Part shown: in pieces, positions 1-64,000 of the stretch
How positions within the stretch are numbered: the first letter of the stretch is position 1
Layout: the number at the start of each line of letters is the position of its first letter
Source of the DNA: Geosiphon pyriformis uo1
Lineage: Eukaryota > Fungi > Glomeromycota
Length of the DNA stretch: 64,000 nt
Assembly (NCBI GenBank): GCA_016748015.1
Contig: JAAOMT010000011.1
Location: forward strand, 110,735 to 174,734
Direction: 5' to 3'
Program-made: the position numbers and the translations under genes
Notes under the pieces: generated by a model
Told to the model about the DNA's origin: nothing
What the model saw: the letters and a program-made list of their open reading frames with translations, nothing else
The model's database searches: none

Positions 1-1189
1 AGGAGCGGTATGATTTTCTAGCTTTGGCCAGTGCAGAGCGAATAAGATCAAAATTAAAACCTGAAAGAAACAGAGACTTAACCACTAATGCACCAGGGGA
101 GTCGAGTCTGTGCCATACCTCTAACAAAGAAGCAAAACCATTACTAGAAGCCAAACGTGAAGCCTTGACCAACTTAGAAATCAGCAGCTCTAGCTTGTGA
201 AACCTAGAAGAAGTCTTGGTGAACACATCATCAAAACCTTTGAACCATTTTTTCTTAAATGTACCACCTGCCGAAAGAACCATAATCTTGTGAACAATGT
301 TCCACATAGCATCCACATCTGAAAATTTTACTGCCACACCGAAAGCATCCGAGAACATAGAGACATTAGCAGCTGAGACATCTCTGAACTCCAACCACTT
401 AGCTTCATTGGCACTTTTGACATCAAACTTCCAACGATCTTTATTCACTTGCTTGCGAAGAGAATTCAAACGCGTATCCAAGAGTCCACCCAGACCCAAA
501 TCCACTGAAACAGCTTGATGGTCTGTGTCAAAATGCTCACTGACATTCAAAATCTCACGATGCACTATCGCATTGACAAGACTTGAGAAGACAAACACAT
601 AATCAATTGTTTTCTTAACACCTCTAGAATTTTCCCATGTGGGCATTTTTGCAGCCGGACTGCCAACTAAAGAATTGACCAGACCCTGATCAAAGCATCT
701 TTTGAAACTTGCATTTTTATGAGAGCTGTTTTCATTAAAATTGCCACCAAGAATGATGAAAGAAGATTCGTTGACAGTCTTTGCAATGAAAGAATTGATT
801 TCACCAGCTTGAGAAAACCAAACCACCAAAGAAGCACCAGCATAAAGCCCCAAAATTGACACAGAAAGTTTATTCTTAAAAAGTAATTTAATGGAAAGGA
901 GCTGACCAGGCACCTCAGAAACCTTGCACACATGACGAGCCAAAGAAATGTCCATGATAACAGCAACATCCGCACCCAAGTGACCAGAGTCCAAACCAGA
1001 AGTGAACACTCAGACACTGTCGAACTTGTCAGCAATCCACGAACAAACCCTACTCTTTAATTTTGTTTCAGTAACGATAGAGACTAAATTGTTCATTTCC
1101 TTATGCCACCTAATAATGTCTTCTTGCTTAGCAGGATTGTTCATGCCCCTGACATTGCACGTAGCAACTTTCCAGACTAAACTGCTCAT
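1..1189 (-). CDS. LINE ORF2 N-terminus, apurinic-type endonuclease (partial, open at window edge)
   Basis: Manual translation from ATG 1189: MSSLVWKVATCNVRGMNN...TETKL...LGGNFN...PTW...IDYVF...TDH (APE motifs). Confidence 0.93.
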
Positions 1190-3796
1190 TGAGTAAGAGG
1201 TAGAGATACCGAAAGCGCACCTAAACTGTCCACTTTGGCTGAAAGGCCCAGAACTGTTTCCATTGTTACCAGTAGAATTTTAGCTATTAATTAGCATGAA
1301 ATTTCCTTTATAATTCCTATCATTAATTAGCATATATTATTATCGTTTCGAATTTTACTTATTATTTAATCAAATTAGCAATTATCATCATTTAATCAAT
1401 AACCCGATTTGGACCATAGAAATTGAGATGATCAATTTACACAATACCCTGAACCATATAACATAGCCAAAATTCGCCGAAATTAATGAAAATTGGCCGA
1501 AATAATTCATAGTTCAGCGAAATNNNNNNNNNNNNNNNNNNNNAAATCACTTTTTACATATCTCAAATAAAAATTAAATATTCGAAAACCAAATCCTTTG
1601 ATTATTACACTTGAAATTCTCTCAACACAACTAACATTTTGAAATTGATTAGCTACCAATTTCAGTAATCTGTTAGTGACTCCAGGCCTGGATAGAAAAC
1701 GTTTCCTTGACAAAATTCTATTTCTTTACGTTTCTTTTATTTTTCTCTTTCTTTTCTTATCATAATCATTTGGGTAGCCTACAGACGAGATTCCTGTAGA
1801 AGAGTTGACTTTCACAGCAAAGTAACTACACATTTTTTAGTGAGCTTCCAGACAAGCAATTCCTGGGAAAGAGTTGACGTTTACTACAACGTAACTACAT
1901 AAAGTAACTGGCACGGAATTGGCCATTCCACTTATAAGCCCAGCGGTTCAAATTATAGGAGATAATTTGAAGATAAATTCAGTTACTGGAGGTTCAACCA
2001 CATCCAGAAAACGTGAATTCACAGCAAACAAGCATCAACAACATTTAAGAAAAGAGACCAAAAACCTCCGGTAACACCATTAGACACTTTATGCTGTCTT
2101 CCAGCTTAGACACTGAAGACATATCAAAAGACACCGCTCCCACGACATTCTCACCACTAGTGGACACACTCAAACCCTCACTTATCACTACATCTGCCTC
2201 TTGATCCTGTGATGAAGGGGTCACCAATGGCTGACATCCAGGGCTAGGCTGGGAAACCATTGGCCCGAGTGTATCCAACCTCTTAGCCAGCTTACCAACT
2301 TGCTCCGCGAGGCTGGCAAGACTGCGCTCAAGAGCGGCGAACCTATCGTTGACTTCCATCGTAACCGGTTGGGACAGCTTCATTTCTGAAGAGGAGCCAT
2401 TTGTTACCACAACATTCTGACTAGAGAGAGGGAGCGAAAAAGACCTGCGAGCAACCTTTGCCCAAGAGAGACCACCAAAAGAGACTGGATAGGCAACTGG
2501 AGCCGAGCGTTTGACATAGATGGTTGCCAGTCTGCTTTTATCCATATCCGAGAAAACCCTACACAGTGAACTACTAGAAGACAATTTTCCACCAACTGCA
2601 CAACCCAATGACGTGTGACCCAATTTCTCATACTTGGCGCATTTTGCAGAAATGAGGCAAGACCAGTGGAGATTGGTGTTCCTGAGTACTGGCGTGGTCC
2701 CCACAGCAGCATCCAATAATTCAGCAGAGTCGAAACAAACAACAGCACACCTGGCCTGAGCATACATAACAGAATAACGATCAATGATGCACGTTTTCCC
2801 ACCCACAGATCTAACAAAGTCCCAGATATCATGAGCATTGGTTCCCATCAGTAACGTATAGAGCAGCGCCCTATGTTGGTCCCTAATATCCCACACTTTC
2901 TTGTCTGAATCAGCCCTAGCCACACGCACAGCATTTTTCCTGATTAAGATGGACCACTTAGCTGCAGCCAAATCAGCCTGATCCGATCGTTCAAATTTCA
3001 CCACCGCCTTCTGCCACAGCCCGATTAACTGTATCTTGATTGTCCTAATAACTTCAAACTTGGATAGCGCAGCACGCACAGCCTCAGACGATGTTCCAAC
3101 TGGAATTTCTTTCATGACCACAGCCCGATCTGATTGCCCAGATGCTTTTTTGAGATCGGCGTTTACTAAAATCTTCGCATTCACAGCTTTATCAGTAGCT
3201 TTCACTAGACTCGATTCGGAAGTGAACGTCACCCTGATGATCCCTGAGAATTTTGAGGGGGTAGATGCCCCCCCAAAACCATTGATTCCAGAAAACAACT
3301 TCCTCACCACCACAAGTTTTTCCTGAGAAGATTTGCCAGCCACTTTATCCAAGCCAATATCCAATGCAAATGATTTCCTGACTGAAACATTGACCAAATT
3401 TTTCACAGAAGAAGGGAGCTCAAGAGAAGCATCCAAGAGAACACCATCATCACTACCATTTTTTGAGAAGTCAATTTTCCCCAATGGCTTGCCCAACGCC
3501 TTTTTGGTTTTAACCTTTGAACTTGTGGGCGTCTGATCATAATCTCCACCAGCCAGAGCTCCACCTTCACCATAATCAAAGCTGGTTTTCTCCACCAGAC
3601 ACTCCTCTTCCATATCAACACTTTCAGACTCAGTAGTGTCTCCAGTCTCCAAACCCCATGAACAAACACCAGGAACTTCAGCAACAACCCTTCCGTTATC
3701 AACACCCTCTGCCAACACACCTCCCTTCCTCTTTTTCCTTGATGCAACTGCTTTAAAACCACTCTCAGAACCAGAAACTTTAGCAGTCTTTTTTAT
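1186..3796 (-). pseudogene. LINE ORF1 (RRM-like domains, Zn knuckle, coiled coil), split near its C-terminus by the LTR insertion
   Basis: ORF 2045-3718 rejoins METVLGLSAKVDSL...TQ* (1186-1263) when the LTR and one CCAT are removed; degenerate knuckle CAKYEKLGHTSLGC; start codon is ATA where copy 4 has ATG. Confidence 0.9.
1264..2076 (+). mobile_element. Gypsy family A LTR (apparently solo; contains assembly gap 1524-1543)
   Basis: TGTTACC...GGTAACA termini, CCAT TSD (1260-63/2077-80), homologous to 46542-47498. Confidence 0.93.
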
Positions 3797-3938
3797 AACA
3801 GCAATAACAGAGCCAACAGTGGCCTTGTAATCAAAAAACAGTTTTGATTTATCGTACTGAATGGTAAAAAAACTTCTTTCAAAAAAACTTTTGACTCTTT
3901 TTTGGGAATTTTGGACGAAGGAGAAAAAGAAGTTTTTC

Positions 3939-6690
3939 TAATAAAATTTCAATGAAAAAAATTTTTCTATTATTAAAACAGCTAAACAAAATATTTTGAC
4001 ACTGTTTTTTTTAAATATTAATAATAAAAAACTGTTTTTAGCAGTTTTTAAAGCATTTTTTATCTTTAACTGATGATTTTTTTTAATCAAAATTTTTTCT
4101 AAAAAACATACTCAAATTAATTTTATTTTTATTTTTATTTTTTTTAAGAGTTTTAAAGTATTTAAAAACAGATCAATTAACAAACTAGTATTTTTTACTA
4201 TTATTATTAATATTATTATTATCTTTTTGCAAATAGCCAAAAAGATCAAAGAATTAAAAAAATAATTATTATTATTTATATTTGCTATTTTTATACTGAA
4301 TTATTTTGTGGTTTTAAATAAGATCTTAAATAAAAATTTTTAGCAGCAATCAGTTTTTTTTTAATATGAACAACAATAATAATAACACATTTTTTATAAT
4401 AAATTAAGATTAACTATTGGCTGTATTATTAAATATGGTTTTTTAGCAGATTATTATTGGTTTTAAATATAAAACAACTTATTAAATTTTCTAATCTTAA
4501 GAATTGAATTGATCAAATAAAAATTGAATTAATTTTTGTTCTTTTGTTTTTTGGTATTGTCTTTAGTAATATTTCGAAAACAATTTTTAGTTATTAAAAA
4601 TTTTTTGGGTAAATGGCTTCTACTTTAATATTTGATGTTATTTTCAAACTCAAATTAATCTTAATAAATACTTTATTTTATTTTTTGTCTGGTTTTATTG
4701 AACTTAAGTTAATTTTTAAAAACAATATTATGTTGTTTTATGTAAATTTTGCTTTTAAGATTTCTTTGGTTATTATTATTAAAATTTTTATTGATAGTTT
4801 TTTTTTGACTATACTTAAGATTGTAAAATCTTCTATAATAACTTTTGGTTCTCTTTTTTCTATTTTTATCACACTTTATAATGTTTTTATTAGTATATTT
4901 TTTAATAACATAAAAAATACTTTTGGTATTTTTGGTGTTATTATTTTGTTAAATTAAAGTCTACTGGTTTGTGACAATATATTATTGTCAATTTTAAGAG
5001 ATTTTTTTAAGACCAAATTAATCGATTTTTCTTGGTTGTACTAACTTTAAAATTAATAATATGATTTCTTAAGTTAGTGGCTATACTTGATTTATTCTTT
5101 GTTTTTTGGATTTTTATTATTATTAATGCTTTGTTATTATTACTTTTAAATTTAAAAAAATACTTAAGCTTGCTATAATAAAAACTAATATTCTGTATAA
5201 ATATTATATTTGATAGAAAACTCTTAAATATTACTATTACTATAAGTATTAAAGTCTGAATTACTTGTTTGCTAACTGTATAATATTGTTACAAATTAGA
5301 GTAACAAGCTAATAGATAATAAAGAAGAACAAAATTATAGAATAATAGAAATAATTAAAAAAAATTCAACTTTAAGAAACAAATTAAATAAGTATAGATT
5401 CAATATATGAAATTAGTTTTATAAAATATTTTAGTTGTTAATCTTTTTAAAAGATAATTAAAGAATCTGAAAGTAGAAAAATAATTCATATTGTTAATAA
5501 ATAATAACATACTAATATAATTCTATGCTTTATATTGACACTTTTAAAATTTAATATTAGATATTAAATATATTCTTTAATTATGTTTTATTTAATAATT
5601 TTTAAATGTTACAATTAAACAGATCAAAAAAAAGTAAGTAAATACCAACAAGTAATTTTTATTCTAAAATATTCAAATACTTGAAAGTAAAGAATGGAAA
5701 AAAAAAACAAGTAATAAGAAAAAAATTGAATTAATAGATATTGTTTTATTTTTTTGATTTTTTATATATATTTTTTTATCTAAAAGACTCATTGTTTATA
5801 TAGTTATTGAAAATAGTTAATAACCAGATTATTAATTAGATTAATAATTAGATTAATAATTAGATTAATAATTAAGTTAACAGTCAAATTAATGATCCAG
5901 TTATTGATCAGATTAATAATTACTATTTAAAAATAAGATGGCAAATTATATAACATTAGTGGCTAATATATATAATAACTAATAAAAATTATGAGTTTCA
6001 ACTATAATAATATTATTTTTATATTTGTAATTGGCTTTAAGTTTTTTATGTTATTTTTTGTTGATAAAAAAACTTTTGTTAAGACTTTTGTTTTTTTGGC
6101 TCTTCTTTTTGCTGTTTTTTCAGTTTTATTTTTTGTTGATTTTTTAATTAAGTTTAAATTAAATTTTTTGAAATTTGAAATTTTTAGTTTGATTATTTTA
6201 ATAAGATTTATTGTTGAGTTTATTAATTATTTTGGTTATTTGTTTTTTAAATAAGCATATTAACAAAATTTTTTGAATGAAAAAAAATTTGTTTGCTGTA
6301 AGTTTTATTGTTAATAAGTTTTTTAAGTTTCTAATTGGTATTTTCAAAGACTTTGTATATTTTAAAACTAAAGTTAATTTTAATAAGATAAACTATAATA
6401 AAATACCAGTTGTAAAGTTTTTTTTGTTAAGTAAAAATACTATTAAGTATATTATTGCTTTATAATACATATTAAATAATAAGATTAGTAATAGTATTAA
6501 AACAACTAAGTTGTTTTTTAATATTTTTAATTTTAATTTTAGAAATTTGAATAGTATTATTAAAAAAATTGTGAATTAGATTTATTTTTAGCTCTTTTTG
6601 TTTTAATATAATATTGTCTTAACTGGTTTGAGTAATTGATTACATATAAAAAGTGCATAATTTATATTTAGTTAAGATTATTTAGTTTAA
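3939..6690 (+). mobile_element. Heavily mutated ORF1-only (HAL1-like) LINE derivative; its 3' UTR continues at ~9590-9650
   Basis: Colinear with the reverse complement of 22985-26200; LINE-type 3' UTR at 6610-6690 directly after the ORF1 remnant. Confidence 0.7.
5287..6009 (-). mobile_element. Degenerate solo LTR (family E) with internal ~12-bp tandem repeats
   Basis: TGTTACA...TATAATA termini, ATAT TSD; reverse-complement homology to 47671-48150 and 56640-57141; GATTAATAATTA repeats at ~5827-5920. Confidence 0.65.
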
Positions 6691-6698
6691 TATATATA

Positions 6699-9590
6699 TT
6701 TTTTTTTATTATGTTTTATGAGTGAGGTCCAAACACTACCTAAAGCTATATACCAAAGAAATGATATAAACTAAGTGTAAATCATGCTTTTCCTACACGT
6801 AACCAGCCACTCAGACCAATCAGGACAACACTACACAGTTATATGTACCAAAACAGAATCACCAACACCAGAAAAGAAAGAACAATGTTTACGAAAGCCA
6901 AAACAAATACCAAGTAGCCTAACAATGCCAGCCGAAAACCTAGAAGCCGAGCCAGGGACCGAGATAGAAACTGAACCATCAAGTGGGATGAGATTATTTT
7001 TTTTCATAAAAGCACAATGCTTAATCCTAACCAACCAAATATCATTCCTAAAAGCAAAACTAAGGGAATGCACAAACTCAACAATTTTCGAACTAGCAGC
7101 CTTGTGACATTTGAAAACAGAGATAGCTTCACGAAGCCACTCAATAAAAACAAACCCTTTAGAGAGAGCCGTAAACACAGAAACATCAGAGACACTAGAA
7201 GACAGCAATCGCAGCACACAGGAAGAAGAGAAAGACAGGCCAGAAAGCACCATCCAAGATTTTGAACATGTATCCAGTATCTGAAGATGTGCAAAGACAT
7301 CAGCCTTGTAAAAGAAAACATTATCTGATGTCTCCACCTCACCACAATATAAGCACAATACACTGGAGTATTTTCTGTCATACAAGTGTTTATGAACAGC
7401 AGCAGGCAGCCAATGGTGCAATGCCTTCATGAAAAAACTGTGCACATCTGCTGTGGGCTTGCTAGTGTGGCCAGTGGCCATGTGTGAATCAGGATGCCAT
7501 ACCAGTAAAGAGCAGGACCAATCTACGTCTGCGAACAAACTGGCAGGCAGAAATTTAGAACCAGAACCAATCTCCCAGTGCGCATGACTAACAGAATGAA
7601 AAATATCGTAAACAAAATGCCTGGAATTGCCAGAAACAGCCCCACCGTCTGCCAACAAGAAGCGCACATGCGATTGGAAAGGAAGGAACCAGCCCGAGTG
7701 AGAAGAAGCATCAGCTATAGCATCAGCACGTTTATTTCCAACCATACCAGAGTGGCCTTTTACTTTGTGCCATTCAACCAATAAGTTTCTGCCATGAATA
7801 ATGTTTATAATATGCAGGCGTTCGACCCAACAACAGTTGTGAAAATCCAGATGCACCAGACCCAATTCCGACTTGTAGGCATCCAGAGCAGCTTGACTGT
7901 CAAAAAACAAATGAACACAACTAGAATGGGGGACACACTCCAGTGCCAGTGCAATAGCCTGCATTTCCGCCAACGTAAAAGACAGCAGACCCAAAACTCC
8001 AATGCCCAAACCCAGATCAATGTCACTGAAAAAAACACCAGCCCCAGCCATGCAATTCTTGGTACCTAGGTTTGTCAGAAACCCATCCGTATAAACAGAA
8101 ATGCTACTAGGAAGTACTTGGGAAAGCTGATCATGAACCAACACAAAGCCAGGAGAGGTGAAAATACTCTGAAGACCCATACCAGCCAAAGCAGGAGAAG
8201 GGGCATGAGGAGAAGACGTATCAGACAGGAACTTGACAGAAAGCATGAACCACTCAAGAGTTGGGCCACGGGAGTTCAACCTCTTCTACTGCTTGAATTT
8301 GTACCAGTCAAACACGGCTCCATGATGATCACAAAGCTGGTCAACAAAGGCGATGCCATATCGTCGGAGTGAAGGAAGAAGCTTGACAAATTTAAACTCA
8401 CCGAGAACGGCAGACATGGGTACCTCACCACAAAGCCAAAATGGACTACCAAAAGACCCACTCAAAGATAAGTTGCAATCGAGGAGAACACAAATGGCAC
8501 CCGCTAAGAAGTTATTCAAAGGGCTGACTCGTACACAAACAGGAACACTCAAAGAATGAATAGGGCACCAGCTCGAAACCTGTAAGTCATGAGACCTGTG
8601 GAAAAACAGGCAACTCAGGATTCCCACTGAGTTTGTAAAACAAATAAGGAAAGCAACCTTACTTTCCGATTGAATCTGGATAAAAGATTTCAACCCATAG
8701 AATGAAGGATGATGGATTGTGTCACTAAGAAAATCAAGAGGCAATCCAGACTTGGATTTCAAGCCTCTACGAATCAAAGCATCCCACTTATTACACACAC
8801 TGACAGGAACAAAACTAAACTGAGTTCTATAACCGATGATGGGGTGGAGAACAGCTGACACTAAATAAAGAAATTGTTTGTCCAATATGGCCTTTCTTAG
8901 AACCAAGTTAATAAAAAAACAAATATCTGAATGGGCTTTTGCCAGGCTGGGCTTTGACAGTTCCTTAGAAGACACGAAGATACCCAGATAATGATGAGAT
9001 TTGCCTGGCTTAGCTATAGAAATAGGGGATTCACTGATGAAAAGAGAAGGTGCACTAGCACGGCTATTAATTGGAATGGCCACTGTCTTATCATTATTAA
9101 TTGAAATATCATTGATGCGAAAAAACTCACTAGCCATATCAAGAATGTGTTAAATGGCAGACTGACTGCTATCCATCCAGATCGTATTGTCCACAAAAGT
9201 GCCTGCAGTGAAGAAAGACGACAAACCAGCCTGAGACTCCACACGGCCTGTCTTAGCAACAAAATAAGAATTTAACCTGTAACCACACACACTCTCCTGC
9301 CTTTTAACTTCGCACAAGAGAGGATCATAAAATATATGCCAAAGAAGAGGCGAAAACACCTTCCCTTGGTCCAAGCCATCATGTACATGATACCTATCCG
9401 TCAATCCAAAATCAGTCATAATTCGGTTTGTACGACCACCATAAATATTACCAAAAAACCTAATAAACTGGCAGCACATTTTTATCCTAATCAAACTTTT
9501 CTTAAGATGATTCCAACCGACCGAGTCATACGCTTTCCGCATGTCTTGTAAAACCAGCCAGAGCTCCCGGTTTTTTTCAAGAGCGTCCTT
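6699..9590 (-). mobile_element. 5'-truncated LINE copy 2 (RT C-half, RNase H, Cys-rich C-terminus, 3' UTR, poly-A)
   Basis: DMRKAYDSV, GLDQGKVFSPLLW, FVDN (FVDD); RNase H VYTDG/AEMQAI/DSQ/KVKGHSG; CLYC; poly-T at ~6699-6707; possible TSD TTTAATATAT. Confidence 0.95.
6831..9590 (-). pseudogene. LINE ORF2 fragment, reverse transcriptase plus RNase H (in-frame stops)
   Basis: ORFs 9150-9542, 8286-9137 and 6831-8279 are in one frame, separated by single stops. Confidence 0.92.
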
Positions 9591-9879
9591 TAATATATTA
9601 TATTAAATTATAGTTAAGTCTTATTTATTAAATTATAAAAAAATAAAAGAATAAAACAGTTTATAATTGTAAAAAAAACAGTATTTTTGTTTTTAATTAA
9701 AATAAAATTTTGGTTTTTTTTAATGTTTTTTTTATTTTAATAAATAATAAATTTTTTGACTTAAATAATAACAGTAGTAATATATTTGCCAAAATTTAAC
9801 TTAATATAACAAATTTTAAAAACAAAAAAAATTGTGTCTTAATATAATTTTATTTAATTATATTATTATATTATTTATT

Positions 9880-11215
9880 ACGAAAATTAAATTAATAAAA
9901 TAAAACTAAAATATTTTTTTAAAAAAATTGTTAATTTTAATAATATTATTAATAATTAAAAATTTTTTGAATAAGTAATTTGCTTTAATACTTAATATTA
10001 TTATAAAAATTAAATTAACTTATATTAAAACTGTGTTTTAGTTTTTATATAGTCTTATTAATATAAAAATTAATTATAAAAAATAATATTAAATTAATTA
10101 AATTTTTATTTTTTATTACTTTTAAAATTGTAAAATTTTGTTTTATTTTTATTATTATTTTGCTATTATTTTTTTTACAATATTTTTTTAATTATTTTTA
10201 CTAATAATATTAAAAATTATTTTTAATAAAATTTTTAATATTAAATTAAAATATATTAATTTATAACAATATATTATTATACAAACAAAAAATAAAAAAG
10301 TTTTAACAAGAAAAATTTTTTCTGTTGTAAAAATAATTAAACAAATTAATTTTTTAAATATTAATAATAAAAAGCTGTTTTCAATAACTTTTAAAGCATT
10401 TTTTTATCTTTAGCTAATAATTTTTTTTCAGTCAAAGTTTTTTTTAAAAAATATATTAAAATTAATTTTAATATTATTTTTACTTTTTTTAAAAGTTTTA
10501 AAGTTTTTAATAATAATTTAATTAATAAATTAATTTTTTTTGTTCTTATTATTATTATTATTATTATTACTATTTTTTTGCAAATATCCAAAAAACCAAA
10601 AACTTCAAAAAATATCAACAATTACTTGTATTTATTATTATTATATTAAATTGTTTTGTGATTTTAAATAAAATTTTAGATAAAATTTCTGTAATAATAT
10701 TTAGTTTTTTCTTAATATAAATAATAATAATAACAGTATATTTTTTAAAATTTAAATATGTATTTAAATAATTAATTTATTGAGTTATTTGATTTTAAAA
10801 ATTGAACCAACTAAATAAAAACATAATTAACAATTTATTTATTTTTAGTATTGTTTCTAATAATGCTTAAAAAATAATAATTAATTAGCAAAAATCTTTT
10901 GAATAAGTAATTTTTATTTTAATGTTTAATATTACTTTTAAAATTAAATTAGTCTTAGTAAATTTTTTGTTTTATTTACTGTTTAATTTTGTTAAGTTTA
11001 AGTTAATTTCAAAAGACAATATTAAGTTATTTTATATAAATTTTGTTTCTAAAACTTTTTTAATTATTATTATTGTTAAAGTTTTTATTAATAGTTTTTT
11101 TGTTTTGATAATACTTAAGATTATTAAGTTTTTAATAATAATTTTTATTTTTTTTTATTTTGTAATATTTTTTTATATCTGTTAATAATATTAAAAATGT
11201 TTTTGGTGTTATTAT
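9880..11215 (+). mobile_element. Two partial, extremely AT-shifted relics of the ORF1-only element (~9880-10280 and ~10290-11215)
   Basis: Colinear with 3960-4980 and the reverse complement of 24150-26100. Confidence 0.65.
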
Positions 11216-13682
11216 TCAATAAAAATTAACAAAAATTAAAAATAATATTATTATAATATATTAATTAATTATTAAATAATAGTATAAATAGCACAAAACA
11301 ATAATAAAATTAGAAAATATAATATACATAATAGTATATAAAATATACACAAATATATCCAATTTAATATAATCATAAACAAGTAAGCCAAAAGGCATTT
11401 ACAATCAAATAAAAAGCCCAATAGCTTAATAATTACTTACTAATTAATTAAAATAAACACAATTATATATAACTTAAAATATATATATATAGAATAGTTT
11501 TCTAATTAAAAAACAAAAAAAAACAAGAAGTTAATTGGACAAAAAAAAAGAAAAAAAAAGAATTAAATTATAATTCCAAGAAAAACTAAAAAGTATGTTT
11601 TTTTAACTTTGTATTATAATACTTACTAATACTAAAATCAGTAAAATTAAAAATTTTTCTTTTTTATAATTTAAGCTTTTAATAAGAATTCTAAAAAAAA
11701 GATTGTTTAATCTTTATTGCTATTTTTTATTAATGAAAACAATAAAATACCTAACACAATAATAAAATATAAATGAAATCCAAGCTTAACAAAATTAAGA
11801 ACATGTTAAAAAAATATTAACTATATGTAATTACATAGAATTTATTTGTAATAATATTTTGGCCAAAATTAACAGTTAATTTAAATATTTAGAATAATCT
11901 CTTTATGTCTTGGAAAAATAATTTTTGATCAAGAATATTCTTAAATACCAACTTTATTGACATTCTACTTTAATTTTTTCTAAATTTATTAAAAATAAAA
12001 TACCACTTTATTATAAATAAAAAAATACAAATATTTGGTATTAATACAAAATAAAAAAATATTTCTGTGAAAGTTTTAAGAAAAAACACAATTAAAAATA
12101 TAGAAATATGACAAAAATTTTTAAAAAACAAACATAACAAGAGTTATTAACAGCAATTTTAACAAAAATATTATATAATATATTAAATTAAATAAAAATA
12201 CATTTATTAAAAAAAATTATTTAATATTTACTAAGAATTAGGAAAAACTCATTAAGCTAATCTTTAAAATTTTAAATAACTAAATAATAATAATTTATTA
12301 AATTAGAACACAGTATTAATTAAACAATACTTATTAAGACTAATATATTTATTAATATATAATTATAATATAATTATAATATTATTTAATTTAGAATATT
12401 CAAAAAAAATTAACCTAATTCTATTACCAAGTTTGTTTCTATTATAATAACAAAAAAATAACCTATAATACTAGTTTTTTTTACTATTATATTTTTTAAA
12501 TTCTTAATATTAAATATTTTATTAATGCTGTTTTTCTTATTTTTAACTTTGCTGTTTTAGAAATAATATATAATTATATTATTATCTTTTAGTACATCTA
12601 TGACCAAAAAATTTATTAATAAGTTCATAACTTTAGACTTAACAATAAGCTTTTTAGATCTTTTATTTGAGTTTTTTAAAGTATAAATATGTATATTTTA
12701 ATTTTTTTTAATATTAAAATAATTTTTTACTTTAATTTTATTAGTATTTACAATTTTAACTAAAATATTAGCCAGTCTTATAATTATAAATAGATTTGTG
12801 TCAAAAGAAATAGTTAAGTATAAAAACAGATAAAAAGTCTTTTTAATTTTATTATAAATAAGAAATTAATAAGACAAAAATTTTTTTTTAATATTATTAT
12901 CATCAATAATTTTTTGAATAATTGTATTTATAAAATAAACACAAAATTTATTTTTAATATCTGATTTAAAAAAATTTAATTGTTTTAAGCTAATTATATA
13001 TTATTTATAATATAATTTATATTTAATATATATTTTAAATTACATTTGTAATAATATAAAACAATTTTTTAAATTAATTAATATTAGATATTATAAAATT
13101 AATTAATTAATTATATATTTAACAATTTATTTAATATTTTTAAAATTAATATTTTTTTTAAAAAATTTAACAATAGTAATTTAAAATTAATTACATTAAT
13201 TAAATTTAATCTATATTTAATATGTTTTTTTGTTACAATTTTTTAAAGTTGAATTTATATTGTTTTTAATTTTTGTCGTTAACATAAATTTATAAATATT
13301 AATTTCTATAAAACAAATTTGGTATAACCTGTATTTATTAATTTAAGATTGATTGAATAATAAATATTTGAAAATAAATAATTGTTAATTAAAATCTTAA
13401 ATACAAGGATTTTTATAAATTAAACAAAATTTTTATTGATTATAGTTAATCATTTTATTCATTAAAGTTAGTTAAAAAACAATTAAAATACATTATCATA
13501 TGATAATAATGATATAAACGATCATAACGGTAAAACATACATTCTTAATATTTAGGAGTTTAGTTCTCTAAAGAAATGAAAGTCAAAAAACAACCAATCG
13601 TCCAAAATAATAATAAGGAAACCCTTTGCAATTAATAACTCTCTCGCTTAGAGGAATAAAAATAACCATTTTTTAAATCATC

Positions 13683-16600
13683 TTAACTAAAATAATGATT
13701 GCAAAGAGCCGATTCTTCATCTGTTTCAAACCATTTTATAGTTAAATATCAATAAAAACAATTAAAATCATTATTAAAACAAATTTAAAGTGCTTACTGA
13801 TTTCGTTAATTTTATTAGAACTTAGATAACTTGAGCTATTGGAATATTCCGAATCTGAAAGAAAGCGTTTAAATTAAAAAAGCTTTTTACCTGTTAAAAC
13901 AATACTAAATAAAAGACTTACCATATATATTTGAGTTTGATTGACTTCTGTAACTTATCATATCACAGGTAACTCTTTTTTTAGGGATAGGTTCCTCTAA
14001 GTTACAGTTATCGCGAGCAGCAATAATTCTTTGTTGAAGTTCTTCTGCAGTATCACGACAATAAGGATCCTGATGCCAATTTTTTTCAATTATTTCTTGA
14101 ATCCATTGAGGTGTATGATTTTCGATTGTGGGGCGCTTTCCACAAATTACATCGTACGTAGGATTTTTAGTATCATTCCAAGGTCTTTCTCCCGAAATTA
14201 TTTCCCAAGAAATGATGGCAAAAGCGTAAATGTCGCTATATTTGGTATGAGACCATAAGTTAAAAATTTCGGGCGCTAGGTATTGGACAAGACCATAAAC
14301 GTTGCCAGATTGTGGAGAGTCATTGACAGAACGACATAATCCTAGGTCAGCAATGGCCACTTTTAAGGGGTTTGTTTTTAGAACAAGGATATTTCCAGGA
14401 TGTAAGTCCCCATGCACCAGTTCTGATTCATGTATAAACCTTAGGCCACTAGCGATTTGAAAAAGAATACGAAGAAACATGCCCCAAGTAAGAGTGTTTT
14501 TGTTATTCTTGAGAAAAGCTTTAAGGTCCCCGTGCTCCGCAAATGGCAAAACCATAATAAATTCATCGGTTATGATATCTTTGGTTATTCCATAGCATTC
14601 AAGGATATATTTGCAAGAAGCACTTTTAAGATGCGCAATAAACTATTGAAATCCGTTTTCTAGTGTTAGAAAGAAAAACCAGATTGACAAAATCACACAG
14701 ATTTCTTAAAAGGAAATACCTCATCTGAATTAATAAAATCTATTCTTTGGCTATCTTTAAGATATTTCAAAGCAACTTTTGTAGCGCCACTCCGTTCATG
14801 TTTTTGATTTTTCTCGTCCCAAAATAGAATTTTGCCTCTCGCCCAACTACCTTTTTTAACAACACCAAATCCTCCCTCTCCCACCTTATCTAAAAATTCA
14901 ATCTCGTTGGGAGAAATCCATTCCAGGCAGCTTCTGGAACTTTCAGACCATGCCTGTGTATAATATATATACTGATCAATATTATTATTTCCACTACTCC
15001 ATGTTCCCGAACTCTTTGAAAATCTTGAAGATTCACAAGAGTTACACCAAAGTGGATCTTTTATTCTATCATAGCATTCTGAACATTTCGGCAACCCGGC
15101 TTTAAAGTTATCATTACTCTTATCAGTATCACAAAATGGACATATAGGAGATCCAATAATGATTATCAAGTTGCCACATCTAAGACACTTGAATTCATCT
15201 GAAAGCTGGTCAAAGAAAGCTTCAAAGTCTAAAAATTCTCCTCTAGAATTATTTGGGTTTTTTAAACCTAGATTTTGAAATTGCAAAATGGAAATTTCCA
15301 GGCGATCTTGATCAAGAACATTCAAATCAGGAAAATCACTTTGATAAATTAAGTTATTTGCCTCTGCTGCTTTTGAATAGATTTCCAATGCCTTTTTTAA
15401 GTTTTTTGTCGTTCCCCATCCATTTTGATAGCACCATCCAAGGTTGTATTGTTCATTTTGATTTCCAGCCTCTGCTGCTTTTAAATAGAATTCAAATTCG
15501 TTTTCTAGATTTTTCGCTGTTCTCCATCCATTTCGATAATATGTTCCAATATTGGTTTGTGGATTCGAATTTCCCACTTTTTCCTCATCTTTTGTTATTT
15601 CTAGTATATTTCGATAATATGTACCAAGACTGACTTTTGCAACTAAACTTCCCGCCTCTGCTGCTTTTGAAAAGAGTTCAAATGCTTTTTCCTCATTTGT
15701 CGTCGTCCCTAATCCATTTTCATAACACAATCCAAGATTGTATTGTGCGCTTGTATAACCCGCCTCTGCTGCTTTTGAAAGGAGTTCAAATGCTTTTTCC
15801 TCATTTTTCGTCGTGCCTACCCCAGTAGCATAGCAAAGTCCAAGATTGAGTTGCGCATTTATATTACCTCCCTCGGCTGCTTTTGAATAGAATTCAAATG
15901 CTTTTTCATCATTTTTCGTCGTTCCCCACCCATTATCATAACAAAGTCCAAGATTGTATTGTGCATTTGTATGTCCTGCCTCTGCTGCTTTTGAATAGAT
16001 TTCAAATTCTTTTTCATAATTTTTCGTCGTTCCTCGTCCATTTCCATAGCAAGCTCCAAGATTAAATTGTGCATCTGTATTACCCGCCTCTGCTGCTTTT
16101 GAATAGAATTCAAATGCTTTTTCATAATTTTTCACCGTTCCCCATCCATTGGCATAATAAACCCCAAGATTTAATTGTGCATTTGTATGATCCCCCTCTG
16201 CTGCTTTTGAATAGAATTTAAATGCTTTTTCATCATTTTTCCTTGTTCCCCATCCATTGGCATAACAAAGTCCAAGATTGAATTGTGCATCTGTATTACC
16301 CGCCTCTGCTGCTTTTGAATAGAATTCAAATGCTTTTTTCTCATTTTTCACCGTTCCCCATCCATTTCGATAACAAAGCCCAAGATTGAATTGTGAATCT
16401 GTATTACCCGCCTCTGCTGCTTTTGAATAGAATTCAAATGCTTTTTCATCATTTTTCACCGTTCCCCATCCATTTCGATAACAAAGCCCAAGATTGAATT
16501 GTGCATCGGTATTACCCGCCTCTGCTGCTTTTAAATAAGATTCAAATGCTTTTTCGTCATTTTTCGTCGTTCCCCATCCATGAGAATAGCAAAGTCCAAG

Positions 16601-17902
16601 ATAGTATTGTGCATTTGTATTACCCGCCTCTGCTGCTTTTGAATAGAATTCAAATGCTTTTTCCTCATTTTTCCTTGTTCCCCATCCATTGGCATAACAA
16701 AGTCCAAGATTGAATTGTGAATATGTATTACCCGCCTCTGCTGCTTTTGAATAGAGTTCAAATGCTTTTTCCTCACTTTTCGTCGTTCCCCATCCATTAT
16801 CATAACAAAGTCCAAGATTAAATTGTGCATCTGTATTACCCGCCTCTGCTGCTTTTGAATAGAATTCAAATGCTTTTTCCTCATTTTTCGACGTTCCCCA
16901 TCCATTTTCATAACAAAGTCCAAGATAGTATTGTGCATTTGTATGATCCCCCTCTGCTGCTTTCGAATAAGATTCAAATGCTTTTTCGTCATTATTCGTC
17001 GTTCCCCAGCCATTGGCATAGCAAACCCCAAGATTAAATTGTGCTTTTTTATTACCCGCCTCTGCTGCTTTTGAATAGAATTCAAATGCTTTTTCCTCAT
17101 TTTTCGACGTTCCCCATCCATTTTCATAACAAAGTCCAAGATAGTATTGTGCATTTGTATGATCCCCCTCTGCTGCTTTCGAATAAGATTCAAATGCTTT
17201 TTCGTCATTATTCGTCGTTCCCCAGCCATTGGCATAGCAAACCCCAAGATTAAATTGTGCTTTTTTATTACCCGCCTCTGCTGCTTTTGAATAGAATTCA
17301 AATGCTTTTTCCTCATTTTTTCTTGTTCCCCATCCATTGGCATAACAAAGTCCAAGATTGAATTGTGCATTTGTATTACCCGCCTCTGCTGCTTTTGAAT
17401 AACATTCAAATGCTTTTTCGTCATTTTTCGTCGTTCCTCGTCCATTGCGATAACAAAGTCCAAGATTGAATTGTGCATTTGTATTACCCGCCTCTGCTGC
17501 TTTTGAATAGAGTTTAAATGCTTTTCCTCGATCTTGTGAAGTACCAATTCCATTATCATAACAACGTCCTAAGAAGAATTGTCCAAAAGAATCTTCTGCA
17601 TTCGCTGCTTTCTGAAATTTTAAAAACGCTTTTGTTAAATTAGGTATAGTTCCAATCCCATGTTCTAAAGAAAAGCCGAGCAAAACATAGTCTATCGAAC
17701 GCTTTGGAATTTTATTATTCAAGGTATTGAATAAATCTTCAGGTTTTTTCTGATTATGCTCAAGATATTTTTTCACCAAGTTAGCAATGTTTGAAAATTC
17801 ATTAAGTGGGAAAATGGCCAAATTTTCTTTCATGACAATCAATGCTTCTTCAACCCAATCGATGGATGAAGTTGCGTTTTCAATTGATGAAATTGAAGAC
17901 AT
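13683..17902 (-). CDS. Sel1-like repeat (~22 units) + Cys-rich linker + tyrosine-kinase-like protein kinase, ~1332 aa; exons 17902-14720, 14642-13922, 13854-13798, 13720-13683
   Basis: 36-aa AQFNLGLCY.NG.G...KAAEAG repeats; GEGGFG, VALK, HGDLHPGNIL, DLG, YLAPE, SDIYAF; three GT-AG introns (77, 67, 77 nt) keep the frame; CTAAC branch site in intron 1. Confidence 0.9.
15650..17485 (-). repeat. Intragenic tandem array of 17 high-identity 108-bp Sel1 units, including a 216-bp duplication that is protein-identical (units 4-5 = 6-7)
   Basis: Direct inspection: CCCGCCTCTGCTGCTTTTGAATAG recurs every 108 bp. Confidence 0.97.
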
Positions 17903-18429
17903 GATTTTCAAGCAACACGAATAGATTATAAAACCTTGAATATTTTATATAGGTAAAGAAGAATTTTTAAAGAGTTCGTCTTGCCAATAAATAAGGATTT
18001 CAACCTTTAACATTGTTAAATCACATTTCCAAAAAGGCTAGGCCTTGAAAAAATCTGAAACGCCAGAAATAAACCCCTCATTTACGGGTAGAGATCTTCT
18101 TGAACTCAAATGACTGCCATTTTTAATTCAGTGATAACTGTAATAACAAGTTTAAATACGTAAAGTTTACCTTAGATCAATAAAAATAATTTAATTGAAT
18201 GAATTTTAAATTGTTATTTGTTTTGGGCGTCTTTCCCTTTTTTACAAGCTTTTTAAGATCAAAAGCCAGTTGATAAATAGGTTACCAGCGAAATTTGCGA
18301 TAGTTTCATAAGAATTCCTAGGTCAATTGCTTGCTTACTAACATTTCTCCTATTGTGTTTATGTTTAAAAAATACATATCGTTTCAAAAATTATAGAAAA
18401 GTATTTCCTTTCAATTTTAATAACTAATA

Positions 18430-18769
18430 CAGTCAAACCTCCTTAAATGCACACTCCCTAAATGCTGGTCCCGTAATGGGGCTTATAGATAATAAGTGCA
18501 CATTATTTTTCGCACCCATCTACATATATAACGTTTCCATAAGTGCACATCTCGAAAACCTACTAAATATAACAAAGTTAAAATAAAGTTATATAAGACT
18601 TCAAAATGCTTTATTGAAACGAAACTTTTTTGTAAATTTAATAAAATTTATTAGTAATTTTTAATTTCGTTGTTATAAAGTCACATGCAATAATATTATT
18701 GGATGTTTTCTAAATACACACTTTTTTAAAAGTTGGTCCTAAGAGTGTGCATTTAGAGAGGTTTGACTG
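18430..18769. mobile_element. MITE, Tc1/mariner-pogo type (340 bp)
   Basis: ~27-bp TIRs CAGTCAAACCTCCTTAAATGCACACTC / GAGTGTGCATTTAGAGAGGTTTGACTG; TA TSD on both sides. Confidence 0.92.
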
Positions 18770-18771
18770 TA

Positions 18772-21700
18772 TAGGGCTGGAAATGCGAATTTAATGTTAA
18801 TCAGTTTTTTTTAAGGCTTATTAACAAGTTTGGTTTGTAAAAATTTATTGACACCTTATTATAAAAGTTTATATCATTTATGGAATTTTGATTTTTTCTA
18901 TTAAGTAAAATATGAATACTAATTTAATAAGGTTTATAATCATATTAAACCATAAAGTTTTTTTTATTAAAGCAACAATAATTCAACACTTAGCTGCAGT
19001 ACAAAATATTAAACATTATTATAAGCAATTTATAAAAACAAAAGAATTTTAAAAAAGATTAAATGTAAAATATAACTCAAGTTTTATTTTTATTAGCCAA
19101 AATAAGAAAATAAATTATAAAATAATTTTGTTACATTTAAAACAATTCAATTCATTTAAATTCAAATATTAATTAATTTTTTAAAATGATTCAAATTTCA
19201 ACTTGGTTTATATAAAAAAGTTAAAATTAAATAAATACTTAAATTAATAGAAATAATTATAATAAACTAAATTTAAACATTAATTTATATATATACCTAA
19301 TTAATAATAATTAAATAAATATTATAATTTTAAAATATATAATATATTGTTTATTATAACTTCAAAATAAAAATACAATATATAAAATTTTTTAAATTAT
19401 TTTAAATTATTTATTTATAAAGTTACTTAATTTATAATATTTAAATATTATTATTTAAAACCAAATTAAGTAATTTTGATAAAAATTTTTTTTAATTTTA
19501 TATCTTTTTGTTATTTTTTTTACAATTTTTCAAAAAAAAATTTTTGTGATAAAATTAACAAATGTTTTTAGCAATAATAGATTAAAAAAAAAACATCTAA
19601 AAAACACTTTATAGTTTAGCTAATAATACTTTTTTTTAAAAAAAAGTAATTTTAATTGAAATATTAAACATTTAGATGATAAAAAAGTATTTTTAAACAG
19701 ATTTTTGTTTAATTTTGGTATATTTTCTAATATAAAAAGTAAATTCAATAATAAAAATAGTATTTTTTTTAGTTAATAATAACTACAAAATTAATAATAA
19801 TAATAATAGCTTTTTTAAATCTGTATTAAACATACTTAAAATAAAAAAATTAATATTAATATAATAAATAGTTTTAAAGAGTATTTATTTTTTTAAAGTT
19901 TAATAAAATTATCTATATATTTTTATATATAAATTTAATATAATAAAAATTGTAAATTTGGTTAAGACTAACAAATTAGAAATAAATACTAAGCTTAAGT
20001 ATTTAATAAATAATTAAACAAATTAAACAATAATTAAAAAGATTTTAGTGAAAATATTAATAAAAATTGTATAAATTGTACTAGCCAAATTTGAAAAAAT
20101 TAAGTTAATTAAAATATAATTGACAAAAAACATTAATAAAATTTAATAATTAACAATAAACCAATTTATTAGACTTTAAGTAATTTGTTTTTATTAAAAA
20201 ATATACTATTTAAATAATTAAAACCAATATTAATAATTATTATAAAATATTAAAAATATACATAAAGCTTTTATTTTATATTTTGTTAATAAAAACAATT
20301 ATACACAAATTGTAAAAATTTTTAAATTTTATCAGTAAAAAAACTTGTGTAATTTATTATTTAATTATATATGTACATATTAAATATTTAATTATTTATT
20401 TTAAGACCAAAAATAGCTTAATAAAAATTGTAATTGCAATTTTAGTTTTCAAAAACTATAATTTAAAATAGACTAAATTGAATTTGTCTTTTTGTATATA
20501 AAAAATTCAATTATATTTTATTTGTAACTAATTTTAATATCTTATTAATTTTTAAACTAAATTCAAAATTTTTTTTTCTAAATTGAATAAATACAAATTT
20601 TTTGTAATCTATAACAAAAAAACAGATTTAATTGCTTAATTAGTGTTTTTTAATAATATATTTTAAATTTAAATTGTTGATAATAATTGTTTTAATGTTT
20701 TTTTTAACTTATTATTCTATAATTTTTTTGTATTTAGTAAAAATTTAATGAACTGAACTTTAAATACTGTTTAAGTTTGATTTTAATTATGAATTAAATT
20801 TAAATTAAACCAAATTTTTATAATAAGTTTAGTTTATATTTAAAGTTAAATTTTTTTGGCAAATCTGAGTTTAATTTAAGTCTGATTTAAAGTTTACAAA
20901 CTTGTTTAAGTTTAATAGAATTAAAAAAAAGATATATTTTATATTATATTATTTATTAATTATTACTTTGTTTAATAAAATAAAAAAATTGTAAATTATT
21001 TATTTATTTAAATGGTTTTATTTTTCAATTTTTACATGATAAATAAAGTTTTAAAATACATATTTTTTTTAAAATAAAATACATATTAGCTATTATACTT
21101 ATATTAAATAACAGTTTTTTATTAAATAGCAATTTTAGTAATATTATAACATTAATTATATAGTCTATATAAAAAACATATTTTAATAATAATAATAATA
21201 AAAATAATAATAATAAAAATAATAAAAATAATAAACTTAATAAATTGATTATTATATCTCTGAAAAAATAACCAATAAAAAAATAAATTTAATATTATAG
21301 TAAAAAATATATTGTAAAAAATATCTATTTAAATTATTATTTTTATTAAAAATTCGATATTTAGGCATATTAAACACAATTTTTTTATCTTGTACATATA
21401 ACTTGTAATTATTTGGCAATTCAAAAATCATTTGTTGGTTTTAAACATGTTTTTTTTGTAAATAAAAATATAATTGCAAATATAAAATCTTACCTAGTGT
21501 TTAAAACTATAAAAATAACACAATGTGTTTGATTATAAATGCAGAAACTATTGAAAAAAAATTAATTAATAATATAATATAATTTTTAATAGTTAAACTT
21601 AAATATATTTACAAATTTTGAACTAAATTTGAACTAAACTTGTTTTTTGGGTTTGAATTTAGTTCAATTCAGTAATTTTAAGTTCAGTTTCAATTTAAGT

Positions 21701-21791
21701 TCAAAATTTAGCCAAAATCTCTGTTCAAGTTTGGTTTAATTCAATGGTTCAATTGAACTTAGACTGAACCAAACTGAACATTAGAACTCTA
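18772..21791. mobile_element. Possible decayed DNA transposon relic(s) (hAT- or Helitron-like) with GAAC/GTTC subterminal repeat clusters
   Basis: Starts TAGGGCTGG, ends GAACTCTAG; short-repeat clusters at ~20740-20920 and 21600-21790; no readable ORF. Confidence 0.3.
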
Positions 21792-21866
21792 GTATTTGGT
21801 ATTACTAGTGCTTTTTCTTTGTTATCTTTTTCTATATTAAATACTTATTTAAATGGTTTTAAACAC

Positions 21867-22797
21867 TGTTACCAATTAAAAGTTGAATGAAAATTAGTAT
21901 GAAATTACCCTTATAATTCCTATTATTCACTATTATATATTAGTTAAATCACATTTTATTATTAAATATTTTATTATCATTTCACGAAATTATTGATTAT
22001 CCATATCTTAATTAATAACCCAAATTGTACAAGTACACAAACATAACTAAATCTGATGATCAATATGCAATACTCCGAACTCTAACAGTGAAAATTGGTC
22101 GAAATATGCAGAAATCCACGAATTTTGCAATAATACATTAAAATATGAATTAGTTCTAGGAAATTTATAGAAATAGTTGCAAAGAAAAGAGTGCTAGAAC
22201 TTGAATAAGTACTACTCAAATATGTATAAAAGAAGAGCTTCTTTTTTTAAGAAAATGTATTTTAATATCTAATAGTTCTAGAATTAGATAACAAAGTTAG
22301 AAATCAAACAAAAACAAAATTATTCTTTTTAAAAAACTCAAATTCTTAAAAATATTCCTTTGAAATTTTATTCCGATCGAAACTAATACTTTGAAATTGA
22401 CTAGCTATTAATTCAATAGTTCATTTAGTTTCCCACTAAGACCTGAGCAGAATTCATGCAATAAATTATTTCTAATTATTATCAAAACCATATTTTTTAA
22501 TTTATCACGAATTATTAAGAGCCTACAATTAGAAAGATACTGTAGAAGAGTTGACTTTCACAGCAAATTAACTGTATAACCTATTGAAAAAGCCTGTAAT
22601 AGAGGGATTTCTACAGAAAAGTTGACTTTTAATACAAATTAACTACAGAAAACAATTGGCACGGAATTGGCCATTCCATTATAATCTCAATAAATGGTTT
22701 CTGATACTTTGAAGAAAATTTATCAGGTTATTAGAGATTCCATCACCAATATACTAGCATTAAAACAACAAAGAAAGTGAAAAAACATTTAGTAATA
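21867..22797 (+). mobile_element. Solo LTR related to family A
   Basis: TGTTACC...GTAATA termini, ACAC TSD; shares TATAAAAGAAGAGCTTC, GAGTTGACTTT repeats and TGGCACGGAATTGGCCATTCC with family A. Confidence 0.88.
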
Positions 22798-22984
22798 ACA
22801 CTCTTTAGAGCTTTTGGCAGATTAAGTATTCAAAATTTTTTACAAATTGAACATGTTTTTATTGGCTTTTTTTTTGTTTTTTTTGTCTTATTGTGTATCT
22901 GAAATCTCTTTAATTATAGTTGGTTTAGCCATAATAATAGATATTCTGAGTATGTTTTTTGTTTTTTTTTGGTATTGCTGATAA

Positions 22985-25900
22985 TTTTTTTTTTATTAAG
23001 TTTAATGAGTATGGCCCAACCACTACCTAGTACTTTAAAACAAATTAAGTGTTCTAAACTAAGTGTAGTTCATGCACTTTCTACATGTAACCAGCTACTT
23101 AAGCCAGTTCAGACTATGCTACATTGCTACAACAGAAGTAAATTTACCCAAAGCTGACATTTTTTGAACTACATCAAATAATCTAATATTACAAAAAATT
23201 AACTCAACCAGCCATTCAGCTGTTTTTAAGAAATCAGTTTTAATACTATTAAGCTCATGTGTTCAAAGGGACATCAAATTAGAAAATGTATCATTATCAA
23301 TGCCAACTGGAAGATTTGAATTACCAGACATGTCAACATTATTCATGCAATACTTTTTTTTCAACAAAACCACTTTCCTCTTCAACTTACCAACAACTTT
23401 GCTAAAAGAACCCAGATAAACCATAAGTTCATTAATCTTAAGGCTAAAAACACTGCTTGAAACCAAATCACCATTAATGAACTGTTTAAATATAGTACTT
23501 AGGAAGCCAACAGGCTTAATAATTAATCCAATCAATACAGAAAGTTTGGTCAAATCAGATTCCAAAGAAAATAACTAAGACAGTACCAAAGAATTACCAA
23601 CAATAACAAAAGAGGAGCAAAAGTTGTTAAAGATAGAAACTCAAAGAAGCTTAAAGAAATAAAAGCTTTGGCATATGACTTAGAGTTTACAAAATATGAT
23701 ATTAATATCTTAAGAGCCTTAAGAAAAAAAGATAGAAACACTTTACAATTCACAGTCAGATAACCTACTTCTTAATACTTAAAACAGTCTTAACAGCCAG
23801 AAGTTTTTCACTAAATGTAGCATTTTTTTAGCATACCAGTTTTGTTTATAATAGCATTCAAATTCATTTAAAATCCAAACATAACTAGAACAAACCAAAA
23901 ACAATGACCAGAATCAAAAAAGTGAGGAATGAAATATGTTTGACCACCAACTTGAGAAATCATATTACTGATTTTAAAGACAGTACAACCAAAAAAAAAA
24001 TTAACCAACTTGGTATTAAACTTATTACAAGATATAATAATCTTATTTTGATTCACCAAAAAAAAAATTCTAATACTATCTTTATCTATCAAAACTGATC
24101 AATAATTCAAGATAGACACAACAGAGTCTAATTTTTTAAAATAAATAATCACATATTGCTAAATGCTAGTAGACTTTAGTATTATATAAACAATTTTACT
24201 AAACACATTAAGAGCTGTCTTAATATTAATAACAGATACACCCAAAAACATATTACACAGCACAACAACAATAAAAAAAGAACCAGACTTAAAAATCACC
24301 AAAGATTTGACAATTTTAAGAGTAACTAAACAAACAAAACTTGTAAATTCAACCAAAAAGACAACTTCTAAAATCTTTGAAAAATAAACTCCATACAGAA
24401 AAGCTTCATATTATTATAGAATAGTTTTTTTGGTATATTTAATTGCCGATATCCCATTTTAAATACAATTAATTTTTTGTAAGTTCTTCAATTCTATTTG
24501 TATGATAATATTACTGTTATACTAAAGACTTTCTCTTTAATGTTATGATGTAAGTTATTTCTTAATTCCTGATTGTTGTGTGTATTTATGTATTCCTTCT
24601 TAGAGATTAAACTAAAATCTACCTGCTGTCTGGGGTCTTTTCTGAGGCTATTCTTACAATTGTCTAATGTGTTTTTCTAATCTAAAAACATAGAATATTA
24701 ATGGCCTTTAGTGTTTTTTCTAATTCTTATAATAAAGCTTTTATCAATTAGTAACAATATGAATAATCTTGATCAGAAATTATTCTTTCAAGAGATTCAG
24801 TTGATAAATAATAGTTTCATTCAATAAATAATATAAGTAAGTTTTTTAACACATTGGATTCAGTTTTCAATATTCTTTTTTATTTTTTTTTGATTAAAGA
24901 TTTTTGTGGATATTTATTTTTAAAAGTAAAGACTAGAAGATAATTAAAGTGAAACTGTTAAATAATTGTTTTGTTAAATGATATTATTTTTTTTTAATAT
25001 TAAAGTTACTATATATATACATGTTTGTAATTTTACAAGAAAACACATTATAATATTTTCTTTTTGGTATTTTAACCTGGTGTTTATTACTATTACCAGT
25101 TAGTGTTAGCCACTATTACCAGTTAGTGTTAGCTGTTATTACCAGTTGGTGTTTACTATTATTATGAAATAATGCTTGTTACTATGTTAATTATTATCTT
25201 TCTAAGATTATTACTGTGTTATATTATAATTAGATAATTCATATTATTTTATAATTTTTTTGTTAAATTCTTGAACCATAACAACATTGTTCTTTAACAT
25301 TAATTTTACACTCAAAAAACCATGTATAGACTAAAAAGCAGTTTTAATATGAGCCAATTTAATCTTAAAAGTAGTATTAAACATCAAAATAAAGATTACC
25401 CACTCAGTAAATCTTTGAAAATCAAAAATAATTTTCCAAATATTACCAGTAACAATACCAAAAACCAGTAAAAAAAATAATTCAATTTTTATTTGGTCAA
25501 TTCAGTTCTCAAAAACAGATAACTTTATAAGAAATAATTGCTTTGCTTCTAAAACTAGTGATGATTTGTTGAAAAAAATTATATTTGGCAATACAACTAG
25601 TAATTAATCTTGGCTTATCTTAAACAATATGCCAAATAATACAACAGAAATCTCATTTAAAATCTTATTAAGAACCACAAAAGCTTTTAATATAACAATA
25701 AAAGAGACAAACAGCTGCTCCTATTTTTTTAAACTTTTGGTCTTTTTGACTATTTTTTTTAAAGAAGAGATACTGACAACACTTAGTATAAAAAATATAA
25801 GAAAGAAAACCAGTTTATTAACTGATTTGTTATTAAAAATTTTTGGGCTTTTTAAAAAAATAAAGACAATATTGAAACTAACTCAAATATGTCTTTTTGA

Positions 25901-26200
25901 AAGAATTTTAACTGGTAAAAAACCAGTCAAAAATAAAAAAATGCTTTAGCAGTTATTAAAGACAGCTTTTTATAATTATTAAGTAATAGAAAGGCTTTTA
26001 AAATATTCTGTCTAACTGCTTCTACAACAGAAAAAACTTTTCTGGTTGAAACTTTATAAGATACTAAAGAAAAAATATTAGTTGTAGTTTTTTTACTCTT
26101 TGCTTTGGTCATAATCATAAAATTAAGAAGACAAAAAGTTTGATTTTTTTAATTTTATCTTAATAATTTTTTATTTTTGGATCACAATAGCTCAAAAATT
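22985..26200 (-). mobile_element. ORF1-only non-autonomous LINE derivative (HAL1-like); best-preserved copy
   Basis: Decayed ~700-aa ORF (ATG ~26112 to stop 23119) with RRM-like segments and a degenerate CCHC knuckle, followed directly by a ~130-nt LINE-type 3' UTR and poly-A; no EN or RT. Confidence 0.82.
24412..25283 (-). mobile_element. Solo LTR (family D) inserted in the ORF1-only element; three 23-bp tandem repeats at ~25088-25157
   Basis: TATTATA...CATAACA termini; TSD ATAT/ACAT; host ORF rejoins as KNNV|KLFC. Confidence 0.8.
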
Positions 26201-26249
26201 TTTACTGTTAAAATAAATAATTTAAAACCAATATGATAACTTTAAAAAA

Positions 26250-26584
26250 TTTAGTAAATATAATTTTAGTAAGATTAGATTATTTGAGTATTGGTTTTAA
26301 TTTTATGTCTTTTTTTTTTTTATAATAACTGATCTAATTTGAAAATTTGGCATATGTAATATTAAAAATATGAATATTATTGTAAAACAAAATAATGTAG
26401 TTTATTGATATAAAAAAAATAGTTATTTTATTTTTATTTTAACAAATACTAAATTAAAAGATAGTATTAAGTCTTGAATTACAAATAAGTTTAATAAAGT
26501 TTAAATTTTTATATCTGATTTAAATTTAAATTTTTTGGATTTTAATATTGTAATTATTATAAATAATAATATAATTAAGTATAT
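26250..26584 (+). pseudogene. Old LINE relic (ORF1 end and endonuclease start); continues at ~47499-47640, with ORF1 pieces at ~21790-21866 and 22798-22970
   Basis: ATAACTGATCTAATTTGAAAATTTGGCATATGTAAT aligns to the ORF2 start of the other LINEs after G>A/C>T. Confidence 0.7.
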
Positions 26585-28414
26585 TGTTACTGGAGGTTTT
26601 TGGTCTCTTTTCTTAAATGTTGGTAATGTTAATTTGCTGTGAATTCACATTTTCAGAAAGTAGTTGGACCTCCAGTAACTGAATTTACCTTTAAATTATC
26701 TCTTATAATTTGAACTGCTGGACTTATAAGTAGAATGGCCAATTCCATGCCAGTTACTTTGTGTAGTTATGTTGTAGTAAATGTCAACTCTTTCCCAGGA
26801 ATTGCTCATCTGAAAGCTCACTAAAATATGTAGTTACTTTACTGTGAAAGTCAACTCTTTTACAAGAATCTCATCTGTAGGCTACCCTAATGATTGTAAT
26901 AAAAAAAGAAAAGAAAAGAAAATATAAAAAATATAAAAAAAATAGAATTTTATCAAGGGAAACGTTTTCTATCCAGGCCTGGAGTCACTAACAGTTTATT
27001 GAAATTGGTAGCTAATCAATTTCAAAACGTTAGTTGTGTTGAAAAAATTTCAAGTATAATAATTTAAGAATTTGGTTTTCGAATATTTAATTTTTATTTG
27101 ATTTTGTAAAAGGTGATTTGTTTCAATTAAGATATCTAAAGTAAGATACTATGGTAAAATACTATGAGAAGATATATTTTCTTAAAGAAAGAAGCTCTTC
27201 TTTTATACAACTTGTTGTAGTATTAGTCTTTGAACTTGCACTTTTCTCTTTTCTATAATTTGGGTGAACTAAAGATATATTTTGGCAAACTACAAGTTAT
27301 TTCTACAAATTATTGATTATTTCAGTGTTACAGGTAATTATTTGAGTCTCAAAGCAAATAACAAACCTGTAACTTAGTGCTCAATTGATATATTGATTGG
27401 TAATATCTGAAGGTTGTTGGTATCTGAAGGTTTTGGGTTAAGTCCTTTGTATAATAAACAAAAATTCAAGTGTTGTCTTTCCAATAGCCTCCCAGAATTA
27501 CAATTCCATCAAATTTTTTTCTCAGTGTGATGGCTAGTAATCTTGGCAGAGATGCCCTTCTGGTAAGCTATCTGTTAATATATATAATTCTTATACCCTT
27601 TCTTTGGGGTTTTTTACCAATGTTACAGGTAATTATTTCTGTAGTGGAATTAAATAACAAATCTGTAACTTGGTGCTCAAATCAAGTCGTGGGTGATAAT
27701 GATCTGAAGGTTTGTATCTGAAGGTTTTTGTATCTGAAGGTTTTGGTCAAGTTCTTTGTATAATGGACAGAGATTCAATGGTGAGAGTTTTATTCATAGC
27801 TTTCTGAAACTGCAGTTTCATCAATTTTTTTCTCAGCTTGATGGCCGGTATTCCTCCTGGTAAGCTATCCTCAATCGAGTGTTCTACCCTTATTTCTGGG
27901 TCTTTTACCAGTCATGTTTATCCTGACATTAGTGCCCCGTGCATTAATCCTCAATAGAGTTAGTAAACAACAATAAACTCAAAGTAAGAAAATAAAGAAA
28001 AGAAAAGAAAATAAAGAAAGAAAAGAAATAAGTCAAGGCAATTTGCAAGTTAGTATTCTGTCAATAGCCATGATTAAGAACTATTATTCCAGTGTGGTTA
28101 AGTGTTGATTACTATTAACATGAAATATTGATAGTGGAAATGGATTTAAGATAACAAATAGTTATTTATTAGATGGTTGTGATTTGGTGAGTTGCTTAGA
28201 TTAAATCTAAACTTGGGAGATCTGTTTTTTCAGCTTCTAATCCTACTGCTATATATACATAATTGAGATTCCTCAATTCTTCAATTCTTTGCAACAGGAA
28301 TCCTGGGATTTCTGATGAGAGGAATTCTGGAATTCCACATTTACTATGTCTATCTCTGATTGGCTAATATTTATTGACTAATAATACTATATTTCCTATA
28401 TTCTATGAGTAACA

Positions 28415-28430
28415 TTATTCCCTCCTTTTA
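28415..28430 (-). promoter_or_regulatory. Polypurine tract of element B
   Basis: AAAAGGAGGGAATAA immediately before the 3' LTR. Confidence 0.85.
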
Positions 28431-28433
28431 ATA

Positions 28434-29087
28434 TTAAGCTCCATCAAAATCTAATTTTTTTAATTCCTCCTCTTGAAGTATTTTCTGAATTTTGTTTTTG
28501 AAAATTACTTGTGTTATTTGAGTCTGTAATTCTTCAAATTGAGCATTGGTGATTTTTCTTAATTGATTACTGGTAATCATATTCATTGCTTTGTTGAGTA
28601 GGATTTCTGGTCGATTCTGAAATGCTGTGTGTATTCGGTATATAGCTCGAGCTTGTGTAGATAAGTTGTTTTTCTCCACAAAATATTCTAGTTGTTGTCA
28701 TATTGTTGTATCAAATAACTGCTTTGTTTTATCTGTATATAAGTTCTAGATATTCACGTGTTGTCCCAAGTAAAAGTAACAATAATTTTTTGGAAATTGT
28801 TGTGTCCACCAAGTCCAAGTTTCTCTGGTAAGTTCTTGGTGTAATCTGACTATTTGTTGTTCTTTTATGGCCACTTTTATTTTGGTTATGATCTTGTCAA
28901 CAACATTTTCAAGTCTTTTCTGTGCTTTGTTTTGTGGTATCTTTGCCATATTTTTGTAATGAATAGTTTGTTGATTAATGGTAATTTTCATCTCCTGGTG
29001 TTGAATTAATTGAAAAATTTGTTGGGTTAGTGAATGGATATTGTCTGTAATTTCCATTTTTCTGATCTCTTCTGTCACGTTGACCAT
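28434..29087 (-). pseudogene. Element B extra ORF3 (env position), helical protein of unknown function, two internal stops
   Basis: ORFs 28746-29114 and 28434-28679 are in frame; motifs shared with ORF3 of element A. Confidence 0.75.
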
Positions 29088-29110
29088 GTTCTTATATATT
29101 CTTTTGTCAA

Positions 29111-32100
29111 TCAATTGGATGTGTTGTTGTCAATGATAATGATTGGTTCCAGATCTTGTGGAATCTCATTTAGTTGGACTAGTATTCTTTGTACTCTTAA
29201 TTGTAGAATATTACTGGTGAATGATGATGCTATATGGTGGTATGGTTTCAGTTGATCTCTATGTGCTGCTTTGGTCAAGATTTTGTTATTCAATCTTAAT
29301 TTGTAAGCTCCATTTCCTAGAATTTCTTCTATGTAAAATGGTTTGTCCCATTTGGGATCAAATTTTCCACTCCATTGTTTTTCCACTTTGGTACGATGTA
29401 GTAGTATTTTGTTTCCAATTTTGAATTCAACTGGTTTATCTGGTAGTTGGTTATCATGTCTTTCTTTTTGTTTCTCTTGTGACTTTTGTATATTATTAGC
29501 TGCTCTTCGTCATTTGTTTTTTAATGTTTCCATTAAGTTATATGTTCTTCTCAACAATGTGTTTCTGAAATTTTCTTTTGTTATTGGTTCGGTTGGGTAT
29601 GTGCTAACTTTTATTTCTACTGGTAGTGTTGCTGTTCTATTATATATTAATTTAAATGGTGTTGTTTGTGTAGTATCTTGCTTTATTGTCTGATAAGCAA
29701 ATAGTACTGATAGTATCAACAAATCCCAATTGTTCTGGTTTTCTTGGCTGAGCTTAGCTATTGTTTCACACAATGTTCTGTTGAATCTTTCAACTAATCC
29801 GTTGGTTTGTAGATAATATGGTAATGAGAGTGGTCTCTTAATTCCGAATTTTTGGCTTAATTCTGTTAATGTTCTGTTCACAAAATGAGTTCTTTGGTCT
29901 GATAATAATTCCTTTGGACATCCATGTTGACAAATCAAATCCTGGTAAATGAATTTGGCAATGGATTCTGCATCCGCTCTTTGAATTGCTTTTGCCTCTG
30001 GCCATTTAGTAAGATAGTTCATGGCTACTGCTATGTATCTGTTTCCTCTGCTGGTAATTGTTAATGGTCTGACTAAATCAATTCCAATATGGTCAAATGG
30101 TTGTTCTACTTTGATTGGTCTTAATGGTTCACTGGGTTTCATATTTCCTCTTCGCTGACAAACATCACAATTTTGAACATATTGAATGATGTCTAGATAC
30201 ATTGATGGCCAATAGTATCTTTTTCTGGTTCTTTTCATAGTTGCTTCTTTGTAAAATTGTCCTGCTGTTGAATTTGAGTACATGTTGAATAATATTGTCT
30301 TTTTTTCTGGCTCTGTAATTACTCTGATTGGTTGCTCTAGATTTCTTCTATTTTTCTGATAAAGTATATTTTGGTGAGTGATAAAATATTTTGATTGTTG
30401 TTTAATACTCTTTTGTTCCATTTGAGATAAATTCTCCTTGAACTGTTGAGTGTTTATATAATGTTGCAGTTGTTAATATTTTTATATGTTCATCTTTTGT
30501 TATATTTTTTATTGGTATTGTTTTGGTTTTGTTATATTTTTGGATTTGAAATGTTCTTAGATTTGTCTTATTCATGACAAACCATTAACATTTCTGTTGT
30601 TTTTTCCCTTTTTATAATGTATAGTATAATTATATGGTGTGAGTGCCATTTTCTATCTTGACTGTCTTCTATCTCCAAATTCTTGTTTTTGAAGTGATGT
30701 TAATCCTTTGTGATCTGTGTATATTTCAAACTTCTGGCTCAAGTATTCTTTCTATTTTATGACTGCCCAATATATTGCTAAGTGTTCTTGCTCTGGTGTT
30801 CCATAGTTCTTTTCGGCTGGTGTTAAACCTCTGCTGGCATATGCTACTAAATGTTCTCTGCTGTCTAGTCCTCTCTGAGATAGTACTGCTCCCAATGCTT
30901 GGCCGGATGCATCAGTGGTGATAATGAATGGTTTGCTGTGATCTGGATAGATTAGTACTGGGGCTTGAATGAGCTTTCTTTTCAGAATATTGAAAGCTTC
31001 TTGTTGACTTTCTGTCTATTCATATTTTGTATTCTTGGTTTGCAGTTGGTTAAGTGGTTGTGCTATCTTGGAAAAGTTCTTGATAAAATGTTGATAGTAG
31101 CTGGCAAATTCCAAGAATGATTTTAGTTCTGTCATATTGGTCAGCACTGGAAAGTTTTTTACTATTTCTATTTTCTCTGGATCCATTTTGATGCTGTTTT
31201 TGCTGACTATGTGTCCCAAGAATTTTAGTTCTGTCTTGCCAAAGAAGCATTTCATTGCATTTAACTTTAATCCTGCTCTTCTTAGTCTCTCGAATACTTG
31301 TTGAAGATGATAAAGATGATCATCAAATGTTTTTGAGAATACATTGGTGTCGTTCAAGTATACAACTACTGATTTCCACAATAAGCCAGTATAAACAATT
31401 TCCATTAGCTGTTGGAAAGTGGCTGGTGCATTGGTTAAACCGAATGGCATCACTTCAAATTCGAAATTCTTTTCTCTCATGGTGAATGCCATCTTTTCTT
31501 TGTCAGCTGAATCCATGGCTACTTGTCAGTAACCACTGTCCAAATCTAATGTTGAGAACCATTTATTCCTGTCAAAAGCATTAAATAATTTTTGTATCTG
31601 TGGAGTTGGATAGCTGTCTCCACGAGTTATATCATTGAGTTTTCTGTAGTCCACACAAAATCAGATCTTTCCATTTTTCTTACAGACGAGTACCACTGGT
31701 GATAACCATGGACTTATTGATGACTAAATTAGTCCGTTGTTAAGCATTTGGTTTATCTCTTGACAAATAATCTCGTGATTGGCTGGTGGCACTTTGTATG
31801 CTCTTTGTTTAATTGGCATTGCCTTTCCAGTCTTGATCTGATGCTGGATGATATCAGTTTGGCCAAACTCATTTTTACTGGCAAAGATGTCATTGAACTG
31901 GTTGAGCAACATCTTGAGTTGCATATATTGGAGTGGATCTAGATTTTCCATGTTCATTTGTTCTAATTGTTCTGGTTGGAGCAAATAACATTTGTCTCAT
32001 CCATAGATTGTTTGTGATGTGATGTCAACATATCCACAAAGTTGTGGAAAGTCTGGAATGGGGTTTGGTGGTTGATCATCTATTTCAGTATTTAAGTATC

Positions 32101-35100
32101 CAATGGTGGTTCCGTTTGGTATTACTATAACATTTCCTGTGTTGTTGTAGATGGGAATTTTGATGTGGCTGTAATCTTTGGCTGGTATGTGGAGATTGAT
32201 GAGTCCAATCTCTCCTGATTTGCAAAGAGTTGGTTCTGCTTCAAAAATCTGATTCTGTTCTTTTACCTTCTTTTTTATTGCTAGCATGTATTGGTTATAT
32301 GATGGAATAGAAATAGCTTGACTGATTGAGATAATTTCTCCTTGGCTAATAATTTCTTTCTCCATCATATTAATTGGTATATCTATTTTACCCATTAACC
32401 CAAATCTTTGTATCCCTCTTGTTGTTATTCCTAACTCTTCTCTGTTTCCCACTGGTACTAATTGAGCTATTTTAACCAAAGGTAAGAATATTGCCTGTGC
32501 TATTTTTTCATTTGGCTCTATTATATAGGCCTTTTCTGAGTTATTTTATAGCATGGTGATGATATTTCCTATATATCTTGCATCAATTATTCCTCTTCTT
32601 ATATTAATCTCTCTTTTTGCTAAACTACTCCTAGATGTTAATTGAACCATTGTTGTTGCCAGAATTTTTAGTGCTACTTTTAGATCAATGCAGGTGCATG
32701 AATGTGGTTCCAATTTGATGGCCTCTTTTTCTGGATACCTCAGATCAAATCTGGCATCAGTATTATGTGCACGTTCAGACCTGATACCCTTATCATTATT
32801 ACTAAACCATTTTAGTTCTAATTTCCTGGTGAGGTCAGAGATTGCGATATATTGTTTGCATTTTGTATCGGAGTTTAAATCTGAATTGGAATCAGTATTG
32901 TTGTTGTTGCCATATTGAATGAAGCTGGAACCAGTGTTTTCATTGTCGTCGTTGTCGGAGTTTGAATTGGGATTGAAAATTGATTTCAATTCTGATGCGC
33001 AGCTGCTGATTGGTTTTTCATTTTCAGAGATTGTGTAGATCATGCATGGTGGTGGATTGTAAATGAGGTTACAATCATTACAATACTCAAAGTCACTGGG
33101 AATTAAACAATGGCAACCAGTCTTGTATTCAACTGTGCTAACCATTGTTTTTGTTCTTCTCTAGTGGATGCCAGGTTCTGGTAGTGTTCGTAGAACTTTT
33201 CTGGTTCCAGAAAATTTATGACTGGCTCTGCGTTCCAGTCAAGCTTGATGGGTTTTGGTGGGTTGTTTTTAATTATCCTGATTTTTTCTGGCGACGCGTC
33301 TTCAATTTTGGCACTTGCCATTCGCTATAATTCATCATCGTTGTGTAGATAACTGTCCAATCATTGTACAGTTCTTCTCCAAGTGGCTTTTATCGGCATC
33401 TCTTTTTGTACCCAGTTGCTAATAAGAATTGTGTATTGACATGATATGTCACATGTTCCTCCATGTCCAGGAATATTGTTCCACATTCCTTCATTGAGGA
33501 GGGTCTCCCCACAAGCTAAGCATGATTGGTTGTCCTATTTTCCTATATGTTCTGGTCTCCCAAAGCATTCAAGGATGCATGGGCAGCAATAGAACTTAGT
33601 TGCCATTGAATATTCCTTATTGTCGCCACAGCATGTGCCCATTGACGACAACTTCTTGCCGCAATCGACGCATATAAGCTTAGATCAACAATAGTTAGAT
33701 CATTATGGTATAGTGTAGGTATTATAAGTGATGGTGGTTTAGATGGTCTCTTCTTCTCTTTCTTTTCCTTTCCCTTTATCTTCTTTGTTTTCTTCCCATT
33801 CCCAGCTGGAAGTTAATTCACTCTTATTATTGTCAGTCCATGTCAAATCATCAGTTTTCCAGGTAAGTTCTTTCTTCTGTTTTCTTTTCCCGTCATCATT
33901 TCAGGCAAGTATTGGCAGCAGTTTGTTGTGGTCGATGTCAGTTCATAACACTTGGTATGCTTCTCAGGTAGGTTTTGGCTTTCTTCCTTGAAGTCAATTA
34001 GTGGTGTTGTGGTATTGGTTGCCTTGAAGTGGCCACACATGGCTAGTACCCGTGTGTGTCATCCATTCTGACTGAGCTGAAGTTCTTGTGTGGTCCAGTC
34101 AAGCACAGTATTGGTTTTGACTAGCCAATTATTACCAACTAGTGCTTGGTACTGAATTGCTTCTATTACCAAAATCTTAATGGGGGTAACAATGCCATTG
34201 ACTTCAATTGAGAAGTCATCAATTTCGCCAATAGGTGTTTTCGTGGTGCCATCTGCAGTGATAATTCTAGTGCTGGCAGTCCAATCAACTTGGTGACCTA
34301 ATTGATTCATGAGTTGCTTGGTAATAATGCTGTCTGCTGAACTGCTATCAAGGATGAGTTTGATAGGGTGTCCATCTACTTTTGCATCAGTGTACATTGC
34401 TGTAATGGGTTTCTCTTCAAGGGCGGCTCCACTGAATAATATTAATGGGAATGGTTCTTCAAGTTCAAAAAGAAAAATAGCTGCTAAGGATTCATTATTG
34501 GTGACAGTGACTGGAGATATGTTGCTGGTAAGTATCACTTGTTGGTTGGTTTCTGAATGGTTGGAAGTGGTGTCTTCTGGGATAACCAGGAGACTTAAAT
34601 AGTTCTGGAAATTTGGGTTTTGGGTGGCACTGGTACCCGAATTCTGAGAACGCAATCCTGATGGTGGATTAGAAGAACTGGGGATCAGTTGGTGGACAAC
34701 CATTACTGATCTCCAGTTTTGTGTGATTCTAAGTTTGGTGTCCTGATGTCATATTAACTAAATTTTGGGGCGGCGTCTAAATTGATTGGGGTTGATAAAT
34801 TACTTGAGGCTGCGGCTAATAAATGACTGGTGGTTGTGGTGGATAAATTGTTGGTGGCTGCGGCTAATAAATTGGAGGTTAATATACTGGTGGTTGATAG
34901 ATTGGCTGCTGCATTATGGGCAGGTAAGTGGTTTGATATTGGTCTTGATTTGGGTGGCAATTCTGAGTCTGAAATCTGTGATTGGGGTTTCGATATTGAT
35001 TTTCTGATCATGGATTGTTGCTATAAAATCTGCAGTCTGCTCTTATGTGTCCTTGTTTACCACAATTATGGCAAATATGTGTTTCTGGCTGCCACGACTA

Positions 35101-36798
35101 ATTAGGCGCTACTGATGATAATGAACGCGACTAATTTTGGAAATGATTTGTATTTCCTGAATTATTACGTTGTTGTGGTGATTGATAAATGGCACGATTG
35201 TTAGCTAAGTATCCTTCTAATTTCTGATTAATTGAATCACTAAATTGTTTCAATTTGGAATCCAATTTAGATGATTCATTCATCACTAGGTTTATGGTAT
35301 GGGCATGATTGGCTTTAGACTCAGCTGATTTGAAATCTCTGGCACATGTAACTGCCTCTTGAAGGGTGCTTAAATGCAATGGGCATACATGTTGCAAAAT
35401 GCTGCTGCACAGGCCATAGATAAACTGGTTGAGGATTTGTGGTGCTGTGAAATAGTTGGTGTCAATTGCCTGGATCTGGCACAGATTTCTATGGAAGTGT
35501 TCCAGGTAAGTGGTGACTGTTTCAGTTTCTCCTTGCTTTATGGTGGTAAATGTATTGACTAGGTGGTTGATACTGTTATTGTTGTTGAAGTATCTTAAAA
35601 ATTCCACTTTGAAGGCATTGAAGTCTTGTGGTTTATTGATCAAGCTTTAATATCATAAATTGGCAGTATCTTTGAAAAAATAGGGAATGGCTTGCATTGC
35701 TCAAGTGTTATTCCATCCGTTGGCTGTGATGGCTTTTTTCACATCATTCAGCCATACTTGAGTGTCGTTTTTTTTGCCAGTAAAATTATCCAGTTTCGCA
35801 ATTGGTGTGTAAGCCATTGGATCTAAGTTGAATGGTTGTGGTGGCTGTTAAAGCAGTTGTTGATTTTGTTAAGGTGGTAGTTGAAGTGGCTGCTGAATGA
35901 GTTCGGCTATTGAATCAATTGGTGGTTGATCAATGACGATTACTGGAGGTAAGTTTAGTTGATTAATTAGATCGAGATTTCAGTTATTCTGAGTTGGTGG
36001 TGTCTGAATATTCGGAGTTTCAACTTCTGAATTTACTGACTTTAAATTTTGCTGATTCTGAAGATTTAGAGTTTCAAATTCCGGGTTTTCAGTGATTGGG
36101 TTTTGGTAAGTAAATTCTTGATCTTCCAATTTCTCTTCTTCTTTTTCTTCAGATAGTTCCCATGGGGTAGTGGTTCCAAAGTCTGGTTGGGGTGGTGGTG
36201 ATCAAATTCTTGATGGTGTTGGTGATCATGATTTAAATCCTTCAAAATATTTGCTGTATGGTCTTAGTAGATCTGTTTTCTTTTGTTTACTTTGGAATGG
36301 AAATTGTCCGAATGTTGATATTGTATTTGAGATGGACGCACTTACTGATGTTATATTGATGGCACTTCCTGATGTGTAGTAATAGGATGGAGCAGTTGGT
36401 GCTTCAATTCTTTGTTTCTTCCAGATTGATAGTTGTATTCCTTTAAGCATTACTGCTGGTGTTTGTAACCTTCCTTTGCCTTTATCTGCATAGATGATAA
36501 AAAATTGTTGTTGAGTGTACTTTTCAATAGTTTGGTTGATTTCTCTGATTATTGGTGTGAAACTATAGTTCTTTGGTAAGTTGGTGTGTTGGAATAATTC
36601 TGTGTAAAAGTATTCTCTTGCTGCTTCAATGTTAACTGTTTCTCCTAAGCATTCAGTGATTTTGTCATTGATGTAGAAATTAAAGGTGGATTTGGCTGGG
36701 TAATAATTACTGTTTAATCCTAATTGTTGGCTGTATTGTTGAAACAAGGATTTCACAAATCCTAAATGGTTTGCTCCTATATTTTCTGATTCTGCCAC
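29111..36798 (-). pseudogene. gag-pol: Element B gag-pol: pre-Gag, capsid, CCHC, protease, Cys-rich domain, dUTPase, RT, RNase H, integrase with GPY/F
   Basis: CHNCGKQGHIRADC, LILDS, MPFGLTNAPATF, YLND (YLDD), TDASG, CDVC, GLVERFNRTL. Confidence 0.95.
32385..32800 (-). pseudogene. dut: dUTPase domain in pol of element B
   Basis: Motifs DARFDL, RSSLA, GIIDARYIG, KIAQ, RGIQRFG. Confidence 0.92.
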
Positions 36799-36847
36799 TT
36801 TTAGATAGTGTTTGTTGATGTTGGTTCTCTGTAAGATTATATTTCAC

Positions 36848-36860
36848 AGGGAGCACCAAA
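36848..36860 (-). promoter_or_regulatory. Primer-binding site of element B
   Basis: TTTGGTGCTCCCT after the 5' LTR, complementary to a tRNA 3' end ...GGAGCACCA; tRNA identity not determined. Confidence 0.85.
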
Positions 36861-38566
36861 TGTTACAGATGATTATTTTTGCAGTGGAATTAAATAACAA
36901 ACCCATAACTTGGTGCTCAAATCAAGTTGTGGGTGATAATGATCTGAAGGTTTGTATCTGAAGGTTTTTGTATCTGAAAGTTTTGGTCAAATTTTTTGTA
37001 TAATGGACAGAGATTCAATGGTAAGAGTTTTATTCGTAACTTTCCGAAATCATAGTTTTATCAATTTTTTTCTCAGCTTGATGGCTGGTATTCTTCCTGG
37101 TAAGCCATCCTCAATTAAGTGTTCTACTCTTATTCCTGGGTCTTTTACCAGTCATGTTTATCCTGATTTCAGTGCCCCGCGCATTAATCCTCAATAGAGT
37201 TAGTAAACAACAATAAACTCAAAGCAAGAAAATGAAGAAAAGAAAAGAAAATAAAGAAAGAAAAGAAATAAGCCAAGGCAATTTACAAGTTAGTATTCCA
37301 TCAATAGCCATGATTAAGAACTATTGTTCCAGTGTGGTTAAGTGTTGATTACTATTAACATGAAATGTTGATAGTGGAAATGGATTTAAGATAACAAATA
37401 GTTATTTATTAGATGGTTGTGATTTGGCAAGTTGCTTAGATTAAATCTAAACTTGGGAGGTCTGTCTTTTCAGCTTCTAATCCTATTGCTATATATACAT
37501 AATTGAGATTCCTTAATTCCTCATTGGAGAATCCTGAAATTCCTGGAATCCTGCAATTCCTCTGAGAAGAATTCTGGAATTCCATATTTACTATGTCTAC
37601 CTCTGATTGGCTAATATTTACTAACTAATAATACTATATTTCCTATATTCTATGAGTAACACTAGACCATCCTTGACATCAATAATTCAGTGTTTAATTT
37701 CTTTAATCAGTAGTAAATCAACAAACAAAATAAAAAAAAAAAAAATAAAAATAAAATAAAAAAAATAAAAAAAATAACAAAAAAAATAAGCAATTAGTAT
37801 CTCGTCAATAGCTGTGATCAAAAGCTATTGTTCCAGTATAGTTAAGTATTAGATTTTATCAACATGAAGTGTTGATAAATGGAAGAGTGATTATATTTTC
37901 AACAAACAACAATAACATGGATTTAAAGAATTGGAGAGATCTTTTATTTATATAATTCCATTTTGGTTGATAGCAACTATCCTTGAAATGAGAATTAATA
38001 AATAGAGAAGAAAGGTGTTTGTTCTAAATTAATAAAACTCTATTGAATTCTCCAGGAATTATTTTTTCTGCTTTTAATACTTTCACTATATATATATAAT
38101 TTATGTTATATGAGATTCTGTACATTCATGAACAATGTGCCATGATTTCTCAAGCAATGCTTACATTGCTGAGCAATGTGCCTGTAATTTCTGACAATAT
38201 GCTTATTGCTGAACAATGTGCTGTAATTTTCTGATAATGCTTTATATTGTTGAGCAATGTGCTCACATGCTAAATACTATTCTCTTATTGGTCTATTTTC
38301 TCTATCTGTTTTTCCTACTATTTTCTTGTATTCTTTTTCTATGAATAACATCAGCAATTTTTCCATTAATTTTGGTGAATTTTGACTATATTAAATGATT
38401 CAAGGTATTGTGTAATTTGATCATCTTAATTTCTATAGTACAAATTGGGTTATTGATTGAGTAATAATATTTAATAATTTGGCTAATTAATAAGTAATAA
38501 TCGAAATGATAATAATATGTTACTTAATAATAAAAATTATAAAGATAATTTTATGCTAATTAATAG

Positions 38567-39274
38567 CTAAAATTCTACTGATAACATAATCTCCTCCTCA
38601 AGACTGAGCTCCATCAAAGTCCAAGTATTATCTGTGATGTCAAGATAGTGGTCCAGAATAATTGAAGTGATTTGGTCTGAAAATTGTTGAAATTTCAGTT
38701 CTGTGAGTTTGCCAATGTATTGAACTTTTATTGGTTGCAGTATTAGATTTTGTAGAACATTTTCACAAGTGTTGAACAAATCATAGAGTCTAAAAGCTGC
38801 TCTAAGTTTGTAGTGAGTGTTTGTTGGGCCAGCTGCTGTCTTAAATTCATTGTGAATTTGTTTTTGTACAGTCTTAGGAGTGATATTGGTTGCTTCAAGT
38901 TCTAGTTTTCGTTCATAAAGTGTTTTTTTAATATGAAAATATCTATATATAGTGGTATATTCATTGTTCTGTTCATTGAGAAATAATAGAAGTTTTTGTT
39001 GCAATGTGGTATTTGGTAAGATGTCAATAAGGGCAATTAAAAGATTTTCTTTCAATGTTTGCTTCAAAAGTTCTGGTAATCTATTTTCAGAGTGACTTCT
39101 TGTTTTTCTTCTATAGAAATGATAGTTCTGAGAATTATTTACTACTGGGGCTGTGGTTTTTTTCTAAATGTGATTAATTTGACTTCCATTAATTGTTATG
39201 GATAAGTCAAGAAGTGTTTTCAAGGCTAACATTAATTTTTGAGATATTTGTTGAATATTTCGAGAAATAATCAT
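38567..39274 (-). pseudogene. Element A extra ORF3 (env position), runs through the PPT into the 3' LTR
   Basis: 166-aa open part 38567-39067; in-frame ATG at 39274, with three intervening stops consistent with C>T. Confidence 0.75.
38587..38602 (-). promoter_or_regulatory. Polypurine tract of element A
   Basis: GAGGAGGAGATTA before the 3' LTR. Confidence 0.85.
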
Positions 39275-39429
39275 GATAAAATAACTAACTAATAAAGAAA
39301 AAAAATAAAAAAAATAATTTTTGGTATAAGGTTTTTATTTGTTTTTGGGTTTAAATGTTTCTTGTGATCATTTACTATTTTTGTTTTATATTTTGTCTAT
39401 ATTTTTAAAGAGATTATTATAAATATTAA

Positions 39430-42400
39430 ATTAAGTGTTCAAGTTTTGTTGTTTTATTATAACTATTGGTTCTAAATTTTGGGGAATATCTTCAGGATTA
39501 ACTAAAGGGGAATGTGTACTAATTTGTGGAATTAATGGTTCAGGATTGTTTCTAGAATGATAGTGTTTCAATCTATTTCCATGTGCAACTTTTACTAGTA
39601 CTTTGTTATCAAGTCTTAATTTGTATAATCCATTGCCTAAAATTTCGTGAATATAAAATGGTCCATCCCATTTATGTTCAAATTTTTCACTCCATTGTTT
39701 TTTAGCCTTAGTTCTGTGTAAGAGAACTTTATTTCCAACCTTAAATTCATTGGTAATTGGTGGCAGTTTGTTGTATTGTTTTTCTTTTTGTAGGGCTTAG
39801 AAGTATTTAATATGAGTGGCTGCTATGTGTCTCTTTCCTTTCAATGTGCTAAGAAGAGTGTAAGCTCTTCTTTGGAGTGTTTTTTGGAAGTTTTCTTTAT
39901 TGATTGGTTGTACTGGATATGTTTCCACTGTGAAATTAATTGGTAATGTTGCTGTCTTTCCATAAGTAAGATCAAATAGTGTGTGTTTTGTAGTATCTTG
40001 TTTTAGTATTTTGTATACTAGTAACATTGATGAAATAAAGATATCTCATTCCTGCTCAAAATCTGTTGAGACTTTGGCTAAAGATTCACACAATGTTTTG
40101 TTAAAACATTCTACAAGTCTATTTGTTTGAGAGTAATAAGATGATGATAGAGGTCTTTTGACATTGAATCATTCACAAATTTCTTGTATCAAGTTGTTCA
40201 CAAAATGTGTTTCTTGATCAGATAAAAGTTCAATTGGGCATTCATGTCTACAAATAATGTCTTCATAGATAAAATTTGCTACTGATTTTATATCTGCTCT
40301 TTGGATGGCTCTAGCTTCAGGTCATTTGGTAAGATAATCTATTGCAACTGCAATATAACAATTTCCTTGAGTTGTAATAGGTAATGGTTCAACTAGATCA
40401 ATTCCAACTCTGTCAAAAAGTTGTCCAACTTTGATTGAATTTTAAAGATTCTATAGGGTGAATTCTTCTTCTTCTTTGACAACTATCATAAGATTCTACA
40501 TATTATCAAATGTCTTTTTGCATGTGAGGCCAAAAATAATGTTCAAGAGTTCTTTGAATTGTTCCATTTCTTCTCAAGTGTGTTGAAGACAGATTTGTGT
40601 GCATATTGTATAAAATTGTTTCTTTTTTATTTTCTTGTACTAATTTGAATGGTTAATTTGGATTTTTGCAATTTTTATAATAAATTTTGTTGTGATGTAT
40701 GAAATATTGTTTTGATTGGTGTTGTAAACGATGTTTTTTACCTGGAAACCAATTTTCTGGCATGGTAAGGGTCTCCAAATAGTTTTTAAGATTGCTGTAG
40801 TTTTTGGGATTTATTGTTGTTTGGTTATTTTGTTAGTAGATTGGTAAGTTGTGGTGAAATTGTTGTTGGTGTTAATCTTGTCTCATTCTTAAGAAACTAT
40901 CAACATTAGTGTGTAGTTTTCTTGGTTTGTGGTGTACAATATATTTGTAGTCTGCTAGGAAGTCATTCCATCAAGACTGTTTGGCACTTTGTTCAGTTTT
41001 CTTTTTATTGAGCCATTTGAGACCAATATTGTCAGTTATGATGTCAAATTCTTTTCTATTCTTTAAATATTATTGAAAATGTTTAAGAGCCCAGATAACT
41101 GTAGCTGCTTCTAATTCAGTTGAGTCATATTTGAGTTCTATTAGTTTGAGTGTTTTACTAGCATAAGCAATGACTTGTTTCTGGTCATTTTTATCCAATT
41201 GTGATAGAATGGCACCAAAAGCTATATGTAAAGCATTAGTGACTAGTTAGAACTGTTTGTTGAAGTCTGGGTAAGCAAGAACTGGGGTTGTTGTCAATCT
41301 TGTTTTGAAGATTTCAAAAGCTTTTTGTTGTTCTTCTGTCCATTTGTATGGCACATTTTTGTTGGTAAGATAATTAAGTGGTTTGGCAATTTCTGAGAAT
41401 TCTTTGATAAATTTCCAATAGTAGGAGGCTAATCCTACAAATCTTTGTAGCTCTGTGATATTTTTGGGAATTTGGAAGTTTTTGACAGCACAGATTGTTC
41501 CAGGGTTTGGTTTGACTTCATTTTTGCTCACAATGTGTCCAAGAAAGATTAAGCTTGTTTTTCCAAAGTGATATTTTTCAATGTTTAATTTTAATCCTGC
41601 TTTCTGTAATTGTTGAAAAACTTCTCACAGGTGAATAAAGTGGGCTTTAAAGCTCAGTAAGTATACATCAGTGTTATCAAGATAGACAACTACTGATTGC
41701 CACAAGAACTCTTCATATACAACATCCATGAGTCACTGAAATGTTGCTGGTGCATTGCAAAGTCCAAAAGGCATAACATTGAACTCTTAGTTTTCTCCTT
41801 GAGTGGTGAATGCTGTTTTGGGTCTATCTTTTGGGTCTATTTCGACTTGCCAATATTCACTTTCCAAGTCTAAAGTCGAGAAGAACTTGGCTTTTCCTAG
41901 AGCATCTAGCATGTTATCAATTCTTGAAAGAGGGTAGACATCTCCAATTGTAACACTATTCAGTTGTCTGTAATCAACACAAAATCTGATTTTTCCGTTT
42001 TTCTTTTTAACTAAAACTACTGGTGAGGCCCATGAACTTCTTGATGGTTGAATTAATCCATTATTGAGCATTTTTTGGATCTCTTCTCTGATAAATTGGT
42101 GGCTGGCAGGTGAAACTTGATAGACTTGTTGTCATTTTGGTAGAGCATTTTTTGTGTGGATCTGATGTTGAACAATATTAGTTTTTCTTAGGTCATTGTT
42201 GTCTTTTGCAAATATATCTGCAAATTCAGCTATTAATTATTTCAATTGTCTTTGTTGTTGAGGTTCTAAGAGACCCATATTGATTCAAGAGAGTTTTTCT
42301 TCCAAAAAGTGGTAGTTTTCAGTGATTGAAATAATATTTGGATTTGGGAATAGAGTGTGCCTTACAATTTCGATGAAATTAGAGACAATTTGAGGGTTTT

Positions 42401-45400
42401 CATCTTGAAAGATATTGCTGTGTATGATTTTAATCTCTAATTTGTTTAATAAAACAATAGAGTAATTATTGGGGTTGTAGAATATAACTCAAAATTTTTT
42501 CATTCCTTTGGGAATATAAACGTTTGGAATTAAGATTTCCTGCTTCAAACAGATTTGTTCATTGAATTCAAAGATTTGTTGGGCAGTGGTAAGTTTTAAG
42601 CAAGTGTAAATTTTGTGATGTTCTCCAAAAGGTGAAATGGTAATTGGTTGGAAAAGTTGAAGAATCTGGTGGGATTCATTCTGTGCATTGAGAGCTATGT
42701 TTACTGGTACTGTATATCGTCCAGTTAAACCAAAATCTTGAGTTCCTCTTTCACTTTTTCCCAATTGTTTTCTATTCTTTACTAATTGTAAACCTGAAAT
42801 GTTGATTAAGAATAAGTAAATTGCTTGGAAAATTTTCTCAGCATGTTCAATCCTGAATGGTTTGTCTGTTTCATTTTGTAACATGATGGTAATGTTTTCA
42901 GTATATCCTGCATCTATGACTCCTCCTCTAATGTTGATTCCTTTGCTTGCCAATGATGATCTGGATGTAATTTGAATCATTGCTCCAGATAGAATTTTAA
43001 GAGCAATTTTAAGATTGATTTTTGTCAAGGACTTTGGTTGGAGAATCAAGGTGTCTTTGCCAGAATATCTAAGATCATATCCTGCATCAATTTCGTGGGC
43101 TTTTTCTGGTTTTATTCCTTGCCCATTGTTGTCAAGATATTTGAATTATATAGCAGACTGTTTTTTAATAAGATAAATTGGTGTTGTTGTGATTTTTTTC
43201 TTTGTTTCAAGTTTCCCAAATTCGATTTCTTCCTGGTCATTTTTACTGGGTAAGAGAATGCTAAGAGCATAGCATTCTGGACACCATTTGTCATCACAAG
43301 GCATGATGCATTCTTCACACAATTGAATGTTCATTTGCTCTAATTGTTGAATTTGAGCTTCTTGGATTGGATATGTGTGGCTTGCAATTTGGTGGTAGGT
43401 TTTTACTTCATCTTTATAATCAAATCCAGCTAATTTCATAGTATACTTAATGTATTCAGCTTCTTTCATTTGGTAGACATCTTCTTGTGTGGCTTCATTA
43501 ATTAATACCATTGCTAAGTCAAAAATCATTTCAGCATCATGAGGGTAGTGGTAGAGTTTATTGAGAGCACTGTTGTATGCTGCATCAAATGGTATTCCTC
43601 TTCTGACTTTTTCCAAAATTAATAGAGCATATTAACAGATTTGATCACATACTCCTCCTCTCATTGCAACATTAATCCAGTTGCATTCTTTTGATAGCAT
43701 ATCTCCATAAGTGAGACAAGATGTGTTGTCCTATTTTTCACTTCTTTTTGGAGATCCAAATCGTTTTCTATGGCATGCTTTGCAGAAGTAGTAAGTGTGA
43801 GTTTCATATTTCTCTTCTGAGGAAATACAGACTCTTATAAATGAAAGCTTCTTTTTGCAATCTTTGCATTTTAGTGGAATGTATGGTGGTTTTTTTTGTG
43901 GTTCTGGTGTAAAATATCTAACTTTCTTCCATCTTCTTGATTCTTCAAAAATCTCTTGTTCTGTTTCCTCAGCCCAATTGGATGTTAATCCAAGAGCCAT
44001 GTAGGTTTTGGTGAGTGGCATTTCTTTCTCCTCTTTAATTTCAAATACTGGGGCTTTTTCTGATCATTTGTTAAAAGTACCACAAGTAACAGGTACTATG
44101 GTGTATTGTTCTTGGTATGAGATTTTTAATTCCTGAGTTTCCCAGTTCAAGTTTGCATTGGCCTTAAAAAGCCAATTATTTTCGACTAGAGCTTAATATT
44201 GGGGTGTATCCATGACTAGAACTTTAATTAGAATGGTGATTCTATCAATGGTGAATGAGAAATTGTCAATTTCTCCTACTGGTGTCTTTTTTATACCATC
44301 TGCTGTAACAATTACAGTTTGGGCTGGTCTGTCAACAGTTTTTTGAAGCTGTTGTATTAACTAGTAGATAATAATACTTTCAGCTGATCCACTGTCTAGA
44401 ATTAGTCAAATGGGTTTTCCTTCTACTGTAGCTTCAGTGTACATGGCAGTAATAGCTTTTTGTTCATTAGCTGCTGCATTACTAAGCAAAAATGGTGATT
44501 CATTGGCTTCAAATTTGAATGGAAATATATCTGAGAGGTTGGTATTTTGGACAATTTGGGCTGGTGGAATAGTGTTGTTGTTAGAAGAATTTGATCTTAG
44601 TACTGCAACTTCACCTTCAGAAAGTGCAATTTGTTGAAAATCCGATTTTTCAGACATTGTAAGATAGCTGGATTGAGTGTAATAGTGATTGGGTCTTTGC
44701 TAACCAGAATTTCGGAGAATCAACTTGTTATTTGGGTTGATTCTGTTGTTGTTATTCTGAAATTGATTTTGGGATGTGAATGAGTTATGTTGAACCAATC
44801 TTCTGGCTGGTACTTGATATTGTTGAGTGAATGGTGTCTGATATTGCTGAATTGGTAAAGGTTGCTAATATTGTTGCTGCATTGGTTGTGGAGCTGGTTA
44901 ATAGTAACTGTTTTAATTTTGTAGTCTTGGTAAATAATAAGTTGGTAGTGGAGATTGGTAATAAAATTGTTGTAGTAAAGAGTAATGTTGATTACTCCTG
45001 TTTTGTTGGTCTCTCTGTAATTTCCTACAATCTTGTTTTCAGTGTCCTGAGATCCCACAATAATGACAACTTTAAGATTGGTTGTTGGATGATAATCCAA
45101 AGTTGTTTTGGTTGTGTCATTGTGGTGGTTAATATCTTTGGGGTTGCTGCTGTTGTTGTTGGTTTGTAAAGTAGTTTTCAACTTTCTTTGTAAGTTGGTC
45201 TATTTTCTTTTCAGCTGCTGAGCTGGTTTCTTCAATAGCTAGGTTTACAAGTTTGGTGTGGTTTGTTTCTTCCATTGTTATTTCATAGTTTTTTGCATGT
45301 CTAATAGCAGTTGCTAAGTCTGCTGGTGCATGTGAACAGACTTTTTTAATCAATTTGTCTTTTAGTTCTGCTATAAACTAATCCAGAATCTGGACATCAG

Positions 45401-46496
45401 AATAGTAGTCATTGGTTTTCAATTGTCAAATTTGTTGAAGAAGTTTGTTGAATTTCCCAAGATAAGTCATAGCAGTCTCAGATGTTTCTTGTTTGATATT
45501 GCGAAAGTGATTGTGGAGAGCAATAGAAGTATTGTTGTCAGTGAATTGTTGTAAGAAAGCATCTTTGAATGCTTGCCAGTTTTCAAACGGGTCTTTCAGG
45601 TTCTCAAACCATTCTCCTGCAGTTCCTTGGAGAAAGTATAGAATTGCTTTGAGCATTTTTGCTGCATTCCAACCATTTGCATCTCCTGCTTTCTGGACTT
45701 TGTCAAGCCATTCTTGAGGACTGGTATCATTATCTTCACCAGTAAATTCTGGAATTTTTGCAATGTAAGCAGTTGTCATTTCTTCTTTGTTTTCTGGAAT
45801 TTCTTCTGGTTCTGATTCAGTTTCTTCACTTTATAAGTTCTCTGAATGATTACTTTCGTTTTTCTGTAAGTATTCAATGATATTGGTGCTGGTTGATATT
45901 GATTCCTGCTGTTGAGTAGGATTTTTAGGTGACTGAAAATCTTCTGGTCTGGAGAAACAGTTAAGTGGTGAACTTGGTGTTTGTGGTCGAGCAAGTGAAA
46001 TTGGAAATGGTGTAATAGAAAGTGGTAATTTGACACTGGTTTCTTGTTCAGGTGTTTGCAAGTGTTTGGTGGTTGTCTTTGGTAGTATTGAAGTGTTTGG
46101 GGTGGTTCTTGAGTATTGTTTCACTTTTTGTTTGCCTTTGTTGCTTGTCTCTGTTTCTGATTCAAAGTCAAGAGAGTATTTGGGCTGTACTGGGTATTTT
46201 TCTTCACAATACTCAATAATGTTAAAATTAAGTTCTTGAAAGTAGGTAGCAAGTGTTTCACTGTTCAGGTTTTCTGTTCCCAATTGTGAATAATGCACTA
46301 AATTATTGTAGAGATTGTTTCTGACTTCTGAGATATTGTAGTTTCCAAAAAGATAGTTGTTGAGGCGATTTTCAATATATTGGTATACTGATTTCTTGAC
46401 AACTTCAATTCCGTCTGGGATGTTGAATCTTTGTTTGCAGTGGGTGTAAATTGACTGATAATACTCTAGAGTTGTTGTGTCTGGTGTGGTGGCCAC
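39430..46496 (-). pseudogene. gag-pol: Element A single-frame gag-pol: pre-Gag, capsid, CCHC, protease, Cys-rich domain, dUTPase, RT, RNase H, integrase
   Basis: ORF fragments from 46496 to 41247 share one frame; LILDSGS, WASPVVLVKKK, CVDYR, YLDN, KWDGPF. Confidence 0.95.
42715..43130 (-). pseudogene. dut: dUTPase domain in pol of element A
   Basis: Motifs DAGYDL, RSSLA, GVIDAGYTE, KIFQ, RGTQDFG. Confidence 0.92.
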
Positions 46497-46527
46497 TTTG
46501 AAGTTGTTATTGCTGTGTTATTTCTGT

Positions 46528-46541
46528 GGGAGAGCACCAAA
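46528..46541 (-). promoter_or_regulatory. Primer-binding site of element A
   Basis: TTTGGTGCTCTCCC after the 5' LTR. Confidence 0.85.
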
Positions 46542-47670
46542 TGTTACCGGAGGTTTTTGGTCTCTTTTCTTAAATGTTGGTAATATTGATTTGCTGTGAA
46601 TTCACGTTTCCAGGAAGTAGTTGGACCTCCAGTAACTGAATTTACCTTCAAATTATCTCCTATAATTTGAACTGCTGGGCTTATAAGTGGAATGGCCAAT
46701 TCCATGCCAGTTACTTTGTGTAGTTACGTTGTAGTAAACGTCAACTCTTTCCCAGGAATTGCTCATCTGGAAGCTCACTAAAATGTGTAGTTACTTTACT
46801 GTGAAAGTCAACTCTTCTACAGGAATCTTGTCTGTAGGCTACCCTAATGATTGTAATAAGAAAAGAAAAGAAAATAAAAGAAATATAAAAGAAATAGAAT
46901 TTTATCAAGGGAAACGTTTTCTATCCAGGCCTGGAGTCACTAACAGTTTATTGAAATTGGTAGCTGATCAATTTCAAAACGTTAGTTGTGTTGAGGAAAT
47001 TTCAAGTGTAATAATTTAAGAATTTGGTTTTCGAATATTTAATTTTTATTTGATTTTGTAAAGGATGATTTGTTTCAATTAAGATATCTAAAGTAAGATA
47101 CTATGGTAAGATACTATGAGAAGATATATTTTCTTGAAGAGAGAAGCTCTTCTTTTATACAACTTGTTGTAGTACTAGTCTTTGAACTTGCACTTTTCTC
47201 TTTTCTATAATTTGGGTGAACTAAAGATACATTTCGGCAAACTACAAGTTATTTCTACGAATTATTGATTATTTCCATTAATTTTGGCGAATTTTGACTA
47301 TATTAAATGGTTCAGGGTATTGTGTAATTTGATCATCTTAATTTCTATAGTACAAATCGGGTTATTGATTGAGTAATAATATTTGATAATTTGGCTAATT
47401 AATAAGTGATAATCGAAATGATAATAATATGTTACTTAATAATAAGAATTATGAAGATAATTTCATGCTAATTAATAGCTAAAATTCCACTGGTAACAAT
47501 ATATATAAAATTATAAAAATGTTAAACTATTTTTTGTTAATTTATTTGTTTTTTAAAAACAACATATTTATATTAATATTAGATTTGTATACTAAAGCTT
47601 TTTTTAATATATATTTAAATTAAACTGCAATTATCAACTTATTTATTACCAAAATAATTAATAAAAATAT

Positions 47671-48150
47671 TGTTATAGTTAAAAGCCATAATTTTTATTA
47701 ATTATTATATGTATTAGTTACTAATATTATATAATTAGCTACTTTATTTTTAGAAAGTAATTAATGACCTAATTATTGACTTAATTAATAACTTGATTAT
47801 TAACTATTTTGAATAGCTATATAAGTAATATTTTTTTTTAGTTTTAAAAAAGCATGTTTATATATATAAGACATATATAAATCAAAATAATAAAAATTAT
47901 TTCTTAAAAATATTCAATCTTTTTTAATTTATTTATTTCTCTTTCCTAATCTTTTTTAAATATTTGAACATTTTTATTATAAAAATTTATTTGTTGATAT
48001 TTATCTATAATTGTTAATTTTGAAAATTATTAAATAAATATTATTGAAAAATATAATTAATACTTAATATTAAATTTTAAGAACACTAACATAAAACATA
48101 GAATTATACCAGTATGTTATTTTTTGTTAATAAAAATAATTCAAAGTATA
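47671..48150 (+). mobile_element. Partial degenerate family E LTR
   Basis: Starts TGTTATAG; reverse-complement match to 5480-6009. Confidence 0.6.
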
Positions 48151-51100
48151 ATTTTAAAAAATATTTAAATTTAAATTTGATTAATTTTTTTTTAATAATT
48201 TATTTATAATAACTTTAACTTAAAAAAACTTATATAATATTAAAAAATAATTAACTTTATTATAGTATTTTATTTTTTTAGCAATGTAATAATTGTCTAT
48301 AATATTTTTGAAATATAAAAGTTTTTTTTTACAAATTACAAAGCTATAATAATTTTTGTAAATTTAAAAAAAATTTTAAATATGTATTTTATTATATATA
48401 AACAAATTAATAAAAATTAATAGAAGTTTAAATTTAAAAATACCAATAATTTAGAGTAAATTAAATTTAAAAATGTTTTTATATTTTAAACTATTGCTAT
48501 TTTAAATAGATTTAAAAAATTAAAACTTGTTAATAATTTAAATATTATATGAAACTATGTTAAAAATATTATGTATTATATTATTAATTGGGTGTTTTTA
48601 AAGTCTTAATATAATATATTTTTATAAATTAAAACTTTTAATTTTTAAAATTTTTAATTTATTTGTCTTAATTTTGAATTTTAATTATTTTATGTATAAA
48701 TAATTATAAAAAACTTCTTTTTCTTCTTTGTCCCAAAATTTTAAAAAAGAGTCAAAAGTTTTTTGAAAGAAGTTTTTACAATTCAATATGATAAATCTTG
48801 ACTACAAGACCACTGTTGGCTGTAATATTGCTAAAGTTTCTGGTTTTGATAGTGGTTTTAGATCTGTTTTTCCAAGAAAGAAAAGAAGAAACAGCATTTT
48901 AGAAGATGGTTCTTATAGGGTTTGGAAACTAGTGACATCACTGAGTCTGAAAGTATTGACATGAAAGAAAAATGTCTGATAGAAGAGACCAGTTTTGATT
49001 ATGGTGAAGATGGTGCTCTTGTTGAAGAAAATCTTGATCAAACACCTACAGGCTCAAAAGTCAAAACCAAGAAGGCATTGGGTAAATCATTGGAAAACAT
49101 TAATTTCTCACCAAACAGTAATGACAATGATGTTTTTTTGGGTACTTCACTGGTACTCCCCCCCATCTGTGAAAAATTTGGTCAATGTTTCTGTGCGGAA
49201 ATCTTTTGTTTTAGATATTAGGTTGGACAAGGTGGTTGGAAAATTCTCTCAAGAAAAGCTTCAAGTGATTAGAAAGCTGTTTTCAAAAGTCAATGGTTTT
49301 GGAGAGGCCTTTACTTTCTTAAAATTTGCTGGAATCATCAGAATGATGTTCTCTTCCAAATTGAGTTTTGTGCAGGCTTCAAAAAAAGCTAAAGAAGTAA
49401 AAATTCTGGTAAACACCAATCTCAAGAAATCTTCTGGGTGCTCAAATTGAGCTGTGATATTAAAAAAAATTCTTGTTGGTATCTCATTGGAGGCTGTGTA
49501 TGCTGCACTATCTGAGTTTGGAGTTATTAAGTTAATCAGGATGCAGTTGGTGGGTTTATGGCAAAAGACTGTAGTTGAGTTTAACCAGTCAGATTAGGCT
49601 GAGTTGGTCACAGCTAGATGGTCTATTCTGATTGGGAAAGATACAGTACATGTGGCTAAATCAGATTTAAATAAAAAAACATGAAACATAAGAGATCATT
49701 ATAGGGTGCTGCTCTATACTCTTCCAATAGAAACAAATACTCATGACATATGGGATTTTATTGGTTTTATGGATGGAAAAACTTGTGCAATTGATTATTA
49801 TTCTGTTACATATACTCAGACCAGATGTGCTGTTGTTTGTTTTGATTCAGCTGAGTCTTTGGATGCTGTTATAGAAACCACTCTAGTCTTGAGGAGCATC
49901 ACTCTGCACTGGTCTTATTTGGGTTATTCTAAATGTACTAAGTGTGAGAAAATGGATCATATATCATTGGGCTGTTCTGTGAATAGAACTTTTTCCTCTG
50001 GAAAAGCCTTTTGCAAGGCACTTTCAGATGTAGATAAAAGCAAACTGGCCTCCATTTATGTCAAGCATTTGGCTCTTATTGCTTGTTCTGTTGCTTTTGG
50101 TGGTGTTTTTTGGGTTAAGGTTGCTAGCAGTTTTTCTTTCTCTCTTCTCTTTGTTTACAATAATTTGGCTCATTCTGGTTCTTTTTCAGAGGTAAAACCT
50201 CCCTTGTCTGTGTCTGTGGAATTGAATGATAGGTTTGCTGCTCTTGAGCATAGTCTTGCCAGTCTCACAGAATGTGTTGATAAGTTGGCTAAAAGTTTGG
50301 ATGCACCTGGGCCAATAATTTCCCAGCTTAGCCCTAGATGGTAACTCTTTTATCACAGAATCAAGGAGTAGATATAGTAATGAGTGAGGGTTTGAATGTA
50401 GCCACTGGTGGTAAAACTATTGCAGAGGTGGTGATTTTTGATTCTTCAGTTGTCAAAAAAATAGAAGAAACTTTGAACAATCTGTCAATTACAATAATGG
50501 GTCTTTTAACTAAAATAGACAATACTGGTTTGGTTTCTGTTGTTCTTTCTTTTCAATGACAGATCTAATTTGAAAAATTGCAACATGCAATATTAGAGGC
50601 ATAAACAATCCTGCAAAGCAAAAAAATATAGTGTATTGGCATAAAAAAATGAACAATTTGATTTCCATTGTTGCTAAGACTAAATTGAAGAATAAAATTT
50701 GCCCATAGATCATGAACAAGTTGATAATGTCCATGTCTTTATTTCTGATGTGAATTTGGATTACTTGGATTTAGGCATTGCTGTCATTATGGACATTTCT
50801 TTGGCTTGTCATGTGTGCAAAGTTTCTAAAGTGCCTGGTCAGATTTTTTCTGTTAGATTGCTTTTCAAGAATAAGCTTTCTGTGTCAATTTTGGGGCTGT
50901 ATGCTGGTACTTCTTCAGTGGTTTGGTTTTCTCAGGCTGATAACATCAACTTTCTTATTGCAAAGACTGTGAATGAATTTTCTTTCATCATTCTTGACAG
51001 TGACTTCAATAAGAATAATTCTCGTAAGTGCACCAGTTTCAAGAAGTGTTTTGATTTGGGTCTGGTCAACTCTTTGGCCAGAAGCTTGTTTGCTAAGATA

Positions 51101-51809
51101 CCAACATAAAGCAATTCTTGTGGTATCATTCAGACAATTGATTATGTGTTTGTTTTTTCGAATTTGATTAATGCATTGGTGGGTTACAATGTGGCTGATG
51201 TTGCAAATTATTTTGATACTGATTATGTAACTGTCTCTGTTTCTGTGGGTCTTGGTGGTCTGCTGAACATTTAGTTGAATTCTCTCTATAGGCAAGCCAA
51301 TAAGGATTATTGGAAGTTTGATTTCAAGGGTGCTGATGACAATAAGTGGAAAAATTATAAAAATGCTATGTTGGCCAATACTGAAATGCTCTCTAATGAA
51401 TTCGCTACTACAGTAAAATTCTCAGATTTAGATGCCATGTAAAATGTTTTGTGCATGTTAATGAATCTTTCAACAAATAAAATATTTAAGAGGATATGGT
51501 TCAAAGATTTTGATAGTGTCTTCACCAAAAATTCTTCAAGATTTTATAAGCTGAAACTTTTGGTTTTGAAGTTTGTTAAGACCTCTCATGAGGAAAGTAT
51601 TGTCAATTTTGTCTCCCTCATAAAGTGTTAAGGCTTTTTGGACAGTACCAAGGCCTTAATTATTCAGGATTTAATTGACTTTGGTGCAAACTTTGATTGC
51701 ATTCAATCTGTTCTCTCTGGCATAAGGAAATCATATTGTGTATTCAAGCTTGCTAAATCTTTGGCAGCTAAAAAAGCACATATTAAGACTGCTATAGAAA
51801 AAAAGATGG

Positions 51810-52791
51810 TATTACCAGACGAAATTAGAGATATTATTTAGCATGAAATTATCTTTATAATTTTTATCATTAATTAGCATATATTATTGTTCAAAATTAT
51901 CACTTATTACATTAGCAAAATGTCCGAAATTATCATTTAATTAATAATCCAATTTGTATATAACATAAATGTAACTTAATTACAATAATTAATTATGCAA
52001 TATCCCAAACTATGTAACATTCAAAAAGTTCACTAAAATTTGTAAAAATTCACCGAAATAATTGATAGTTTACTGAAATATCTAATAGTTCACAGAAATA
52101 ACTTGTAGTTTACTGAAATGTATCTTTAGTTCAACAAAATTGTAGAAAATAACAAAGTTCAAGTTCAGGGAATAGTGTTATGACAAGTTGTATAAAAGAA
52201 GAGCTTCTTTTTTCGAGAAAATGTATCTTACTTGAGATTTAACAATTAGAATTATCCTTTACACACAAAAACAAAATAAATATCAAATAAATTCAAAAAA
52301 CCAAATTCTTTAATTATTGCACTTAGAAAATTCTCAAAACCCAACTAACGTTTTGAAATTGATTAGCTACCAATTTCAATAAACTGTTAGTGACTCCAGG
52401 CCTGGATCGAAAATAATTTCCTTAACAGAATTCAATTTTCTTTTACATTTCTTTTATTTTTCTTTTATTTTCTTATCATAATCATTAGGGTAATCTACAG
52501 ATGAGATTCCTGTAAAAGAGTTGACTTTCACAGCAAAGTAACTACACATTTTTAGTGAGCTTCTAGATGAGCAATTTTTGGGAAAGAGTTGACATTTACT
52601 ACAATGTAACTACACAAAGCAACTGGCATGGAATTGGCCATTCCACTTATAAGCCTAGCAGTTCAAATTATAGGAGATAATTTGAAGATAAATTCAGTTA
52701 TTGGAGGTTTAAATACTTCCCATAGTCGTAAATTAACAGCATTACAACAAACATACAAGAGCTAAGAAGAGACCAAAAACCTCTGGTAACA
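51810..52791 (+). mobile_element. Solo LTR, family A subfamily
   Basis: TATTACC...GGTAACA termini, ATGG TSD; host ORF2 rejoins as KKM|ESF. Confidence 0.93.
52191..52207 (+). promoter_or_regulatory. Putative LTR TATA box, TATAAAAGAAGAGCTTC
   Basis: Conserved in family A-type LTRs (also ~22225 +, ~27200 -, ~47155 -). Confidence 0.65.
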
Positions 52792-55700
52792 ATGGAAAGC
52801 TTCAAGATAAATAAGAATCATATTATTAGGAGTGTTCTGGAGTGTTTCTTTCACAAAGTGGTTCTGGACCACCTGGTTGTTAATGATAAGCTGATTTTGG
52901 AGCCTAATTTGGTTAAATTTAAGGTAGATGTTATTATAAAAGGTTGGACCAGAAAGTGTAGTGTAATTGCTGATGTTCCTGATGAATGGTCTTGCCAATA
53001 CCAGTCTTTAGATTATGTTTTTGATAAAGCCTTTTCTGATGTGATGGGTTTAGTTGAGTTTAGTAAGTTGTCTAATATGGTTTCTAATCTGCTTAATAGC
53101 AAAGCTGCTGGTCTTTTAAACATTGCAAATAAGCTTTGGAAACATTGTGACAAGTTAATTTTGGATATGCTTTTAGTGCTTTTGAACTTTTGTCTATTCT
53201 GTGAATTTGTGCTCAGGTCTTGGAAAGAGACTTGGGTCTCAATGATTCCTAAATCATATGAGTAAGAAGGTGTTCTCATGAATACTTATTCTATTGCTTT
53301 GATTAAAACAGCTCACAAGATCCTTTCCAAGATTTTTTCCAATAAAATTTTTTTGGCATGCAGCACTTTTAATGTCTTTCGTGGGGACAATTTTTCAGTT
53401 TTAAAGGGTACAATGACCCAGTCTCCCATTTTTGCAGTTAGATTAGTGGTTAAAAACACATTGGAAAAGAATTGGAAGCTCTGACTGGTTTTGCAGAACA
53501 TGCAAAAGACATACAATTTGGTCGACTAGGAACATCTTGAAAAAAGCTTGGTCAGAATTAAGATGTATGGTAAGTTTATTCAGTTTTTTGGTAGTATTTA
53601 TAGAGATTGTACCAACTGGATGATGACAGACTTTGGTTTGACAGATAGTTATTGTGTATATGATGGTCTGGATCAGAGAGAGGTATTTTTCCTTCTTCTG
53701 TAGTGCATATTTTATAATCCTTTACTGTGTAAAGTCAAGTGTTGGAAGAGTATGTATGAGTATAAGTTGAATTCTTATTTTATTTTCAAGTGTGGCCATG
53801 CTAAATCTCAGGCTGGACTTTCTTCTTTTTTTATTGCTGGGACTTTTGTTAACAATACAATTTGGGTTGGTAGTAGTTAGACTGCTACTCAACATATTCT
53901 CAATATTGCTGGTGAATTTTTTTGGATAAATGACATTTTTATCAATAATAATAAGATGGTGGCCATTTTTATTAATAGTATTGTCAGCAATCCTTCTCTT
54001 TCTATTAATGGCTTGCCTATCTCTATTGCTAAAAAGAATGAATCTTATTGGTATTTGGGTATTTTTCTTTTAACAGAGAATTTCTCAAAGCCTAGTTTGG
54101 CTAAGGTAAATTCAAATGTTTGTTTTTTCACCAATCTGGTTTTAAGAAAGACTGTTTTGGATAAGCAGCTTTTGTATTTGGTGTTGGCAGTTCTCTATTC
54201 TATAGTCAGTTATAGAACACAGTTCAGCTTTATTTTTGTGGACATGTGTAACAAATGGGATGCTTTAATTCATAAGAGCTTAAAGCTTAAGTCTGGTTTA
54301 CCACACAATTTTTCTAGTGATACAATTCACCATCCATTATTTTATGGTTTGAAATCCTTTGTTCAAGTTCAGTTTAAGAGTAAGATTGCTTTTCTTGTTA
54401 GTTTTGTGAACTTTAGTGGTATCTTGGGTCATTTGTTTTCTTATAAGTCTCATAATTTACAAGTTTTGTGTTGGTATTCTGTTTATCCATTAAGCTTTTT
54501 TGTTCATATTCATGTCAGTGCTTCAGATAACTTTCTGGCAGGCATGATTAAAGTTTTTCTTGATTGCAATTTGTCTCTGGAAGGCTCTTTGGCCAATCCC
54601 TTTCAGTTTCACAGTGGGGTTCCAATGTCTGCTATTCTGGGCGAGTTAAGATTTTTTAGGTTTCTCCCCTTTCTTCAGAGACATGGTATTGCCTTTGTGG
54701 ATCAACTTTGTGATCATCATGATGCTATTTTTGATTGGTACATCTTCAAGTGTTAGAAGAAATTAGATCCTCATGGCCCTGTTTCTGAGTAGTTCAAGCT
54801 ATCTGTTGCATTTCTTGGTGGTTTGGATTCCTCTTCTACACATTCTTTGGTTTTGGGTAATATTGGTTCTTTAAAAGTTCTTGAATCTAGTGATTTTAAG
54901 TCTGTTTGTATTCATCTTTCACAGGCTGAAACCAGCAGTTTGTTAGTATATATGAATGGGTTCTTTTGTAATCTGGGCACAGCCAACTGTAAAACTGGTG
55001 CTGCTGTTTTTTTTGAAGATATTAATTTGGGTTTGGACATTGGTGTGTTAGGCTTAATGTCATCTACTTTGGTGAAATTGCAAGCTATTGCACTGGCTCT
55101 GGAGTGTGTTCCCACATCAAGCTCTGTTTATTTGTTCTCAGATAGTTAATCTGCTTTGGATGTTTGTAGATCAGAATTGGGTCTGGTGTGTTCCAACTTT
55201 TGTAATTAGTGTTGAGTCAAACATCACCATATTGTCAATGTTATTTGCAATAAGGATTTGAGAGTTAGCTGGCACAAAGTAAAGAGTTATTCTGGTGTTT
55301 CTGAGAATAAGCACATTAATGCAATTGCTGGTACTACTTCTTTTACTAATTGGTATCTTCTTTTTTGCTTAAGTAAACACTTTATAATGGCTAATGATGG
55401 TGTTGTTTCTGGTAATTCCAAACATTTTGTCCATGATATTTATCATTCAGTTTGTCATGCTTACTGGAAGATAGATTCTGGCTCTAAGTTTTTGGCTGGT
55501 AGTTTGATTTCAGAGATTAATTGGCTTCATTCATCTTTGGTGTGGCATCTTGACTTGTATATGGTCTCTAGCTTCACCAGTAGACTTTCGGCTAATGTTC
55601 ATACCTATTTCATAAAAGCTTTGCATCATTAACTGCTTGTTGTTATACAAAAGTGCCTGTATAATAAACATTATCCTAGTGTGTTGTGTTTATATTGTGG

Positions 55701-56428
55701 TGATATTGAGGTGTCAGATTATGTGTTTTTTTGTAGAATTGGTGAATCTGCTTGTCATTAGTTGTTGGAATTTTGTGTGAATTTCTGGAAGACAATTTCT
55801 GGTTTCTTTCATTCTTTTTTAGGTGTATTACAGCTGCTGTCATCCTGTATGTCTGATTCCTTAGTGTTCATGGCTTTTTGTAAGAGTTTTATTTTTAGTA
55901 GATGGTTTTATAAAACTGTCTTCATCTTCTGCAATCTTAAGATCACTGGTTTGGAGATTGTCAAATTTGTAAGCTCTCTTGGTCTAGCTTTCAGAGAAAA
56001 TATTTGGTCAGTTTGTGTTAAATATCAAGCTTATATGAAAAAAAATGGGTTGATTCCACTTGATGGTTTGAATCTCATTCCAGTTTATGGTTTGGCTTTA
56101 AGGTTTTCTGCTGGAATTGTCAAATTGCTTGGCATCACTGAAGCTTTTGGTATTTGGTTTGGCTTTTACAAATCTTGTTTGTTTTTTTCAAGTATAGATA
56201 ATCAAGTTTTAGTTCATATAGTTGCATAGTATTGTTCTGATTGGCCCGAATGACTGGTCATGTATAGAAAGTGCATGATTCACACCTAGTTTAGATCATT
56301 TCTTTAATGTATAGCACTAAGAAGTGTTTGGACTTCACTTATTAAGTGAATAAAAAAAATAATAATAATAATTATTAATAAATTTTTTAAAAACTTTTGT
56401 AGTTTAAATTTTAATACATAATAATTTT

Positions 56429-56578
56429 AAACTTAATACTATTAGATTGATTTTATTTAAAATTATAAATATTATTGTTTTTTAAAATTTTGTAAATTAA
56501 ATTAAATAAACTTAATACTATTAGATTAATTTTATTTAAAATTATAAACATTATTGTTTTTTGAAGTTTTGTAAATTT
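56429..56578. repeat. Tandem duplication of a ~70-80-bp AT-rich unit
   Basis: AAACTTAATACTATTAGATT...TTTTGTAAATT occurs twice. Confidence 0.8.
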
Positions 56579-56639
56579 TGCAAAATTAAATTAAATTAAA
56601 TTAATAATAATTTTATAGTTAAATTTTTTATTTTTTTAT

Positions 56640-57141
56640 TTTTATATAATTATTAACCAAATTATTAATCTAATTATTAATCTAATTATTGATTTCTTTT
56701 TAAAAATATATAAAAAAGATTTTTTAAAGCCATAAAAATTTATTTATACTTAAATTAATACAATAATATCAATTTTTTTATTTTTATTTTTATTTTTTTG
56801 ATTTGTATAATTATTATTTTTTGTAAAGTATATTAAATAAATATTTATTAAAAAATACAACTAATACTTAATATTGAATTTTAAAAATATTAATATAAGA
56901 CATAAAATTATATTAATATGTTATTTTTTGTTAATAATATAAACTATTTTTTTATCTTTAGATTCTTTTATTATTTTTTAAAAAGAATAATAATTAAAAT
57001 ATTTATAAAATTGATCTTATATATTAAATTTTTATTAATTTAATTTATTTATTAAAGCTAAATTATTTTTTTAATTATTTTATTGTCATATAAAACTGGT
57101 TTTTTTTTGTTATCTATTAGTTTGTTAATTCAATTATAACA
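56640..57141 (+). mobile_element. Partial degenerate family E LTR
   Basis: Ends TATAACA; reverse-complement match to 5287-5870. Confidence 0.6.
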
Positions 57142-57327
57142 TTATAATTAATAAATATCTACAAAACTTTGTTAAAAATAAAGACTATATAATATGTAAT
57201 ATTTTTTTTATAAAATAGTTTTTGATTATTTAATTATAAATAATAAGTTTATTTTAGATTTTAATAATATTAAATTAACTGTTAACTTTAATAAAAAAAA
57301 TTAAACCAAAAAATACATTATTTCTAA

Positions 57328-60300
57328 TTTTTTTTTTTATTAGTTTAATGAATGCAGTCTAATTACTATTTAGCATATAGAAACAAACAAGATGAATCAA
57401 ATTAAACATGGCTCATATGCTTTCTACACATGATCAACCACTTGGGCCAATCAAGACAGCACTATATACTCACAAGGATTCCATCACCATTATCCAGTCT
57501 CGAAAAGAACAAATACCAATTTCTAAAACCAAAACTAACAGCAAAAGACTCGATTATACTAAGCATGCAAACTACATCCTCAGATAATAGACTAAACAAA
57601 CCATGTAGAGGAACAAAAAATTCACCCAAGTCACAAATCAAACCACTTTTTTCCATGTTAATCTTAAATTTAGATCTCAACAACCATGTTTTACTATAAT
57701 AACTCTCAGTTAAATAACAAACAAAATTGATGACAATAGGAATGGCACTTTTTTTATCACCAAAAACAGCAACAGCCTCCCTAATCCAATCAACAAAAAC
57801 AAAACCTTTGCACAGCTTCATATACACATTGCTATCCAAGACTTCTGCAAGAGTAAGAAGCACTGAAGATGAAACCAAGAGATGATCACCCACCAAAAAC
57901 TTCCACAAGTTGACGTGGCCGGAAATAACCTCAGAGTACACTACCAGGTCGGTGAAGCATGTAAAAGCATGATCAGAGAATTCAACTTCTCCACACATCA
58001 AGCACAAAACACTTAGGTAGCACTTGTCATACAGTTTTTTTTGGACAGCTACTGGCAACCTTCTATGCACAGTCTTCATTAAATAAGTACACAACGCAGC
58101 TGAATTTTTACTAGTAAAATCTGCCAACATATGAGAGTCTGGGTGCCAAACAGAGGTGGTATACTCCCAGTCAATACACCTGATGTCCGAACTGTCCAAA
58201 ACATTCACTCCAGGCCCAGCCTCCCATAAAGCCTAGTTTACAACATAATATATGTCACGAACAAAATGCTTAGCATTACCAGAAATGGCAAAACCATCTG
58301 CCATGAGAAATCTATTAGAAACACCAACTGGAAAAGCTAAATCAAAGTGTGCTACAGCACAAGCAAAAGCATTTGCATGATTATTGTCCATAATACCTGA
58401 ATGTTCTTTCATCTTAATCCATCTTACTAAAATGTCTTTTGATCTGATTAAATTAGAAATATGACATCTCTCCATCCAGCAATGATTATGAAAGTCAGAT
58501 TGGCATAATTTACTCTCCAGCACACAGGCATCCAAAGCCACTTGGCTATCCGAATAAAGCACCACAGAGCACGATAAAGGAACGCACTCCAATACCAAGG
58601 CAATTGCCTGGAGCTCAGCTAAAGTGGATGACAACAAACCCTGAATTTTTACACCCACACTCATACCAACCTCAGAAAAAAAAGCTGCTGCTCTACAAGT
58701 TACTTTGCCTGTACCCAGACCATTCAATAAATTATCAGTATACACATTCAGTTCCCTAGTCCAGACTTCATGCAAACATTCACGAATGCACAAGTAATCA
58801 TCTGAACAAAAAAATTCAGAGCAGCTTGCTCTAGCTTCGCTTACCTCAAAACTTGCCAAAAAGCCATTCACATGCACAAAAGCTCTTGTAAACCATGAAG
58901 GCACTGGGCCCTTAGGACTCAACCTTTTCTAACACCAAAAGGTCTTCCAATCCATGACCCGACCACACTTAGTAATCAGAATATTTCTAAAAGCAATGCC
59001 AAAGTGCTTCAAGGAATGCATTACATCAAAATAATCATCAGCTCCAAGAATTCTAGACATCGGAAAATAATTGGTACCATGGAATGCACAAGATATATGA
59101 TTGAACAAAAAAATATTTGTATCAATAAAGATCCTCACAACACCTGTTAAGAAGTTATTCAAGGGACACACTCTTAGTTTGACTGGATGGCTTAGAAGAT
59201 AAAGTGGAGCCCACCCTAAAACTTGTAAATCCAAAGCATGGTGCACAAACAAATAACCAAGAATCCCAGATGCATTAGAAAAACCAATCACTAAGGCAAT
59301 TTTGGACTCAATCTGCACCTGTTCGAAAGATTTCAGACTATACAATGACGGATGATGTAAAGCTTTATTAGGAAAGTCTTTTGGCAACAAAGCCTTAGAC
59401 CTGAGATCCTTTCTGACCAGAACATCTCACCTTTGACACACTCTTTTAGTAACAAAACTGAACTGAGTGTGATAACAGATAATAGGCTGAAGGACTGCCG
59501 AAACCAAATAAAAGAACTGCTTATTCGATATAGCCTTCCTGAAGACCATATTAAAAAAAAATCTAACATCTGCATGAGTTTTAGCAAAACTTGGCTTGAA
59601 CAGACCCTCTGTTGACAAAAAAATACCCAGATATCTATGAGACTCATCACCTTTTGCTATGAAAATAGGCCTATCACTAATTAACAAGGAAGCATTAACC
59701 ACTCTTGGATTAATAAGAATGACTACAGTCTTGTCATTATTTATTGAAATATTATTAATCTCGAAAAATTTGCTTGCAATATCTAAAATGTGCTGTGTCA
59801 AAGCCTGACCATTCCCCACCCAAATTGTGTCATTAACAAAAGCACCAGCTGCAAAGAAAAAAAATTTACCACTACTAGATTCAACCCTGCCAGACTTTGC
59901 CACAAAATTCGAAATGATTCTATATTTACACAAATGTTCTTGCCTTTTGATCTCACACAACAAAGGGTCATAGAAAATTTTCTATAGAAGTGGAGAGAAC
60001 ACCTCACCCTGATCCAACCCATCATGGACCACATATTCATCTGAAAGACCAAAGTCAGTCATAATCTTATTGACCCAGTTGTTATAAATATTGTCAAAGA
60101 ATTTTATGAAGTCACCACACATTTTGATTTGCTCCAAACTGAACTTTAAATAATGCCAACCAACTGAATCATATGCTTTCTGCATATTCTATAAGACCAA
60201 CCAAATTTCATGACCTTTTTCCAAAGCATCTTCAACTATTAAGCCAACAGCAAAAATGGGAGACTGAATTGAAGTGCCTTTTAAGACTGAGAAGTTGTCA

Positions 60301-63300
60301 CCATGCAGAACACCAAATTTGCTATATGCAAACGAGATATGATCTAACAAAACCTTGAACAAAATCTTTCTAGCAGTCTCAATAAGTGCAATCAGTCTGG
60401 TGTTTATTAGAATTCCATTCTAGTCATATGGCTTGGGGATCATAAATATCTATGCCCTCTTTCAAGAAACAGGAACATCACCAACCTTTAAACAAGAGTT
60501 CAATAAATCTAGAAGACAAACCATCACACCATCACCACTATGCTTCCACAACTTATTGGATATGTCAGAAAAACCAGTGGCTTTACCATTGGGCAATCTG
60601 CTAACCACTGAAGACAATTTGTCTGAACTAATTTCACACATTACTCCCAAAAAAACATTATCACCTACATGAGCCAAGGAGGCATATTGATGAGCCCATA
60701 TGTCAGATAAAACAAGACAACACTTTCTTTTATGAATTCAGTCCACCATAATCTTATTAACTTTGGTTCGAGAATCAGCTCATCCCCAATTACCAAATAG
60801 TCCAGAACAATTTTATGAAATGGCTATTCCAAAATGCTTCTAATCATGCCACTTTTATTTGAGTTAAAATTTTTCATATGCTTATCAATTGCATCTTTAA
60901 TGCGTCCACTTTTGGCAAGTTCAGCTTTATAGTATTTGGACTTTCAATATTCTTTCTTAATTTTTGACAAATGACCATGTAAAACATCTGATTTCAAGCC
61001 ATTTTGGAGCATAACTGTAAACTTAGAAGCCTCAATATTGTCTAAAATCATCCAGACTCGCACAAGGCTATCAAACTCAGACACATGACCTGAACACAGA
61101 CACTTTAAAACTTTCACAACCAAAAATTCCAATCCGAAAAACCTCAAAGACTGCTTATTTCTTGGACCATCAAATTCGCAAAACCAATGTTTAGAAAACA
61201 CTTTATTTGCTAAACCACAGACTGCATCTTTTAGGACCTCCCACATTCCATCCAAGTTACTATTCTTCTTTGCGACCAAAAAAGAATCTGAAGACAAACT
61301 AAAGCAGCCGAAGAAAGTTCTTTAAAATGCACCCACTTAGCTGCATCCACATTTTTGATCCCAAATTTCCATCAGTCCCTATTAGCTTGTCTATGAATAT
61401 TATTTAGATGAGCATCTACCAAGCCTTCTAACCATAATAAGACACCAACCATGTTATGATTGGTATTAAAAAAACCAGACACTAAAGCAATCTTTTGCCC
61501 AACTACAGCTGAGACCAGATTTTCACTTATAAAAATGTAGTTAATAACTTTGTTGATCCCTTGTGAGTTGCTCCAAGTACTAAGTTTGTGCACAGGAGAT
61601 CCACCCAGTGAGTTAACCAAACCCAAATCTGAGCACTTCTTGAAACTGGCACACTTCTTGGCCTCATTTTCATTGAAATCACCACAAAGCATCACAAAAG
61701 AGCTCGTATTTACAGCCTTAAAAATGAGCGAGTTAATGCCAAAAGCTTGAGCAAATCTCATCTTGGCCAAAACACCAGCATACAAATCCAAAAATGTCAC
61801 CAAAAGCTTATTCTTAAACAACAGGTGAACAGAAACAACTCTGCCAAGAACTTTCTCAACCTTTGAAACATGGCAAGCCAAAGAGCCACACATCACAATA
61901 GCCACACCTGCACCAACATAACCTTCTTCTAGACCAGAAGTGAAGATTCTAACTCCTTCAAACTTGTCTTTTATCTAAGACCTGATATTTGATTTTAATT
62001 TAGTTTCAGTAAGAACAGAAACCATGTTATCAGATTCCAAATGCCACCTAATAATGTCCTTCTGTTTTGCTAAATTCGTCATATCTCTAACATTACATGT
62101 GGCAATTTTCTACATAGTCATTGGGAAAGTCAATCAATAGAAACCATATCAGCATTGTCTATTTTAGCCAAAAGGCCCATAACCATAATTGCAAGATTTC
62201 TCAAAGTATCCTCCATTTTCCCAATAACAGAATTGTCAAAAATTACTGCTTCCATAACAGTCTTACTACTAGTGGCCACACCCAAACTCTTACTTATCAC
62301 TATATCTGCTCTTTGATTCTGCAATAAAGGGGTCACCAATGGTTGATGTCTAGGGCTAAGCTAGGAAACTATTGGCACAGGTGTAGTCAACCTCTTAGCC
62401 AGCATATTGACACACTCTGTGAGACTGGTAAGACTGCACTCAAGAGCAGCAAACCTATCATTGATTTCTACAGCAGCTGTTAAGGATGGCTTCATCTCTA
62501 AAGAAGAGCCAACATTCTCTGAAACAACCCGGTCAGAAAGAGGGGGAAAAGAAAACCCACTTGCAACCTTTACCCAAGAGAGACCACCAAAAAAAATAGG
62601 ATGAGCAACCAGTACAGAACATTTGGCATATATTGCAGCCAGTCTGCTTTTATCTGAATCTGAAAGCACTTTGTGGAATGAATCACCAGAAAAAACCTTT
62701 CCACTCTCAGCACAGCTCAATGATGTATGACCTAACTTTTCACACTTGGCACATCTAACAGAAACAAGACTAGACCAACGTAAATTAGAGTCTCTGAATA
62801 CTGGTGTGGTTCCCATGACAGCATCTAAAGACTCAGCAAAATTGAAGCAAACAACAGCACACCTGACTTGAGCATATGTAACCAAATGGCGATTAATAAC
62901 ACAAGTTTTCTCACTTACAGATCAAACAAAGTTCCAAATATCATGAGCATTAGTTTTCATTGGCAATGTATAAAGCAGCATTCTATGATGATCCCTCTTA
63001 TCCCATAATACTTTGTCTAGATCAGCTCTGGCAATACATATGACATCTTTTTCAATTAGAATAGACCACTCAACTGCGACCAAATCAGCCTGATCCAATT
63101 GCTCAAATTCTACCAAAGCTTTTTGCCACAGTCCCACTAACTGCATCTTGATCGACTTAATAATTCCAAATTCGGACAGTGCAGCACACACAGCCTTAGC
63201 TGATGTACCAACTGGAATTTTCTTTACCACCACAGCCTGATCTGAGTGACTAGCAGATTTCTTGAGATTGGTGTTTACTAAAATGTCTGCTGCTCTTGTT

Positions 63301-63975
63301 TTTTCCATAGCCTGCACCAAGCTAGCTTCAGAGGTAAAGGAAGCACAGATGATCCCAGAAAATTTTGAGAGGGCAGAAGCTCCTCCAAAACTATTGACTC
63401 TTGAAAACAACCTTCTAACCACTATGAGCTTCTCCTAAGAGGATTTCTCAACCACTTTATCCAATCCAATATCCAGAGCAAAAGACTTTCTAACAGAAAC
63501 AGAAACCAAATTTTTCAAGGGAGGAGGAAGCTTTAAGGGGGCATCTAAGAGAACATTGTCATTAACATCAAGACTTGAAAAGTTTATTTTTCCTAATGAC
63601 TTGCCCAAAGTTGTTTTAGTTGTGATGCCTGGCCCTTTAGGTGTCTGATCATGCTCTTTATTAGTAATAGCGCCACTCTCACCATAGTCAAAGCTAGTTT
63701 TCTCCACTAAACACTTTTCTTCCATATCAATACTCTCAGACTCAGTAGTGTCACCAGTCTCAGAACCCCAAAAATGACCACTAGACACCTCAGCTAGAAC
63801 CCTTTTGCCACTGACACCCTCTTCTAAAGCAACACTTTTTTTTTTCTTTCTTGACAACACAGGTTTAAAACCACTATCAGAACCAGACTTTTCAGCAATC
63901 TTTTTCATGATGGCAATACTAGAGCCAATAATGGTCTCAAAATTAAAAAACAGTTTGGTTTTATCATACTGAATG
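57328..63975 (-). mobile_element. Near full-length decayed LINE copy 4 (ORF1 62118-63908; ORF2 57462-62121, EN-RT-RNase H)
   Basis: Domain motifs as in the other copies; poly-T 57328-57338; 5' UTR partly present. Confidence 0.95.
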
Positions 63976-64000
63976 ATAAAAAAAAAAAAAAAAAAAAAAA

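Follow-up and report, generated by a model that had tools for sequence, protein, structure and literature searches.

The locus analysed here raises the question of whether two divergent Ty3/gypsy families share, and have kept, the same accessory protein modules. The window is a 64,000-nucleotide stretch of Geosiphon pyriformis contig JAAOMT010000011.1 and contains two Ty3/gypsy elements, A (27621-37661) and B (26585-47498), both on the minus strand and both decayed. An earlier note had proposed dissimilar LTRs and a shared layout, which blastn, Pfam, six-frame translation and A-B alignment confirmed. The elements it placed at 27621..47498 are real, but they are nested rather than neighbours and B starts outside that interval, at 26585: A lies within a solo LTR, which itself lies within the 3' LTR of B. 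Features were called by six-frame translation followed by a Pfam scan of the ORFs.

26581-26584, flanking sequence: B left target-site copy, ATAT
26585..27321, minus: B 3' LTR, piece 1, interrupted by the nested insertion; 95% identity to 46542-47275
27322-27325 and 38351-38354, flanking sequence: solo-LTR 4-bp duplication, TCAG
27326..27616, minus: A-like solo LTR in the B 3' LTR, piece 1; 71% identity to the A LTR
27621..28414, minus: A 3' LTR; 91% identity to 36861-37661, K2P about 0.08
28434..29087, minus: A ORF3; 217 codons, 2 stops, predicted soluble; polypurine tract at the 3' end
29111..30330, minus: A integrase; H2C2, rve core, SH3/GPY-F-type tail (Pfam)
30580..31900, minus: A reverse transcriptase and RNase H (Pfam); 59% and 44% identity to B
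32400..32821, minus: A dUTPase, in two pieces (Pfam E 8.6e-7 and 5e-4); 52% identity to B
33070..33680, minus: A cysteine-rich domain; this copy is frameshifted near 33124
34122..34388, minus: A aspartic protease core (Pfam)
35030..35817, minus: A capsid and CCHC knuckle; the ATG at 35817 is the first in frame that the family conserves
From the pre-Gag domain to 35818, minus: A Pro/Ser/acidic linker
36490..36798, minus: A pre-Gag domain of roughly 105 aa, with a possible GTG start at 36798
36844..36858, minus: A primer-binding site; begins TGGTGCTC, same start in B
36861..37661, minus: A 5' LTR; target-site copies CCAA (27617-27620) and CTAG (37662-37665)
37666..38350, minus: A-like solo LTR, piece 2, from LTR similarity and flanks
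38355..38586, minus: B 3' LTR, piece 2; 95% identity to 47272-47498
38567..39274, minus: B ORF3; 235 codons, 1 stop
39431..40700, minus: B integrase with SH3/GPY-F-type tail (ORFs, Pfam, alignment to A)
40890..42230, minus: B reverse transcriptase and RNase H; Ty3 RT is the top match among solved structures, E 6e-84
42720..43151, minus: B dUTPase (Pfam E 5.7e-18)
43260..43870, minus: B cysteine-rich domain; modelled as a helical bundle surrounded by three predicted zinc sites
44080..44520, minus: B aspartic protease region; 57% identity to A
45040..45779, minus: B capsid and CCHC knuckle; first ATG past the LTR in any frame at 45779
46180..46496, minus: B pre-Gag domain, with a possible GTG start at 46496; the linker runs on to 45780
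46525..46539, minus: B primer-binding site
46542..47498, minus: B 5' LTR, flanked by the right-hand ATAT target copy at 47499-47502

Both elements share the order helical pre-Gag, CA-NC, PR, 13-cysteine domain, dUTPase, RT, RH, IN and a separate ORF3, and the Pfam matches followed the order claimed (gag, PR, dUTPase, RT, integrase in A, SH3_Tf2-1). The B core integrase and PR ORFs are shorter than 100 aa between stops and were left out of the Pfam scan; they align to their A counterparts at 57-61% identity. The hallmarks of Ty3/gypsy elements were found, including TG...CA LTRs, 4-bp target-site duplications, PBS, PPT, the Metaviridae order PR-RT-RH-IN and a Ty3-type capsid; the two target-site copies of A are mismatched at two of four bases. 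The RT resembles that of Ty3 more than retroviral or caulimoviral RTs: bit scores, which express similarity and not a tree, were 286 for Ty3, 184 for 8r0s and at most 119 for the foamy, MLV and HIV types. The A and B LTRs gave no blastn match of at least 80 nt at E<=1e-8. In B, pre-Gag, Gag, Cys domain, dUTPase and Pol occupy a single reading frame with 31 stops in 1972 codons, and A has frameshifts in addition to stops. Most of the listed near-fixed B differences (35 of 40) fall in the frames, as 21 missense, 11 silent and 3 stop changes. A and B are dead copies from two families of one Ty3/gypsy group, which is abundant in G. pyriformis. No chromodomain was found, the C-terminal ORFs of both elements matching only SH3_Tf2-1 in Pfam at E<=0.01 and Pol ending about 40 aa beyond that match; chromovirus membership was therefore rejected.

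The four accessory modules are homologous between A and B, as judged by local alignment scored against shuffles. The Cys domain (z 36-39, 31% identity) and dUTPase (z 76, 52%) make a strong case, ORF3 (z 7.4-8.1, 24%) and pre-Gag (z 3.7-4.2, 19%) a weak one. The pre-Gag domain of B was recovered by the A-family pre-Gag profile (E 4e-4), and A ORF3 was missed by a profile built from B ORF3s only. Fourfold-degenerate sites in the A-B alignments are near saturation (94 of 240 identical; saturation corresponds to 0.31). Coding-frame stops in pre-Gag, Cys domain and ORF3 of both elements number 0-4, compared with 7-18 in shuffled sequences (P<=0.004). Four Cys-domain lineages have a mean cross-lineage identity of 32-38% (0.40 for lineage D to C), and in every one of them each of the 13 cysteines predominates at its position. 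In neutral simulations at 0.39-0.40 site identity all four modules exceeded the maximum of 60 runs, with a clear margin for the Cys domain and dUTPase, while at a less saturated 0.46-0.48 the ORF3 and pre-Gag scores fell within the neutral range. Among ORF3 subfamilies, 42 fixed changes were more conservative than 172 single-copy ones (BLOSUM mean 0.26 versus -0.49, p 0.002; 83 of 120 proteins used); two such tests on pre-Gag gave p 0.15, not significant, and p 0.009, and the Cys-domain set was not split into subfamilies by this test. Because the frames are open, the cysteines are conserved in four lineages and the scores exceed neutral simulation, retention of the four modules under selection since the A/B split is supported, in line with the earlier proposal.

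The Cys domain comprises about 200 aa upstream of the dUTPase. Its predicted model (mean pLDDT 74) places a helix after each of the first two Cys4 sets, and the best Foldseek rows were GATA and LIM fingers at a non-significant E of 0.7-1.6. The zf-FCS signature is given as CX2C-X14-30-FCSX2C in the part of the source available (PMC4047054). This zf-FCS/TRASH-clan type was rejected for the second Cys set, whose spacing (CX2C-X19-CX3C) fits but which lacks the FCS letters and a Pfam match. The modelled domain would very probably bind three zinc ions, two of them perhaps in treble-clef-type fingers; that nucleic acid or chromatin would be a further ligand, within the particle or integration complex, is an evenly balanced proposition. 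The dUTPase is of the trimeric type, with five conserved motifs (Pfam, alignments to solved dUTPases, and motif columns across 40 rows). From knowledge of the family, PR would probably release this enzyme, whose predicted activity would keep uracil out of the cDNA.

The pre-Gag, Cys domain and ORF3 gave no significant match in Pfam, PHROGs, PDB sequences or fold searches, viral folds included, and so appear to be without a known family in the databases searched. For ORF3, the predicted model is all-helical and soluble but poor (pLDDT 49), and a weak match to DUF1016_N (YhcG N-terminal), made by five of the 38 members (E 0.0028 at best; 18 bits versus a cut-off of 32.8), was accompanied by an hhalign probability to E. 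coli YhcG of 0.1. ORF3 of B extends past the polypurine tract, and its last 20 nt lie in the 3' LTR. An acceptor-like pyrimidine tract lies upstream of it. ORF3 would, with high confidence, act otherwise than as an envelope; it would be made from its own mRNA and act inside the cell, where a regulatory role is possible but somewhat doubtful.

At the 5' end, the pre-Gag frame has no start AUG in either element. The LTR-to-capsid interval of B holds no ATG in any frame over 742 nt (8.3 expected; 0 of 2000 shuffles), and that of A holds six in 1025 nt (12.3 expected; P 0.03). Only some of these six are clearly copy-specific. Across 82 pre-Gag domains of the A family, 8491 residues include 10 methionines, compared with 2.5% in the Cys-domain set, and five B-type proteins have none over 167-230 residues. 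Both elements read AAA GTG GC where the domain starts, a strong context (A at -3, G at +4) in a match spotted post hoc, and an in-frame stop lies between the LTR and this GTG. Among Val codons, GTG has a share of 12 out of 60 in A and of 4 out of 87 in B. The column of the start Val contains 78 V, 11 M and no I, the decay pattern of GTG, in a set where gene callers prefer ATG-bearing copies; two comparison Val columns have 39 I and 0 M, and 5 I and 2 M. The V-to-M signal comes from a single A subfamily, a second having 40 V, no M and no I. Besides the codon in the A and B copies, a GTG start is putative for one A subfamily. The signs of a non-AUG-initiated N-terminal extension, an open frame conserved ahead of the first AUG together with AUG depletion, are both present. 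The missing start AUG, the AUG depletion and the strong-context GTG together suggest that two Gag forms are likely produced from one RNA by leaky scanning. Most ribosomes would scan through the AUG-free leader as far as the capsid AUG, whereas others would initiate at the upstream GUG; the pre-Gag domain and flexible linker added in this way would form an extension, matrix-like in its position and size, that would serve to place or assemble particles. The whole step stands at about even confidence.

A long Gag might instead begin at an LTR AUG spliced onto the pre-Gag frame, with unspliced RNA scanned to the capsid AUG and the GTG incidental. This would predict AUG depletion equally, in-frame acceptor-like YAG sites occur just past the PBS in A and B, and all public gene models splice into the pre-Gag region. 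However, the upstream exons in these models are unrelated, the nearest acceptor in B would run into an in-frame stop (in this copy), and GTG stands at a homologous codon in A and B despite saturated synonymous divergence; we consider splicing unlikely. The extra modules could also be captured passengers that were never needed, given that both copies are decaying and that A-B identity is only 19-24% for pre-Gag and ORF3. Yet decay belongs to these copies and not to the lineage, and frames remain open and cysteines invariant over four lineages at saturated silent sites. This makes passengers very improbable, and where the Cys domain and dUTPase are concerned the reading is already refuted in large part.

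Equally improbable is an infectious retrovirus-like element with ORF3 as envelope or movement protein. Its position at the env site, the acceptor-like tract and 3' LTR overlap of B, and a pre-Gag placed where matrix sits would suit that view, but no membrane segment was found in four ORF3 proteins (top 19-residue hydropathy 0.57-1.17), the modelled protein is helical and soluble, and profile and fold searches gave no env family match. A retrovirus- or errantivirus-type envelope was rejected on these grounds, and the description "retrovirus-like" does not hold in the envelope sense. A described non-chromovirus clade (for instance a Ylt1-like or Repbase family), with the extra domains already annotated and only the host new, would agree with the missing chromodomain, the comparable length of Ylt1 (9453 bp; PMC5014426) and the extra ORFs and dUTPase reported for fungal gypsy elements in the available part of a survey (PMC2864245). 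Against it, the Cys-domain profile had 305 matches among 1.84 billion proteins, and none of the 20 identified (17 Geosiphon, 3 ENA records) came from a described element; the literature search likewise returned no description, and such a clade is quite improbable. A distinct gypsy lineage is likely from the unique modules that A and B have in common.

That gypsy elements are limited to gag-PR-RT-RH-IN is not supported, given the published dUTPases (PMC2864245) and Juno (PMC5408684), within the portions of these sources available. As far as the first goes, elements of Postia (PosPlaTy3-5), Phanerochaete and Tuber (Tmt1) carry a dUTPase between PR and RT as A and B do, and fused gag-pol and additional ORFs without assigned function were also surveyed; unlike A and B, these elements are placed among Dikarya chromodomain elements, and that portion makes no mention of a Cys domain or pre-Gag for them (PMC2864245). 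In the available part of the second, Juno, Vesta and TelKA of bdelloid rotifers have gag-PR-dUTPase-RT-RH-IN, no chromodomain and a non-env ORF3, and the Pol of Juno contains an additional Zn knuckle; this knuckle is small and follows the dUTPase, whereas the Cys domain of A and B comes before the enzyme. The rotifer ORF3s encode an esterase, an exonuclease or env, none of which applies to A and B, and that part reports no pre-Gag domain (PMC5408684). The PR-dUTPase-RT order and a non-env ORF3 are published for gypsy elements of fungi and rotifers, and the literature search found no description of the pre-Gag, Cys domain or ORF3 modules, of gypsy elements with such a Gag start, or of the anatomy of G. 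pyriformis LTR elements. Other elements have family-wide conserved extra ORFs without assigned function at the positions seen in A and B, many plant ones with membrane segments. Ty3 of Saccharomyces provides the closest solved RT-RNase H and the capsid type, joins gag and pol by a frameshift, and is not known to have any of the four modules. Murine leukaemia virus Glyco-Gag is an N-terminally extended Gag started at a near-cognate CUG upstream of the usual AUG. Its extension is a membrane leader, in contrast to the predicted GUG-initiated, soluble domain of about 105 aa plus linker in A and B.

The best explanation as a whole, comprising layout, selected modules, two Gag forms from one RNA and module roles, is moderately probable. 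From this group come three protein modules that are under selection and match no known family, and for one of them the structural model is good enough to use. A GUG start, if true, would give retrotransposons a counterpart to the retroviral alternative long Gag. All 360 of the 360 homologues listed for the three modules (120 of 207, 120 of 174 and 120 of 127 matches) are G. pyriformis proteins. The gene count of this fungus is inflated accordingly, with 360 or more public "hypothetical proteins" being pieces of such elements. A tentative joint reading, possible but rather doubtful, is a complex gypsy lineage of early-diverging mycorrhizal fungi with a GUG-initiated matrix-like long Gag beside normal Gag, a new triple-zinc Pol fold guiding integration or handling nucleic acid, and a separate ORF3 countering host silencing. 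LTR elements make up 41.2% of the G. pyriformis genome according to the available part of a published source (PMC11952901), and if the joint reading is true, these additions would help explain how such elements came to cover 41% of it.

Two decayed Ty3/gypsy elements, here called A and B, are nested one within the other:
26585-47498, minus strand, element B, with a 4-bp ATAT duplication
27621-37661, minus strand, element A, inside an A-like solo LTR

The 3' LTR of B is interrupted by the A-like solo LTR (TCAG duplication), in which A is in turn inserted. The PBS of both elements begins TGGTGCTC, two bases past the LTR, and a polypurine tract is present in each. B is a single frame from the PBS to integrase, interrupted by stops only (31 in 1972 codons), while A follows the same module order with several frameshifts: pre-Gag domain, low-complexity linker, capsid, CCHC knuckle, protease, Cys domain, dUTPase, RT, RNase H, integrase with an SH3-type tail and, in a separate frame after integrase, ORF3. 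This common order, together with the lack of any blastn match between the LTRs of A and B, confirms the layout shared behind dissimilar LTRs that an earlier note had described. Ty3 is the nearest relative of the RT among solved structures, and Pfam detected no chromodomain in A or B; both are members of Ty3/gypsy, outside chromoviruses and env-bearing groups.

The target duplications (26581-26584/47499-47502, 27322-27325/38351-38354 and 27617-27620/37662-37665) are all 4 bp long, with centres TA, CA and CA/TA. The last pair, that of A, is mismatched, which in this set of only three sites would fit decay of a central CG. Because A is nested in the LTR of B it must be younger, despite the higher divergence of its LTR pair (K2P ~0.08 in A, 0.05 in B). 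CpG o/e of the LTRs is 0.19 in A versus 0.58 in B, and this contrast in divergence may reflect faster CpG decay or conversion between the B LTRs; LTR dating is unreliable here. The ORF3 stop of B lies 20 nt within the 3' LTR (38567-38586), so that ORF3 overlaps the polypurine tract; in the second B subfamily its end lies four residues further on.

The accessory modules are pre-Gag, the Cys domain, dUTPase and ORF3. Amino-acid identity between A and B is 59% in RT, 52% in dUTPase, 31% in the Cys domain, 24% in ORF3 and 19% in pre-Gag, with 4-fold sites near saturation (94 of 240 identical). Shuffle z-scores reach 76 for dUTPase, 36-39 for the Cys domain, 7-8 for ORF3 and ~4 for pre-Gag. The pre-Gag of B was matched by the A-family profile (E 4e-4); because a profile built solely from B ORF3 missed the ORF3 of A, homology of the two is judged likely but short of certain. 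In both elements all modules have retained open frames (0-4 stops versus 7-18 in shuffles). The earlier note held all four modules to be retained and probably functional. Retention under selection is supported, most clearly for the Cys domain and dUTPase, which in neutral simulation lie above the neutral range at both the observed silent divergence and a milder one; ORF3 and pre-Gag exceed the maximum of 60 neutral runs only at the observed divergence. Between the two B subfamilies in which the ORF3 frame is full length, fixed differences are of a more conservative kind than the changes due to decay of single copies (p 0.002, using 83 of 120 proteins). The same comparison gave p 0.009 and 0.15 for two splits of pre-Gag (94 of 120 proteins). 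All these protein sets are biased because gene models were called only where frames are open. A codon-position test, being alignment-biased, was excluded as evidence of selection.

No start AUG leads the pre-Gag frame in either family, and an in-frame stop follows shortly after the PBS in both copies. In B the capsid ATG at 45779 is preceded by 742 nt in which no frame contains an ATG (expected 8.3; 0 of 2000 shuffles), A has six in the 1025 nt upstream of capsid (expected 12.3, P 0.03), and downstream coding regions show no such deficit. Across 82 pre-Gag domains of the A family, 10 of the 8491 residues are methionine; the capsid start is Met in 14 of 18 A-type proteins. The first conserved residues of pre-Gag read AAA GTG GC in both copies, GTG accounting for 20% of Val codons in A and 5% in B. 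In the A family this Val changed 11 times to Met and never to Ile, as expected of GTG, all cases coming from one subfamily. Such a conserved AUG-free coding frame, headed by a near-cognate codon in strong context, is what would be expected if leaky scanning yielded two Gag forms; the long form would start at the GTG. The main rival is an AUG leader spliced onto the pre-Gag frame. On sequence evidence we regard the two-Gag scheme as probable in the A/B group. A parallel is the glyco-Gag of MLV, a long form made beside normal Gag. The earlier note held nothing on the start of Gag, and the AUG-free frame is an addition of this analysis.

The Cys-domain profile had 305 matches among 1.84 billion proteins, of which the best 150 were listed. 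A quick tree (94 rows) gave four lineages: A (three subfamilies), B, C and D. Among 20 representatives identified, 17 are from Geosiphon (A, B, C) and three are ENA records (D: P0385, P0455 and P0470). P0385, on a 19 kb contig, carries protease, Cys domain, dUTPase and RT across 1064 uninterrupted residues and possibly represents a relative in a different host that has decayed less. The domain follows the pattern CX2C-X24-CX2C, CX2C-X19-CX3C, helical bundle, CX2CX3CX4CX2C, and all 13 cysteines are the majority residue in each lineage (1-3 rows per column in D). An AlphaFold2 model built from 67 rows reaches pLDDT 74, with 88-96 in the bundle and <50 in the last Cys set, and a fold search gave no significant match, the best weak rows being GATA and LIM fingers. 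From its pattern the domain is predicted to bind zinc, and we infer nucleic acid binding; module functions in general are predictions. Between dUTPase and RT, a beta-rich segment (42300-42720 and 32000-32400, minus strand) resembles a second degenerate dUTPase fold, with weak hhalign support.

ORF3 measures 217-239 aa, and its model is helical, confident over residues 90-155 only. A hydropathy scan found no hydrophobic segment in it, which argues against the term "retrovirus-like", used earlier, in the sense of an envelope. A weak DUF1016_N hint in five of 38 members, under the cut-off, was unconfirmed by follow-up comparison. Upstream of ORF3, A has TATATAAG ~40 nt before the second Met, and B has TATAAAA at 116 nt and a T-rich tract with a TTAG end; in AT-rich DNA these motifs are compatible with an own promoter and with splicing alike.

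Geosiphon pyriformis is a Glomeromycotina fungus. LTR elements make up 41.2% of its genome according to PMC11952901. Contigs from one DNA run (68,551 on B, 71,348 on A) cover 30 of 30 bins in each internal region, so the accessory regions belong to multi-copy families; the majority of differences from A and B are transitions. For the three modules other than dUTPase, all homologues among the matches listed (best 120 of 207, 120 of 174 and 120 of 127) are G. pyriformis hypothetical proteins. The window is AT-rich and crowded with repeats. Fragments of a LINE-like element, which encodes RT and RNase H besides an RRM-type ORF1, lie at 164-3937, 6687-9602, 48709-56371 and 57462-64000 and represent at least three copies at 65-73% identity. 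Further B-type LTRs without internal region (1262-2076, 21892-22684, 51812-52793) are 65-91% identical to that of B, two of the three lying within LINE-like copies. Dispersed repeats in two groups (3937-4933, 10293-11213, 25283-26061; and 5280-6031, 47645-48141, 56641-57148), each repeat 0.4-1 kb long, very AT-rich and 67-78% identical, are possibly non-autonomous elements. A minus-strand gene at 13905-17944 has 19 Sel1 repeats (108-bp array) preceding a Tyr/Ser-Thr kinase domain.

The interpretation in the earlier note is supported in part; its premise that standard elements have only gag-PR-RT-RH-IN is not. Published fungal gypsy elements carry further ORFs and a dUTPase placed between PR and RT (PMC2864245; PMC6431247). 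In rotifers, Juno elements combine a dUTPase with an additional Zn knuckle and an ORF3 that is not env (PMC5408684), and in plants, elements with conserved extra ORFs upstream of gag and downstream of pol are described (PMC7264820). Chromoviruses and Ylt1-like elements are groups recognised in fungal surveys (PMC3248453). The complex layout as such is thus already known, and it probably arose many times; A and B work like other gypsy elements bearing dUTPase and ORF3. That A and B form a distinct lineage, as claimed earlier, is likely from the three modules that they share besides dUTPase. The open literature, outside Repbase, GyDB and subscription papers, yielded no description of these modules, no account of how Geosiphon elements are built and no fungal retrotransposon with a long Gag started at a non-AUG codon. 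What A and B add to the Ty3/gypsy elements is three selected modules without known family and a probable two-Gag scheme.
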